Positions 1 through 64,000 of a DNA stretch of 64,000 nucleotides are shown here, piece after piece; the stretch's first letter is position 1; the number at the start of each line of letters is the position of its first letter. Where the stretch lies: the NCBI GenBank assembly GCA_977017575.1, contig CDRNVI010000100.1, positions 1 to 64,000 on the forward strand, in the 5' to 3' direction. The stretch is from Paramoeba atlantica. Lineage: Eukaryota > Protista > Discosea. Under the pieces are notes generated by a model. It ran no database searches, was not told the origin of the DNA, and saw only the letters and a program-made list of their open reading frames with translations. The position numbers were made by a program, and so were the translations under genes.

Positions 1-640
1 AAATTGAAACGTGTTGACTTCCGCAAGGGAAAACGATGTGCGACATGCCCCCGTCCCATCACGCGATCGCTTGCTTGCGTTGAACGCACAAGTTTGAAAG
101 CACGCCAAGATTTCGACACAGAACAACGCAGGGACGACCAAGCCTCTCTCGTAGAGCATGTCCCTGACGGTGCCTGTTTGCTGGACCGTGTTTCAGCAAC
201 GCAAATTGGCGTGAGGAAGACGAGTTTGTCAATTCCCCTGCGCTTTTCAGCACTTTACGTGTTGGACGCGTTGAAAAGGGTTATTTTCTGACCAATCACC
301 GCAACGACCGAACGCGACAACGAAACGGCTCACGTACGAAGTTGCTTAACAGTGGGCCACTGGTTCGCGAGGTCTGAAATCAAGCTGTGTTTTGTGAGAT
401 GAAGCAGATTGCTTCTTTGTAGAGCCTCGATGGGGATGTTTTGGAGTAATGGCGGATATTCCCTTGTTGGGGTCGCATAAATGTATTTTTTGTCCCCCGG
501 CCGCTCTCCATTTCCGTTTTTGTGGATTTGAATTGTTGCTTGGTAATGTTGGTTTGGTGATTGGGACCGTGGTGGTCAGGTCGGGAATGTACCTTGCCTC
601 TGTAGATGGGTGCCCACACAGCTGTTCGTGTGGACTATTG

Positions 641-1075
641 TAGCCCCCCTAGCGCCCCCTAGCGCCCCCTAGCCCCCCCTAGCCCCCCCTAGCCCCCCCT
701 AGCCCCCCCTAGCCCCCCCTAGCCCCCCCTAGCCCCCCCTAGGCCCCCCCTAGCCCCCTTAGCCCCCCCTAGCCCCCCCTAGCCCCCCCTAGCCCCCCCG
801 AGCTCCCCTAGCCCCCCCTAGCCCCCCCGAGCTCCCCCTAGCCCCCCTAGCCCCCCGTAGCCCCCCCTAGCCCTCCTTGGACCCCCTTTCCCCCGTTAGC
901 CCCCCCTAGCCCCCCCTAGCCCCCCTAGTCTCCCCTAGCCCGCCCTAGCCCCCCTGGCCCCCCCCTAGCCCCCCCTAGCCCTCCCTTGGCCCCCCTTTTC
1001 CCCCGTTAGCCCCCCCTAGCCCCCCCTTTGCCCCGTTAGCCCCCCCTAGCCCCCCTAGCCCCCCTAGCCTCCCGG
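641..1075 (+). repeat. Degenerate tandem minisatellite (CCCCCCCTAG)n, G7 runs on minus strand
   Basis: About 430 bp of roughly 10-bp units TAGCCCCCCC read directly; sits immediately upstream of a family-A 3' end. Confidence 0.95.
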
Positions 1076-1099
1076 GCCAATATTTATCATTTATTATGC

Positions 1100-1214
1100 A
1101 TACTGTGTTCCTCTTTATACGTTCCTATGTTCCTCTTTCACTTTGTTTTCACTTTTTTCAACATTCGAGCGGTAGTATGCACATCGAGCGGTAGTATAAA
1201 CACAACCACCGTAA
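1100..1214 (+). mobile_element. 3' end (module A) of dispersed hairpin-ended element family
   Basis: ACTGTGTTCC...TTCACTTTTTTCAA...GAGCGGTAGT...ACAACCACCGTAA matches ends at 14985, 37737, 48804, 55098 and 57722. Confidence 0.8.
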
Positions 1215-1274
1215 TTTGCACTTTTACTAGGCAGTTCCGTCTTTATTAGACACTTTTACTAGTTACTCTTATCC

Positions 1275-3197
1275 ATGCTCCGTGTTCGACCTCTACCTGC
1301 TGCCTCAAGCCACTCGTTCGCGGTTCCATGTTGGCTCGCTAAACATTCAAGATTAAGTGTTCCGAAAAAGATTGGTTACCTTACGCTCAATCCTCTGCGA
1401 ATGTCAGTTTCGTCCATTGCGTCCTCCGATATTTCCCATTCTACAAGTTTTTATCAAATTCGCTCTTGTCACGACTGGACAAACGCCTTCTTGCATCACA
1501 AAGAGGAAGGTGCTTCTCGAAAGAAAAAACTTAAAGAACGAAGCAAGCTAATTCCCGACAAACATGCCTTTAAAAAAGACGAAAACCATAGCACCGACAA
1601 GAAGGAAAAGCATCATTCTAAAATGAAGACGAATAAGTACGTAGGCGAACCTACTACACAGAAAGCGCGAACCCACACAGAAGCCATTTCTAAAGTACAT
1701 GAAAAAGGCTCATTGACTACAGAAGCAAATCCTGCAGTGAACCTCTCGGCACGCAAAAGCACCCCACAAGAGCACTCCAAGACGACAAATTCTAAATTGA
1801 TTACACCTCTGTCATCCGTAAAGGAGTCACAAAACTATGCAAAGGCAAAAACTAAGGGACATCAAAAGAAAAAAGCTTCTTCCTCTGTTTCGACAGTAAC
1901 TTTGTCCTCGGTTGCTAAGCCAATAGGGAAGAGAAGTGTAGATATGGTGTCTGAAGACGAACCTACATCAAAGGCCCCTACAAAAAGTAGTTCTCAGGCA
2001 CATTCAACGGACGCTTCTGGTAGAAAAGAAAAATCTGCGATGAACCCTCTGACACGCAAAAACAATTCACAAGAGCCCTCCAAGGTCACGAACTCTGAAG
2101 CAAAGGCGTCACAAACCTCCGCAAACGCGAAAGTTAAGGAACAAAAGAAAAGGGCTCCTTGCCCTGGTTCGATTGTAAAATTGTCTTCGGTTGCAAAGCC
2201 AATGTGGAAGAGCAGTGCAGATATGGCGTCCGTGAACATACCTGCGCCAAAGGCTCATACAAAAACTAGCTCTGGGGAGCTTGCAAAGGCCGCTTTTACT
2301 AAGGAAGAAGAACCTGCCGTGAAGCTCAAGACACGTAAACGCAGTCCACAAAAACACTCCAAGGTGGCTATCATTGATGTAATTGCATCTTCGTCACCCA
2401 TAGAGGAGTTACAAAGCTTCGCAAATGTGAAAACGAAGAAAGAAAAGAAGAAAGCTTCTGCCCCTGTTTTGACTGCGGGGTCGCTTTCCATTGGGAAGAC
2501 AATGGGGAAGAGTAGTGCAAATATGGCGTCTGTAGACGTAACTGCACCAAAGGCTCATACCAAAAATAAATCTGAGACGCATGCGAAGGGTTCTTTTACT
2601 AAAGAAGCAAAACCTGCGGTGAACCTTTCTGCACGCAAAAACAATCCGCAAGTAGAAAATTGTAAAGTGATTGCATCTCCGTCATCCGTAAAAGAATCAC
2701 AAAATTCTGTGAAAACAAATGCTAAGGAAAAAAGCGTAGGTACTAAGAAAAAAGCTTCCGCTCCTGTTTCGACATTGAAATCGCCTTCCATTGCAAAGCC
2801 CGTGAGGGAAAACAGTGCAGATATCGCGAAGAGCCAAGAGAGCTCTCCTTGTCGTTTTTCTCCTTGCTCTGCTATTTGCGCCACAGGCTGTAAGATTGCC
2901 CACTTTCTACGTGTCTATGGCTTGGGAGGTATGCTTCTTTACTCTTTCCTACATTTTGGCACTTCCGTGGCTTTATTGATTGCATTGTTATTAGGAATCG
3001 ATGTGATTGCTCTTTTTCGTTCCTATGATATTCCGCTAACCGTGGCTACAGAACCCGAGGGAGACATGCTGACAAAGATTTGGTTTGCCGATGCTTTAAG
3101 CAACTCGTTTATTCCACTGTACCTTGCGTCCACGGTTTTGCTTTCTCCCTTTTATGCACCCACGCTAAGTCGTGCTGTACTGAATCTATTTAGGTAG
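1275..3197 (+). CDS. DUF1279/FAM210-like membrane protein with long Lys/Ser-rich internally repeated region
   Basis: 640-aa ORF; C-terminal LRVYGLGGMLLYSFLHF...LGID hydrophobic domain resembles DUF1279; Arg/Ser-rich N-terminus; four roughly 95-aa internal repeats. Confidence 0.6.
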   Translation: MLRVRPLPAASSHSFAVPCWLAKHSRLSVPKKIGYLTLNPLRMSVSSIASSDISHSTSFYQIRSCHDWTNAFLHHKEEGASRKKKLKERSKLIPDKHAFKKDENHSTDKKEKHHSKMKTNKYVGEPTTQKARTHTEAISKVHEKGSLTTEANPAVNLSARKSTPQEHSKTTNSKLITPLSSVKESQNYAKAKTKGHQKKKASSSVSTVTLSSVAKPIGKRSVDMVSEDEPTSKAPTKSSSQAHSTDASGRKEKSAMNPLTRKNNSQEPSKVTNSEAKASQTSANAKVKEQKKRAPCPGSIVKLSSVAKPMWKSSADMASVNIPAPKAHTKTSSGELAKAAFTKEEEPAVKLKTRKRSPQKHSKVAIIDVIASSSPIEELQSFANVKTKKEKKKASAPVLTAGSLSIGKTMGKSSANMASVDVTAPKAHTKNKSETHAKGSFTKEAKPAVNLSARKNNPQVENCKVIASPSSVKESQNSVKTNAKEKSVGTKKKASAPVSTLKSPSIAKPVRENSADIAKSQESSPCRFSPCSAICATGCKIAHFLRVYGLGGMLLYSFLHFGTSVALLIALLLGIDVIALFRSYDIPLTVATEPEGDMLTKIWFADALSNSFIPLYLASTVLLSPFYAPTLSRAVLNLFR

Positions 3198-3693
3198 ATA
3201 GCATCATTAAATAGAGCTGCAACATTGCAAGGAATGAACCATTTCATTCTCGTCACTTAGCACGAAGTAAAGAAATCCAGAGAAAATCATTTTTGGGAGT
3301 ACTATGTTTTGTTGTATTTCGTAGTATTTCAACAATAGTTGTTTGTGCATACAATGTAGTTTAAAAATGTGTACAGATGTAGTTTAAAAACATGTAAAGA
3401 ACGGTATATCTTCACGCCTTTTTTTTGGAGGCATACGTAGCAGTTGTCTGGAGGTGAGCAAATAAATTTCCAATATCTACTTTTGCATATTTTTTCGGGA
3501 CACGAGCTCGGTCGAGCACAACTAGGCATTGATTTGTTTTTGCACAAGATCTTAAAATCAGTAATGTGACCATGCACAAGTAAGCGTATCATACTGCATT
3601 CGGGCATGTAAAACTTGTAATACATGGGATATTTCAAGCGTAATTTTGTACAGTCCAGGTCAGGTTTATTATTCCCTAAACGTATTACCACCA

Positions 3694-4431
3694 ATGCTAC
3701 GCGCTATTCCGAGCCGAATGTCGCATCGTGCCGCTTTTCGTTGTGTTGCAGGACATACACGTACATGTACGTTCGCCATGCAGGCTACACATTTTAGACG
3801 CCATAGCGTTATCCCACACCCGTTCGGTAACGTGCAAAAGAACCCATTGGTATCCTTGCAACTCCGTTGGAAATCGTCGCTAAACATTCCCATCTCTTCA
3901 TCCCTTTCAAACAAGGGAGTTATGCAGCAGAAAAAGAAAACCTGCTTGAAAAAGACGAAATCCAGCGACACGAATACGGCTGCCACAGAAACTATTGCGC
4001 CGCACAATGACGCCTCTAGGCAGAACGATTTTCAGACAAAATCGACACAACTTCATACCGACTCAGCTGCTTCGATGAATTCGCAAACCGCTCCATCATC
4101 CGGCGACCCTGCCACATTGTGTTCACCCTCACTTATGGACCAGGTGCGTAAGTATGGTTTGGGAGGCTTTCTCCTGTATTCTCTTATTCACTTCTTCTCC
4201 ATGCTGCTTCTATTAGCGCTGATAGGGCTCGGTGTTGACCTTATCGGGCTCGCAAGATCTTACAATCTTCCCCTTCCTTTGGAAAGTTCTCCGGGAGGTG
4301 ATCTTTTGACTCTTTTCGTATTCTGTATTGCACTGAACAAACTTTTTGTTCCATTACATGTCTCACTCACACTCGTTCTTGCTCCACGATATGCACCCTT
4401 ACTATCAAAGTGGGCTCGTTCCTTATTTTAG
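3694..4431 (+). CDS. DUF1279/FAM210-like membrane protein, tandem paralogue
   Basis: First ATG at 3694; VRKYGLGGFLLYSLIHF...LGVD domain clearly homologous to C-terminus of 1275-3197; presequence-like N-terminus. Confidence 0.65.
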   Translation: MLRAIPSRMSHRAAFRCVAGHTRTCTFAMQATHFRRHSVIPHPFGNVQKNPLVSLQLRWKSSLNIPISSSLSNKGVMQQKKKTCLKKTKSSDTNTAATETIAPHNDASRQNDFQTKSTQLHTDSAASMNSQTAPSSGDPATLCSPSLMDQVRKYGLGGFLLYSLIHFFSMLLLLALIGLGVDLIGLARSYNLPLPLESSPGGDLLTLFVFCIALNKLFVPLHVSLTLVLAPRYAPLLSKWARSLF

Positions 4432-4711
4432 ACCTCCCTCTTATCTTTTTCTATTCTTAGCATTTTTTCCTCCTCTTCATTACGGTCCATGTGTCGTGAC
4501 ACACCATGTTATCTCATTTTTTAAAACAACGCACAGACATCAAACCAAAACTCCCCCCCCCCCCCACCTTCCTCTTTCCTAACCCCTTTCCCCCTTTTCT
4601 CCCCATTCTCTACCCCCCATCTCTCTACCCCTCACCCTCTCCCTTTTCCATTCCACACCACCCACCCTCTATCTAACCCGCCTTACCCCCTTTTTCGCCT
4701 CCCCACCCCCC

Positions 4712-6136
4712 ATGACCTCTTCCTCCTCCCCCCTCCCCCCTCAGGAGGCACAACTCCACCACGCGGTATCCCCCCCCCACGACAACAACAACAGTGACAC
4801 TAACGACAACACCCCGGACGACACCCACCGCAACGCCACCATCGCCTCCACCGCGGCCCACATCCTCTGCACCATGATCGGCGGCGGCCTGCTCTCCCTC
4901 CCGCTGGCCTTCGCCCAGGCCTCCCTGCTCCCCGGCATCCTCATCACCCTCCTCAACGCCCTCCTCGCCTGCCTCTCCGTCTACTTCATCTGCAAGAGCT
5001 GCGACGCCACAAAGGTCTACTCCTTCCGCGGCCTCATCCTCCGCGCCTTCCCCCACACCAACCCGAAGCTCCTGGGGATCCTCACCGAGGGCCTCATCCT
5101 TGCCTGCAACACCTTCATCCTGATGATCTACACCACCGTGATCACCGACGCGATGCCCGACCTGTGCCACGGGCTGTGGGGGGGCGGGGTGTGGTCCACC
5201 AAGTGGTTCTGGATGCTCACCTGCGGGGGGGTGTTCGTGGTGCTGAGCCCGATACGACGGCTGCACGAGCTGCTGGTGGTCTCCATCCTCGGGTTCGTCG
5301 CGATGATCGTGGTGTGCCTGGTGGCGTATGTGCATCTCGGGGAGGTGAGCGTGTTCCCGAGCGGGGGGGAGTTGGAGTGGTTTACGCTCGGGGATGGGGT
5401 TTTGCCGGCGTTCGCGGTGGTGTGTGCGGCGTATACGTTTCATATGAATATCCCGCCGTTGTATGGGGAGTTAAAGAACCCCACGACGGGACGGATGATG
5501 ACCGCGACGGTGCTGTCGGTGGCGATTGGCGCCGCGATGTATATCTCGGTAGGGGTTTGTGTGTATGTGGCGTTTGGGAAGAGTGTGGTGATGTCCGCGG
5601 CGGCGGGGGGGAACTACCTGCGGCATTTCTCGGATACCCATGGGTGGGCGAATGCGGCGCGTGGGATGATTGTGTTTCACATTATTTGCGCGTTTCCGAT
5701 TTTTGCCATCGTCGCGCGACGCTCGTGGTACATTATGATGACGGGGAACGAGCAGGAAGAAAGTTTGTGGAAGCGAGTGGTGATGGGAGTGACTTTGGTC
5801 GTGTTCGCGGTGTGCATCACGTTGGTGATTCCGGGACTGGGGGTACTGATGGCGTTCACCGGGGCCCTGTTCGGGACCTCCATTGAGTTTATCCTCCCTG
5901 CCCTGTTTTACTATCGGTTGCACGGCTCAAAGCCGTTGGAGAACAGGCACGCGGAGGAAACCACGGAAGAAAAGGCAGGCGAAGTTGCGATCCCTTGCGA
6001 GCCCGTAAAGAAGACGTCGTTGGTACAAGTCGCCGTGGGAAGTCGAGGGATGCGCTATGCTGCCATTGCCGTGGCACTTTTCGGGGTGGTGGATATGGGA
6101 GCTAGCCTTGCGGTAGTGATTAAGGATTTGTGTTAG
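4712..6136 (+). CDS. Amino acid transporter (Aa_trans/AAAP, SLC38-like)
   Basis: 474 aa, about 11 hydrophobic segments, motifs TMIGGGLLSLPLAF, AYTFHMNIPPLYGEL, GALFGTSIEFILP. Confidence 0.92.
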   Translation: MTSSSSPLPPQEAQLHHAVSPPHDNNNSDTNDNTPDDTHRNATIASTAAHILCTMIGGGLLSLPLAFAQASLLPGILITLLNALLACLSVYFICKSCDATKVYSFRGLILRAFPHTNPKLLGILTEGLILACNTFILMIYTTVITDAMPDLCHGLWGGGVWSTKWFWMLTCGGVFVVLSPIRRLHELLVVSILGFVAMIVVCLVAYVHLGEVSVFPSGGELEWFTLGDGVLPAFAVVCAAYTFHMNIPPLYGELKNPTTGRMMTATVLSVAIGAAMYISVGVCVYVAFGKSVVMSAAAGGNYLRHFSDTHGWANAARGMIVFHIICAFPIFAIVARRSWYIMMTGNEQEESLWKRVVMGVTLVVFAVCITLVIPGLGVLMAFTGALFGTSIEFILPALFYYRLHGSKPLENRHAEETTEEKAGEVAIPCEPVKKTSLVQVAVGSRGMRYAAIAVALFGVVDMGASLAVVIKDLC

Positions 6137-6487
6137 AAATAGTAAATCATGAGGTAATGTACTTGGACTAAAACGGTGTTAAGAGAATGTAAGTCGATGA
6201 GCGTAAAAATCAGTTTGGGCGGTTTTCCTTTAGTATCTTTCGTGTCAGCTAAAATTTTCATGGTTACTGTATTTTTTTTATAAGCACCTAGTAAAAAGTT
6301 ATCCCATTATTTCTTTTCCCAAAGACGATTTCATCTGATTCTTTAACATTTGAACTGCATTTCTTCAAAAATTTCATTTTTACACTATTATTACATGCTT
6401 TTTGTTCCTTTGTTTTTTGGGCTAGCTTCAGTGGCCTTCGCACCGTCCCATCAAACTTCACATTTTAGCTGTTACCTCTTTTATTGA

Positions 6488-7420
6488 ATGCCGTCTTGCA
6501 TTTCATTTTTGACACTTTTTTCTTCCTTCATGTGCCACGTTCTTTGTAAGGACGACGGTTCGGATCTTAAACTTGGACGGGTTAATCTTTCACTCGTTCC
6601 GCAGGAGATTCTTATGGAGCGCTTTATTGATGGGTTGCATGTCACACCACCGTCTTGGAAGTTTACGAAGAAACGATATTTAGGACTTTCCTCTACCCAT
6701 GTATCGATTTGCACCTGGGAAGGCATTATTTGCGACAAGGATCAAATCGTTCGGCGGGTTCTTTCTGGTAGTCATAATCTTGCAGGATCCTTGCATTATC
6801 AGTATTTGCCTCGAGGTGTCCACGAGCTCCGAATTGGTCGCAAGGGACCTGATATTAGCGGAGATCTTGATTTGCTATTTCTTCCCGAATCATTAAAAAT
6901 AATGTCGGTACAAGGCAATGCACATAACAGTACAATCTCACTGGGAAGTCTTCCTAGCTCGTTAACTCTTTTAAACGTTTCCGACAATCAACTCCACGGA
7001 GAGCTTGATCTCACACATTTGCCGGATAATTTAACGCATTTGCTACTCAATATGAATCTATTTTCAGGTAGTATTTCTCTTACCCAACTACCAGAAAAAT
7101 TGAAAGTGTTACGACTAGACCATAATCATATTGAAGGCCCTGTAGATCTCACTTCTCTTCCCACGAACTTGACAGATCTGATCCTTGTGCAAAACAGGTT
7201 TTCCGGCACCATCTCCCTAGAAAAGCTTCCTCTAAGTCTTCTGAGGATGCGGTTAGATACGAATCGTTTGCAAGGCCCTCTGAATCTACAACCTTTGGCA
7301 CGTTACGAATTTCTTTTTGGTTTCTCGTTCTTGGAAAATTACTTTTCAAAAGACGATGCAGCGACCGCTCCATATGGGTTTCAATTAGGATCCCAGCGTC
7401 AACCTCTAAAGAAGTGCTGA
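6488..7420 (+). CDS. Leucine-rich repeat protein with predicted signal peptide
   Basis: Hydrophobic N-terminus, CTWEGIIC cap, repeats of type LxLxxNxFSGxIxLxxLP. Confidence 0.85.
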   Translation: MPSCISFLTLFSSFMCHVLCKDDGSDLKLGRVNLSLVPQEILMERFIDGLHVTPPSWKFTKKRYLGLSSTHVSICTWEGIICDKDQIVRRVLSGSHNLAGSLHYQYLPRGVHELRIGRKGPDISGDLDLLFLPESLKIMSVQGNAHNSTISLGSLPSSLTLLNVSDNQLHGELDLTHLPDNLTHLLLNMNLFSGSISLTQLPEKLKVLRLDHNHIEGPVDLTSLPTNLTDLILVQNRFSGTISLEKLPLSLLRMRLDTNRLQGPLNLQPLARYEFLFGFSFLENYFSKDDAATAPYGFQLGSQRQPLKKC

Positions 7421-7463
7421 AAGCACGTTTCACGAGTACCGTATACCCCCCCAGTAGTAGACC

Positions 7464-8030
7464 CCCCCAGTAACAAGGATTTGACCCTTTTTTGGCCGAC
7501 CCCCAGTAACAAGGATTTGGCTCGGGAGGGTCGCTGGAGGGGGGGAGGGGGTGTTTGAGGGGGGTGCGGGCGGTTGCGCGGGAGCGAATTGCGTAGTTGC
7601 GGGATTGGCTGGACAGAAAATCAACGCTCTCATGAACAAAAAAGACCTTTTCCCACCAAAAAAGCATACCCCCCAGTAACAAGGACTTGGCTCGGGAGGG
7701 TCGCTGGAGAGGGGGAGGGGGTGTTTGAGGGGGGTGCGGGCGGTTGCGCGGGAGCGAATTGCGTAGTTGCGGGATTGGCTGGACAGAAAATCAACGCTCT
7801 CATGAACAAAAAAGACCTTTTCCCACCAAAAAAGCATACCCCCCAGTAACAAGGACTTGGCTCGGGAGGGTCGCTGGAGAGGGGGAGGGGGTGTTTGAGG
7901 GGGGTGCGGGCGGTTGCGCGGGAGCGAATTGCGTAGTTGCAGGATTGGCTGGACAGAAAATCAACGCTCTCATGAACAAAAAAGACCTTTTCTCACCAAA
8001 AAAGCATACCCCCCAGTAACAAGGATTTGA
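7464..8030 (+). repeat. 170-bp tandem repeat, about 3.2 copies, G-rich
   Basis: CCCCAGTAACAAGGA recurs at 7501, 7671, 7841 and 8011; units nearly identical. Confidence 0.95.
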
Positions 8031-8190
8031 TCATTTTGGTCCAAAATCGATTCTTACACTGGGGAGGGGGTACAGGGTATAGGAATGTGTTTTTGCGAAT
8101 AATAGTAGAGGGGCAAGTAAAGTTTAAGAAGATTATAGATATATACACCTTTTTCTTTGCCTTTTGTTTAGCACACTTACTATCACCCGA

Positions 8191-9339
8191 ATGTCCATAA
8201 GACCATCTCATGCCTCTTTTTCAAGGCTTCCGCCCAACTTCGTCTTTTTGAATAGGACTCGATCTCAATCCACCCTTACATCACCTACTCCTCATTTGTT
8301 AGGGGCATTGACTTCTGCCTCTCCTCACAATAAAATTCCCGTGACTCGTTCCGACGCTGGAGATTACGTGCGGCATTATTTCCGACCTGAACTGGCTATT
8401 CCGGGCCTGAAACCCTCTTTGAATATTGTAGACTTGGGGGCCATTCACGGAGAGAACCTCCATGAGGCCTACACCTTTCAGGACTTTACTTTAGCCGAGT
8501 TAGAGGCGACGGGGGATAAGCTGCTTGGGTGGCGTGTCCAGGGAAACAGCGAGGCGACGCGCCGAAAACTTCACTACCGCGAGCTCTATTGTGGCCCATT
8601 GCTGCGCTCCATGACGCGAAACTACCACGAACCCACGGAAGGCACAAAACAAGCCAATGAGACTAAATCAACGAATGAAACCACCGTTCCAGATGATTCC
8701 ACCCCGATATTAAAAACAAGCGAAAACGAACACAAAAACACCGAAAAAACATCTGCAGAGCCCGCGGCTTCGAAATCACTCACTCCAACGCAAACACTCA
8801 AATGCTCTCTGCCCAACACAGCGGAGTGCCGCCCCTCTGTCTCTCGCCACGGCCTCCTGGACGCGGAGCTGCACGTCGCGTTCCGCATCTACGACCCCGT
8901 GATTCCCTCCTTGCTTGCGCCCGGGGAGATTAACGAGTACCTTGGGGTGATGTATCCCGTGCTGGAGCTCACCGCATGTCGGTACCCCCTGCGCCCCACC
9001 AACGTACCCGCCCATGTGGCGGATATGGCCGGCGCAGGGTTTGTGTTTTTCGGGGACCCAATCCCAAGCGAGAAGTGGGCAGGGCTCGAACTCAGCGAGC
9101 TCAAAGCTGTGCTGCTGCACAATAATATCCCTGTGGCGATTGGGAAGAGTTCCGCCGTCGTGGGTACGGTAATGAGTGCGATTAAATTTATCGCACGCCA
9201 TTTGAAAAGTCGTCCACGGCCGCTCCAGGAGAACCAGGTGGTGTTGTGTGGCTCCATGGGGTGCACACAGGTGAAACCGGGGCACATCACGGCGCACTAC
9301 GGCCCACTGGGGTGTGTAGAGGCGTTGGTGGATGAGTAA
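8191..9339 (+). CDS. 2-keto-4-pentenoate hydratase-like (MhpD/FAH superfamily) protein with N-terminal extension
   Basis: Motifs KLLGWRV..G, DAELHVAF, VLELTACRY, VADMAGAG, VVLCGS match the FAH/MhpD fold; first ATG at 8191. Confidence 0.75.
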   Translation: MSIRPSHASFSRLPPNFVFLNRTRSQSTLTSPTPHLLGALTSASPHNKIPVTRSDAGDYVRHYFRPELAIPGLKPSLNIVDLGAIHGENLHEAYTFQDFTLAELEATGDKLLGWRVQGNSEATRRKLHYRELYCGPLLRSMTRNYHEPTEGTKQANETKSTNETTVPDDSTPILKTSENEHKNTEKTSAEPAASKSLTPTQTLKCSLPNTAECRPSVSRHGLLDAELHVAFRIYDPVIPSLLAPGEINEYLGVMYPVLELTACRYPLRPTNVPAHVADMAGAGFVFFGDPIPSEKWAGLELSELKAVLLHNNIPVAIGKSSAVVGTVMSAIKFIARHLKSRPRPLQENQVVLCGSMGCTQVKPGHITAHYGPLGCVEALVDE

Positions 9340-9478
9340 CAGTTTTTTAAACCACCATGGATTATGCCAGCTAGGCCAAGTACTTTAGCGACACATAAAA
9401 ACATTTGAAACACCTTGGCTTTTTATTTACCCTTTTTCAACTTAGTGCTTGATTTTCTTGCTCCTCATTTTTATCCTA

Positions 9479-12064
9479 ATGCTTGGCCGTTTCCGTTTGT
9501 CAAACTTGCAAAGGAATCAGAAATCGGCTTTGTGCCTAGCCGTCAAGCTTGCGAAATATTTACCTGTGATCAACGCTGCCTCCTCTTCGCTCCCTCACAC
9601 CTTGTCGAAACCCGAAGCGTCTTCTCAAAAAACCATTACGGACCACATGGACCGCACAACGAAAACATTTATCGCTCCCCGTTTATTTTTCTCCCCAAGA
9701 AAAATCTTCCCGAACGCGATTACCCCTACACAGCCTTTATATCACTCTTCCCTACGTTGTTTCCAACACAGCTCCTTCCAACACAGCTCTTCCTCTTCCT
9801 CCTCCATACCACCCACCACCGCTCCTCCTTCCCCTGTCCCCCCCTCCGTCTCCCCCCCACCACCACCCGAGAGCTTATGGCTCAGCCGCGCCCACCTCAC
9901 CCGTCTTCTCTCCTACATGTGGCCCTCCCACCGCCCGGGGACCCGACTGCGTGTCGCCTCTGCGGTGCTCCTGATGCTCGCGACCAAACTCCTCACCGTG
10001 TGTGTCCCGCTGGTGTTTAAAACCCTCGTCGACGCCCTCTCCAGTGAGGAGCTGGTCCGGGCCGCGGCCTACAACCCGTTTGCCTTCTCCCTCACCGCCG
10101 TGGCCCTGTGCTACGGCGCCGTTCGCACCGCCCAGCACTTCGTCCAGGAACTTCGCTACGCGATTTTTATGAATGCCAGCCAGAGCGCGATGAATGAGAT
10201 CCACGTCCGCATGTACCGCACCCTGCTCGACCAGGACCTCTCGTTTCACTTAAAACGACAAACCGGCGCCCTGGTGCGTCAAGTCGACCGCGGCATGCGT
10301 GCCGTGAACACGCTGATCTACGTGCTGCTGTTTAATCTCACCCCGACGCTGCTGGAGCTTGGGCTGGTTTGTTATATTATTGCGAATACGGCGCCTGGAG
10401 GGCCCGCGGTGGCACTCACGTGTCTCTCCTCGATGGCACTCTATACGGTTTTTACGTTCTGGATGACGAAATGGCGTATTGGTTTTCGCAAGGAGTTAAA
10501 CGCGATTGAGAGCCAAACCAGCCAGAGGTTGCATGAAGGGTTGACGAACTATGAGGCGGTGAAGTTGTACAACAAGGAGAGATGGGAACTGGACCGGTAT
10601 GAGGGTTTACTGGAGCAGTTTCGAGGGTACAGTGCGAAGAATAACTGGTCGTTTGCGGCGTTAAATTTCGGACAGGCGTTTATTTTCTCTGTTGCGATGG
10701 CGCTGATCAGTGCGCTGTGTGCCTCCCACGTGCAATCCGGGGCGATGACGGTAGGGGATCTTGTCATGGTGAATGGACTGATGTTGCAACTGTCGTGGCC
10801 GCTTCACTTTTTGGGAACTATTTATCGTGAATTGACGCAAAGCAGTTTAGATATGCAAACGCTTTTTCGTTTATTCGACCGCACCACTGAACGAGAAAAG
10901 GAGAAAAAGAAACGAGAGGAACATTTTCCTCTGTTTTCTTACCGCCCTTCTGGTGGGGGCATTGAGTTTCGCAATGTCTCGTTTCGCTATCCCACAGAAA
11001 AAGACGAGGCTTCCATCATTATGAACCCACAAACAAACTCACCAAGCTCTGCTTCCTCCCCCACAACAGGAACACCCCAAAACCAATGCACGGAAAAACA
11101 AGAAAAATCAGCGACCTCGGTAAATTCCGATGCCATTCTCCGTGACATCAGCTTTACCGTACGCCCTGGCCAGGTCGTCGGGGTTGTTGGACCCACGGCC
11201 TCCGGCAAATCCACTCTGCTCCGGCTGCTCGCTAAGTTTTACGAGCCCACGGAGGGTACGATATGGCTGGACGACCAACCCCTTCACCGGCTCACCCCGG
11301 ACTCCGTACGAAAGGCTCTGGGTTATCTCACGCAGGACATTGTGTTGTTCAACGACACTGTCCGGTTTAATATTGCCTACGGAGCCGAGGAGCAAGCCCG
11401 TGAGAAAAATACTAACGAGACAACGACTTCTTCCCAAACTAACGGAGAAGAGGTAGGGAATGAGGCGAAAGAGAAGGGCAAAGAAAGTGAAAAGCGGACA
11501 GCTGGAGGGAGAGATGGAGAAGCCATGTCTCCGTCTTCGTGTCCTGATCCTTTTTCCCTTTCCCATGTCCCGTTTTCTGCCATCCAACACGCCGCGACAC
11601 GTGCGGATCTCCACAACGGCATCTGTGCCCTCCCCCAGGGCTATGACACTCTCGTAGGGGAGCGAGGCCTGCGGCTGTCCGGGGGCGAGAAGCAACGCCT
11701 GGCACTGGCCCGTATGTTGTTAAAGGACCCCGTGATTCTGCTCGCGGATGAGGCCACGGCCTCGCTGGATACCCACACGGAGGCCAACGTGATGAACGCG
11801 TTAAAACAAAGTGGCCGGACTGTATTGCTCGTGGCACATCGGCTCACGACGGTGAGAGATGCGGATTGTATTGTCGTGTTGGACAAAGGCAGGGTTGTGG
11901 AACAAGGGACACATCAGGAGCTGTTGTGTGGGGTGGCAAGCGGGGGGAAGGGGTATGAAGGGGCGGAGAATGGAGAGAGAGGGAAAAGGGCGAAGGGATT
12001 GTATGCACAGATGTGGGAAAAACAGTCGCTGGAGAAAACAGTGAGGTGTGAGGCAAAGGAGTAG
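9479..12064 (+). CDS. ATM1: Mitochondrial ABC half-transporter ATM1/ABCB7
   Basis: TMD with LSFHLKRQTGAL and GLTNYEAVK; Walker A GPTASGKST, signature LSGGEKQR, Walker B ILLADEATASLD; presequence-like N-terminus. Confidence 0.9.
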   Translation: MLGRFRLSNLQRNQKSALCLAVKLAKYLPVINAASSSLPHTLSKPEASSQKTITDHMDRTTKTFIAPRLFFSPRKIFPNAITPTQPLYHSSLRCFQHSSFQHSSSSSSSIPPTTAPPSPVPPSVSPPPPPESLWLSRAHLTRLLSYMWPSHRPGTRLRVASAVLLMLATKLLTVCVPLVFKTLVDALSSEELVRAAAYNPFAFSLTAVALCYGAVRTAQHFVQELRYAIFMNASQSAMNEIHVRMYRTLLDQDLSFHLKRQTGALVRQVDRGMRAVNTLIYVLLFNLTPTLLELGLVCYIIANTAPGGPAVALTCLSSMALYTVFTFWMTKWRIGFRKELNAIESQTSQRLHEGLTNYEAVKLYNKERWELDRYEGLLEQFRGYSAKNNWSFAALNFGQAFIFSVAMALISALCASHVQSGAMTVGDLVMVNGLMLQLSWPLHFLGTIYRELTQSSLDMQTLFRLFDRTTEREKEKKKREEHFPLFSYRPSGGGIEFRNVSFRYPTEKDEASIIMNPQTNSPSSASSPTTGTPQNQCTEKQEKSATSVNSDAILRDISFTVRPGQVVGVVGPTASGKSTLLRLLAKFYEPTEGTIWLDDQPLHRLTPDSVRKALGYLTQDIVLFNDTVRFNIAYGAEEQAREKNTNETTTSSQTNGEEVGNEAKEKGKESEKRTAGGRDGEAMSPSSCPDPFSLSHVPFSAIQHAATRADLHNGICALPQGYDTLVGERGLRLSGGEKQRLALARMLLKDPVILLADEATASLDTHTEANVMNALKQSGRTVLLVAHRLTTVRDADCIVVLDKGRVVEQGTHQELLCGVASGGKGYEGAENGERGKRAKGLYAQMWEKQSLEKTVRCEAKE

Positions 12065-12726
12065 CGAAACGTTGAGGTTGATAAAAGGAGAGTTGTGGTG
12101 CGCACGTGTTCGGGTCTCAGAAAGAAAGGACGATGAAGCTGTTGAGGGTCCCGTCAAATTGAGTGTGAGTTCACTGGGGTCTTATGTTTGTGAAGGCGTA
12201 AAAAGTTATGTTGTAATTGTTTTTTTCTCGTCACATACCAGTGCGTTCATACTCACCAGTATCACCTTTGCCTCGAAGCCCCTTTACCTTGATGCGTGCC
12301 TGCTACAGATCTAGAGCAGGCTGTTTTTTACCACACTGATTTTTTTTTTGCAAAAGAGCAAGGGTTTTGTACCACCACCAGAGGAAAAAGCTTTGACACG
12401 TGTAGCTATCTGGGACATGCTCCGATACCTTTTATTGTTGATTTTTAGCAGCAGACCGCTTGAGTGAAGCCCTCACTGCATGAACCAGAGCAGGACCTGA
12501 ATCTTAGGCAGTTAGCTATTTCCTCTCCTTCCTTAGCTAGTTACTCGTACTGTACAGTAGCTAGTCTACTGTAGTACAGTAGATAATCTACTGTGAGCGT
12601 TGAATACTGAAAAAATATAAAAGACTATTTTAAAGATATTCTTTGTTTCAATTCATATTTTTTTTCTTTCAATTTTAGAAAATTTCTTTTTCGCATTTTT
12701 ATCCCTTTTAGACTTTACTTTCTTGC

Positions 12727-13347
12727 ATGGTGTATTTTTACACTTTAAAAACTGCCCCGGATCTTGTCTGCTATATGGGCCGAGATAAGTATGAAAACGA
12801 AGATCTGATTGAATACGGATTGGACGAGGACGTTTGGTTTCATGTTGATGATTACAGTAGTGCTCATGTCTACCTCCGATTAAAGGAGGAAGAATCATGG
12901 GAAAATATTTCTCCCGAAACATTGGAAGAATTAGGCCAGCTAACGAAACACAATTCAATTACAGGATCCAAACTTGCGTCTGTGAATATTATTTACACGC
13001 CGTGGAAGAATCTTCACAAGGGAAAGGATATGGAAATTGGTGCAATTGGATATCATAATCCGAAAGCCGTCAAAACGTTGCGCATTTCCAAGAACAACGA
13101 TATTGTAAAACCTATAGAGAAAACAAAGCGAGAGAAGTCAGATTACAATTTGAAATCCTTGCGTGAGAAATATGATAAGAACAAAAGAGAAAAGGCACGT
13201 CTTATTCAAAAACAGCAAAAAGATGAAAAAGAACGTCAAATCTCTGAGGCGAAAAAGGCAGCAGAGCTTCGAAATTATTCATCATTAATGAAAACAGTTG
13301 ATCGGAGTGCTGACCAAACGCCAATCGATGAGGATGACTTTATGTAA
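12727..13347 (+). CDS. CCDC25: CCDC25 (NFACT-R domain) protein
   Basis: MVYFY...YMGRDKYENEDLIEYG...DVWFHVDDYSSAHVYLRL, C-terminal coiled coil. Confidence 0.92.
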   Translation: MVYFYTLKTAPDLVCYMGRDKYENEDLIEYGLDEDVWFHVDDYSSAHVYLRLKEEESWENISPETLEELGQLTKHNSITGSKLASVNIIYTPWKNLHKGKDMEIGAIGYHNPKAVKTLRISKNNDIVKPIEKTKREKSDYNLKSLREKYDKNKREKARLIQKQQKDEKERQISEAKKAAELRNYSSLMKTVDRSADQTPIDEDDFM

Positions 13348-14093
13348 TTCATTATTGAGAAATTTTGAATTAATTGAAGCCATCCCCACTTAAATACCTG
13401 AGGAAAACTATCGAAGCCGTGAAGAGATTCAACTGAAAGCTTAAAAAGTTGCACTGGTTCATGACACCACTATTTATTATGAAAGTGTTATTCCCGACGC
13501 AAAGCCTACTACATTTTATTAGTGTATGGTTTGCTGTATTTATTTTTCTTTTGGAACCTGTTTTATCATTGGAGAGTATGCAGTAGGTCTGTGTAAGTCC
13601 GCGACGAGCTGTGGTACGTGGTAATCCGTGTAGATTCGTGAATGTTCGTGTAGAATTTTTCGGTATTTTTTGAGAGGGCTTAATGGCTCGGCCGCTAGGA
13701 TGATTGCATGTAGGTAAAACAGACCGAATTAGTTAAAACACGTCACTCTGAATGAAAATTTAAATAACAGCTGAAAGAATAAACCCACATAGGCACTAAT
13801 ACTAATAATCCTTGTGATGGGAATAGTCGTTGGCTTTAGCACCACTCACTCTTTACCTTATTTGGTGCCACTTATCTTTACTTTTTCATTAAATCTCTTT
13901 TACCATCTTAAACCTCTTTTTAGCTTTATAACTTGAAACATCACGCACATTGCGAGAAGCGACGTTCTTTTTGCACTTTTTTAAAGATTCCATCTTACGG
14001 GAACCTTCTTCATCTTCGACTTCAATATGTTGTGGGCCACGTGAACCAAACGTGGTTCATCATTATCTTCGGTGGGATTGAACGAATAATGTA

Positions 14094-15060
14094 CTCCCCC
14101 TGTCATTAATAATTTCTTTTTTAGGCTTTTCGTTAAATGCGGTGGTTGTTTTCAACTTAGAAGTCCCTCATGCTGCGCTCTTCGCGTTGAAAACTACCTC
14201 CGCGTTTAACGAAGAGCCCAAAAAAGAAATTTGGCCTGGAAAGGTGAAGAAAACGGAAAGATTATAGCCAAAAATAGCCGATTTTTGGGTAAAAATGGGG
14301 TGATTTTTGCGTATTTTTGCTCTCAGAGCACTAAATCTGATATTTGCGTGTGCGAAATCACTCGTAGGCGTGAATGCAAGCCTACTGAACGTGTTGGGTA
14401 GAGAATGCGACTCCAACCACGCCATTCTTTCGACATAAAAAGGCCTCTTGGGGTCCGAAAAATACTTTTTCACCTTTTTTAGTAAAAAATGGACCATTTT
14501 CGCGGGCATACCACGGCTCGAAGAAGAGATAGCTTGGGAAAACAACTGGGCGGAAAGCTAGTATAGGTCCCAAACTCAAAATACAATAGGGGAAACGATT
14601 TTTGGAAAAATAATTTTTTTACCATCTTTTTCGCCAAGTTGAATTTTTTTTCAAAATTTTTTTTCCGAAAAAATCCGAACTTGGCGGACCCGTCCTGCGG
14701 CTACGAGGGGGGGTCACCCCGGGGTACGGGGGTGGAAAATGCGCGCCAAGACCCCGGCTACCCTTTCTGCGGTTTTGTTTCGAAAAATCATTTTTACAAA
14801 AAAATTTCGTGCGGTATGCTCCCCCCCCCCTAGACCCCCCATTTTTTTCAATTTTGACCACCGGAGCCCCTTTTTATATTTTTTTCTTCTATTATATTAC
14901 TGTGTTCCTCTTTATATTTTCACTGTTTTTGTTCACCTTTTTTTCAATAATCGAGGGTAGAGCGGTAGTTTTACAACCACCGCAATGATAATGATAATCC
15001 TCAAGAATGATAATTTTTTGAGATTATTATTATCATTATCATTATTAATGGCAGGGGGAG
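14094..15060. mobile_element. Roughly 95-bp Stowaway-like MITE (TIR CTCCCCCTG(T/C)CATTAATAATGATAATGATAAT, TA flanks) split by an 873-bp insertion
   Basis: Joining 14092-14112 to 14986-15062 restores a 34-nt inverted repeat with one mismatch. Confidence 0.8.
14113..14985 (+). mobile_element. Complete non-autonomous hairpin-ended element (5' large palindrome, internal modules, 3' small hairpin), no TSD
   Basis: Starts TTTCTTTTTTAGGC, ends ACAACCACCGCAA; segments recur at 37.6, 48.8-49.4, 53.9-55.1, 57.7 and 61.0-61.6 kb. Confidence 0.8.
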
Positions 15061-15434
15061 TACTCCTCTTCTCATTAATTTATATAAACGCCATTCCTAA
15101 TTTTTCAGAAAAAAATATAGATTTTCAAAAAATTATGTTTTTGAAGAAAAAAACAGGAAAAGCTAGGATAGAGGGGAGGACACCGCAGAAAAATTTGACC
15201 CTCACTTCCGACAAGGACCTTGGATCTCACGTTCTGCAATAGCTTATCGCAGAAAAATAGCGTTTTTCCATCAGGCAAGATCATTAATCAGGACTTTTTG
15301 CCTAACCATTCTTATTAATTTCTATAAATATAAATATAAATTTTCTTTTTTGTTACAATATATAAACCCCTGGCCACCAATAAGGCACCCCCCCTTATTT
15401 TTTGCATGAGGGGGTATGGTAGGGTTATCATACC

Positions 15435-15998
15435 ATGTTTTCGTTCAAAATTTTGAGATCTGTACGTTCCCGCTGTTTTTTTGATACAAACGATAATCGA
15501 ATGAAAATGTGGGTAAAAAAAGGAGAGACCCCTGCAAAGAGACTAAAGGTGCGCTGGGCGCCTAAGTGTCAGGTGTGGGGTGCTATAGGAATTAACTGGA
15601 GATGCTTAAAAATTTTATCCAGCAGGACCTCTATTACCCACGAAACATACATAGACACACTAAAACATGTTTATTTCCCCCGCAAAAGAATATTTCAACA
15701 AGATGGTGCCACCGCTCATACGGCCAAGGCCACCATAAATTACCTGAACAAACGAAAAATTAATCTACTAAAAAATTGGCCCCCAATTTCTCCCGATCTT
15801 TCTCCCATTGAAAACATATGGTCAATGGTACAACAAGACGTAAGTGAAAAGCTACCATCTACAGTTTCCGAACTGCAAAGGTGTATTCTAAACACATGGA
15901 GTTCTTTACCGACTGAAATGATAAATGATACCATCTTAAGTTTCGATCGTAGACTGAAGGCCTGCGTCGAACTAGGTGGCGAAAAGGTAAAAAAGTGA
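15435..15998 (+). pseudogene. 5'-truncated Tc1/IS630 transposase (second D to E spacing 35)
   Basis: VWGAI, FQQDGATAH, WPPISPDLSPIENIW motifs; HTH domains and first D missing. Confidence 0.85.
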
Positions 15999-16407
15999 TA
16001 AATACAGGGTCGTTCAGCATTTTTTGAACAATTCTTACAAGTGTATGTTTTGTTCAATTTTTTATATACAAATGTACCTCAATAATCATATGTACCTCAA
16101 AAGATAGGCGCGAGCCTCCTCTAGAAAGGAAAAATATGATGACTTTGTCGCCAAGCGCGGTTCAGACACTAATATTTTTTTTGGTAATATTTGACGCCTT
16201 TCGTCCAGATGAGCCGCTAGAAAACGTCTTGTTTTTAAAACTCTTCGAATCGTGAAAGAAAAGCTTGTCTTTACTCACACGTATTTGAATCATGCGTTCA
16301 TATGTATTTGAAGCATCCGATAGAGTAAGAATTTGATACTATCAAATGCAAAACGTGTTTTGTTGTAGAATTGCCAAATTGCGTTTTTTTCTTTACTTTC
16401 TTGGAAC

Positions 16408-17601
16408 ATGCCATTGCAACTGGACGAGGAGTCCAGTTACTGTATTTCCCCTCGCTCTGATGCTAGCTCAATTTCAGATTTGAGCGTATCAACACCATCC
16501 TCACTCGGTGATGACCCGGATTGGACTTTGAGTGATTTCTCCGTAGATTCAAGCGATAACTCTCTTATTAGTGAAGATGAGTGGAGTGATGGGGAGGGCC
16601 TTGTAGCATATGGCCAATTAGCTTGTAACGTCGAACGCGGTGAAGATGAAAGTTTCTTAGATTTTATCTCACGAATAAAAGGGGATGTTTCATCCCGCGC
16701 GAGCTCTATCCCCTACGAGAAAATCTCACCCCCAAAAAATTATGATCTAGTGGTTGAAGAATTGATTGGCAATAGTCTTTCTTCTCAGCAACCAGAAGAA
16801 GAGGTTCTAAGAGCAGAACCTCCGGACGAGATCGAGCCGAGAACTTCAAATGTACAACCAAGTCACGACGAGGAAAAAATTCAAACAGAAGTAACGGCGG
16901 ATGAGGTGCGAAGCAAGAGGAACGTCGAACGTGCTCTACGAAGACGTATCGAAAGCTTACAACACAAACTGCGTTTGCGCACACGACAGTTACGAAATGC
17001 TGTAAATCGTAACTGCAAGCAAGAAACGCGGTATGATGAAATATGTGAGAGGGTAAACGCAAGCATGAAAAACAGTGAGTTCACTTGCAAAGAGGCTGAG
17101 ATTCGATGCTCTCTGTTAGAAAACGAACTGAAGATAGTAAAGGAGGAAAGAGCACTTCTTGAAGTACGATACAGGGAAGAGGAGACTGAAAAATTTCAAA
17201 TAATTAAATCTTTGCAATTATTGCGCAGCCAACAGCACATCCAGACATTTGAACAAAAGCAACAGGGAAAACGAGGCCGACCCATGAAAAGAAAAACAAT
17301 GAACAGACGAACCGCAGTTCAAATATATAGAACTAGAACGCGGTTAACAGAAACAGATGTAATGGCTATAAAATTGTTTCACAGGAGCGGCGTTTACCGG
17401 CACGCTGACCTTTGTTACATGTTTGCTTTGCCCCGTTCGACGTGCACTTATGTTCTGAAAAGTTCTAAGGCTGGAGAAAGACTTCAAAAAGTTCGACACG
17501 TGCGCCAGGTGCTAGAAAACTGGGAAGATTTTGAGCAGGCCAAAGGAATGCTGTCGAGCGTAATGGCAGCCCTCCAACGCACCGTTCTCTTAACAGTCTG
17601 A
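16408..17601 (+). CDS. N-terminal part of transposase: acidic region, coiled coil, HTH
   Basis: 397-aa ORF; C-terminal RLTETDVMAIKLFHRSG...ADLCYMFALPRSTCTYVLK resembles the first Tc1 HTH; overlaps the open frame of the DDE ORF from 17535. Confidence 0.6.
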   Translation: MPLQLDEESSYCISPRSDASSISDLSVSTPSSLGDDPDWTLSDFSVDSSDNSLISEDEWSDGEGLVAYGQLACNVERGEDESFLDFISRIKGDVSSRASSIPYEKISPPKNYDLVVEELIGNSLSSQQPEEEVLRAEPPDEIEPRTSNVQPSHDEEKIQTEVTADEVRSKRNVERALRRRIESLQHKLRLRTRQLRNAVNRNCKQETRYDEICERVNASMKNSEFTCKEAEIRCSLLENELKIVKEERALLEVRYREEETEKFQIIKSLQLLRSQQHIQTFEQKQQGKRGRPMKRKTMNRRTAVQIYRTRTRLTETDVMAIKLFHRSGVYRHADLCYMFALPRSTCTYVLKSSKAGERLQKVRHVRQVLENWEDFEQAKGMLSSVMAALQRTVLLTV

Positions 17602-17618
17602 GATGCGCCTTCGTAGAA

Positions 17619-18470
17619 ATGAGCAACGGCCGACTGATAATTCCACGCTTTCGATTACGTGCTTTACTCTACTACGGTGGTTATTCTTTTAAGGCCAAAG
17701 TATCAAATCTGTCTCTCTCCCAAAAAAAAATGGACGCAAGAGTCGCCTTTTGTCAATCAATGTTAAAAGAGAACGAGGCAACCGAAGGCATATTTTTTAA
17801 GCGATTAATATTTTCTGACGAATCCTGGATGGAAGCGGGGGACATGTCCAGAGGTGCTTGGCAAAGTCCGACTGACATTGTGTATAAGTCAAGGACGCAT
17901 CATCCAACGAAAGTAATGATTTGGGGTGCTATTGCGGGCGACGGACACGTTTTTTACCACTGGTGCGATTTCACCAAGTTTTACAAGGATGAAGCTTCGC
18001 GTGAATTGCTACCTGGGGAAAAGCGGGAAGAATTTCCTCAGGAATTAAAACTCGGATCGTTATATTACCGCAAGTCGATATTGGAGCCCCATTTTTTGCC
18101 TTACGCAGCCACTCATGAAAACATTATTCTTATGGAAGACGGTGCTCCCGCTCATCGGGCCATACTTACAAAAAAGTGGTGGAAAGATCGAAAGGCGATG
18201 AACTTGTCACGGTACGTGAGTACAACTGGAGAGTTAATGCTTCGCTGGCCGGCGGATTCCCCAGATCTTAATCCAATTGAGAACTTGTGGAACCAAACAA
18301 AGCAATTCAAGAACCGTAAATGCCCCATTTCTGCAGGTGAAATTAAGCGCGTATGTGAATCATATTTGGACTCCGTAGAAGCGAAGGAGTCGATAAAGAA
18401 GCTGCATGTCTCCTTCAAAAAAAGACTCGAGTTGTGCATATTATATAAAGGAAAGAAGATTCCTTACTAA
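17619..18470 (+). CDS. Tc1/IS630 DDE catalytic domain (DD46E)
   Basis: IFSDES, MIWGAI, MEDGAPAH, WPADSPDLNPIENLW; reading frame open from 17535 and includes a second HTH-like segment. Confidence 0.9.
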   Translation: MSNGRLIIPRFRLRALLYYGGYSFKAKVSNLSLSQKKMDARVAFCQSMLKENEATEGIFFKRLIFSDESWMEAGDMSRGAWQSPTDIVYKSRTHHPTKVMIWGAIAGDGHVFYHWCDFTKFYKDEASRELLPGEKREEFPQELKLGSLYYRKSILEPHFLPYAATHENIILMEDGAPAHRAILTKKWWKDRKAMNLSRYVSTTGELMLRWPADSPDLNPIENLWNQTKQFKNRKCPISAGEIKRVCESYLDSVEAKESIKKLHVSFKKRLELCILYKGKKIPY

Positions 18471-19702
18471 ATACTGTATGTGTACTAATGTTAAAATAAG
18501 TGATTTCTGGGAAAGGGGAGAAACTCAGTACTAAAAACTAAAGTTTATCGAAAAATAATGATAAAATACTTGGTCAATTTTGCCTGAGATTGCCTTTTTG
18601 GACCGTTGCATCTTTTGGGTACAGGGGCCCATGTGCGTAGAAAATATTTTTCCCTATCTGCTTGTGTTCTAAACTAACGCTTTCCGCACATTTTATTTGA
18701 ATTCGACATCATGTGCAACCTGTGGAATTGTTCAACTTTGACATAAACGGCCCTGTAGTTTCCACTTTATAAATAGCTATAGGACTAGTGACCAAGTGTG
18801 GGAGGACATAAATCCCGAACTGAGATCTGCAAAATGCCATTGAAATTAGCTCAAACAAACAAAGCATCGAATTTTTAGAGGGGGGTGCCTTATTTTGGCC
18901 AGGGGTTTATTTATAGAAATTAATGAGGAGGAGTACATCGTTTTCGACAAAAAAAAGATTTTCATGCCAAAAATGCGAAATTTTGGGCGAATTTGGGCCG
19001 TTTTTGAAACCAAATACAGTTGATAATTTTTATAGATACAGTTGATAATTTTTTAAGAGTCTTCATCACATAGAATAATAATTTTTTTAAGATTATCATT
19101 ATTAATGACAGGGGGAGTACACTTTCTTAAAATAATTTCAAATTTTTATGAAATCGTTTTTTGTGTTCCCTAGGCATACGCTAACTAGTAAACTAGTAAT
19201 TACTATAGTAATTACTATGAGCTACTACTTTTGAGTCTTCCCATGAAGGTTGTTACCATTTTAAAAACACAGTTATTTTTGAAATTTCATTTCATTGTTT
19301 TATGGCGGATATGTTATTAACTTTAGCGGTATCTGCAGTGTCTCTCATATTAATAAAATTATTAGCTATTGACTTCTTATTGTCTGTCTGGAAGTTGAAC
19401 CAATCGTTGAAAGGGAACCCGGAAATGAAGTTTCTACACCTGTGCCAAGCAACACTCGTCGACGACAAAGGCCTTCTGCAGAAGAGCATCGCGAGCGTGC
19501 TGTTGCCATTTCTAATCGACTTAAAGAAAATCCCACTCAAGTTGCCCTTACTAATGAAGCCCATGAAGCCCACGGCGCTCTCCCGCCGTGCTCCCCGCCA
19601 CGCTCCTGCCGTGCCACCCGCCACGCTCCCGCCGCGCCACCCGCCACGCTCGTGCCGCACCACCCGTCACGCTCCCTCCCCGCCTCCACTTCCGCCGCCC
19701 CC

Positions 19703-20000
19703 CTAATGCCCGGCAAAAGATCCTGGCGTCACCCAGCTAGCAGTACGGACTGAGTCCAAATACTTCTTTTGCTGTGCATGTGTGACCGCAAAATCTAATA
19801 CCATGCCTTTCGCCAGAACCCCTCTCTCAAGAGAGCCAGTGGGCAGAAAAACGTCCGCGGGTCTAGTGAGAGCGCCTCCTGGGCCACGGTTTCCCAGACT
19901 CTTTTCTCTCTGTGGTTGAAGAAAGGCCTTGCTGCGGAAAGATGCGAATTGGTGTGCCAGGGCGTTGTGTCGAGCTATCAAACCGTGTCCGTTTTTACAT
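19703..20000 (-). pseudogene. Restriction-like endonuclease fragment of a CRE/SLACS/CZAR-type non-LTR retrotransposon
   Basis: CKNGHGLIARHNAL, RPADVFLP and LDFAVTH motifs in the order expected for RLE domains. Confidence 0.7.
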
Positions 20001-20399
20001 AATAATCATACCCTGGACTTAGCTCCGAGTAAATTAAGCATCATTAAGCACAACTAAACATTTTTCTCTTCCATGTGTAAGTACAATTATGTTTTGCATA
20101 TATAACCCCCCAATGAAAAGTGACCTACCCCTTTATTATAATGGGTACCTGGTTGGGCACCATAATCATTGCAAAGCGGGTTCGAGCCTCCATACCAAAC
20201 CACTCCTCGCAACACATCGATCCCGAGAGTAACCCGCCTTCTATGAGTCAGAGCTTGACTCCAATACGTCAGAACGGGGCAGGAGAGCGAAGAGAAATTT
20301 CAACCGCAGTGGAAAAGAATATTGGTACCTACAATTCGTAGGTTCATGCAGCCAAGCGGCTGTAACTGCTTCGCAGTTGAAAACACCGCGAAAACCAAC

Positions 20400-21023
20400 T
20401 TCATCAGCCCGTCGCTCCGGAAATGTGGACCCTTTGCGGTACAATTTTGACGAGTGCCGCCCTGAATGGCTTCGTAGACACAGTGAAACCAGGGCCTGGG
20501 TGGGGTTTGGGTTCTAGTGGACTTTTAGACTTCCACGTAGACAGAATTTCACGGACAGTCTTTCTGTCCCTGCCAAAATGTTTAGCTAAAGTATGAATCG
20601 AATTTCCTTTTTTATAATGGCGGACAATTTCAAGGCGCTCTGGGAATGCAGGTAATAGGGGGGTCTTACAGGTAATAGGGGGTGTCTTGTTCTTCGGCGA
20701 GTTGGAGTACTGCTCTTTAGTAGATTTAACGGGGGTATCCCTCAAATTTATAGAATTAGAAACCATATTTGAATAAAAAACTCCCAAATTTTTGAAATAT
20801 TGGGATTGTTTGTAAAATTATGCTATTTTTTCGTGTTCTTTTTCTAAATAGCCAGGCAACGCTAGGATAGGGGGGATAGTATTTTAGACCCAGGGGGGGT
20901 GATGGGCAAACGAACGGCCGGAAACGCTCTAGTTTTTCGAGATCTGTTGAATGCCGAAGGAATTAGGTCAAAAGCTCTTATGGTGTGCTCAGGAGCCTGG
21001 GGGGGAAACCAGTACCTGGTCTG
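20400..21023 (-). mobile_element. 5' fragment of Tc1-like element (left TIR plus paired-like HTH)
   Basis: TA-CAGACCAGGTACTGG terminus at 21023; ORF ERLEIVRHYKKGNSIHTLAKHFGRDRKTVREIL; same family as 21978-22762. Confidence 0.75.
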
Positions 21024-21786
21024 TAGAATGGTATGATCTCGAAATCACAGAATACCAAAATTCCTCGTTTAAGCCACATGTACACTTTTACCAGTTGTAG
21101 GAAGGAAAACAGTGTCCCTGTATTAATAATCTATATGCCCAAATTATCACGGCCGAGTTTAAGGTTCACCGAATTGCATTCCTTAGTTATTCGAAAAAAA
21201 TGGTAGCCACAAAAAAGGGAGGTACAATTAGTTATTCTTTTTTTTTCCTTTTATGTCACTGCAATATCGATAAAACCCATCCTCCCTACACACGGTTCAG
21301 CCGCGCGCCACCACGAATGCACACCACATCACTTCGGAGGATTCGGAACACAAGACCCAGAGAAAGAAAATAGAAAGGGAAAGGGAAAAAATTAAGTTCC
21401 TATGATTTAATGACATACCTTCCGCGTGTAAGTGTGTACGTACACGTGTAAGTTAGCCACTTACACACTTTTCTTGTAACACTGTTTTTGTTGATGGGAA
21501 AGCGATCTCGTGTAAACAGGCGCGGAAACACATTCAGTTTAGTTCAATGTAAGGATATAAAGTTCATGTGAAAGGTTTTTAGTCTACACAACTCGCACTT
21601 TCTTTTGGGTTAGATCCTGCAAAAAAACCCGCATGGTGAGGCACACGTACAAATTGACTGAAAAGAAAAGTCATCCCTCTCGGGGAGTAGTACCCCGAAC
21701 GTGTTCCTTCTGGATCTCCCGAATTTCGCTAAGTCTTTGCCGTTGGAGATGCACTGGGTGCGGGTGGGTGCGGCTGGGGATGTTTC

Positions 21787-21973
21787 AACCCTCTAAAGTG
21801 GACAAGGGAGATACTAAAGGCACCTTTGGAAAACCACCACAAAACTGGAACCCTCCCGGTTTGTAGAGCATTCTGATGTAACGAAAGGATCTTTAACGGG
21901 AGATATCGTTCCAGTTTTGTGGTGGTTTTCCAAAAGTGCCTTTAGTATCTCCCTCGTCCACTTTAGCCTGGGT
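21787..21973. mobile_element. Roughly 187-bp fold-back MITE
   Basis: Arms of about 65 bp (AAAGTGGACAAGGGAGATACTAAAGGCAC...) in inverted orientation; related to 40005-40186. Confidence 0.75.
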
Positions 21974-21977
21974 AATA

Positions 21978-22762
21978 CAGTCCAGGTACTGGTTTCCCCC
22001 CCCCCCCCAGGCTCCAGAACACACCGTAAGAGATTTTGACCTAATTCCTTCGGCATTCAACAGATCTCGAAAGACTAGAGCGTTTCCCGCCGTTTGTTTG
22101 CCTATCAGCCCTCCTGGGTCAAAAATATTTAGGAAAAACACGAAAAAATAGCATAATTTTACTAAAAAATCCCAATATTTCAAAAATTTGGGAGTTTTTC
22201 ATTCAAATATGGTTTCTCATTCTATGAATTTGAGGGATACTCCCATCAAATCTACTCAAGACCAGTACTAAAGGCCAGTACAACTCGCCGAAAAGCAAGA
22301 TACCCCCTATTACCCATAAAACGTCACGAAATGCACTCCCAGAGCGCCTTGACCGAATTCTAAAAGAAAATTTGAAACCAGGGACTGAAAAACAGCTCCG
22401 GAAGGCGATAAAGAAAGCCTTTTGTGATGCTTAAGCGTCATTCTTATCGACGCCAATTCTTAATTTGTATAAATTCAGTTCCTAAACGCTTGCGAATTGT
22501 GCGGAGCATTCAAGGAGACCAATGTAGGTATTAATATATAGGAATCTATACACATTTTTTTCATTTTTTACCCCCCCTCGAATTTTTTTTTTTTGAAATT
22601 TGCCAACTTTCACCACGCCCACCTAGGACCCAGGGGGGGTGATGGGCAAAGCAACTGTGGGAAACGCTCTAGCTTTTCGAGATCTGTTGAATGCCGAAGG
22701 AATTAGGTCAAAAGCTCTTACGGCGCGCTCTGGAGCCTGGGGGGGAACCAATACCTGGACTG
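21978..22762 (+). mobile_element. Internally deleted Tc1-like element with roughly 130-bp TIRs
   Basis: TA-CAGTCCAGGTA...TACCTGGACTG-TA; retains transposase C-terminus INSVPKRLRIV near 22470-22530. Confidence 0.85.
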
Positions 22763-22929
22763 TATGCCGAAGAATAACTTTATGGTCGAATAGCGCCTAT
22801 CGGGAGCACAGACCGTGAGAACATCGTTTTGGAAGTAACTTCTCATTGCCCTCGTGATTGTAACCATTTTATATACATCAGTCAGCCCATATTCTGTAAC
22901 GATTTAAACTTTTGTACATATCAAAAAAA

Positions 22930-23110
22930 GTAGTAAGTCATAGTAATTACTGAGGACTACTTCTTCCTTAGTAATTAGGAAACTTAGGAAGGTTCTTCCT
23001 TAGTACTACTTCTACCTTAGTAGTTCTTCCTTAGTACTACTTCTTCCTTAGTAATTAGGAAACTAGAGAACTACTACTTCCTTAGTAATTACTGAAAGCT
23101 TGCGTAAGTA
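22930..23110. repeat. Degenerate low-complexity repeat (CTTCCTTAGTA / TAGTAATTAC)
   Basis: CTTCCTTAGTA recurs about five times. Confidence 0.75.
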
Positions 23111-24076
23111 ATTCATAAACGGGTGGGTACAATAAGATAATAGGGATACATACGTATTTTCTATAAATTGTCTAGTATCCATTTTGTACTGTTCATATCC
23201 AGATAAAAAATTTCATATCCAGATAAAAAGGGGCGGGTGCGGACGGCCCTTTCGTTAGTTAGTAATTAGTTATTCGGAGACCAAATCAAAATTGAGAAGA
23301 AAGTTATAAATTTAGACATTAAAAGCTGAAGCGGGAAGTCATGTGAAATTGAATTCGAGCAAGTCATCTATATACTATATATCTTTCATTTCATGGATCA
23401 CGCACGAGCCTGTGCCCCCGAATGTCAATTATATAGTAATTACTAGCCGATTAGTAGTAAATTAGTAATTGCTAGTTTACTACTGTAGTTAGGGTATGCC
23501 TAGGGTGATATGTATGAATTTTTTGGATTACTTAGTCAATTTTTTTCTTAAGATTACGGCTAGTATTGCCTTTCTATGGTTTCAATGAACTGCAGAGGTT
23601 GCCCCCGTTTTGAGTGTGCTGCTCAAATTCGCTTGACTTCAGTCGGCTCTGCCACAGAGGAAACGTGTACGCTGTGGATGCTAAGCCACAAACTCACTGT
23701 TAACCAAGTGTATTATGCGCATTATGTTCCGCAGTAAGAAGCATTTTTCTTGTTAGATAATGATCGAAGGGAAAATATCGTCTTTTTAAAAATTCTGAAA
23801 ACTGAATTCAAAATTTTGTACATTATTCGTTCAATCCGACCTTATCTTCTTTATCCCTTACAACTTTCAGTTCCTTGAGAATGGAAGATAAATCTTCAGA
23901 GGAAAGAGTCTCATCCTGAAGAACAGAACTGACACGATGTACCTGATTTCGACGAATAAAAATCCTTCCTTCACGATTGCGAAGGCGGTTTTCTATCGCA
24001 GAAACCAGGTGCTTTTACGCTTTGTGAGTCTTTTCCAAAAGTCGTCCAAACTGTCTTCGATAAGAGCTTGATGTTA

Positions 24077-25023
24077 CAGGGGTGAACAGAAATCTTGCCC
24101 CCCCCCCCGTTTTTTTATCCGTTTTTGCTCATCTTTGCAGCATTGGAGAGATCTCGCTTTCCTAGCGAAGGGCTTTGCCGCCTTTTTTTCGTAGGGACCC
24201 CCTGGGACCCCCTAGGTCTAAAAAACATGGTTTTTTGATACCGTTTTTCTGGAGCGCACCCATTTTTTTTACATTTTTTTATGTTTTATAAAATTATGCC
24301 CTTCGCATTTTAGCTCGTTTTAATCGCGTTTGATGAATCTAATTCTCATAGCGAATAGTCTTGCTGCATTTCTTTCTTAATGGCTCCTTAGAGCTCTCAT
24401 GGGATAAAAACATGATTTTTAGCAATTTTTTTTCCTCACGTACATTTTTCCCTTTTGTGAAACTATGAAAACAAGATGTACAAACCCTAAACCCGGTGAG
24501 TATGTTGAGGCATGGAGCGACAAAAGAGAGGACACCCCCCCGATATCACATAAAAGCACTTTTTCTGTACCCCTTTCTGAACAACATTGTGTGGAACAAA
24601 TTTAAGCCACACAACCACGAAACACTCATAGAGGCCGTAAAAAAGGCGTTCAATGCCATAAAAAGATCCTCAGAAAAGCAAAAAGTAATGAATACAATCA
24701 ACTCAGTTCCCAAAAGACTCCGAATAGTATTAGAAAATGACGGCGGACATTCTGGGTACTAATCTATAAAGTTTATATCACGTATTAGTTCTTACTGATC
24801 GGCATCCGCATTTTTCCATGTAATTTTCAAAATTTGAGTTTTCTAAAATCTTGTTTTTGGTCGATTTTCGGGTCGCCGTATGAGCACCAGGGGGTCCCTA
24901 CGAAAAAAAGGCAGCAAAGCCCTTCGCTAGGAAAGCGAGATCTCTCCAATGCTGCAAAGATGAGCAAAAAAGGATAAAAAAATCAAATTTCCAAGGGGGG
25001 GGCAAGATTTCTGTTCACCCCTG
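24077..25023 (+). mobile_element. 947-bp non-autonomous Tc1-like element with roughly 140-bp TIRs
   Basis: TA-CAGGGGTGAACAGAAATCTTGCCCC at both ends; internal remnant ...INSVPKRLRIVLENDGGHSGY* (24496-24762). Confidence 0.9.
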
Positions 25024-25270
25024 TATCATCGTGCAATGAGCGGTTCATCCAACGAGCCACAGCTTCGGCTGAGCGAATGAACGTCTTGCTGGGTTCAGTA
25101 GTCTTACATTGACGAATAATACATAAAATATTCGCCGCATACGTAAAACACAGTGGCGTACTTTACGCCCGTATACAGAAGAAAATATTATAAACTTATT
25201 AGGAATTAAAATATTAAGAAAAACACCGATTTAGCTTTGTTTCTACTCTTACAACACACCGTCTCTCCCC

Positions 25271-25867
25271 ATGATCGTTTCCCCACCACTCCTACATTTC
25301 TCCGATGCCCCGCAGCCCCCGCTCAAGTCATCCAAAACACGCAACGTGGAACTCCCAGACGAATACAATCTTGTGCGTTTTATTGCCAACATCACCAACC
25401 CCCACGCCTCATGGACCACACACAACAAGCAGTGGGATGGCGCGGAACGCGACCTAAAAGGTGCAACCCGAGTCATTGATTGGTTCAGCCGCGGCCTTAG
25501 TGGCACTCTCCAGTGGGAATATCTACCGCGCTCCCTCAAGGAGTTAAATTTTTACGACAACAAGCTATATGGGAGTGTGGATTTGGTCGACCTCCCCCCA
25601 GGGCTCGTGGTGCTGGATCTGTCCTATAACCGATTCTCCGGGTCGCTGGAGTTAACAAAATTGCCGGAGACCATGGAGGAGCTAATCCTGTCCGAGAATC
25701 AATTTGCAGGATGGGTGGATCTAACCCGTCTGCCGCGGCGTCTAAGTACGTTTGCGGTGCGGAATAACGCGGAACTGACGGGGAAACTGGAGCCGGAAAA
25801 GCTGCCGCGGGATATGTCCTACCGGGCGCTGTGGGATACGAAAATTTTAGTCTGTGATCTAGATTAA
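25271..25867 (+). CDS. Short leucine-rich repeat protein
   Basis: 198 aa; cap TRNVELPDEYNLVRFI...WDG; repeats LDLSYNRFSGSLELTKLP. Confidence 0.85.
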   Translation: MIVSPPLLHFSDAPQPPLKSSKTRNVELPDEYNLVRFIANITNPHASWTTHNKQWDGAERDLKGATRVIDWFSRGLSGTLQWEYLPRSLKELNFYDNKLYGSVDLVDLPPGLVVLDLSYNRFSGSLELTKLPETMEELILSENQFAGWVDLTRLPRRLSTFAVRNNAELTGKLEPEKLPRDMSYRALWDTKILVCDLD

Positions 25868-25980
25868 GTATGACAGGAAATGTGAGAATGCAAGTGACGG
25901 AATTTCGTGCACTTACAAATGTGTATCATGTACTGTGACACTCCCCCTTGTACTTCGTTGAAAAAAACTGCTTTCACCTA

Positions 25981-26945
25981 AACCGGGGGTCAGTCTAATA
26001 TTAAGATTGAAAACGCTAATAAACCCCGCGTCATCAATAAGCGAATCGCAGGGTTGTCATAATCACTCGCTTGGGTAATACTGAAATTTTGTTTGAGAAG
26101 CCACCATGAAAAAAATTCAAGTTTTTTTCGGGGGAAAAAAGTCCCCTTTCACCGAAATTTGTTACAGTAAAAGGATATAATCATTTTACATGATCTGGTG
26201 CACCGTTTCACAAGCCTTCTTGATGCCACGTGTTAATTCAGAATAGTTTTGCAACTGATTTTTGTTGCTAATATGAATACGGGAGTTTGGAAATCTGCCT
26301 TTAATCCATTTGTTCAACACTTGTATGGATCCATACTTGCGTTGTATCTCTACACTCCAGCTATCCCACACACGTGAGATCGCCCGCTTGATTTTGGCCG
26401 TAGATTCCACTCGAACGCGAACACCATTATCTTTTGCTTGCTTTTCGTAAGGGCAAATTTTAGTTCTATCCACATTTTTTGAAAGTTCACCTGAATCCTC
26501 TGAATCTCTGTCATTCGATTTTTCATCCGATTCTTCGGAGCTTTCAGAACCATTATCTTCTTCGGACTCGGCACTGTCACTCGGCCGACTTTCAGAGTCA
26601 CAGTTTTCAGATTTATAAAGCAGAGAATCGCTCAAGTCGGAGGGTTGCATACACCTTCGTCATCCTTAAGAGAGCAAACCTCAACATAATCTTCGACGAC
26701 TCTGTAACATTCGTTGATTACTTCTCCGTGGCTACGCAGCGATAGTGCCGTTAATTGTGAAGCAATAAGGTCCACCAAAAAAATCAGAAAAATTAAAGAA
26801 CCAAAGAAAATCCTTAAAAAAATCAAATCTTAATATTGAAGTGAATCTTAATATTAAAGTGTCATTTTAATATTAAAGTGCCAATCTTAATATTAAAGTA
26901 GATCTTAATATTAAACTAACCTTAGTATTGAACTGACTCCCGGTT
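25981..26945. mobile_element. 965-bp TIR element with TA flanks and subterminal TTAATATTAA repeats
   Basis: TA-AACCGGGGGTCAGTCTAATATTAAG versus CTTAGTATTGAACTGACTCCCGGTT-TA; five TTAATATT(A/G)AA copies at 26827-26915; acidic remnant ORF 26186-26650. Confidence 0.8.
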
Positions 26946-27065
26946 TACATGTTCTGTAGTAAATATTTTTTTCAGTCTTTCATACAAAAAATTTGATAGG
27001 AAGTGCCAAGCGAATATTATGTTTCTTTGGCAGGCTTTTCCTTTTTTTCTTCTTTGTGAATATTA

Positions 27066-28745
27066 ATGCCTGAAGTTCCCCAAAATGAGCCAGTTGAGGT
27101 TTCCTCTATGTGCCCTGCTTGCGAAGGAAGTGGCATGACACGAATGCTTCTCACAACTATCCCACATTTTCGCGACGTTTTACTTTCGAGCTTTAGTTGC
27201 GACGACACAAAAGAATGTGGACATACGAACCGAGAAGTACAGTTCGTGGGGACGTTTCCCCCAGAAGGCATAGAAATTACACTGTTGTGTAAAACTCGAA
27301 ACGATCTCAACCGTCAAGTGGTGACATCTCCTCATGCAGAACTTAGAATTCCTGAACTGCAATTAGAGATTCCCCCAAGTTCAAGCATGCGTGGTTCCAT
27401 TCGTACAGTGGAGGGTGTCCTGAAGCAAATTTACAGCGACGTAAAGGAGAGCACGGACCAGCGAACGGATATTGGAGACGAGGAGAAGGTCGCCCTGTGT
27501 GCTTTTCTTGCTCGTGTCGAAGAGTTCATGAACCTCCGGGACGAAACACCTAACCCTTTTACTTTGCTCATAAACGACCCCAGCGGAAATAGCAACATCG
27601 AGGCCATCTACCATACCGGAAATCTAGACCCTCAACTCTCGGAGCGGCACTTTTTCCGTACCCCTGTCCAACGTGAGGCCTTAGGACTGGCCTCCGAACC
27701 CCCTGAACCTGAATACATGGCCTCCGAGTCAACCCCTCCCCCCAAAGACACAACCCCCCAACCAAACAATAAAACGCCTTCCTCATCACCCCCTTCCTCA
27801 TCACCCCCTCATCCCTCTGAGATATCCAACCCCCCACCCATCTCCACAATCCCAACAACCAACCCCACCACCACCCGTACCCCTTCCCAAAACCAATACA
27901 TCAACGCGGGCCAACTCCCCCCCACGACCTCCACCACCCACCCATCCCCTACCACCACCTACCCACCCCCCACTCCCACTCCCACTCCCACTCCCACTAC
28001 TACTACTACTACCGCCACCACCACCAACCACGAACTCCCTACTCCCTCCACTCCCCCCACCCCTCCCCCCGACCCCCCCTCGGTCTACACCCTCTCCGAG
28101 TCCTGCCCCTCCTGCGCCTCCCTCGGCGCCTGCACCATCCACCCCCTTGCCATCCCCCACTTCGGCGACGCCCTCCTCCTCGGGTACGCCTGCCCCCACT
28201 GCGGCTACCGCAGCACGGAGGTCAAGCGCGGCGGGGGGATCGCCCCGCACAAGACCCGGCTCACCCTCACCGTGCGGTCCCCCGCGGACCTGAACCGGGA
28301 CGTGCTGCAGAGCGAGACCGCCCTGGTGCGGGTCCCGGGGCTGGGGCTCGAGATGCACCCCGGCGGGGGGTGGCGCTCGGGGTGCTTCACCACGCTCGAG
28401 GGGCTGCTGACCCGGATGGGGGAGACCCTCCGGGGGACCGCGGCCGCGTTCGTGGCCGGGGACAGTGGGGAGGCGGAGAGGGGGCGGCGGTGGGAGGGGC
28501 TGATGGGGGGGCTGCGGGGGCTGGCGAGCGGGGAGGGGCCGTACCCGTTTCAGGTGGTGCTGGAGGACCCCTCGGGGAATATTTACGTGCAACGGAGGGG
28601 GAGGGAGGGGGTGGAGGTGGGGGAGAATGGGGATGAGCAGTTGGTGGAGGAGAGGATGGTGAGGACGAGGGAGGAGGATGAGGAGTTGGGGATTTTGGAT
28701 ATGAAGACGGAGGGGTATGAGGAGGAGGAGGAGGGGAAGGTGTGA
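27066..28745 (+). CDS. ZPR1: Zinc finger protein ZPR1
   Basis: Two C4 finger plus A/B domain modules (CPAC...IPHFRDV...CGHTNREVQ; CPSC...IPHFGD...CPHCGYRSTEVK), DPSGN motifs. Confidence 0.93.
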   Translation: MPEVPQNEPVEVSSMCPACEGSGMTRMLLTTIPHFRDVLLSSFSCDDTKECGHTNREVQFVGTFPPEGIEITLLCKTRNDLNRQVVTSPHAELRIPELQLEIPPSSSMRGSIRTVEGVLKQIYSDVKESTDQRTDIGDEEKVALCAFLARVEEFMNLRDETPNPFTLLINDPSGNSNIEAIYHTGNLDPQLSERHFFRTPVQREALGLASEPPEPEYMASESTPPPKDTTPQPNNKTPSSSPPSSSPPHPSEISNPPPISTIPTTNPTTTRTPSQNQYINAGQLPPTTSTTHPSPTTTYPPPTPTPTPTPTTTTTTATTTNHELPTPSTPPTPPPDPPSVYTLSESCPSCASLGACTIHPLAIPHFGDALLLGYACPHCGYRSTEVKRGGGIAPHKTRLTLTVRSPADLNRDVLQSETALVRVPGLGLEMHPGGGWRSGCFTTLEGLLTRMGETLRGTAAAFVAGDSGEAERGRRWEGLMGGLRGLASGEGPYPFQVVLEDPSGNIYVQRRGREGVEVGENGDEQLVEERMVRTREEDEELGILDMKTEGYEEEEEGKV

Positions 28746-28910
28746 GGGGTGGAAACTGGCTTAGTGAAGAAAGAAGAATTTGAAAAAAAAAGTGTTTCAA
28801 AAAAGATGATTTCGGAGTGGGCGTGTATGTTGTTTAGGTAGTGGAAGGGAAGCGCATACTATTGACTTTGTATTACATGCTTTACCGTATTTTTGTCACA
28901 CCTTTTCTTT

Positions 28911-29582
28911 ATGAATTTGCAGGAACTTGGTGCGGCACTACTCCCGCCTGCGAAAGAAGAAATAGATTCTTACCCAACATCGACTTCAGAGGCTGCTACA
29001 ACAACTTTACCTGATGTTACAGTATCGGATTTTCCCTCACATGCGGAACCAATTGAAGTGGAATATTGTCCAAGTTGTACACTTCCCTTTGAGTATTGCG
29101 AATATGGAGGCGTTTGGGCTTCCTGTAAGCCCCATCTGATTAAAAAAGGAATTGATGTAACCGATCGAAAAGATCGTTCTCGTAAAAAACGTGGCGCAAA
29201 GGTGCTACCGGAAAATACCGAAGAGAATGAGGAAACTGCAAAGGATGATTCAAAAGGAAAATCTTCTCATAAGAAGACTCCCTTACCCAAAATTACTATT
29301 TCTGTGCTACGAAGAAGCCGCAACAAATATGTTACGGTTCTCAAAGGACTCTTATCGTTTCCTGAAATCTCTTTAAAATCCTTTAGCAGTGATATGAAAA
29401 AACATTTCTGCTGCGGTAGTACAGTGTCAGCCGAAGGATTTGTTGAGATTCAAGGGAATGTAGCATCTCAGTTGTTTGAACTGTTGCCCCGTCGGTACGG
29501 GCCAAAGCACAATATTTCACGCACATCTCTCAGCGTGGGAAAAGTTGAGGTGGAGGGAGGAATTGTGATTCCTGAAGAATAG
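28911..29582 (+). CDS. DENR: Density-regulated protein (Tma22), SUI1 domain
   Basis: VEYCPSCTLPFEYCEYG zinc motif; C-terminal RRSRNKYVTV...FCCGSTV...VEIQGN SUI1 domain. Confidence 0.9.
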   Translation: MNLQELGAALLPPAKEEIDSYPTSTSEAATTTLPDVTVSDFPSHAEPIEVEYCPSCTLPFEYCEYGGVWASCKPHLIKKGIDVTDRKDRSRKKRGAKVLPENTEENEETAKDDSKGKSSHKKTPLPKITISVLRRSRNKYVTVLKGLLSFPEISLKSFSSDMKKHFCCGSTVSAEGFVEIQGNVASQLFELLPRRYGPKHNISRTSLSVGKVEVEGGIVIPEE

Positions 29583-29872
29583 CAACAAGGCGTGGTACGA
29601 ACGCTTCCCCCCAACGGAGAGAGCCCTTTCCACGAGATTTACTTTCACAAATTCTCACATTCGACATTTTTGACAAACTTTCACACTTTCCACAATTGAT
29701 TGAACTTTAAAGAGACTGGATCGACGAGTTGTGCTTGTTTTGTTCTTCAAAATATACTCGTATATAGTTTTTCATTTTTACTGGAGAAAAACTTTAAAAA
29801 CACAACATCTTGTTTCAAAATTTACCCTTTTCCAATACTAACCATTCCATTTTCTCTCTCTCTCTCCTTCCA

Positions 29873-30397
29873 ATGACCAACCCCCACGTCTTTTTCGACA
29901 TCTCCATCGGCGGCACCGCGGCCGGGCGTCTCGAGTTCGAACTCTACGCCGACGCCGTCCCGAAGACCGCAGAGAACTTCCGGGCCCTGTGCACCGGAGA
30001 GAAAGGATCCGGTCGCTCAGGCAAACCGCTGCATTTCAAAAACAGTGCCTTCCACCGCATCATCCCTGGATTTATGTGCCAAGGCGGGGACTTCACCGCG
30101 GGGAATGGCACCGGGGGAGAGTCCATCTATGGCGCGAAATTCGCCGATGAGAGCTTTGCCGGGAAAGCGGGCAAGCACACCGGGTTCGGGTGCCTCTCCA
30201 TGGCCAATGCCGGCCCCAACACGAACGGGTCGCAGTTTTTTATATGCACCGCCCCGACGGACTGGTTGAACGGGAAGCACGTGGTGTTTGGCCAGCTGAA
30301 GTCTGGGGAGGGACTGCTGAAGCAGATGGAGGCGGAGGGCTCGCAGAGCGGGTCGACACGACGCCCGGTAGTGATTGCGGGATGTGGGCAGGTGTGA
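29873..30397 (+). CDS. CYPA: Cyclophilin A peptidyl-prolyl isomerase
   Basis: [44 protein letters not shown]; FAGKAGKH insert typical of kinetoplastid CyPA. Confidence 0.96.
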
Positions 30398-30923
30398 AAA
30401 AAGGGATGAAGAAATGACGTGAAGGGAAAAAAGAAGAGAGTAAATAAATGTTTCTTTAAGTGTAAAAAAGTATTTTCTTTTTGTGCGGAGAAGAAAAAAG
30501 GAATAAAAAAGGAATAAAGTTTGCTGCCTTTAAACATTTCTTTTGTCAAATTTGATGCTCCGATTTTTTTTCGAAATGTTGTTTTGACGTAGGGTTTAGA
30601 CTTGTAAGTAATATTCAGTGATAAGGTGAGAGTAGTTTAGGCCGAGAAACTATAGAAGTAGGACTGGTATTTTGGCTATACAGATTGTGGCACATTTGAA
30701 AAACGACACGAACTTTGGCAGATAGATCATCGGCAGATTGACTAGTAAATAGCTAAGCTATAGTACATTGTGGCGCATTGACGAAGGAAACATTTGGTTC
30801 ATATATAAGTGAATGATCAGATTTTGGCTTCATAAAAGATATTCGAAATAGTTCAGAACTTTCCTATCTAAAAAAAGGCACGTTTTTTTATTAGTACGCT
30901 CCTTGTCTTTTTTTGATACTTAA

Positions 30924-31238
30924 TTGATGAAATTTAGAAATTACGTTCCCATTGACCCTTCTCTTGCGGACTTCGATTCCACCGAGGCGCAAACTGAAAG
31001 TGCTGAATCCCCAAATGAAGACAATGATCCCTACCGCCGTTTTTGTTCCTTTCTTGAAGACTTCTCGAAGGAAACTGCACAAGATTCTTTTTTGAAAGAC
31101 ATTCTTGACTTTGGTGCTTTTTCTTCCACAGAAAGAGCTTTGCTGGGGGAAATGCATCACATTACAGAGACTTTGAAAAGTAATGAAAATGTGAGTGGTG
31201 GAAATTCTACCACCACACTGAAGGATTCAAACGTTTGA
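30924..31238 (+). CDS. Possible divergent Cwf18/CCDC12-like splicing factor
   Basis: N-terminal MKFRNYVPIDPSL resembles the Cwf18 LxFRNYxPxD motif; remainder poorly conserved. Confidence 0.45.
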   Translation: MMKFRNYVPIDPSLADFDSTEAQTESAESPNEDNDPYRRFCSFLEDFSKETAQDSFLKDILDFGAFSSTERALLGEMHHITETLKSNENVSGGNSTTTLKDSNV

Positions 31239-31362
31239 AAACGTATTTGGTGAGTGAAATTTTTTATTGCGTTACTTTGAGATAGAAGGGATCAATTTTT
31301 TTTCCCTTCTTTGTGTTATTAACTAAAATCGTTATTTGATTCACGTTTTTACACCACAAGTC

Positions 31363-31950
31363 ATGAACACTGAAGACGCTCCCACACCTTTGAGTCGCGC
31401 TGGACGAACGAGAGGCTGCCAATTTCCGCAAGAATTTGACATCATGCAATTTATTAAGAACGTCTCATGTGTCCACAGTTCATGGACGAATGAGGTTCCT
31501 GTTTGCAGTTGGGATGGAGTTGCGTGTAATAGGGATGGTAAAATCTCAGATATCGATTGGTCCGAGCGACTTTTAAAAGGCCGTTTTCAATGGTTATATC
31601 TTCCTTCTTCCACTTTACAATTTTACGCCACAGGAAATTATCTATCTGGCAAGTTGCCTCTTGGCGCCCTGCCTCAGAATTTTCAAATTCTGAATATCGG
31701 TAAAAATGCCCATTTTGGGGAGCTTGACTTTACCCAACTTCCACCTTTAATGGATACCCTCTTTCTTTTTGAGAATTTTTTCACGGGTGTGGTTGATTTT
31801 TCAAAGCTTCCCTCTACACTCCGATTTCTTAATGTGAACGAGAATTCTGGACTTGAAGGAGTATTGAACCTATCAGAAATAGGAGATGATCTTTGCCTCT
31901 CAATAAAAGGAACACAGATTCGAATTGTCGTACCGGATTCTGAACAGTAG
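31363..31950 (+). CDS. Short leucine-rich repeat protein
   Basis: AGRTRGCQFPQEFDIMQFI...CSWDGVAC cap; LRR repeats. Confidence 0.85.
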   Translation: MNTEDAPTPLSRAGRTRGCQFPQEFDIMQFIKNVSCVHSSWTNEVPVCSWDGVACNRDGKISDIDWSERLLKGRFQWLYLPSSTLQFYATGNYLSGKLPLGALPQNFQILNIGKNAHFGELDFTQLPPLMDTLFLFENFFTGVVDFSKLPSTLRFLNVNENSGLEGVLNLSEIGDDLCLSIKGTQIRIVVPDSEQ

Positions 31951-32261
31951 AAATTCTCCCCAAAAATTGCACATAAATTTTAGAGCAATAAAAACGACGC
32001 ATTGCGTTAATCGCTGCATTGTTCTTACTCGACCTCTATATAAAAAAGTCCTAAAAGAATAACTAGAACGAACGGTTTGCCATTTTGTTCTCTTCCTGCC
32101 AAATTCCCAATAAAGATTTTTTTTAGATTCCTTCCTTGAAGGATTAGAAAAAAATCATCTCCCATGCTCATTTTTATTGCTTGCGATGCAATAAAAAAGT
32201 ATCGAAACCGTTTTTTAAAACCTAGCTCAATCCATTTCTTCACATCTTTTCTCACATCACC

Positions 32262-34130
32262 ATGTCTACCCCCGCGGACGTCACCACACCTCTCAGACCC
32301 ACACCAACCCAAATTCCTCCCAATTCACTTCCCCTTAACTCCCCGATAGCAGCCACGGAAGCCCCCACTCACCCCTTCCCCCCTGTATTGTACTATCCTC
32401 TCCCCACGACCACGCTGCCTCCCTTTTCAGCTCCTCCGCATACGAGTGCGTTTTCCCCATTTCCGCTATCGATGCCTCAGGGATTTTATCCACAAGGAAA
32501 TTTTGTTCCCGATGCTCGTTGGCTATATCCCATGATGTCTTCCGCTTCGTCAAGTCTCTTACCCGCACAGGAACCTGAAAAATTAGTTTCGCAAAATGCT
32601 TCACATTCCCGTTCTGTTGCGCTGGAAAGTTTTATTTTGGATTATTTACATCGCAATGGGCTTGAAAAAGCCCATGCGTTGTGTACGGAGAGCTTTCACA
32701 CGGAAGAAAAAAATAGACAACCCTCGAGTGTGGAAAAGCCGCTAGGGCCTTCACATTCCGCAAAGGGATCGCGAGAGCTCGATACGGAATCCTTGGCTGT
32801 TTCGCCGAGAAAAGGAAAGAAGAAGGCAGTCCAAATAACCGACGACGATAAGGAAAATCAGAAATCGGGGATCACGTCAAAGGAAGAAACATTGAAATCA
32901 TTTGGTTTATCCAGTGCCGCGGTATCAGGTAAAAGGGAGATTCAACCGGAAAATGATTTGTCAACAGCAATGGAAGTTGCACCTGAATTGCTAGGGACAC
33001 ACAAGACTAAGAAATCTCGTGATTCAGAAAGAATGAAAGATAACAAAAAGCCACAAAAACAAAAAGATGAGATACCCCAGGTAAGTGGACATGAGTCGCA
33101 CACCACGAAGACTATGAAATCACATTCTCCAAAATCTGCCAAAGCGACAGATGCTGAAACAAAAGCAAAACCAAAGGACATGGAGGTGAAATCAAAGCAT
33201 TCTGAGCTCAGCCCCTCAGAAGAAGATTCTATTCCCTTTGTACAATGGGAAAAAGCCCAGAACCTGCAGGCAACTTGGAAGGTGCTCCACAAAAAAGATG
33301 ATGTCAGAGCTTCCGAGGACAATATTATCAGCAATGTTGAGGCGACGTCAAATTCAACCGGATGGAATTGCTTATTACCCGCAGATGTTTCTGCATCGGC
33401 CGAAGAGGTGAAAAAGAAAAAATCTAAAAACAAAGAAAGACAAGAAAACGCCTTGAGGCCTCGAACGGATATTATAATTCTCCAAGAGCAAGAAACAGCG
33501 AGCAAGAACGTTAAAAATTCAGTGATTGATAAATTCTTTTCTCCCTCTAAAAAGCCTCAGATCGCCGCCCAGCCTTCGTATGCTGAGTCTCCCGTTGAGA
33601 GAAAATCCTCCAAAGAAAAATCAAAATCAACAAAGCGCGATAGAAAACAGGGAAACCTTGAGACATCCGCCTCTAAATTACTTCTCGACGCCTCCCCGGT
33701 AGTTCTACCATCCAAGCATACAAAGAAATCGCGCATCAAAACGGGTGTCACTTTACCAGATCCAGTGGGACTTAACTCAACACCGTCAACAAACGAAAAG
33801 CTTCCTGCAACCCGCGAAAAAGTAGAAACAAGAAATATTTCTCCCCGCAAAGCCCTGCGATTGGGTACAAAGCAAATCACTGAGGCGGTTCAGCGTAAAT
33901 TCCAAGAGAGCACAAAACGCGCAGGACGTTCTTCCTCAACACCCGAGGGCACGAGGCCTGACCGTTTATCAAACACAAAAACCCAGCCTACTTCAGGCGC
34001 ACCTCAAGGGTTTTATTTAGCTGGGGAGTCAGATGGGACGGATAGTTCTGAGTGCACATCCGATTCGGACTTGAGCTCCGATGGATCGCTTTTATTTCAA
34101 AGTCACCACGTTCAAAAAATCAAAAAATGA
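32262..34130 (+). CDS. LisH-motif protein with long Lys/Ser-rich low-complexity region
   Basis: 622 aa; ESFILDYLHRNGLEKAHALCTES fits LisH consensus; Pro-rich N-terminus. Confidence 0.6.
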   Translation: MSTPADVTTPLRPTPTQIPPNSLPLNSPIAATEAPTHPFPPVLYYPLPTTTLPPFSAPPHTSAFSPFPLSMPQGFYPQGNFVPDARWLYPMMSSASSSLLPAQEPEKLVSQNASHSRSVALESFILDYLHRNGLEKAHALCTESFHTEEKNRQPSSVEKPLGPSHSAKGSRELDTESLAVSPRKGKKKAVQITDDDKENQKSGITSKEETLKSFGLSSAAVSGKREIQPENDLSTAMEVAPELLGTHKTKKSRDSERMKDNKKPQKQKDEIPQVSGHESHTTKTMKSHSPKSAKATDAETKAKPKDMEVKSKHSELSPSEEDSIPFVQWEKAQNLQATWKVLHKKDDVRASEDNIISNVEATSNSTGWNCLLPADVSASAEEVKKKKSKNKERQENALRPRTDIIILQEQETASKNVKNSVIDKFFSPSKKPQIAAQPSYAESPVERKSSKEKSKSTKRDRKQGNLETSASKLLLDASPVVLPSKHTKKSRIKTGVTLPDPVGLNSTPSTNEKLPATREKVETRNISPRKALRLGTKQITEAVQRKFQESTKRAGRSSSTPEGTRPDRLSNTKTQPTSGAPQGFYLAGESDGTDSSECTSDSDLSSDGSLLFQSHHVQKIKK

Positions 34131-34313
34131 TCAGGTGTGTTTTCTGTGTTTCATGCTTCAATTCTTTGTTTAAGCCATTCACTAGGCATTATTCTGTTTA
34201 TGTAACATTGTTCCTTAGCTTTTAGAAGTTTTCTGTGGATCTTTCCATTAGATATATTTGATCTTGTAAGCATTCTTCCGAATTTTTGCGCGTTGTAATG
34301 CTCGTTTAGAAGT

Positions 34314-34410
34314 TTCGTTAAACCCGGTGGTTGTTTTCAATGGTAAGTTCACCGGCATTGTCTGCACGTTGCTCAAAGCTACCGTTGTATTTAACGAAAA
34401 GCCTAAAAAA
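34314..34410. repeat. Degenerate copy of the large family palindrome (module D)
   Basis: TTCGTTAAACCCGGTGGTTGTTTTCAA ... CTACC...TTTAACGAAAAGCCTAAAAAA. Confidence 0.7.
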
Positions 34411-34412
34411 TG

Positions 34413-34630
34413 GACACATGAGGGGCTGCGGGTATGATCTCACGTGATCTCGTTTTGACATCGTCCAACCGCCCTCCCGAGCCAAATCCGCTCCCGGAGA
34501 TCTCGCGTGATCTCAAGTGATCTCTTTTTGGGCCTCACTCGCAGCTCCTCACATGTGTGAGATGTTGTGGGTAACGAGCAAACTGAGATCACGCAAGCTT
34601 AAGTGTGACACCCACAACCCTTCATATGTC
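34413..34630. mobile_element. Roughly 218-bp MITE with internal GATCTC repeats
   Basis: GACACATGAGGGGCTGCGGGT versus inverted ACCCACAACCCCTTCATATGTC; same left end recurs at 61900. Confidence 0.65.
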
Positions 34631-34989
34631 TACCAAGAACTGTCTTTTCTGGACGAAAAGATCTGCCATGTATGAGACGGAATTGTAGTCAAATTTTATA
34701 TTTCGTTTTATTTTTGTATCCTCTTAGGTAGATATAGTACAACTGATTATTCATAATTCTTTGCAAATTTGTGCTTGTCTGAAGTCGCCTTCGTTCAACG
34801 AATAGTCAACGACGTTGACTCTAATTTTTACGCAGTTCGTGTGTTTTTCCCTGCAGTAGAAAATCACAAGAAAGCTTTTTCCTTTAGCACACTGCAGATA
34901 CTTCCTGCAGTAGCTCGCACCACTCACGCCCAGGGAAGGTGCGCGGAGCACAACTACCGCGAGAATATGACTTAACACATTTTCTGGAG

Positions 34990-35285
34990 GGCACTGATAC
35001 TCTTAACCTTTTATGTATGTCCGTTTCCGGCTGGCGCTAGGGCCGGATACTCTTCTTTCCGTTGAAGAGGGGCCGCCGCTCCGCACACCCGTGCAGCGCG
35101 TCAGACGCGCCGAATGCCCCCGCTGGATGGACGGCGAGGAGAGCCTCTCAACGACGCTGCGTAGCCGAAAGGCTTCTTGCAGCCTCTCAACGACGCCCCC
35201 CGCAGTGGAAGTCCAGTGCCCCCTTCACCCCCCCCCCCCCCCTCATGCGCTGCAGGACCTCCCTTGAGGACCACGCAGCGTGGCC
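34990..35285 (+). repeat. Diverged paralogue of the region downstream of the SL-like exon at 57 kb
   Basis: ATG(T/C)CCGTTTCCGGCTG and CCTCCCTTGAGGACCAC shared with 57100-57260 in the same order. Confidence 0.6.
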
Positions 35286-35465
35286 ATAGGCCGAATCCCT
35301 GCGTACGACCGGCGTTGAATGCGCTGTAATGGCCGTTGATAACGGTCGTCGTACGTCAGGCGCTCACTCTGCAGGTCTTGCCCTGTATGAAATATACTGT
35401 TGAAATATACTGTTTATACTTAAACCTGCTCAATGTAATAAGGGTAGAGAATTTTTTCTACATAT

Positions 35466-36694
35466 TCAAGAAACGCGCCTGTTGATATACAGGCATAACC
35501 AAAAAAATACAGGCCATAACCATGTATAATGGTTTTCCGTTTGGCATTGTACTGTGTCCGTACATGTTTGTACATGAGCTCCGCGATGGCGCTCCTTTCC
35601 ATTCCAAATTACGAACGGAAGAAGAATACATCCATTAAGTGCTGCTGTAGCTACCAGCGTTGCGCTTCTTTTGTCAGCGAGTGCCATACTGCCGACTTGC
35701 AGTCCGCTCGGAGCGAGGGTACGCTCAGATAGACAATTGTAGGCTACAGCGGTTTCGTCCATATTGACAAGCAAAGACGTGAATATTTGTCCATTCCACT
35801 CTTGCCGAACTAGATCGCATATACGAAGGAGCACGTTTCTTCCGAGCTCCTCAATATTTGCGGGAAATGAACTTTGCATCGTGGCTTTGGCACTCTTAAA
35901 ATAAATGTTCATTTTCTTGAGCCAAGATACAACCGTAGGATATGAAGGACAGAAAGGCGCAATAAGTTCTGTACTTTCACTGTTGAGTGAATCGTTTTCT
36001 TTTTGATTTTCGAGAGATGCATCTAATATTTTAGAAACTATATCCTTCCATTCTTCACTAGGTTCTCGCAAGGTCTCGCTCATTACAACCCAAAGAAGAC
36101 ATTTGCTCACTGGAATGCCATGAAGGCATAATTCAAGCAGTAGTGCACTAATAAGATCCACATAATGAGAGAATATGCTTGGGCGCTTGTTGTTGATTGT
36201 CAAAGGTTGAAGAGATTGCGCGTACAAATTGCGCCTTTGCCACCAACGACGAATACACTGATAATCGATGCGATCAGAAAATGAAAAAAAAGTTCCTTGA
36301 TTCGTGGGCAAATGTTTGTCCAATGCGATCCATTAATGCTAGGCCTTCGGTTACGCACAAATATCGAGCTTCAGCTCATTAAAAAGTCAACGGCATCGCA
36401 CACCGACTGCTTTACCTCTAAAGATAGGTTTTTGCGTACTGCAACTCTGTTTTCGTTTACTTCTTCCGGTTCGATTTCGACCTGCGGAAGATTATTATTT
36501 GCATGAGGATGGTGAATACCTAGTATTTGGAACTGCATTCGATTCGTCTTTTTATCCCAAAAAAGAGGTAAACCATCTGCTTCAATAGAATGCAACTCAC
36601 CGAATGATTTACACAGAATGAAGGTTCTTTCAACTCCTTCTGCTTCAGCTATACTTTTCGCCTCCGAGGCATGGAAAAGACCCACCTCCACCAT
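35466..36694 (-). pseudogene. pogo/CENP-B-like (DDE_1) transposase, frameshifted and 3'-truncated
   Basis: RKNLSLEVK HTH start, PTVVSWLKK, NMDETAVAY, TLVATAALNGCILLPFVIWNGK; second and third catalytic residues absent. Confidence 0.75.
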
Positions 36695-37544
36695 AAATTA
36701 GTTTACGGAAGCATCGATATAACTTTGTGCAAGGCGTTCGAACGGAAAAAAACCTCTGTTGCCAAGTCATTGTTTCCGTCTCTTTCGAACAGAGAATTAA
36801 ACCACCTATTTTTTTTTTAGCCAACTGAGTGCAGGACGTCCTCCTATCGACGTAAATTCGTCCATGCCACCCATTTCATGTGACATGCGTTTCCGAGGCA
36901 TTTTAAAGCGATGAAACTTACTACCAAAAAAAATTATCATTTTTTAAAACACAAAACTTTTGATAAAAAAAATGCTTCGAAATGCTCAAAAAAATACCAT
37001 TTATCAAAATTAATCAGAGGGGGAGCTGACCACGGATGCACCACGGAAGAAAGTACTCATCCAAACTACCATGTGCAGAGGTCGTTTCGATGAGTACTTC
37101 CATTTTCGTCGGAGGGCGGTGATAGTAAACCATGTTCCAGGATAGTATACCTAGTAGGTATACTAAGTGGATACGGTATACTAAATTTTGTCTAAAAAGC
37201 AGAAAAAAAATCGCGCCGTTCCTTATCTGCAGTTGCTAGAATAATGGTGTCTTGACCTCAAAATGCGACTTCTTACCGTGTGATTGCTAGAAAAGTTGCT
37301 CTGTTGCTTCTAAAAAAGGGACGTCTCCCGCTCCTGTTGCTGGGAGGGGGGTAGATATACTAAGAGGGGTGACTCTGGGTGGGAGCGCCTAGGATATCTT
37401 TCGTCAAAATTTTCTTCCTTAGTTTCTTAATATTTTTTGCTTCAATCGGAAATACAGAAATCATGTTACTGGTATTGTTATTCTGCAGAACTTAAACGAG
37501 GGTTTCGACATGTAATAAACCATGTTAATAATACATTGTGCTTA

Positions 37545-38339
37545 GAGGGGTGACTCTGGGTGGGAGCGCCTAGGATCCCGCCTAGGATTTTTTCCAACTT
37601 TTTTTTCGTGAAAAATCCGAACTTGGCGGACCCATCCTGCGGATACCAGGGGGGGTCACCCTCACGTGGGGGTGGAAAATTTGTTCACTTTTTTTTAATA
37701 ATCGAGGGTACATCGGTAGTTAAACAACCACCGCAATACACATAACGTTAAGGACCGTCCAACCGGTGGGATTTTCTTGGTCGAATGAGCAGAGCGTTGT
37801 AGTATCGGACTGCGTCAGGGACTCTGCTAGCTCACCCGCTAAAACTCCACTATCCCAGATTGTTAGTCCGGGACGGTCCTGACTGGAGAAACGAAGTTTT
37901 TTACGCCTCCACTCCTCTGGAGATGGGGTGGGATTCGACCACAGCTTGCACGAGTGCAGTTCCACCTCCATCGAGGTTACAAGGTTGGCACGCGAGAAAA
38001 GGTGGTGCTAACAACGTATTCCTGGAGATGGACCTACCACGCCGTCTTACAACCCCGGAACGCGGTTAACGACTCCGCGAATAGGGGTTAAGCAGGAATA
38101 GTAATGGATAAATCCCTGCAGCTAGCTGGAAGTCCTTACTTCGGAAGGCTGGGGTCGCCATGCCCCATCACGGACGACAGCCCAACGCCGGACTCCCTTT
38201 CTTTCTCTTTGTCATGTTAGCCCAGCATGTTCCATCCAAGGGGCATTGAGGATTCCGGACCTCTTTGAGAAAAAATCATTTTACCAAGTCGGATCTCCGT
38301 AGAAGTTTACTGGGAGCGCCCGGGCAGGAGTCACCCCTC
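37545..38339. mobile_element. 795-bp element with 12-bp TIRs (GAGGGGTGACTC), TA flanks, carrying a truncated family B-A segment
   Basis: TA-GAGGGGTGACTC at 37543 and GAGTCACCCCTC-TA at 38328-38341; extra left-end copy near 37364; module A ends at 37737. Confidence 0.65.
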
Positions 38340-38529
38340 TAAGTGGCCTTGGGACACTTAGTAATCACCCTCCCCCCTTTATAGGTTTCATTGGGCAAAA
38401 GCGAGGCTATTATAAACGGGGTGGTACAGTAACTACCGTTTACTTGTAACTACTGTTTAGTGCACATTACTTTTGAGGAGGAATTTATTCGTCTTTTATT
38501 CTATCAACACTTTTTGCTTTTTTCGCGTA

Positions 38530-39137
38530 ATGTTTCTCACAGATCTGCCAATCGTGTACCTACAAATCCAGGTTTTTTGTGCCGTGACACTCACCCCCCT
38601 TTAGCAGGTAAGGTACGTGGAGTTCAACTTCCTTCGGAATATGAACTTGCTCGTTTTGTTCAGACCTTCGCAAACAGACATCCCACATGGGACGCATCGG
38701 TATCAACAGGTTCCTGGAAAGGTGTTGTGTGCGACAAGAACGAAAATGTGCAAGATATTTATTGGTATGGATATAAACTTAATGGAAACGTTTCATGGGA
38801 ATATATTCCGAACTCTGTAAAACACCTAAGTTTGGCGAACAATGAGCTTCATGGCTCGGTTGATATCGCTGCATTGCCACGAAATATGAAGGGGTTGCAG
38901 CTACAAGAAAACGAGTTTTCTGGAGTACTTGAGCTTGAGGCACTGCCGCCTACCATCACGGACGCAAACTTTTCTTTGAATAAATTTAGTGGGACGGTCG
39001 ACTTGTGTCATTTACCGCATAGTATGAAAGAATTACGTTTAAATGATAACATAGACCTTTCCGGTTTTGTATACATACGTGACCTTCCGGATTCACTTAG
39101 GACGTTTGGGTGGCAAAGAACTAATATATTGGTCTGA
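38530..39137 (+). CDS. Short LRR protein; one extra C in a homopolymer separates the likely ATG from the body
   Basis: AGKVRGVQLPSEYELARFV cap and LRRs; ATG 38530 gives MFLTDLPIVYLQIQVFCAVTLTP in another frame, joined by removing one C near 38595. Confidence 0.7.
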
Positions 39138-40004
39138 ACCTTAAAGTTTAATATCGGGAGGTGGTTCGCTCAAAACCAACTTTCGATACCTTTTTGCTGA
39201 CAATATCTGCGAAGAATTCGATGGAAAATATCTGTATGCAACACTATTTCTTCATTCATACATCGGGGTTCCATGGAACACGGAACACTGTTCCGGGAAC
39301 AGGAATATCGCTGTCCCGCATTTCGGTCCTATTCAAAAAAATTGGGGTACGAGGACACTTCCGTGAGTACTCATCAAAACGCCCACGTGTCAAAACGAAA
39401 ATCATTGAAACGAAAGAAACTCATCGAAGGTGATTTTAATTACTTTTGAGGTGGTTTTCGACTCGGGAGTAAACGCATGTGCAGTCATGATGATGGCTAG
39501 GCCATTTGCCACGTAGGGATGTGGGTGCAGTCATGAAAAAAAACGTTACGAAAAAAAATGTAGAAACGTGAAAGCAAAATAATATCTGTGACTCTTATTA
39601 GAAATGTGATTTTCCATTGATTTAAAGATCGTGATACCATATTAAATATAGAAGCGCGCGCAAGTTAATCAAAAAATTACCTGGACAAAGAAATCCTAGG
39701 ATTCGCACGGCACCAAGAAAACCACAGAAAACTCAGATACGAGACAAAAGAATATGCGCAAAAAACCGTTGCTATGGACGGAAAAGCTCGGAAGGCGGGG
39801 GTCGCTAAGCCCCTGCATTGTATACAATGCCCCTGGCCTATGGCCACTTTACAGTAGCCATGAAAAAAAATATGTGCAGAAAATAGAATTGTAGATTTAA
39901 AATTATAATAACACCTAAACCGTTGCTTCGCAGCCCGATTAACCCGGGGTGCGGAAATATATGTAAATACGGATTTAAGCTTCATTTCGGGAGTCATGCG
40001 AGGC

Positions 40005-40186
40005 AACCCAGGGCAAAGTGGACGAGGGAGATACCAATAGTTTAGCTGCGGCAGTTTCCAAAGGAAAAACGGCATCTCTACCGTTTTAGGCGCTTGCCTT
40101 CATGCCATAAGGGAGATACTGTTTTTCCTTTGGAAACTGCCACACCTAAACTTTTGGTATCTCCCTCGTCCACTTTGCCCTGGGTT
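40005..40186. mobile_element. Roughly 182-bp fold-back MITE
   Basis: 74-bp arms AACCCAGGGCAAAGTGGACGAGGGAGATACC... with about 5 mismatches and roughly 33-bp spacer. Confidence 0.85.
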
Positions 40187-40209
40187 ACATAGGAAAAACA
40201 TGTTCCCTA

Positions 40210-40320
40210 GGACTCCATACAGCTTCCCACGCGAGGAAGTCGTCGTCTCTGCGGCAAAAAGGCGGAAGGCTCCGCCTTCTGCCTTTTGCCTTGCGCCTCC
40301 TCCTTCCTCTACGGTCTTGC
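40210..40320 (+). repeat. Roughly 110-bp repeat, inverted partner at 43995-44105, each with an internal palindrome
   Basis: GCGAGGAAGTCGTCGTC...GGCAAAAAGGC(G/A)GAAGGCTCCGCCTTCTGC...CCTCCTCCTTCCTCTAC present in both in opposite orientation. Confidence 0.85.
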
Positions 40321-40529
40321 GTATCCCAAACTTCAAGTTGCAAAAATCATACGTGGGAAATTCGGGTTTGCAAATCGCTTCCGAAGGGGGTCTCGAGTCG
40401 TCCAAAAGGTGCGTTTTTCTTTCCTAAAATTCTTCTTTCCTTATGGTGCTGCCTTTGGTTCTTTGCGAAAAAAACCTTTTCCGGAAAAACTTTTTTCGGG
40501 CCAAATTTTATTAATACTGGGTAGCGAGG

Positions 40530-40790
40530 GAGTAGTATCTCCCTCAATAAGGTAGTTATTTGTTCTTTGGTTATCGGGCGCGCCTGTCGCAGCGGTATCG
40601 AATCGCTGGACCGGACCAGCGTCTTTGCTAGCAACTCCGAATGGGTTGCCGGTCTTTGCGCTTTTGTTAGCACTGAAATGAGGTGCTTCAAGTAGGTGTG
40701 TTTGTTCTGTATTGTCACCTGCAGTCCCGAGATAAACGACACCAGGTTGTCGTCCTTTAGATGACTTTTAACGAATATACATTTGTAACT
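40530..40790 (-). pseudogene. Possible TATE/VIPER-like tyrosine recombinase N-terminal fragment
   Basis: KHTYLKHLISVL...IPLRQARPITKEQITTLL resembles the linker preceding YR catalytic domains in kinetoplastid TATE/DIRS elements; no catalytic RHRY residues retained. Confidence 0.4.
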
Positions 40791-40852
40791 AAATTTTGTA
40801 GAACGCACCGAAAAAAGATTTAAATTGGCTGATAAAACAAAAATATGGCTAC

Positions 40853-41704
40853 TCATGCCAACTTATGCCAATTCATGCCAACTTGTGCCAGTTCATGCCA
40901 ACTCATGCCAACCAAGACTTGCACAGTCTCCTTTGAATGAGGCAGTATCAGCCTATTAGTGCGACTGTCATAAAACCCCCCATCCGCAAGAGCGCGAAGA
41001 TTGCATTTCGACAAAAAACTGAGGACCCCGCTGTGATCTTGAATAACTGCATCCGAAGATGCTCCACAATACAAAGTGTCAGATGTGAAGCAAACAAATC
41101 CTGACATTGTACACGCCACGAGAGCCTTAACTACGTGCGTAGCGTACTTTGGCTGGTAACAACGAGGTAAACTATCAACAAAAAGAGGGACAGTGCCCAA
41201 AGCCACTGTAACATCTTTATCCCAGAAAGGAAATGCAGTGTTAGCTTCGTGAAAAAGAATATCAGAGTCAAGGGACAACCAAGATTCTTTCATATTCTGA
41301 TACATTTTCTTGAAAAAAGCCGGTATTTTGTCGGCACAAGAGCGTTCAGACCATCCTGGGCCAAATTTTAACAGCATAAGTTCAGAGGTGATGTCGTAAC
41401 TACCCCCGCATCGTAAAAAAAGAAAGCTGGCAAAAATTTCCTCGAAAGGGTAAAAATGCCTTAGCAGGGCAAGAACTCGGTGGCTTAGCCCACAGAGAGA
41501 AAGCTCAGAATATTTCATCTCATATGGGGCATCCGGTTCACGTGCATCCGGTTCCACATCAGATTCAGATGGAGGGACAGAGAAAGGTTCGGGATTCGAG
41601 CCACTACTCAGCGCCGAGGTATCTGAAAAGGGCACCATAAAGATAAAGGAACAGAACAGAAAAGCAATGTAGAGCTTGTTAATAACAGTACGTTTTAAAA
41701 CCAT
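40853..41704 (-). pseudogene. DDE_Tnp_4 (ISL2EU/Harbinger/IS5-like) transposase, 3'-truncated
   Basis: YQPKYATHVVKALVACTMSGFV, CGASSDAVI, ALADGGF...LILPH; ends in a 10-bp (CATGCCAACT)n repeat. Confidence 0.7.
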
Positions 41705-41879
41705 GTGTCAAGGAAATAGCATTTTAATACACAATATAAATTATTTGTATATCTTGAACATAATGTACATAAACTGTTGTATCTTAAACTTGCTTGAACA
41801 ATCTTATCTTGCACTTACAATGCTTCCTTTTCCATGCCTTACAGCTTTACTTTACTTACTGTTTTTAAAGTGAAGAGTA

Positions 41880-42761
41880 TGTGGAGAACGGGTTTAGGCA
41901 ATACTGTCGCTCCGATGACGTTTCGGACCGCTAACCTCGTTTCTTCCATTTGTATCGCGTATTTCTACGATTTCAACCTCAGCTTCTGCGGAGATGGAAC
42001 TACGAGGCGGAGGTCTCGCAACGTGGAAGAGGTGGAAGTTGTCAGTCTTTCGGTCTTTGATGATGCGACGTTGCAGAAGGTCATCTTTAAGGGATTAGAC
42101 TTCACTTGCTTCCAGTGTTGCCGAAAGTTTATCCTTGACATCACCTTGAATTTGATGAACAAACTTTCGATCAACTTCAAGGTTTGCATCCCCCAAAGTC
42201 GATAAAAAGCTCTCCACCAAAGCTACTTGATCGTCGCGTAGTCTCTTTTTCTCGTTCGCACGCACACCTTCGTACATGCGCCACATGTTTCGAAGAAATT
42301 CTTGCAAGGAGTTGCGTTCTTCGGGGTGAAGAGGGTGGTTGAAGTATGCGCATATTGCTTCCGCAGAGAGAGAGAGATGTAGTGCTTGATGGAAACATCT
42401 TTAGCTCGCTTGATTAGGATAAGGACCTGTGCCACGTGACCGAACATGAGTTTCGTGCCGCAAAGCATACGGCCAACGTACTCTGCACACACATTGAGAA
42501 CTTTATTCTCTTGAAGCTCACGAGCGTGGAGATGGTAGAAGTCGTGGAGATGGCACTGGGCAGAAGTCGTTCCGAGTCCTGTGGAGCATTGCATAGAGGA
42601 CAGTAGTTCGTTCCTATGATTACCGAGACCCTTTGACATTGGATGCAAGGATCTTTTGCATCACTTTTAATGGTGCATGCACACATTACACACCGTATAG
42701 GTTCCCCCAAAGACACGTGGCGGTCCACCTTGCAGCGAGGACAATACATTTTTCCCATCAC
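41880..42761 (-). pseudogene. Frameshifted ORF with N-terminal four-CxxC zinc ribbon
   Basis: CPRC, CVMC, CIQC, CPLC pairs in 42414-42761; continuation in overlapping frames to about 41900. Confidence 0.45.
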
Positions 42762-43430
42762 AATAAATTTGAATAGGTGGAGAGTTCGAATCTAGAAAAT
42801 AATAATAATGATTATCATTTTGCATCACAAGGGAGCAACGTTTAAGAAATAGCAGTAACAATCCATATTTGATCAACTAAACTTATACTAAATGATCAAC
42901 AAAGACCAGTATCAGTGCCACACTTTGGCCCACCATGGCCCCTAGTGGCCCACCGTGACCCCGAGTGGACCCGGGTGGACCCGAAAAAGACGCCAAATTG
43001 CAGGGGGTCCACTGCAATCCAGTGCCAACTTGTGCCAGCCAGTGCAAGCCACAACGGCCATTATTCTAGGGGACCCCACTCGCACCTTTATCTGGCATAA
43101 AAAGTGGCCACTTATATTGCATACTAATCTGCACCTTTATATTGCATAATGCACCTTTACATATATATTAAGCTGCACTTTTATATTGGATAAATTCTGC
43201 ACCTTTATCTGGCATAAAAGTTGGAAAAAAATCGAGCTCTTAAATTTTTTTCGAGCCCGTAGAAATTTTTCGACCCCTTAAAAAAATTCACCCCTTAAAA
43301 AGTATGATCATTTTTCGTTGGTTTTCGCGAAATTTGAGGTTGACTGGAAATTTTAGGTTTTTCACGTTGCCAAAAAATGGAAAAAAATAAATTCACTTTT
43401 GCTCCCGGTGAGGCCCCGGAGTTGCGAGAG

Positions 43431-43770
43431 GGCACCCGGACATTTATAATGCATATTAAGCTGCACATTGCTAATGCATATAGCACATTTGTAATGCATA
43501 TAGCACATTTATAATGCATATAGCACATTTATAATGCATATAGCACATTTATAATGCATATCACAATAGTGAATTTCTTGGACACCTCAACTTAATTTTT
43601 TTTGCAGCATTCACCAGTTTATGTCGCAGACGGGTAAACAAGGTCTGGGTTTATTGGCCCGGCCGGCCCCTCCGTGCGTTCGGCCTCTCATATTCCCCAA
43701 AACAACTACCACCTTCCCCCCATTTATCAGGGGTCGCTCACGCGACCCCCGTTAAATAGGGGGGGGGGAG
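43431..43770 (+). repeat. 20-bp minisatellite (ATAGCACATTTATAATGCAT)n followed by module E palindrome
   Basis: About six units at 43440-43560; E arms joined by CGCTCACGCG spacer near 43735. Confidence 0.85.
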
Positions 43771-44716
43771 GTTGTCACTCAGATTCGTCCTGTACTACAA
43801 TCTTGCTGAAGGTAATGTTTCAGTTTCATACCGGGCGAGCCGGCAGAGCATTTTCCTGTTTTATGACGACCGTTATCAACGGCCATTACAGCGCATTCAA
43901 CGCCGGTCGTACGCAGAGATTCGGCCGGCTATGTCTCTACTTCGTTGACCCGTCAGCGAGTGTGATTTGATCAACGCTAAGACCTGTTACATTTGCGATC
44001 TGCAAAACTGTAGAGGAAGGAGGAGGCGCAAGGCAAAAAGCAGAAGGCGGAGCCTTCTGCCTTTTTGCCGTAGCGACGACGACTTCCTCGCATAGGAATC
44101 TGTAAGGATCCCAACAACAACAAGGAGCCTAGGATCTGCTTTGGAACCGCGGAATTGGGGAGCTGTTAGGATTGGGTGAAAATTATAATTCCTGAAAATC
44201 TTTCATCGACTCTGAGACCCAGCTGCGGTTCCGCTCTTCGGTCAATGGGCCCCGAGAATATGGTCTAGTTCTTTAATGTGCGGTGATTGTCCGGCTTTAG
44301 TACGACTGGTTTTCCTTCAGGAAACATGGTTATTTTAGCCGGGGAGGCCGGTCTTCGCGCCTTGTAAGGGAGAGGCGTGGCCGGTTTACTGGACCCAAAG
44401 TGGCATGAAGAACACTTCGTGTGTTTCATTTTGAATGGAGAAAAATGTTTATTGCAGACAGCACAAGGCTGTTTGAGTTGGAAGGCCTCAGCGGTGAGGA
44501 GGATTTCTTTTTAAAGTCTGGATCTGGAAGGCCAGTGTTCTCATGTTATGCTCCAGGAGAGCTATGGTCTATTTCTTATCACTGGGGCCACGTTTCTTGC
44601 TCTGTTGAGTACACTTTTCGCAGAAACGGTGATGGGGGAGATGGGGGACGAAGTATGTCTCACAATCTGAACATACTCATGTAGAGATCGTGAAAAACGT
44701 GTCATGATAAAAAAAT

Positions 44717-44744
44717 CAACAAGGTACAGAAACTGTATCTTTAT
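44717..44744 (-). other. Spliced-leader exon sequence without GT donor (processed-type copy)
   Basis: Minus strand TAACG-ATAAAGATACAGTTTCTGTACCTTGTTG then ATTTTTTTATC-ATG; 28 nt identical to 57016-57043. Confidence 0.75.
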
Positions 44745-44886
44745 CGTTAAAAAATATAGTTTTGAGGAAAAATGTTTAGGGTCATTTATGAAAATTAATG
44801 AGGGGGGGAGTATATAAAACGTTTAGAGCCTTTTTTACTATACGGGTTGTTAATTGTGTAAACGTTTTGGCAGAAAGGATTGTACT

Positions 44887-47415
44887 ATGATGCCAGTGCA
44901 CTCGAATTCGATGCCCCAGCCAGCCGAAAATCCACACGTACAATTTCCAATCGAAATTTTCTGCGAACACGTTGAACGCAGAATGCTATGGCAAAAAAAC
45001 ATCAAAAGAAATTTACCCGCACTGTGTCCTTCAGGTGACACCTCGGTGTCAGTTTCATTTCCTGCTGTCCTTAAAATAGCCTACCCAGTATTTACGGTTC
45101 AATGGATAAACTCTACCGTTTTACTGGTAGCGGGGGGTGGAGGCCGTTCATTTGGGATTCCCAATGCCGTGCAGTACATATTTTTGCATCCTAGCCGGAC
45201 GCCACCAATCTCGAATGAACATCGACTTCCTACTGAAGTTGCCCCACAAACCGACCGGGTGGCAGGCACCAAGAAGGGAGTACCTACTGATGACTGTACT
45301 CTACAGGTTTCCACAGTTTCACTGTCGCGACACCAATCTGTGTGGGATTCACTAACCACGCAAATACCAGACGAGAGACATGATTATGGTCTGGAACCAA
45401 ATTCCACTCGTATACCTTGCCTCTCTTCTACGTTTCTTTCCGCACTCAGCCACCCAAAAGGTCTTTCTTTCCGAACGATGGAGTTAGCCGCTTCGTGTAG
45501 TCGACACACGAACAAGGAAGACGGTCAACGAAGCAGTGTAAGAAACCCTGTTTTCGACTCCCAGGAAATCAACGTTCTCGACCTCACCTCTACTTCTCTC
45601 ATGCAGCCCAATAAAAAGTGCATTGCCTTGGTGTCTGTCCAACACGCGGACCCTTGCGGGCGTATGACAACGCTGGTTCGCTATGTCCTCTCCCAAGACG
45701 ATGGCGGAATAAAGGTGATCGAGGTCAGCCTCGTGGCATCTCGCACGGAAAACACACAATCGTCTACTTTGTCTTCCTCTGCCCGTATTTCATCTACGTC
45801 TTCTACTCTATCACACCTTCATGCGACATATCTCCCCTGTGAGAAGCGAAGTTGTCGAGCTCGACGCCATCACTTTCTTTCCAGTCCTAATCGCTGTTCA
45901 TACGCCACAAAAGAAGCCACTACAGAGTCAAAAGAGGATCCAGAATCCAAAACCCCCCTTTCCCCGTCTCAACAGGAGTTGCGGAGAAATAGTCGGAGAG
46001 ACCATGCTGCATCGAAAGACGATCCCAGGAGAGAATTGGACCGGAACACTAATGCGAATATTTACCAGGACGATGAACTTCCCACCGGGTTGCGTTCCGA
46101 GTCTCACACCTCTTACTGTTGCGGGTGTGAGGAAAGTCCATCGAATCATGATACCCCTTCGACACGCCTGGCATCTTCCCGTTCACTTCCCTACGTACTG
46201 GATATGAACACTTTCCTAGGAAGAGGTGCCGGCTTCGAGCAAAGGCGCAGCGAGAACCCAGACACGAATCTTCACGCTAAGTGCAGCTCTAGGACTTCGG
46301 CGAAAACCTTGTCAGAGTCTTCCCTTGGCGAGTCCAACATATCAGAGAGTAGAACATACCCACGTAGCACATGCATTCAAACACTCCTGGCCGTCACTAG
46401 TTCTCGTGGAGGGGTGTTTCTGTACGTACTGTGCCCTGCCTGCGCGGCCATGACCCTGCTGTGTAGTTACCACACCCTTCCCCCGGAACTCAGCTCTCCT
46501 CACGGTGTGTCCACTTCCCTTGTCCCTTCCTCCTGGTTAGCATCTCGCAAGCCAACCTCTTCCTCACCCGTGCGTTGGTCACACTGCCGATTTGATCCAC
46601 AAAACGGAGAGACGCTTTACGTGGTGCTCAACCACACATCCACCGGGAGTGTGCTGCTGGTGTTGGGGCTCGAGCGTGCGCACACGACTTACTCGCCTTT
46701 GACAAAGCCACCCACGCCCCATTTCTGCGACACAGAGAACAGTTTTGAAAACCAACACATCCGACTACGGTACGTCCGTAGCTCGTTTTTAAGCAAGGAC
46801 AGTGTCACAGCATTGACCTTTTTTCCTGCGTTGCTGGAACAAAGCGACGCATTACCTTTGGCGTGTACGCCGTCATCTGTGTCACCTCTTCGCTCCAACG
46901 ACACAGAACACAAATTCTTGACTTGTACTTCGTGTACACACGAGATGGGGTGGTCCCCACCCCGGACTTTTACGTCAAAAAAGAAAACGACAACACAACC
47001 AACCCCTTATGGATTGCTTCTCGGCACCAGCGAAGGGACCGTTTTTCGCGTGTACCTCCCCTGGGGGGTCTGCCTGGGACCTCACGCCCGGCTCCATCAC
47101 GCCCCCATCACGAGCCTATCCCTCTCTTGTGTGGAGCATGGCGACGGGGGTGAGAAGCCTTTTGTTCCGAGTCCCACAGCCCGGTGTACAACGACTCCAC
47201 TGCTTGCCAGTGCGGATCTCACACGCGTTGTGCGACTGACACCGCTGAGTGCCACTGAGTCGTTTGCGACGCGTTGGGTGGAATACCTCACAAAAAGTCA
47301 GAGGGAGGCTTGTATGATGGTCCTGACCAGAACGACATGGGTGGTTGCCCTTCTCCTGTGGTGGGTACTGCTGCCACTAATTGGGACGTTCCTCGTATTA
47401 CGACTGTATGGATAA
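44887..47415 (+). CDS. Sec12/PREB-like WD40 membrane protein with large low-complexity insertions
   Basis: LLVAGGGGRSFGIPN resembles the Sec12 K-loop region; LHHAPITSL WD motif; single C-terminal TM helix. Confidence 0.6.
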   Translation: MMPVHSNSMPQPAENPHVQFPIEIFCEHVERRMLWQKNIKRNLPALCPSGDTSVSVSFPAVLKIAYPVFTVQWINSTVLLVAGGGGRSFGIPNAVQYIFLHPSRTPPISNEHRLPTEVAPQTDRVAGTKKGVPTDDCTLQVSTVSLSRHQSVWDSLTTQIPDERHDYGLEPNSTRIPCLSSTFLSALSHPKGLSFRTMELAASCSRHTNKEDGQRSSVRNPVFDSQEINVLDLTSTSLMQPNKKCIALVSVQHADPCGRMTTLVRYVLSQDDGGIKVIEVSLVASRTENTQSSTLSSSARISSTSSTLSHLHATYLPCEKRSCRARRHHFLSSPNRCSYATKEATTESKEDPESKTPLSPSQQELRRNSRRDHAASKDDPRRELDRNTNANIYQDDELPTGLRSESHTSYCCGCEESPSNHDTPSTRLASSRSLPYVLDMNTFLGRGAGFEQRRSENPDTNLHAKCSSRTSAKTLSESSLGESNISESRTYPRSTCIQTLLAVTSSRGGVFLYVLCPACAAMTLLCSYHTLPPELSSPHGVSTSLVPSSWLASRKPTSSSPVRWSHCRFDPQNGETLYVVLNHTSTGSVLLVLGLERAHTTYSPLTKPPTPHFCDTENSFENQHIRLRYVRSSFLSKDSVTALTFFPALLEQSDALPLACTPSSVSPLRSNDTEHKFLTCTSCTHEMGWSPPRTFTSKKKTTTQPTPYGLLLGTSEGTVFRVYLPWGVCLGPHARLHHAPITSLSLSCVEHGDGGEKPFVPSPTARCTTTPLLASADLTRVVRLTPLSATESFATRWVEYLTKSQREACMMVLTRTTWVVALLLWWVLLPLIGTFLVLRLYG

Positions 47416-47680
47416 AGGGAAGAAAAAAATAATGCTGGTAAATTGTTGTTTAGTTAAATATTAGCTACTCAACTAGGTTTACGCAATTAACGAGAGTAAA
47501 AAGGAGGTGCTGTACTCATGTTGTTTATCTTGCTTGTCACGAAATATCGTCAAAAAGCGAATCACTTCGCCTTATTCATAGTAGGACAGCTACTAGTACT
47601 TTTGGTTCCAACTAAAATTCTTCTACTCTTACTAAAATTTCAGGTTTTCTAAGATTTCCTATACTGTTTTGGCGAAAAGG

Positions 47681-48256
47681 ATGGATATTTCTGTGATTTC
47701 AACTTCGCGTGCAGGTAAAGTCAGGGGCATGAAATTACCATTAGAGTACGACCTTGCCAAATTCATTAGTGAAATTGAAAATCCGTATCCCTCATGGAGT
47801 ACTGCTACGCCTGCCTGTGAATGGGATGGAGTGAAGTGCAACAATAAGGGTGATGTTACTGAAATCAATTGGAGTTCTCGACAGTTACGTGGTGTGTTGC
47901 ATTGGGAACATCTACCCCAATCACTTATTTTGTTGAACATTCATAACAACCAGCTCTGCGGCAACGTAGATTTTTCTGCGCTACCCCGGGGATTGCAGAG
48001 AATGTGGATTGGTGAAAATTTGTTTAGCGGAGAATTGCATTTTAAAGATCTTCCTCCCACGGTTACTGTTTTGAATGCGTCGAGTTGTCGTTTCAGCGGT
48101 CATGTCGACTTTTTAAGCATTCAACATTCATCTCTTGCAAAAACCGCGTCAGGTTTCGACCTACTGAATAACCCTGCTCTAAAGGGTACAGTCTCCAGAA
48201 ACGTAATTCCTCAAGATGCTTATTGGGGGATTCCCGACTCATGGATTAAAGAATAA
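47681..48256 (+). CDS. Short leucine-rich repeat protein
   Basis: AGKVRGMKLPLEYDLAKFI...CEWDGVKC cap; LRR repeats. Confidence 0.85.
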   Translation: MDISVISTSRAGKVRGMKLPLEYDLAKFISEIENPYPSWSTATPACEWDGVKCNNKGDVTEINWSSRQLRGVLHWEHLPQSLILLNIHNNQLCGNVDFSALPRGLQRMWIGENLFSGELHFKDLPPTVTVLNASSCRFSGHVDFLSIQHSSLAKTASGFDLLNNPALKGTVSRNVIPQDAYWGIPDSWIKE

Positions 48257-48803
48257 TCGCTTTGACGTTTTCACATTTGTTCAAGAGCCATTAGAGCTAG
48301 CCATGAAAAATTAGATTCGAACTGTCAGCTAAACACTGTAAGCTTGCGAAAGTAATTTTCGCGCAATTGTACAACTGGGCTGAGGTGAAGTGTATTGTAC
48401 AAGGGTAAAATGCGCATACATAATTTGCGGTAATTGTACAACTACAGTAAATGCCACTATTCTGAGAGTCGCTAAAAATGAAAATTGGGCTGTCAACGTA
48501 CAACTGGCTAAAATGAGAATGCACTTTGAAAAATGAGAATAATACATACAAGTGTGTGTCAACGTTCACTTGTATGTCAACGTTCAATTGAATTCGACAC
48601 TAAAAGCTCGGGGGGAATAAAGCTGTATAAAGCTGAATATTCATCGAAAGTGCCGCACCTTCAATGACCGTTCATCGAAGGTGCCGCACTTTCGATGAAT
48701 CATTCATCGAAGGGTTCAAAAGTGCTTTTTGAAAAAAATTGACGAAAAAACGGGAAAGAAACAATCCGGATTTTGTTGTCTAACTTTATTGTGCAACTGA
48801 AGA

Positions 48804-49410
48804 TTGTGGTGGTTGTATAACTGCCGCTCTACCCTCGATTATTGCGGTGGTTGTATAACTCCCGCTCTACCCTCGATTATTGAAAAAAAAGTGAACGAAA
48901 ACAGTGAAAATATAAATAAGAACACAGTAATAATAGAAGAAAAATATATAAAAGGGGCTCCGGTGGTCCAAAAATTTTCAAAAAAATTCGGACCCTTGGG
49001 GGGTCCAGGGGGGGGCATATCGCACGATTTTTTTTTGAAAAACTTATTTTTCGAAATAAAAGCGCAGAAAGGATAGCCGGGGTCCTGGCGCGTATTTTCC
49101 ACCCCCCTACCCGGGGGTGACCCCCCTGGTATGCGCAGGGCGGGTCCGTCAAGTTTAGATATTTTCGGAACTTTTTTGAAAAAATTTTCAACTTGACGAA
49201 AAAAATGGTAAAAAAATATTTTTCCAAAGTTGTTTCGCCTATTGTGTTTTTATAGTTTGGGACCTATTCTAGCTTTCTACGCCATTGGTTTTGCGAGGTG
49301 TCGCTTCTTGAAGCCGTGGTACGCCTCCCAATATGACCCATTTTTGACCAAAAAAAGCGAAAAAGTAATTTTCGGAACCCAAGGGGTCTTTTTGGGTCGG
49401 AACGTAATCT
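48804..49410 (-). mobile_element. 3' portion of hairpin-ended family element with duplicated terminal 37 bp
   Basis: Reverse-complement match to 14450-14985; TTG(T/C)GGTGGTTGTATAACT..CGCTCTACCCTCGATTA occurs twice at 48804 and 48842. Confidence 0.85.
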
Positions 49411-52400
49411 CTTCGTATTGATTACTGCGAGCCAGTGGACGATCCTCTTTAAAATGAGCTCTGTCCACAGGTGCACTTGGCTCAGATTGAGCCGAAGTTG
49501 CAAGTCGTTCGTTTTGAATCATTTCAGCATAGCGCTTTCGCGCATTTATGACTGAAATATTGGACCTCGTCCTTGTCCTTGTCGATGCAAGATCAACATT
49601 TTCTTCGGAGGAGTTCTCAGTAGAACCTCCTAACGCGGCCGTTAAAGCTCGCGTTTGTAGTTCGCAGTATGCATTCTGCTGAACCAATCGCTCTTCATTG
49701 ACCACTGCAGTGTTCTGCTGTGCTTCAAGAGTATCTTGAAGATGAGGTTCAACCTCGCGCACTTCAAGCTCATTTTCGTACGCAATGTTCCGTGCTAATA
49801 CTGCTTCTTCCAGAGTGCAAGCATCTTTGCGTCGATACAAATCTGCCGCGTTCTCTGTATTCTTCGAAGCATGTAAAAGCCGAAGAAAGTTGCACATTGT
49901 GTCATACTTTCCAGGCGTATTTACTTTCGCTTCATTGAGAAGCTTTTCAAACCCTTCTGGGGTCATTTCATGGCTCGGTGAGCCTTTCGTCCATGGGGAA
50001 AACAATGCCACCATGTGTTTCGCTACTCGAAGCTGGCTTCGAGCTTATGTCCCAGGTTCTTTTGAAGAACTCAATATGGGAAAACCTGGTACAGCTGGCA
50101 CAGTGTGCAAAGAGCGCAACTGTTGCTCAACAATATCTCCAGGCTCAAATTCCGGGAGGCCGTCAATGTCCTCAAAGGCGTATCTCCCATTAGCACGACG
50201 TCCGCGACGACGTCTTCGATTTGTCCCTGACTCAAAATCTTAATCACGATCGGGCTCTTCTTGAGCTAGCTCAGCTCTTTTCTTCTTTACGCTGACAATG
50301 CCTGCATAGGAATACAGGTCAAGGTCTTGAAGATCTTCGCCCATGTGCATGTAACGCACATGGAGTGGTGCAAGAACTGCACAATCATGTTCGGTGATCA
50401 TTAGAGCTCTACCATACCGTTGTCGAACTCTATATCAGAGTCTTGTGACGAATCATCGTCACTGATTTCTAGATCTCTGTGATCTGACTCACTTGAGATG
50501 TTTGCCAGGAACTTCATTACAGGTTCACATTGATCCATGTGAAGTATGGCTCATGTACTCGGAGGGTTGGCCGAGACAAAAGGCAGTTGCCATTTCGATT
50601 GAAGCTTCCGATGTGTCATGTTCGACAATTCTCTTTCGATGTGTCATGTTCGACAATTTCTGTAAAAGTAAGCGTGCCATCGGAATGTCAGTTTGCACTC
50701 TGTGCTCTGAATTCAGACCCCTTCGAAGGTGGTCATTGGCTGCGCGAAGTGCTGGTACAATGTACACAGGTGGACCAATGTCCTTGCTCATATATTTTAT
50801 GAGATATTGCATAATTTTTATGCCGGGGCCTTCGCTTCCAATGAAAACTACACATGTATTGCATCTTACGCAAGCAGTGAGTGTCTCATTGTACGGAACG
50901 ATGAGGGATCCCCGTTTAGTGTCTTGTGTCGGGTCCTGGTTATTGCGCAGAAGCACAATCAGAGACCGTTCATCAAGTACTGACCAAATGGTATCATTTT
51001 TAATCGGCCGTGTTGGAGGCTTGAGCCAGAATTCCGGTTGTCCAGATTCATCCATCTGAACCTCAACCTCTCTAACTTCCGTTTCATTTTCATGAAGTAC
51101 AGATTGTACGGATGCAATGCCATATCGGCATTTGTTCTTGTTTATATTTCCTTTCATTTTGAAACACATGGGTCTGTGACCAACGTGCTGCTGAACATCA
51201 ACAGCACATTTGGCCACATGTTCCCTTAAATAATCATCCTTTTCATCAGGAATGATATGTAGTCCTCCGCGATACATCGTCGGGCGTTGCAGGGCCGTAA
51301 AGCTCCTTACTGATCCTTTGCGCCCACTCGGGCAGATCAGAGCGCATCGTCGTACCCAAAGACTTCGCGAGACCATCGTGCTCCTTCACAATGTGAATTC
51401 ATTCGAAGACGTAGTGTGGACTAAGATTCGTCCATAGCACACTATGAAAGTGTAGCGCACCTCTTTTCTGGCATTCTACGACACCAAAAAATGCTCGAGG
51501 TCGACCAAAGAGGCCTTTAAGAACGTCACGTTCCTTCTTTACCTCATCTACATTCGACATTCCATACAATTCGGTAAGAAGAGTACGGATTTGCCGTTCG
51601 AAAATGCTGGTGGATCTGACAGGATTCCCTTGCACAAGCTCAGATCGCTTGAGAAGGTTGGCCCGCATTTCCTGCATTTTTTCGCTCTCATCATTTGTGA
51701 TGATTCTTAGAGCTAGAACGTTATCGTTCATGTTTGGACTCACTGTGGTCCAGTAAGTTGGCAGTCCGTATCGCCTGCATAAGGCGTAGATCTGACCTTG
51801 TGATGCCTTTCGCTTTGCTGGCGAAAAGGGTATCGTTTTTGCGCATATTTGCACAAATGGCAGAAACTTTGTTTCCAGAAGTTTCGCCTCGGAACTGTTT
51901 GGGTTCCTTATAGCCTGTTGTACAATGTGATAGAAAGCATCAGCATTGCAAAAATTAACGAGGCTTCTGTGCATATCTTTGTTATACTTCAGATTTTGCA
52001 CTACCGCTGATGAGACTGCACGGCGCCGAAGCACATCGTAGCAGTAAAATATGAATCCAGCATTCTTTGCAAATCGGGAATCCGATTGCTCTAGAATTGT
52101 CTTGATTTCATATGGTTCAAACGTAGAACCCTTAAAAGGGTACTTTTGCATCAGCGTCGGAAATGCTCCGAGCAAGATGTTTCCATGTCGACATACTCAT
52201 TGAGTAAACCTTCTTTTTGTTTCAGTTGCATCGCCACGGCGTGCGTAATTTGCGCACCCGCCGGCGCATTGCTTACAGGGCAGTGATCGGTTACAAAAGC
52301 TCGTGTGATCTCACCGCGAGGATCGCGATGTGACGTATCGGAAGCCACTGCTTGGGTGACCATACTGTTGATGGCGTTTTCACCCTCCTGGGAAACGGAT

Positions 52401-52639
52401 CTATCCCAAAGATGTGAGACAACGTCTCTACAATGTTGCTCGGTAACAACGTTGATTTTTCCTTCCTCTTTCAGTTGAGCATACACGTGGTTATGCTCAC
52501 AGAGGAAGTCTACCCAGGTGTTCAGAGTCTCTGATTTCACCCCGAATATGCCACTCAGATGTGCAGAACATAGTCTTTGACTACGTTTTGTTCGCCGTTC
52601 GTTGGCTATCCAAACAATTTGGATGTGCTTAATCGCCCT
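49277..52639 (-). pseudogene. Helitron-type Rep (HUH) protein in several frames, no helicase
   Basis: LGAFPTL, GLPTYWTTVSPN, FGVVECQKRGALHFHSVLW (HUH), YLIKYMSKD (catalytic Tyr motif), LQDLDLYSY, ALFSPW in correct order. Confidence 0.85.
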
Positions 52640-53785
52640 ATCTGGGGATTTTGGGGGAAAGTCCAAAACAACGACTTCGTTTTCTTTAAAGGTTCTAAAA
52701 CTGCCATTGTGGCAAGGAGCATTATCCATAGCAACCCGGGCCCCGCTATGACGCTTTAAGAAACTTAAAAAACCCCCTCTTTTTGTCATCGCGCATTTAA
52801 AAACATCTGAAGTGATCGTAATTTTCCCATTACTGTCCCTGTTTGGAAAAACATGATAAAAAATTCCATAAATAAAGCTTATACCCATCCAAACGTTCAC
52901 TCCATCCCCCCCAAACCACTTGTGCGAAGCTTTTAGAGGTGGTTTCGGGGGGTCACTTGCTCTGCAAATGTACGAGCGGCTTTCCTGTCCAAGCTGGCAA
53001 GTGAATTTTTTTTCGTCACACCAAATTATGTGACGAAGCTGTGCGACAGACCACTTCTGCATTTTCAATGCAAAGGTTAGTCGCTTGGCCTTATGAGATT
53101 CAGTTAAAAAAAGGCCTTTCGAAAAAGAACGTTGGATTATCCCTGCGTCCTTCAAAAAATATACTACAGTTGGCCTGCTGCAGGTGAAACCTCGTTTCCT
53201 GACCTCTCGAAGTATAAAATTCCAGGAGGGACAACCGCGTGTGCTTGACGTGTTGGCCGTGTCAATAATCTCGTGGCACGCATCAAGAAGCCCGGGTGTC
53301 GCCACAGTGCGTTCGCGAGGGGGTGTGGAACGTTCAACGTCCCCGGTTTCCTCAAAGCGTTTCACCCACAACTTGACAGTGCTGTGGTGGACGCCTTCTC
53401 TTCGGCAAGTGGCACTATAGGAATTTGTATTCTCGTAATCTTTTACAAGAAGCATCCTATGTGAATATTTGGTGTGCCCAGGGGAGGAGTACGCCCTATC
53501 GGAGAGAGATCCTTTGTTCTGCATAGAACGGGATCGCTTTCGCGGCATAAAACTGAGACGAAATGGAGAAAAAGCGAAAAAATGAGCAAATTTGGGAAAC
53601 ACTGCATATTTCAGAGGGGCAAAAAAACTTTAAAAAAATGCCATAAACAAAATTGCTTTCTTTTGGGGTGAAAATAGCGCAAAAACATAGAACTCTGCGA
53701 GAGCTCTCGAATGCGCTATCATTTTCCAAAATTTGAAGGGTTTTGCAATTTTTAGACCCCCCGCAGCATCTGATTTACCCCCCTG
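52640..53785 (-). mobile_element. Tc1/IS630-type element: left TIR and transposase truncated at SPD, fused in frame to Helitron sequence
   Basis: TA-CAGGGGGGTAAATC end at 53785; ATG 53548; IIWCDEKKF, VWMGIS, AMDNAPCH, DFPPKSPD then RAIKHIQ. Confidence 0.85.
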
Positions 53786-54439
53786 TATGTTTTATTTATG
53801 AATATTTTGGCTCAAATCCTTCCGTTTTCTTCAGCGTCCCTGGCCAAAGTGAAAGAAGACTGCGGGAGGGAGAGTATTCGAATACACTTAGTGATTGGCC
53901 AGTTTTCCTTTTTTAGGCTCTTCATTAAACACGGTGGTTGTTTTCAACTTAGAAGTCATTCATGCTGCATGCTTCGCGTTGAAAACTACCACCGCGTTTA
54001 ACGAAGAGCGTAAAAAAGAAAAATCTCCAAAAGATCATGAATAATCTATTTTTTTTGGGGTAAAAGCTCGATTTTTCGGCAAAAATTGCAAAATTTTACA
54101 CCGAATTTGGGCCGTTTTGGATGCCTTCCCAGTAGGGGCACGAGTCGAATCTGTCGCAAAAACATAGTAGAATGGTAGCTGAGGTCCCAAACTCCCCAAA
54201 ATACGGTTTAGGAGTCGATTGTGGAAAAATTTTATTTTTACTTTTTCTTGGATCAAATTATTTTTTTGGTCACCCTAAAAATTTCGGAAATTTTGACCGT
54301 GTCGGACCCCTCCTGCGCGTACCAGGGGGAGGTACCCCCAGGGGGGGGGGTGGAAAATTATCGCCGCGGCCTACTCTACCACTTCCCTGCGCTAGATTTT
54401 GAAAAGCAAAAAGTTCGAAAAAAAATTTCGCGCCGTATG

Positions 54440-54626
54440 CCCCCCCATGGACCCCCCCCATGGACCCCCCCCATGGACCCCCCCCATGGACCCCCCCCCA
54501 TGGACCCCCCCCATGGACCCCCCCCATGGACCCCCCCCATGGACCCCCCCCATGGACCCCCCCCATGGACCCCCCCCATGGACCCCCCCCATGGACCCCC
54601 CCCATGGACCCCCCCCATGGACCCCT
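54440..54626 (+). repeat. Minisatellite (CCCCCCCATGGA)n, about 15 copies
   Basis: 12-bp unit read directly. Confidence 0.97.
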
Positions 54627-54695
54627 CATTTTTTTGAACTTTTTTTTTCAGTTTTGGATCACCGGGGCCCCCCTTTATATTTTTTTCTTCTATTA

Positions 54696-55006
54696 CTATC
54701 CACCCCTATTTAATAGGACTCCGATTTTGGGCGAAAGGCCCTAATAAAGCGGGGGGACACGGAAAATAATATGAAGAAATCGGCGCCGCTTCGCCGCGCC
54801 TTTTTTATCGTTGTGAAACAAAGTCCTACTCCCTTTTGATACACTTTTGGTTGTTGGGGTAGATACGAAAAAAAAAATCCGCCACTTCGCGGCGCATTCG
54901 ACAATTTATTGGCACTTTCCCCGAAATCTTTTTTGGCCTTCCAGACAAAATAGCCCTATTAAAGGGGGGGGGGTGACACGTAGCCCTATTAAATAGGGGG
55001 GGATAG
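54696..55006. mobile_element. 311-bp MITE with TA flanks
   Basis: TA-CTATCCACCCCTATTTAATAGG versus CCTATTAAATAGGGGGGGATAG-TA. Confidence 0.75.
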
Positions 55007-55854
55007 TATATTAGTGTGTTCCTCATTATATTTTCACTGTTTTTGTTCACTTTTTTTTAATAATCGAGGGTAGAGCGGTAGTTATACAACCACCGCAAAT
55101 TCCTCCCTACAAGATACGGCACCCGCACATTTATAATGCATATTAAGCTGCACATTGCTAATGCATCTAGCACATTTATAATGCATATTATTTTTATCAT
55201 AGTGTTGTACACTAGAGATTTTCATTCCGGATAATCCTGGCAAAGATCAGGATCTTGTTCCGAAAGAGATTTTCCTACTCAAGCTGCTTGTGGTGGGTTC
55301 CAGGTGGGGTTCTGTCGCATAGTATATAGCCTAAATGAAGCCTGCAGTGCAGCAAGGGCAACGTTTTCACGCATTTTGCGAACGTGGTGCTTATAATCTT
55401 TTGGGAATCTCACCCCCGCTAAATAGGGGGGGAGGTGGTAGTTGTTTTGGGGGAAATGAGAGGCCGAACGCACGGAGGGGCCGGCCGGGCCACTGAGTGT
55501 GACGTTGGTGGGAAGCAATTTGCGAAGCCTCTAATGAAAAAATATAATTAAATATGCTTGTCACTGAGACAAACCACAGAAATCTCAGATACGAGGAGGG
55601 AAAAACTGCAAAACGGAGCTGTGGACGTGCTGTACTAAATGAAAAAAATCGCACATATAGTCTGGATGAAAAAATCGTACACTTGTCACTGAGACAAACC
55701 ACAGAAATCTCAAATAGGAGGAGGGAAAAACTCCAAAACGGAGCTATGGACGTGCTGTACTAAATGAAAAAAAATCGCACATACGTATCTTGAGTTTTGT
55801 TTGGGGCCCACAATAAATGAAGTAAAAAATCACTTTGAATTCTACCCGAGCATA

Positions 55855-56862
55855 CTACTGCGAATCCTGTGAGCTATCCATCAGAATACGAGGACGAAGC
55901 ATAGGAGGGGCGATAACCTTGATATTTTCGATCAATTCAATAGGCGAATTGTTCTCCAGGACATCTTTTGGTCGTTCGTTGATGGCTGCAGATGTCGTAT
56001 CAAGCGCAGCTTGCGTGACGTGGGTGAACGATGTTCGCTTACGGTAGAAATCACGAACAAGACCATTGAAATTTTCAACGCCCCCTTTCTCCCAACTTGC
56101 GTAGGGCTGACAAAAGAATGATTGACAGCCCACCGAAGCGTTCACTAGTTCGTGTTTCGCGAACTCGGTTCCATTGTCGTACGTGATAGTGAAAACTTGG
56201 AACCCCTGCAGAGCACGAGTGACCTCCTCGGCTACAACTTCTGATTTCTTGTTCTCCAACTTCCGGAGAACTCCGTAGCGGCTTTTTCTCTCCACTAAAC
56301 TGAGAAAATAGCCACTATGTTGCGCGCCTTCAATCAAGTCACACTCCCGATCTCCATATCTGGAGCGAGTATTGACGAAACCTGGGCGCTCGCTTATGTC
56401 AGTTCGATTCGGTATTTTCAGGCGATTTGTACCCCGTCGCCTTCTACCGCGACCTCCCCCCCGGCGCAGGAACTGAACTAAATTCCCTGCTCTGTCTTCC
56501 TGTTTGATGAATCCATAAACGGCTACACGAGAAATCTTTACCCCATCTTCTTTAAAGAGAGTTGTAGCGATTTGCTGTGGGCTAAATCTCTTCCCCAGCA
56601 AAGCAATCACCTTCTCTTGCACATCACCTTGTATTTTCTGGTGCTTGTGTTTCCGCGAGGAAATGGATGTGTTTGCCGCTCGTTGCGCGCGCTTCGCATT
56701 ATACTCCCCGTTACGCATACCTCTCGTGAGCTCGCGGCTCAGCGTTGACTGATTTACAGACAACTTTTCGGCTATTTCCTCCTGCGAGAAACCTTGCTGG
56801 TTGTATAGCACCTCTATTTTAGTGCGATCTTCATGATCCATACGCTTTTTTGATTGTGCCAT
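55855..56862 (-). CDS. IS30-family transposase, intact (copy 1)
   Basis: HTH_38-like N-terminus (SQEEIAEKLSVNQSTLSRELTR), FSPQQI, ERPGFVNTRSRYGDRECDLIEG, LVERKSR, YDNGTEF, PYASWEKGGVEN (DD33E), INERPK. Confidence 0.95.
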   Translation of the reverse strand: MAQSKKRMDHEDRTKIEVLYNQQGFSQEEIAEKLSVNQSTLSRELTRGMRNGEYNAKRAQRAANTSISSRKHKHQKIQGDVQEKVIALLGKRFSPQQIATTLFKEDGVKISRVAVYGFIKQEDRAGNLVQFLRRGGGRGRRRRGTNRLKIPNRTDISERPGFVNTRSRYGDRECDLIEGAQHSGYFLSLVERKSRYGVLRKLENKKSEVVAEEVTRALQGFQVFTITYDNGTEFAKHELVNASVGCQSFFCQPYASWEKGGVENFNGLVRDFYRKRTSFTHVTQAALDTTSAAINERPKDVLENNSPIELIENIKVIAPPMLRPRILMDSSQDSQ

Positions 56863-56896
56863 TGAAACAGAAAGCTGAGAGAAAAACGTAGAATTA

Positions 56897-57007
56897 TGCA
56901 TGTGAATGTGCTATATGCATGTGAATGTGCTATATGCATCTGAATGTGCTATATGCATGTGAATGTGCTATATGCATCTGAATGTGCTGTTATGCATGTG
57001 AATGTGT
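56897..57007 (-). repeat. 20-bp minisatellite (ATGCAT(G/C)TGAATGTGCTAT)n
   Basis: About 5.5 units directly upstream of IS30 copy 1. Confidence 0.95.
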
Positions 57008-57015
57008 TATATACA

Positions 57016-57160
57016 ATAAAGATACAGTTTCTGTACCTTGTTGGTACATTTTGCTAGCCCTTCCTTTCTTTTCCCGGAAACGGGCATATTCTTACTTTTA
57101 AATGCCCGTTTCCGGCTGACGGCTAGCTGGAACTGTCCCTCTTTGTCGCGGAAGTAGGGG
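57016..57160 (+). ncRNA. Spliced-leader RNA gene-like sequence, 5'-truncated (exon 57016-57043 plus GT intron)
   Basis: ATAAAGATACAGTTTCTGTACCTTGTTG|GTA matches the kinetoplastid SL core; downstream perfect 14-bp stem CCGGAAACGGGCAT/ATGCCCGTTTCCGG closed by GCTAGCC/GGCTAGC. Confidence 0.7.
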
Positions 57161-57599
57161 ACGCACTTCGCACTCTTCACCCCTCCCCGGCTCGCTCTCT
57201 TCGAGTGAGCTTTCTTCTCCCGGGAGCTATGCGCCATGGTGGCCTCCCTTGAGGACCACTGGGCGTGCTACCGCGGGAGGACACGTTGTATGCGTGTATA
57301 GGGGATGCGAACTTGCACCCCTCTCTCCCTACATGCTGTAGCGAGTGCGGCGGTAACGGACCTCCCCATGATGCATCATGATCCACGATAGATCATCTGA
57401 CAGCATGAACCCACGGCTTGACCGTGCTGCAGCATGAACCATGGCTATACGTGCTGTAGCATGACCGATGGGCGTCTCGTCTCCTACCTCGCACTACACT
57501 CTCTGTGTGACACCCGTCGTATGCGGGTCATGCGCCGATGGTATCGGCCGTCACACAGAGAGACGTATCTCTGCGCCACGAGCGTATGATCATGACCAT

Positions 57600-57720
57600 T
57601 TATGCATGTGAATGTGCCGCTTAGTATGCATTATCAATGTGCAGTAAATATGCATTTGAATGTGCTAATATGCATCTGAATGTGCTATATGCATTATAAA
57701 TGTGCCGCTTAGTATGCATT
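57600..57720 (-). repeat. 20-bp ATGCAT-type minisatellite array
   Basis: About 60 bp near-identical to 61830-61895. Confidence 0.85.
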
Positions 57721-57721
57721 A

Positions 57722-57915
57722 TTGCGGTGGTTGTAAAACTACCGCTCTACACTCGATTATTGAAAAAAAAGTGAACAAAAACAGCGAAAATATAAAGGGG
57801 AACACAGTAATATAATAGAAGAAAAAAATATAAAAGGGGGCTCCGGTGGTCCAAAACTGAAAAAAAAAAATTGAAAAAAATGGGGGGTCCATGGGGGGGG
57901 GTCCAGGGGGGGGGC
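57722..57915 (-). mobile_element. 3' end of hairpin-ended family element
   Basis: TTGCGGTGGTTGTAAAACTACCGCTCTAC...GAAAAAAAAGTGAACAAAAACAG; C-run CATGGA/CTGGA motif. Confidence 0.85.
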
Positions 57916-58320
57916 GCCCGCACATTGATAATGCATACTAAGCGGCACATTGATAATGCATATAGCACATTGATAATGCATATAGCACATTGATAATGCA
58001 TATAGCACATTGATAATGCATATAGCACATTGATAATGCATATAGCACATTGATAATGCATATAGCACATTGATAATGCATATAGGACATTGATAATGCA
58101 TATAGCACATTGATAATGCATATAGCACATTGATAATGCATACTATGCGGCACATTGATAATGCATATAGCACATTGATAATGCATATAGCACATTGATA
58201 ATGCATATAGCACATTGATAATGCATATAGCACATTGATAATGCATATAGCACATTGATAATGCATATAGCACATTCATATTGCATATAGCACATTGATA
58301 ATGCATATAGCACATTGATA
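57915..58320 (+). repeat. 20-bp minisatellite (ATAGCACATTGATAATGCAT)n, about 20 copies
   Basis: Read directly. Confidence 0.97.
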
Positions 58321-58565
58321 AGAGTGACAAAGACATCCGATTCTTATCCATAAATGTGCGTCCTTTATATACACGGGCATGTACTTATGCGCGTTACAAA
58401 AAAAAAGTGACCCCCCCTCGAAAAAAAAATCGACCCCATGAAAAAAAAGTGGAGGGGGGGAATAAGTTAAAAAGAAAAAAAGTGGAGGGGAGAAACAAGT
58501 TAAAGAGCGCTAGTATTTCATTCCTGCTCCCGGTGAGGCCCCGGAGTTGCGAGAGGCCTCCATAC

Positions 58566-58660
58566 CCCACAACTACCACCTTCCCCCCCTATTTAGCCGG
58601 GGTAGCGCGAGCGACCCCTGATAAATGGGGGGAAGGTGGTAGTTGTTTTGGGGAATATGA
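58566..58660. repeat. Module E head-to-head palindrome
   Basis: ACAACTACCACCTTCCCCCCCTATTTAGCCGGGGT-AGCGCGAGCG-ACCCCTGATAAATGGGGGGAAGGTGGTAGTTGT. Confidence 0.9.
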
Positions 58661-58704
58661 GAGGCCGAACGCACGGAGGGGCCGGCCGGGCCACTGAGTC
58701 TGAC

Positions 58705-58975
58705 GTTAGTGGGAAGCAATTTGCGAAGCTCAACTTTTCCATCATACCCGACCCCTAGAAAAGCCAAGACTTTGTTTACCCGTCTGCGAGACAAAAATGT
58801 GTGTCGTTAGTGGGAAGCAATTTGCGAAGCCCAACCTTTCCATCATACCCAACCCCTAGAAAAGCCAAGACCTTGTTTACGCGTCTGCAAGACAAAAATG
58901 TGTGTCGTTAGTGGGAAGCAATTTGCGTAGCCCAATTTTTCCATCATACCCAATCCCTTACAAAGCCAAGACGAC
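58705..58975 (+). repeat. 101-bp tandem repeat, about 2.7 copies, downstream of IS30 copy 2
   Basis: GTTAGTGGGAAGCAATTTGCG at 58705, 58806 and 58907; an analogous 125-bp duplication (55557, 55682) lies downstream of copy 1. Confidence 0.9.
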
Positions 58976-59198
58976 TGAAGCCCAACTTTTCTGACTGAGC
59001 CCAACTGTTCCACCATACCCAACCCGTAATAAAGCCAAGACCTTTTGAAGCCCATACACGTAAAGAAAACAACATTCAATGCAAGAACGCACACGAAATG
59101 CAAATATCCAATACAAACAAGGCCGCGCAGTTTCATAGGAAATTAGTGTTTTATGACACAATATTTGAAGTAAGAAGCCCACGCACACGAAAAGAGGT

Positions 59199-60179
59199 TT
59201 AAGATTCCTGCGAGCTGTCCAAGAGAATTTGCGGTCGAATTTTCCGTAAGTTTTGCACAAACTCAGATGGGGACTGGTCTTGGAGCACCACTTTCGGTCG
59301 AGCATTGATATTGCTGGATACGGAATCAAGGTCTGCTTGGGATATATTACTGAAAGGATGAGACTTTGGGTAGAAATCTCTGACGACGCCATTGAAATTT
59401 TCGACACCACCCTTTTCCCAGCTCGCGTACGGTTTACAAAAGTACGACGAGCAATTAAGGGAACGATTTACGCTCTCGTGCTTCGCGAATTGCGTTCCAT
59501 TATCATATGTGAGTGTCCGTACCAAAAAGCCTTGAAGGGCGCTGGTGATAGTCTCTGCTACAAGAGTCGATTTCTTGCATGATATCTTTTTCAGGATCCC
59601 GAAACAACTTTTGCGCTCAACCAGGGTAAGAAAGTGGCGTGTACCTTCTATTAGATCACACTCCCAATCACCGTATCGTTCCCGATCGTTAACAATGCTG
59701 GGCCGCATATCAATATCTGTACGATTAGGGATGCTGGTACGATTAGTTCCACGACGACGGCGTTGTCCACGAATTCCCCCCCGACGGAGGCAACTCTCCA
59801 AGTTTTGACTCTTATTCCGACTAATAAAACCATAAATTGCCTTCCGGGAAATGCTCACACCTTCTTTACGCAAAGTAACAGATATCTGTTGAGGGCTAAA
59901 GCGCCGACGTAACAGAGATATGACACTCTCTTTGATGTCTCCTTCAATTTTGCTTGCACGGGACTTCCGTTTACTCATTGCTTGGTTGAGTGTTCGTTCA
60001 GCCCGCTTCGCGTTGTACACACCATCCCGATCTCCACGTGCCAGTTCTCGACTAAAAGACGACTGATTTACTTTCAGTTTTGAGGCAATTTGTGCTTGCG
60101 AAAAGTTTTCTTGATTGTGGAGAACCTCAATAAGTTTACGATCTTCTGAATTAATACGTTTTCTAGATGTTTGACACAT
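59199..60179 (-). CDS. IS30-family transposase, intact (copy 2)
   Basis: 326 aa; same motif set: FSPQQI, RPSIVNDRERYGDWECDLIEG, LVERKS, YDNGTQF, PYASWEKGGVEN, INARPK. Confidence 0.95.
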   Translation of the reverse strand: MCQTSRKRINSEDRKLIEVLHNQENFSQAQIASKLKVNQSSFSRELARGDRDGVYNAKRAERTLNQAMSKRKSRASKIEGDIKESVISLLRRRFSPQQISVTLRKEGVSISRKAIYGFISRNKSQNLESCLRRGGIRGQRRRRGTNRTSIPNRTDIDMRPSIVNDRERYGDWECDLIEGTRHFLTLVERKSCFGILKKISCKKSTLVAETITSALQGFLVRTLTYDNGTQFAKHESVNRSLNCSSYFCKPYASWEKGGVENFNGVVRDFYPKSHPFSNISQADLDSVSSNINARPKVVLQDQSPSEFVQNLRKIRPQILLDSSQES

Positions 60180-60212
60180 GGTGCAAGAAAGACAAAAAAA
60201 AATATTATCCGG

Positions 60213-60930
60213 TTACATTATGCATTATCAGGTTACATTATGCGTTATCAGGTTACATTATGCATTATCAGGTTACATTATGCGTTATCAGGTTACATTA
60301 TGCGTTATGAGGTTACATTATGCGTTATGAGGTTACATTATGCGTTATCGGGTTACATTATGCATTATCAGGTTACATTATGCGTTATCAGGTTACATTA
60401 TGCGTTATGAGGTTACATTATGCGTTATCGGGTTACATTATGCATTATCAGGTTACATTATGCATTATCAGGTTACATTATGCGTTATCAGGTTACATTA
60501 TGCGTTATCAAGGGTACAATATGCGTTATGAGGTTACATTATGCGTTATCGGGTTACATTATGCATTATCAGGTTACATTATGCGTTATCAGGTTACATT
60601 ATGCGTTATGAGGTTACATTATGCGTTATCAGGTTACATTATGCGTTATCAGGTTACATTATGCGTTATCAGGTTACATTATGCGTTATGAGGTTACATT
60701 ATGCGTTATCGGGTTACATTATGCGTTATCGGGTTACATTATGCATTATCAGGTTACATTATGCATTATAAGGGTGCGAGTTACTATGCGTTATAAGGGT
60801 GCAAGTTTTATGCATTATCAAGGGTACAATATGCATTATCAGTGGCCCTATATGCATTATCAAGGGTACAATATGCGTTATCAAGGGTACAATATGCGTC
60901 ATCAGGTTACATTATGCATTATAAGGGTGC
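60213..60930 (-). repeat. 20-bp minisatellite (TGC(G/A)TTATCAGGTTACATTA)n, about 30 copies decaying at the right end
   Basis: Read directly; immediately upstream of IS30 copy 2. Confidence 0.97.
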
Positions 60931-60959
60931 GAGTTTTATGCGTGATAAGGGTGCGTGTG

Positions 60960-61573
60960 CCCCTACACTAGCTTTCTCCGCAGTTGTTTTCGCAAGGTAT
61001 CACTTCTTCGAACCGTGGTGCGCCCCTCAAAATGACCCATTTTTGACTAAAAATATTTTTCGGACCTAAAGGGGCATTTTTGTGTCGAAAGAATGGTATG
61101 GTTGGAGTCGCATTCTCTACCGAATACGTTCGGTAGGTATTCCATTCATGCCTACGAGTGATGTCCCACGCGCAAATGTCGGATTTAGTGCTCTGAGAGC
61201 AAAAATACGCGAAAATCACCCCATTTTTACCCGAAATTCGGCTATTTTTTAATAGTTCACGTTTTGAAATTTAGCCGAGGGGCGGCTATATATTTGCCTG
61301 CTGGCCCTTCAGGGCACATAATTTTCTCAAATTATGATGTAGTATTCTCTAATTGCATGGAGGGGGGTGTTTACTCGTTTGTTATATTCTTGTTAGGTTG
61401 TTATTTTGTTACGTTTTAAGTTTTGTGCTATAATCTTTCCGTTTTCCAGGCCAAATTTTCTTTTTTAGGCTCTTCGTTAAACGCGGCGGTAGTTTTCAAC
61501 TCGGAGAGCGTAGCATGAGTGACTTCTAAGTTGAAAACAACCACCGCGTTTAACGAAGAGCCTAAAAAAGAAA
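60960..61573 (-). mobile_element. 5' portion (modules D and C) of hairpin-ended family element
   Basis: Reverse-complement match to 14113-14560; palindrome with 44-bp arms at 61447-61573. Confidence 0.85.
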
Positions 61574-61574
61574 T

Positions 61575-61900
61575 AAATGTGCGGGAGGCGGGTCGCGCGA
61601 GCGACCCCTGATAAATGGGGGGAAGGTGGTAGTTGTTTTGGGGGAAATGAGAGGCCGAACGCACGGCCGGGCCGGCCGGGCCAATGAGCCAATAATATCT
61701 ACACGTTTTTTGAAATTTGTGATTAAAAGGGAAGGATCAACAAAATTGAGAAATATGCATGTGAATGTGCTATATGCATGCGAATGTGCTATATGCATTT
61801 GAATGTGCTGTTGTGCATGTGAATGTGCTGTTATGCATGTGAATGTGCCGCTTAGTATGCATTATCAATGTGCAGTAAATATGCATTTGTATGTGCTATA
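61575..61900 (-). repeat. Module E (hairpin GGGTCGC-GCGA-GCGACCC) plus ATGCAT-type minisatellite
   Basis: Matches 58605-58695 and 57600-57670. Confidence 0.85.
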
Positions 61901-62045
61901 CATGAGGGGCTGCGGGTGGGGATTCGGTACGGTCTCGGCGCGGTCTCGGCGCGGTCTCGGTGCGGTCTCGGTGCGGTCTCGGCGCGGTCTCGGTGCGGTC
62001 TCGGCGCGGTCTCGGTGCGGTCTCGGTGCGGTCTCGGTGCGGCGT
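61900..62045 (+). repeat. CATGAGGGGCTGCGGGT end followed by 11-bp tandem (CGGTCTCGG(C/T)G)n, about 10 copies
   Basis: Left end identical to 34417-34433; period 11 read directly. Confidence 0.8.
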
Positions 62046-62259
62046 ACGCACTTATCTCAGTGCAAGAACAGAAAGTGTGAAATGGGTGGGGGGTGGGGGA
62101 AGGGGCGTAGAAGGCGAAGGCGAGGCTACATGAATCCGGACATTGTTGGAGAGGAAATCTCAATGAAATTTACGTTTATTAACAAATCTGTACGGTTACA
62201 GATACACTTAACTACAAATTTATCACGAACCTTGAACGTAAATATTTTTCTTTTTGGTG

Positions 62260-64000
62260 TCCAATCCAATCCAATCCAAAAAGGCCGATATAAATCGGCT
62301 AGAAACACTACCGTTTTGTATTTCGTGAGGACACTTTTCTCTTAGGTGAATCCTCCCTCTCAACACCCACCGTTTCATGTAGCACCCTTGGTCCTTCATG
62401 ATCTTTATTTTCTCCAACACCATGCCCCCCCAGTAATAAGTCCTCACTCTCTTCGGATGATTTCACTCCGGAATCTCTAGGAAGTAATACACCTTTTTTG
62501 TGGATAGGTTCCCCCCCAGTATTTGACATCTTGCGTTTGTTAGCAATATTCTTACCGTTACTCTTGGGATTATAAATTTCTCGCATTTGTGAAGGGTTTA
62601 CGAGCTCCGTGGTATGGCCATTCAATGTCTTTTTCCTCTTTGTTTCCGGAGAGGATGTCGCAAGTTTGCGAGAGCCAGCAAGTGCTAGCGCATCGGCTTT
62701 CTCGTTATGGACATTTCCATTGTGTGACTTTACCTTATCTACACAACATATAATATTTTTAGATTGTAGAGAACGGACCTGTAAATCTATGTCTTCTAGC
62801 AACTTTCCGTTTGGCACACTGCCATACCCAATCACACGACGTCTGAGACGCATGTGGTGAAAAAAGTTCCAAACGTAGAATGAATCCGTATGTATCATGA
62901 TGGCATCAATTCCTGGTGGGATTCTCTTGATCGCCTCATAAAAGGCTTCTGCTTCAGCTATCTCGGCCGAAGGAGCCTCAAGTCGTAATGATATAAACTT
63001 GTCTTGTGTCCACTTTTGTCGGATTACTAGGCCCGCTCCGCTTCTGCATTCTTGTTTAGTTTTAAGTAAGCGGACAGACCCATCGATGTAAATGTGTACC
63101 TCTTTATCTTTGATGGGAAATGGTTCACTATCTTCTTCCAAAAACTGTAAATCATACAAGCTTTCTTTTTCGATCGCGTCTTTGTAAAGGCTTTTCCATT
63201 TTGATGTTTTAACGCGAACGTAATCAGGGAGTGGTTCTAATATTTGGTGTAAATTTTCACAGAGTTTTTTCCAATGAATGCGGTCTTGAGAGTACACCAG
63301 AGCTTCCTCAAAGTTTATCCCCAGATCTCTGATGCATGATTCAGCTGGTGACATGGAGCGCGACGTTTCCTTGCTTTTCCATTGTATAAGTTCTCTAAAC
63401 ATCGAGGAGTGTCGAAGAATATGTCCTACAACTGACATATATGCGACTGACACGGTGTATTGTTGAAAAGCGCGGTGTACCACAATAAAGAGATTCCAAT
63501 GGGTAGCAGTGACCAAATTCATCCAGCTTTGCACATTGGCACGCGAATCTACGCATCATGTTTATTTCGACCTCAATAGAGCGAATCATGGCATTAGGAA
63601 TTGTTATTGAAGCTGCTCCAAATGTGAGTATGGGGTAAACGAGACAATTGAACAAGCGTAGTTTCGTCTCTGCGTTCAATGGTGAATCCCAAATTCCTCG
63701 TAGTTTGCGGAACGCTGCCCACGTTAGTCGTAATCTATCTTTCACGGATGAGGAAGAATCGGCAGCGTCCTGCATGTTCCCAAGATACCGGTATTTATCG
63801 ACATACGGGATTTTCCCAAAAGAAATAGTACGAAGATCGCGAGTTCCGCCAGGAATTTTTCCGAATGCCAACCAAGCAGTCTTAGTCTGACCAACGGCAA
63901 TGTGTAGATTAGCCTGTTTTGCCTCATTTGCTGTTGATTCAATCATTTGAGAAAGTTCACGCTTTGTGGAAGCTATCAGGGCAATATCGTCAGCGTAATT
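62260..64000 (-). mobile_element. 3' part of non-LTR retrotransposon: RT, RTE-like C-terminal region, RNase H, tail
   Basis: NYADDIALI at window edge, KYRYLG, VVGHILRH, SQDRIHWKKL, RNase H (YIDGS, AEIAEAEA, IHTDS, HNEKADALA); frameshift near 63435; 3' hairpin GCCGAT-ATAA-ATCGGC then (TTGGA)4. Confidence 0.88.

Follow-up and report, generated by a model that had tools for sequence, protein, structure and literature searches.

The question posed by this locus is what kind of sequence occupies positions 14113–14985 of the window (the whole 64,000-nt stretch of DNA analysed here) and by what means it came to lie there. A preliminary description had noted that its excision restores the inverted repeat of a MITE and had proposed a Helentron- or HINE-like rolling-circle family, with mobilization by IS30 enzymes as the alternative. 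We find that the sequence belongs to a real, well-defined and recently active family of Helitron2 type, which is a new family of a known group and not a new kind of element. From comparisons of sequence across the assembly we regard it as quite probable that the family is a non-autonomous Helitron2-type (HLE2) rolling-circle transposon, most likely mobilized in trans by the RepHel protein of a 12.3–12.9 kb partner.

The stretch 14113–14985 is a discrete element within a small MITE. Its left flank ends ...CATTAATAA (also given as ...GTACTCCCCCTGTCATTAATAA), the element itself reads TTTCTTTTTTAGG...ACAACCACCGCAA, and the right flank opens with TGATAATGATAAT. The left part of the host MITE arm (14091–14112) was split off by the insertion and, with the bases from 14986 onward, gives the arm as it stands at 15032–15058, the joined flanks being the reverse complement of that other arm; the remainder of the MITE, including its intact right arm, was placed at 14986–15063 from the joined-flank comparison and the genome-wide pattern of the arm. 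A search of the whole genome with a 27-nt arm pattern, allowing at most one mismatch, returned 32 occurrences of the uninterrupted arm (15 forward and 17 reverse) on many contigs and none of the reversed control pattern; intact arms are frequently paired in inverted orientation with about 65–85 bp between them. A small MITE family thus exists, with the intact arm as the empty site, and the restoration of the MITE inverted repeat on excision is confirmed.

The focal copy measures 873 bp (minus strand; 5' end at 14985 and 3' end at 14113 in rolling-circle orientation) and matches an 892-bp family consensus, built from 24 full-length copies, over its full length at 87.5% identity, so that it is an old or divergent member. 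Its ends are those of 39 full-length copies, 86.6–98.9% identical to the consensus, a count that applies to the fetched sequence. The family is about 0.9 kb long and encodes no protein; in the 45.7-Mb assembly a search turned up 1615 first-look candidates, of which more than 40 match over the full length and have the identical pair of ends, and the family explains a large share of the repeats in the assembly.

Could so abundant a sequence be a satellite-like or segmentally duplicated repeat and not a mobile one? Head-to-tail arrays with unit spacings of 0, 1, 12, 19 and 44 bp, found on contigs C73, C41, C43, C103 and C71, speak for such a reading, as does a 99% identical twin of the focal copy in the same flanks on contig C67. 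Dozens of dispersed copies, however, have identical ends and unrelated flanks, and the insertion sites include a MITE, other family copies and a Helitron ORF, so that an immobile repeat is extremely unlikely. The C67 twin is a duplicated or allelic region, with no second insertion. Over long stretches C67 (fetched locus L032; L numbers denote such loci) is 98–99.5% identical to 47659–59702 of the window, without 53272–58396 and 48647–48822, and we read it as a haplotig or recent segmental duplicate with structural differences; comparison of the window with C67 yielded no clean empty site, the differences being large structural ones. Within other family copies, insertions cluster in the TTCTATTATATTAC stretch at about consensus 800–812 (L013:1500, L017:2377 and L028:2404; 54695 in the window). 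This stretch has received at least three independent family insertions and one unrelated small element, and looks like a local hot spot.

The two ends of the element differ in kind. At one, the terminus TTGCGG... carries a 9-bp hairpin (14962–14985, minus strand; −8.0 kcal/mol, z −4.95), the folds being −6.2 kcal/mol on the plus and −8.0 kcal/mol on the minus strand (z −3.2 and −5.0 against shuffled sequence), and a subterminal 10-nt repeat, GCGGTGGTTG, begins 2 nt from the tip. At the other lies a 117-nt palindrome (14113–14229, minus strand) with a stem of about 45 bp, a loop of about 28 nt and a fold of −36.8 to −37.6 kcal/mol (z about −9 to −9.7); the inverted partner of the repeat, CAACCACCGC, sits in its distal arm about 26 nt from the tip, and the 5' stem sequence recurs, inverted, inside it. 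The long palindrome, the short hairpin and an inverted core common to both ends (GCGGTGGTTG/AAAACTACC), all seen in the preliminary description, are thus present; its 5' and 3' labels have to be exchanged. Considering the direction of the partner's ORF, and given a subterminal repeat only 2 nt inside one tip, with its inverse in a stem–loop some 26 nt inside the other, the sharp end with the short hairpin is the 5' end and the long palindrome the 3' end.

The sharp end, TTGCGGTGGTTGT... (the originally described 3' end, reverse-complemented), is constant among 55 non-redundant ends and is preceded by A in 52 of them; in the original orientation T adjoins five of the window's six sharp ends, as had been reported (14985, 37736, 48804, 48842 and 57722, with 55098 as the exception). 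The 3' palindrome is kept in all copies with a variable outer stop point: 3–12 bases of TAAAAAAGAAA(A) extend beyond the GAGCC of the arm, the commonest stops being GAAA and GAAAA, and T follows. The termini of the family read TTGCGG... and ...AAAAAAGAAA, and canonical CTRR ends are indeed absent. In three copies the outer palindrome arm is lengthened by self-complementary bases (at least 35 at L026:1470–1620, 21 at L045:2500–2643 and, with one mismatch, at L014:2262–2378), giving a much longer fold-back. Against Rfam the palindrome gave only sub-threshold microRNA-precursor matches (36 bits versus a gathering score of 135), which reflect the long hairpin, and the whole window gave no match at the gathering score. 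A palindrome at 34305–34410 of the window is about 72% similar to the family's terminal palindrome, matches it in both orientations and stands apart from any other family sequence, so that a related family may end here.

Once copies had been collected, their ends compared and empty sites rebuilt, no variable-sequence target-site duplication emerged: in 26 independent copies the flanking k-mers agree only through the fixed A and T bases. Three-base flanks match at the ends as given in 2 of the 26, and at the best offset, which is the AAT reading, in 9; the 3-bp AAT duplication offered earlier as an alternative was rejected on this count. The net duplication is zero at the MITE and at the paralogous site of L003 and L004, and five bases at L028 provide further empty-site agreement. 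A copy inside the Helitron ORF of C109 interrupts the host sequence GGCAA|TGGCG with no duplication, its left junction alone being clean; its sharp-end junction (L046:3380–3403) contains 23 bp of templated filler from both neighbouring host sequences, together with a 398-bp host deletion. The nested copies at L013 and L017 have 33 and 5 extra AT-rich bases, respectively, at the 5' junction, in a variable TAT-rich stretch of the host sequence, and are ambiguous as empty sites.

These borders bear on whether the family moves by cut-and-paste, leaving a fixed 2-bp AT or 3-bp AAT duplication, through a DDE enzyme such as the IS30-like transposases at 55.9–60.2 kb. IS30 elements generate duplications of 2–3 bp, a length that suits this proposal, and an element T...A that is bordered by A and T is open to the reading AT...AT; with the element so placed, a fixed 2-bp AT duplication would give an identical sequence. 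Moreover, IS30 unit 2 lies between two pieces of the family that point the same way, namely the 5'-terminal 193 bp of a copy (57722–57914, plus strand, 97% identical to the consensus) and the 3' part of a copy (60962–61573, plus strand, consensus 446 to 1 with a 171-bp internal insertion and the palindrome end at 61457–61573). The two fragments are, however, non-contiguous in the family (446 versus 702), and ATGCAT arrays of the IS30 unit abut 57722–57914 on both sides, which looks like a disrupted family copy. Between the two family tips there is no inverted-repeat relation, AAT suits too few copies, the stop points at the hairpin end scatter over about 10 nt, as would not be expected of DDE excision, and the family ends are borne by a Rep-helicase element and not by a DDE element. 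We consider cut-and-paste movement of this kind very improbable. An IS30-family DDE transposon as such was ruled out, given the tips, the lack of a variable target-site duplication, a full-length member that encodes RepHel and the IS30 units' own array ends; IS30 mobilization is accordingly unsupported by tips, duplication and coding content alike.

For the rolling-circle reading, the window itself had seemed to supply a Rep: one at 49.3–52.6 kb had been described as running into a family end in the same orientation. This link did not survive. The ORFs at 49.3–53.6 kb bear Helitron_like_N (51399–52175) and DUF6570, and the region is composite, its Helitron part being 52636–49403 only and 53788–52640 a separate Tc1-like repeat. 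The Helitron part (49403–52636, minus strand) is a degenerate internal fragment of a giant RepHel gene and an incomplete element; it matches only 1501–4722 of L033, inside a 2965-aa ORF of which it spans about residues 1420–2490. The adjoining family fragment (48804–49402, plus strand) runs from consensus 892 to 307 in rolling-circle polarity, which is opposite to that of the Rep fragment, and the junction at 49402/49403 is missing from six 95%-identical Helitron copies. The neighbourhood of the two in the window is an accident of nesting and truncation, and for annotation it is relevant that the Rep ORFs of the window are dead fragments. The Tc1-like repeat (52640–53788, about 1.15 kb) is inserted in the Helitron fragment and has elsewhere several 98% copies and an 83% subfamily; a chimeric 483-aa ORF (52151–53602) runs from the HTH domains of the repeat into Helitron DUF6570 sequence.

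The window holds several further family pieces. In the fragment at 48804–49402 the 38-bp 5' terminus is tandemly doubled (48804–48879, starting at 48804 and 48842), as it is in L048 near 4809–4847, with successive TTGCGG/TTGTGG starts that give two 5' ends. A variant copy at 53905–55098 (minus strand) has a different internal segment and a nested small element (about 54696–55003), and in this copy only, the C-rich 13-bp family unit (CCCCCCCATGGAC-like) has grown into a tandem run of about 14 at 54440–54625. Internal tandem repeats, named in the preliminary description as typical of such derivatives, are present there, while the focal copy contains none. A short deleted remnant at 37588–37736 (minus strand) keeps the sharp 5' terminus.

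The search for Rep-helicase elements between family ends succeeded on other contigs of the same genome, where elements of 12.3–12.9 kb carry an intact RepHel gene and the family termini. In C43 an intact RepHel ORF of 2965 aa extends from L043:3913 to L033:6138 (C43:152912–161809 in the merged fetched loci). It comprises DUF6570 (PF20209, E 2.7e-11, residues 373–498 of the 1988-aa part), Helitron_like_N (Rep) and PIF1 domains, with the motifs HFH and, as Walker A, GPGTGKS; no Exo_endo_phos or other nuclease family was found in either part of the ORF. At its N terminus an 89-aa cysteine/histidine repeat occurs about 4.4 times in tandem, the coding DNA being a 267-bp array, and C41 is 535 bp shorter over the span of the ORF, as the loss of two 267-bp units would explain. 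A 259-aa RRM_1 ORF (L044:5929–6708, minus strand) follows RepHel immediately within the element. Plant Helitrons carry RPA-like genes in this place, and the RRM_1 ORF may be a captured nucleic-acid-binding gene. Two Helitron copies (L047:6770–7156 on C34, and the same in C82) carry, shortly behind the start of RepHel, a 386-bp insertion of another, retroposon-like element, which is flanked by a 10-bp target duplication, AAACGACGAG.

Family sequence lies on both sides of the partner's ORF. Upstream of RepHel stand two truncated units of the family (consensus 892 to 73 and 850 to 44) that share the polarity of the ORF and are followed by the leader, an arrangement that recurs in C43, C52, C41, C47 and C38. 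In the 3' untranslated region, family 204 to 90 is present in diverged form together with 31 nt of an arm, and downstream of it comes a family-like 793 to 1 with the full palindrome at its end, across a junction common to eight copies; the conserved internal junctions of the partner are found in at least eight copies on different contigs. The partner starts exactly at TTGCGG..., with upstream flanks that differ between C43, C52 and C41 (the last by coordinates only), and ends at the palindrome, with downstream flanks that differ between C41 and C82, the 5' and 3' ends having been read on different copies. Over the first 70 nt it shows no difference from the family consensus, and the 3' palindrome is almost identical as well. 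By coordinates, a complete copy lies at C41:229598–241907 (12.3 kb) and a second at C43:151113 to about 163973; further autonomous copies are on C47, C38, C19 and C52. In intermediate short derivatives, for example on C87, 108 bp of Helitron leader have survived between the ends of the family, and the short family looks, from this comparison, like what remained after loss of the coding region between directly repeated terminal segments of the partner. A full-length member thus encodes RepHel and not a DDE enzyme.

The main remaining rival is coincidental nesting, in which a Helitron inserted itself into copies of the family, segmental duplication multiplied the composite and some other enzyme moves the short family. 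Family copies do crowd all Helitron copies, in both orientations; more than 10 kb are common to C43 and C52; and the partner's internal family-like segments are only 83–92% identical to the abundant consensus. What nesting leaves unexplained is that the composite begins exactly at the sharp family terminus with differing upstream flanks in C43, C52 and C41 and stops exactly at the palindrome with differing downstream flanks in C41 and C82, that the terminal 70 nt are identical, that the Helitron's own 3' untranslated region holds the diverged 204 to 90, and that short derivatives keep the 108 bp of leader between family ends. We therefore hold coincidental nesting to be distinctly unlikely, and argue for the partner and the short family sharing one set of termini.

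Considering a potential mechanism for such a Helitron2-type family, we suggest that Rep would nick the coding strand next to the 5' hairpin, at A|TTGCGG, and that the PIF1-type helicase would displace the strand 5' to 3', strand transfer stopping, imprecisely, within the A-run in or just after the 3' palindrome. The element ends would then be joined, giving a junction ...GAAA(A)TTGCGG..., which is the junction found in zero-spacer arrays, and the strand would be inserted at A|T in AT-rich DNA. In this scheme the nick site, the direction and the circle are what we infer, whereas the ends, flanks, hairpins, arrays and shared termini were observed directly; neither a polymorphic empty site nor a transposition intermediate was seen. 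Truncated family units recur with breakpoints at consensus 44 and 73, which are the two edges of the palindrome loop (C43, C52, C41, C71 and C87; L043:3008 and 3784). Given these truncations, the long palindrome, the ragged stops and the arms extended by 21–35 or more self-complementary bases, the 3' end may alternatively be hairpin-dependent, with transfer stopping at, or being primed from, the folded-back 3' hairpin and with no sequence-specific cut; we rate this as a doubtful possibility. To our knowledge, no hairpin-dependent step of 3'-end formation has been described for Helitron-like elements.

As to the host, a core motif which we take to be that of a spliced leader of kinetoplastid type, CAGTTTCTGTAC, occurs at 57025 and 44723 of the window; the kinetoplastid-like host that it presumably points to is a lead and not taxonomic proof. 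We know of no reconstitution so far of transposition in the Helitron2-type group, for which the varied 5' and 3' ends of the present family form a natural collection. In the literature examined for our comparison, Helitron2-type elements are stated to be absent from the host's protist lineage. The known host range is widened by the young Helitron2-type system found here, which has an intact giant RepHel gene, more than 1000 candidate matches and copies whose identity to the consensus reaches 98.9%.

Placed among known systems, the family agrees with HLE2 in most respects. DUF6570 has been proposed as an HLE2 marker, and Helitron2/HLE2 elements have short inverted repeats and a 3' stem–loop (PMC11417382). 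Here a Rep (HUH) and a PIF1-type helicase are encoded by the 2965-aa ORF between the termini of the short copies; DUF6570 is part of this transposase and is also found in the window fragment. The (sub)terminal inverted repeats are short, with a 10-nt core, GCGGTGGTTG/CAACCACCGC, that is slightly below the published range of about 12–16 nt, and the 3' hairpin takes the form of a 117-nt palindrome that greatly exceeds published ones in length. The lack of target-site duplication holds for variable duplications. HLE2 elements are reported to insert between T and T; the flanks here are A (52 of 55) and T, and a one-base shift of the borders yields T|T only in those copies, about half of the total, that have T as the second 3' flank base. 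Two other groups were rejected: a strict-sense Helentron, since no AP-endonuclease domain is fused to RepHel, and a canonical Helitron (HLE1), there being no 5'-TC and no 3'-CTRR with a short hairpin 10–12 nt before the 3' end. The Helentron- or HINE-like family of the preliminary description thus stands as regards hairpin ends, the lack of a variable duplication and a RepHel partner, and falls as regards a Helentron in the strict sense, the partner having no endonuclease.

With canonical Helitrons (HLE1; Helraiser, PDB 7LCC) the system shares Rep and a PIF1-type helicase, the lack of target-site duplication, an A and a T in the flanks, a 3' hairpin that presumably serves as terminator, and tandem arrays with multiple termini. 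It differs from them in missing 5'-TC and 3'-CTRR and in having inverted subterminal repeats and DUF6570, reported as HLE2-specific, and RepHel matches Helraiser weakly and in the helicase only (E 2.7e-7). HINE/DINE-1 elements, which are non-autonomous Helentrons, have a subTIR 2–4 nt from the 5' end, a 3' palindrome, a variable terminal homopolymer, no target-site duplication and, in some copies, tandem repeats (PMC4067079). Our family resembles them in all these features, in the placing of the second subTIR tens of nt from the 3' end, in the palindromic subTIRs of some of their families, in the variable homopolymer count and the microsatellite or tandem repeats of some copies, and in a copy number far above that of the partner. 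Unlike theirs, its partner is without an AP-endonuclease domain, its palindrome is much longer, and its variable 3' run is of A beside T, in contrast to T runs in a TT target.

FoHeli1 and FoHeli2 of Fusarium oxysporum have hairpins at both ends, with the 5' repeat recurring inside the 3' hairpin (PMC5148889). The family departs from FoHeli1/FoHeli2 in that its 117-nt palindrome reaches the very terminus, where they have a short hairpin 30–50 bp inside; in its termini, TTGCGG...GAAA as against TCAG...ATTTT; in its flanks, A|T as against TNAT|T; in a partner of 12–13 kb with a 2965-aa ORF as against 5–6 kb; and in its host, a protist with a presumed spliced leader of kinetoplastid type. It is like them in carrying terminal hairpins at both ends, in a 5' repeat that returns, inverted, in the 3' hairpin some tens of nt before the 3' end, in a homopolymer-like 3' tail, and in having non-autonomous derivatives, joined ends, tandem or composite copies and no target-site duplication.

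Follow-up and report, generated by a model that had tools for sequence, protein, structure and literature searches.

IS30-family transposase genes in a protist genome: evidence for a probable eukaryote-resident, IS30-derived DNA-transposon family

Introduction

Few links are known between prokaryotic insertion sequence (IS) families and eukaryotic transposon superfamilies, and an IS30-derived lineage would add one. In 2023 only three ISxEU superfamilies were counted, IS481EU/Banshee of parabasalids, ISL2EU and IS3EU/GingerRoot; the same paper foresees that others will be found, and IS30 does not appear in it (PMC10045372). Our literature searches on IS30 in eukaryotes, kinetoplastids and Euglenozoa found no eukaryotic IS30 lineage, in keeping with the original prediction for this DNA, which held that IS30 is not known as an established eukaryotic superfamily. 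Some eukaryotic transposons carry subterminal repeat arrays or foldback ends and have ORF-less derivatives, with transposases unrelated to IS30.

Here we analyse a window, meaning the whole 64,000-nt stretch of DNA, that holds two IS30-family transposase ORFs. We conclude, with a probability of about 85%, that the two ORFs encode the transposases of an 'IS30EU'-like lineage, a family of DNA transposons resident in a eukaryote and derived from IS30. The transition could then be viewed from either side: ordinary 1.2-kb bacterial ISs (1,214 bp in the relatives L015-L017, with inverted repeats (IRs) of ~25 bp and 3-bp target-site duplications (TSDs)), and eukaryotic descendants in which the enzyme was kept while the ends, leader and 3' region were rebuilt. 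How a bacterial transposon adapts to a nucleus with polycistronic transcription and trans-splicing becomes a testable question, and the lineage may also provide a new small (~330 aa) transposase for kinetoplastid genetics.

Results

The window contains two intact IS30-family transposase genes

Two uninterrupted ORFs were found on the minus strand, at 55855-56901 (348 aa; copy 1) and 59199-60179 (326 aa; copy 2). Against the NCBIfam IS30 equivalog NF033563 (cutoff 80) they scored 230 and 226.7 bits, respectively, while the next-best NCBIfam family, IS481 (cutoff 224), gave 63 and 61 bits. Pfam HTH_38 (cutoff 27) scored 34.3 bits in copy 1 and 26.0 bits in copy 2, and HTH_32, rve and rve_3 were below cutoff in both. 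The catalytic triad D175, D229 and E263 (copy 1 residues), with its 33-residue D-E spacing, is invariant in the protein alignment, which also revealed a short C-terminal tail conserved across the eukaryotic copies and absent from bacterial homologues. The two uninterrupted IS30 ORFs that had been predicted are thus borne out in their coordinates, NF033563 scores, DD33E triad and motifs. By GC3 the transposases could not be told apart from host genes or from their bacterial relatives.

Translation of copy 1 likely begins at the ATG at 56862 (MAQSKKR, 335 aa), in register with the starts of the bacterial homologues and of the L001 sibling; the 348-aa ORF extends a further 13 codons upstream, into an array of 19-bp units. 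At the protein level copies 1 and 2 are 61% identical over 336 aa and represent two subfamilies within one clade, as expected from the prediction that they are divergent sub-families.

Copy 1 lies in a damaged element with a foreign insertion

Element ends were recognised by comparison with sibling copies. The copy 1 element is collinear with L001 5847-7441 at 95.4% identity and is composed as follows.

55118-57722, minus strand: copy 1 element, a member of subfamily 1; ~2.0 kb without its 588-bp foreign insertion, with a terminus at 55118
55118-55188, plus strand: 3' terminus (GGCACCCGCACATTTATAATGCATATTAAGCTG...), then three ~20-bp units, inverted relative to the 5' array
55412-55528, minus strand: conserved 3' module, 93% identical to that of copy 2
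55855-56862, minus strand: transposase CDS, stop codon included; 335 aa counted from the likely start, the frame being open upstream to 56901
56863-56894, minus strand: pyrimidine-rich leader with AG just before the ATG; identical in L001
56894-57012, minus strand: 5' array, inner part, 19-bp units GCACATTCACATGCATATA
57013-57600, plus strand: 588-bp insertion within the 5' array, with a spliced-leader (SL) exon-like head; member of a multi-copy family
57601-57722, minus strand: 5' array, outer part, abutting repeat Y

The 588-bp insertion has its SL core at 57025-57036, and a 17-bp direct repeat, CACATTCACATGCATAA, lies on either side of it (56990-57006 and 57601-57617). Read contigs with the joints 56930->57598 and 56989->57600 represent arrays that lack it, and its own depth in the DNA read runs was 1200-4800; an Rfam search of this SL-like insertion at a relaxed threshold gave nothing meaningful. 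The read-depth comparison covers copy 1, with the reads assembled as contigs. In DNA runs of the same organism the copy 1 ORF had a depth similar to that of the adjoining non-array sequence, and the 3' module reached a k-mer depth ~20x that of the ORF.

The outermost ~17 nt of the 5' terminus are missing and the 3' hairpin is rearranged or collapsed. Since this truncation and collapse are combined with a foreign insertion, copy 1 may be non-mobile despite its intact ORF. Ahead of that ORF, a pyrimidine tract plus AG had been likened to a trans-splice acceptor. Both are real in copy 1; in copy 2 and the L002 copy the tract is present and no AG lies between it and the ATG.

Copy 2 retains both termini

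The element around copy 2 has siblings in L086 and L089 at 96-99% identity and is composed as follows.

57913-60961, minus strand: copy 2 element, subfamily 2; 3,049 bp, both termini present (57913 and 60961)
57913-58321, plus strand: 3' terminus, then an inverted array of ~20 units (GCACATTGATAATGCATATA)
58525-58729, minus strand: conserved 3' module (58614-58729) and long hairpin
58704-58972, minus strand: subfamily-specific 101-bp tandem repeat, 2.7 copies, in the 3' UTR
59199-60179, minus strand: transposase CDS, 326 aa plus stop codon
60204-60961, minus strand: 5' array (~36 units, GCATAATGTAACCTGATAAC) and diverged terminus

The hairpin region has a DNA fold of -63.1 kcal/mol (z = -9.7), and the module and hairpin together are 97.6% identical to L001 7326-7530. 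Between copies 1 and 2 the module is 93% identical, versus 61% for the proteins. Comparison of copy 2 with a candidate empty site, the repeat at 14113-14989, showed no clean insertion; the element stands in place of a 253-bp middle segment.

Shared ends, inverted arrays and ORF-less derivatives

Across the eukaryotic elements, which are 2-3 kb long, a conserved ~45-bp terminus (GGCRCCC-GCACATTKATAATGCAT) leads into inverted arrays, each made up of 3 to 36 units ~20 bp long. Seven ends align to one common terminus, inverted arrays enclose both window copies and the L001 copy, and the elements have in common the pyrimidine-rich leader and a 3' module with hairpin after the ORF. A simple inverted-repeat search around both window ORFs found no IS-type IRs. 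In one case, the complete copy at L001 5715-7804, the element is flanked by a 3-bp TSD, GGT/GGT; no TSD was seen at either window copy, where the flanks of copy 2 are ggg and cct and one end of copy 1 is truncated. The arrays presumably constitute multiple transposase-binding sites; alternatively, they could be satellite DNA that attracts the element or travels along with it.

Two derivatives in the window lack the transposase ORF.

61590-61900, minus strand: 5' array, leader and first ~9 codons fused directly to the 3' module
43431-43770, plus strand: terminus, five units, a short internal stretch, 3' module and partial hairpin

Together with the high copy number of arrays and modules, these derivatives suggest mobilisation of non-autonomous relatives in trans.

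The family occupies eukaryotic DNA

Genes for Aa_trans, ABC and ZPR1 proteins lie on the same contig as both transposase ORFs. A kinetoplastid-type SL core, CAGTTTCTGTAC, occurs twice in the window (0.02 expected), and of the 55 papers carrying this core those listed deal with trypanosomatids or SL trans-splicing; it is on this sequence that we call the host kinetoplastid-like. Comparison of an HSP90 paralogue with the PDB gave no information on host taxonomy. Over the whole window, Rfam at the gathering threshold returned nothing and a tRNA search found none. Three 283-aa ORFs elsewhere in the window proved mutually unrelated on comparison.

Beyond the two window copies, at least 10 further copies were found in the same ENA assembly, giving at least 12 loci on different long contigs. 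One sibling lies between kinesin/PIG-P and HSP90 genes, and others are broken in two by an insertion of ~4 kb that includes a DUF6729 gene, or by one of 1.3 kb. Two large protein searches recovered clade members in one ENA assembly only, and all eukaryotic copies come from that assembly and one read study. A co-cultured bacterium whose IS30 genes had been misjoined to protist DNA would account for a prokaryotic protein family whose nearest relatives are aquatic Verrucomicrobiota, possible prey or co-culture. We regard such contamination or chimeric assembly as hardly credible, as it is contradicted by the setting of the family: all of the at least 12 loci are in eukaryotic or eukaryotic-transposon context, no bacterial gene adjoins any copy, and other elements of eukaryotic type, as well as the SL-headed insertion, have inserted into copies. 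The original argument against simple contamination pointed to the host-specific repeats and SL-like sequence among which both ORFs lie, and the eukaryotic settings of the sibling loci fit it. Near-identity to a bacterial IS30 with bacterial IRs was also looked for; none of the bacterial IS30 proteins is more than ~45% identical, and the elements have neither an IR of bacterial type nor a ribosome-binding leader.

The eukaryotic copies form one old clade under purifying selection

In the phylogeny the 12 eukaryotic copies form one clade (100/100 support, stem 0.79), nested in a clade of 44 rows in which most of the other named sequences are from Verrucomicrobiota. The best bacterial IS30 proteins are 40-45% identical over the full length and the best plasmid IS30 36%, and the eukaryotic copies are 54-66% identical to one another. 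Between copies, pS is 0.72-0.90 (saturated) versus a pN of 0.14-0.30, and copy 2 compared with the L003 copy gives a dN/dS of 0.064. Since synonymous sites are saturated and pN is low, the transposase has long been under purifying selection.

Divergence and saturation of this order might also be expected if the copies had arrived from bacteria in several independent transfers instead of diversifying within the eukaryote. This is very improbable, as all copies fall in the one clade, have a common C-terminal tail that bacteria lack, and show the same terminus, arrays and 3' module throughout. The predicted horizontally acquired IS30 lineage that diversified in this nucleus is thus supported by the single clade, the eukaryotic settings of the siblings and the low bacterial identity.

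Strong purifying selection, together with the lack of TSDs at the window copies and the damaged ends of copy 1, could instead point to domestication, the intact ORFs being host genes retained for a cellular function after mobility was lost. However, a comparison between subfamilies of an active transposon lineage would be expected to show selection of this kind as well. There are many paralogues in several subfamilies, several of them visibly dead (premature stop, nested insertions, deletions), the terminal inverted structure and ORF-less derivatives are conserved, and siblings at 95-99% identity occupy different loci, which hints at recent copying. We therefore consider domestication improbable.

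A transposon family of this origin could nonetheless be extinct, its intact ORFs recent survivors awaiting decay. Most sampled copies are broken, one putative RNA run gave no contig on the copy 1 ORF, and the ends of the window copies are imperfect or without TSD. Against this, three subfamilies between them have at least four intact ORFs (copy 1, copy 2, L002 and L003), pN is far below pS, and the 3' UTR of copy 2 is 99% identical to that of L089, which suggests a recent duplication. We consider extinction a real but lesser possibility, somewhat more doubtful than not.

Discussion

Our data favour a eukaryote-resident transposon family derived from IS30, and its history may be outlined as follows. 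An IS30 element whose relatives are now mainly in Verrucomicrobiota would have entered the ancestor of a kinetoplastid-like protist once, multiplied, and split into several old subfamilies, two of which are represented by copies 1 and 2. The enzyme would have retained its bacterial layout, two HTH regions and a DDE core with 33-residue spacing, and gained the short conserved C-terminal tail. Around it the element would have been rebuilt, with the ~25-bp IR at each end giving way to a ~45-bp terminus and inverted arrays, and a pyrimidine-rich leader, possibly serving as an SL trans-splice acceptor region, replacing the ribosome-binding site. After the ORF comes the conserved 3' module with its long hairpin. 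Such a transposon could be of the cut-and-paste or copy-out type, would by analogy with IS30 make 2-3-bp target duplications (compare the one GGT duplication), and may mobilise its non-autonomous relatives in trans.

A bolder version of this scheme is that the family is a new eukaryotic superfamily, 'IS30EU', which a bacterivorous kinetoplastid-like protist took up a single time from Verrucomicrobiota-like bacteria, and that it is still mobile, is expressed by SL trans-splicing, and has had its single IRs replaced by transposase-binding arrays that also mobilise abundant ORF-less derivatives. We put this forward tentatively, at a little short of even odds for the whole.

From general knowledge, transposons with subterminal arrays or foldback ends resemble these elements in having long inverted ends of many short units around a transposase gene. 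The prokaryotic IS30 family (IS30, IS4351, ISPpu17 and the verrucomicrobial L005-L032) shares the single ORF of ~320 aa, the HTH_38 plus HTH_32 N-terminus (HTH_32 being sub-threshold here) and the DDE core with 33-residue D-E spacing, and the one candidate 3-bp TSD matches the 3-bp TSDs of L015-L017. Elements of the prokaryotic family transpose by way of joined-end (IR-IR) intermediates. In contrast, the host here is eukaryotic and identity does not exceed ~45%; IS30-family members are 1.0-1.25 kb with single 20-30-bp imperfect IRs, whereas these elements are 2-3 kb with a terminus and inverted arrays, and have added a 3' UTR with tandem repeats, module and hairpin, a conserved C-terminal protein tail, and a pyrimidine-rich rather than a ribosome-binding leader.

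Like the ISxEU superfamilies (PMC10045372), these are eukaryotic DNA transposons with a transposase clearly from one prokaryotic IS family, confined to one protist lineage, monophyletic relative to bacterial relatives and accompanied by non-autonomous derivatives; multi-copy state, shared termini, ORF-less derivatives and monophyly are the features by which IS481EU was defined (PMC10045372), and all four are found here. They differ from IS481EU/Banshee in their source family, which is IS30 (227-230 bits versus 61-63 for IS481), in having repeat-array ends where Banshee has TGT..ACA termini, and in their kinetoplastid-like host.

Two intact IS30-family transposase genes

The window carries two uninterrupted transposase ORFs:

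55855–56901, minus strand: copy 1 ORF, 348 aa
59199–60179, minus strand: copy 2 ORF, 326 aa

The original prediction had named both as intact IS30 transposase genes, and each IS30 motif that it listed was found in them. Against the NCBI curated IS30 equivalog (cutoff 80) copy 1 scored 230 bits and copy 2 scored 226.7 bits, while the runner-up family, IS481, reached only 61–63 bits for both copies against its own cutoff of 224. The Pfam HTH_38 match lay above the cutoff of 27 in copy 1 (34.3) and slightly under it in copy 2 (26.0), and the HTH_32, rve and rve_3 matches in both copies were each below cutoff. The copy 1 frame is uninterrupted as predicted, but its initial 13 codons fall within the upstream repeat array. 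The likely start of copy 1 is the ATG at 56862 (MAQSKKR), at the position where the bacterial homologues, and also the sibling gene at L001, a locus outside the window, begin. A C-terminal extension, RPxxLxDSSQ(E/D)S, was present in all eukaryotic copies and absent from the bacterial proteins. Three further window ORFs of 283 aa (17619–18470, 40853–41704 and 50525–51376) are mutually unrelated, so their shared length is a coincidence; only 17619–18470 matched DDE_3.

The eukaryotic copies form a single clade

A search of 5.8 billion proteins returned ten more relatives at 54–96% identity, all in the ENA assembly ERZ24900291, followed after a gap by bacterial or metagenomic IS30 proteins at ~44–45%. 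A profile search among 1.84 billion cluster representatives yielded two additional fragments, again from ERZ24900291, and no further eukaryotic-looking source. A tree of 97 proteins was built with IQ-TREE (LG+C20+F+G4). It comprised the 12 eukaryotic copies together with bacterial loci, drawn from 185,579 species genomes, and metagenomic hits after de-replication at 75% identity. In this tree the eukaryotic copies formed one clade, supported at 100/100 (ultrafast bootstrap/SH-aLRT) and with a stem 0.79 changes per site long, nested within a well-supported clade of 44 rows. The remaining named rows of that clade were mostly Verrucomicrobiota (Akkermansiaceae, Verrucomicrobiales, Opitutales and Puniceicoccales) at 40–45% identity. 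The best plasmid-borne IS30 was 36% identical, and no near-identical bacterial IS30 was found. The closest protein examined in a bacterial setting adjoins GH115/CBM6 genes.

Copy 1 grouped with proteins P0001 and P0007, and copy 2 with P0042 and P0003, so that two subfamilies are represented in the window. The earlier view had likewise taken them for sub-families rather than a recent duplicate; their protein identity is 61%. Between subfamilies synonymous sites were saturated (pS 0.72–0.90), versus a pN of 0.14–0.30, which points to long purifying selection on the enzyme since the subfamily split; dN/dS between copy 2 and the copy at sibling locus L003 was 0.064.

The siblings vary in condition. 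The 96% identical L001 copy has a premature stop and is flanked by kinesin/PIG-P genes and an HSP90 gene. L002 and L003 hold additional intact ORFs, the L003 frame reaching a full-length start upstream, and L086 holds two IS30-type copies arranged tail-to-tail. The L089 copy, 96–99% identical to copy 2, lacks its 5′ half and contains a 1.3-kb insertion. At L085, L087 and L088 the IS30-type copy is interrupted by a ~4-kb insertion with a DUF6729 gene; an 8-bp overlap marks the break. This inserted element (L085 1225–5297) encodes a 660-aa DUF6729 protein (997-aa in L088) and a 342-aa protein, and its arrangement with an IS30-type ORF is present twice, ~12 kb apart, on one contig. Harbinger-type DDE_Tnp_4 ORFs (L003 3832–4902 and L089 2621–3793) lie directly upstream of an IS30-type copy at each of these two loci. 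The 95–99% identical siblings at separate loci and the four intact ORFs across three subfamilies argue for recent activity of the family, which may continue.

The transposase genes lie in eukaryotic DNA

Genes for an Aa_trans amino-acid transporter, an ABC half-transporter, ZPR1, a Tc1-like DDE_3 protein and an RNase H protein lie on the window contig. The window also has the 12-mer CAGTTTCTGTAC at two sites, where 0.02 are expected by chance; 55 papers contain this 12-mer, and among the matches listed they concerned trypanosomatids or spliced-leader (SL) trans-splicing. The two sites have 28 nt in common (ATAAAGATACAGTTTCTGTACCTTGTTG) and diverge beyond, and at one of them the 28 nt are followed by a splice-donor-like GT. 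The host therefore has a kinetoplastid-type SL. With eukaryotic genes and this SL on the contig, and siblings in eukaryotic settings, the original argument against bacterial contamination was borne out. At ~44.7 kb (44724–44735, minus strand), the 28 nt continue into unrelated sequence, like a retro-copied trans-spliced mRNA.

The copy 1 ORF was also present, at 96–99% identity, on short contigs from DNA runs labelled as the same organism. In run X1 its k-mer depth (~115–200), a contig depth, is close to that of neighbouring non-array sequence (131–154), which is consistent with host residence. Depth was ~2,900 for the 3′ module, a conserved segment downstream of the ORF, and 27,000–53,000 for the arrays. 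The sole candidate RNA run had no contig over the copy 1 ORF.

A rebuilt element architecture

The nearest bacterial relatives are ordinary insertion sequences: one Verrucomicrobiae MAG has three identical copies of 1,214 bp with ~25-bp imperfect inverted repeats and 3-bp target site duplications (TSDs; ctg, ata, gtt). In contrast to these ~25-bp repeats, the eukaryotic elements have a terminus followed by inverted arrays. Copy 1 and L001 are collinear (95.4%) from the inner 5′ array through the 3′ module, and since the L001 locus is otherwise unrelated and gene-bearing, it defines the mobile unit. A common terminus, GGCRCCC-GCACATTKATAATGCATAYTAAGCKGCACATT, was found at 7 aligned ends of 5 elements, with similarity ending just beyond it; the terminus sequence is GGCRCCCGCACAYTKATAAYGCAT. 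Inside each terminus lie arrays of ~19–20-bp units, in opposite orientation at the two ends:

56894–57012 and 57601–57722: copy 1, 5′ arrays
55118–55188: copy 1, 3′ array
60204–60961: copy 2, 5′ array, ~36 units
57913–58321: copy 2, 3′ array, ~20 units
L001 5715–5968: 5′ array
L001 7587–7804: 3′ array
61590–61900: ORF-less derivative keeping terminus, array and module
43431–43770: ORF-less derivative keeping terminus, array and module

Between the arrays the order is leader, ORF, 3′ UTR, module and hairpin. The short leader (56863–56894 in copy 1, 60180–60204 in copy 2) was pyrimidine-rich in all four subfamilies sampled, none of which had a Shine-Dalgarno-like purine run in it. Tandem repeats in the 3′ UTR are subfamily-specific (125 bp ×2 in copy 1; 101 bp ×2.7 in copy 2), and the ~117-bp module is 93% identical between the two copies, whose ORFs have diverged. 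A long hairpin follows the module (−63.1 kcal/mol as DNA, z = −9.7). The two ORF-less derivatives and the module's depth, higher by a factor of roughly 20, suggest that non-autonomous relatives are abundant.

L001 5715–7804, the one complete element with both termini, has GGT at each flank, exactly at the boundary set by the other ends; in this single case GGT/GGT is a candidate 3-bp TSD like those of the bacterial relatives. Beyond element ends, and also within hairpin arms, there are repeated short motifs of the pattern CCCCCCNTTTA(A/T)..GC(G)C (L001 5563–5694 and 7826–7843; window 54750–55000), which at L001 make an extra inverted pair ~8–26 bp outside the termini. In run X3 a single contig joins window 55184 to 57679, inner 3′ array to 5′ array, across 13 letters of other sequence; either an array-only foldback derivative or an artefact of k-mer assembly may account for it.

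Homology with IS30 predicts that the enzyme binds the element ends via its N-terminal HTH domains and that its DDE core cuts and joins DNA, resulting in 2–3-bp duplications. Intermediates of the IS30 type are characterised by joined-end (terminus–terminus) junctions. The ~20-bp units are putative binding sites, the module and hairpin a putative cis-acting site, the pyrimidine leader a putative trans-splice acceptor region and the C-terminal tail a putative eukaryotic adaptation.

Condition of the window copies

The copy 2 element (57913–60961, minus strand; 3,049 bp) has both termini and no TSD, its flanks being ggg and cct. It lies exactly between the Y and X-P parts of an ~880-bp repeat, in place of the repeat's 253-bp middle (MID) segment, and may have arrived there by insertion then deletion, or by recombination. 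This repeat family (P, a palindrome, X, MID and Y) repeatedly abuts IS30-type elements in varying orientations:

14113–14989: intact repeat
48838–49402: repeat occurrence
53897–55098: repeat occurrence
57718–57901 with 60962–61573: repeat occurrence split around copy 2
L086 648–1513 and 2414–3285: repeat occurrences

The end of part Y carries a 13-bp microsatellite, CCCCCCCATGGAC, and its complement (54440–54625 and 57882–57914), in ~1 to 14 copies depending on the locus.

Copy 1 (55118–57722, minus strand) is a damaged element with, like copy 2, an intact ORF: its 5′ terminus is short by ~17 nt, its hairpin has collapsed, with 217 bp of other sequence instead, and its 5′ array holds a 588-bp SL-headed multi-copy insertion (57013–57600, plus strand). 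The insertion has a 17-bp direct repeat on each side, which belongs to the array unit and so may not be a genuine TSD; read contigs show that arrays without the insertion exist. It starts with the 3′ part of a kinetoplastid-type SL exon (ATAAAGATACAGTTTCTGTACCTTGTTG), after which come GT and a perfect 14-bp stem-loop, and was not recognised by Rfam.

Comparison with known systems

The paper describing IS481EU, the third superfamily with an IS-family name after ISL2EU and IS3EU, reviews how prokaryotic IS families connect to eukaryotic superfamilies; IS30 is nowhere mentioned there (PMC10045372). It is likewise unmentioned in a 2026 survey of archaeal IS and eukaryotic-like transposons, and the Ginger paper has it solely as a bacterial relative of integrases. 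Our literature search for a eukaryotic, kinetoplastid or Euglenozoa IS30 gave nothing relevant; most subscription journals and Repbase reports lay outside its coverage, and an earlier description is possible. The single clade, identities of ~45% at most to bacteria and the eukaryotic contexts support the original reading of a horizontally acquired IS30 lineage that diversified in a eukaryote. Our data thus support an IS30-family transposase within a rebuilt, eukaryote-style transposon, and such an element in a eukaryote bears on both transposon and protist genomics.
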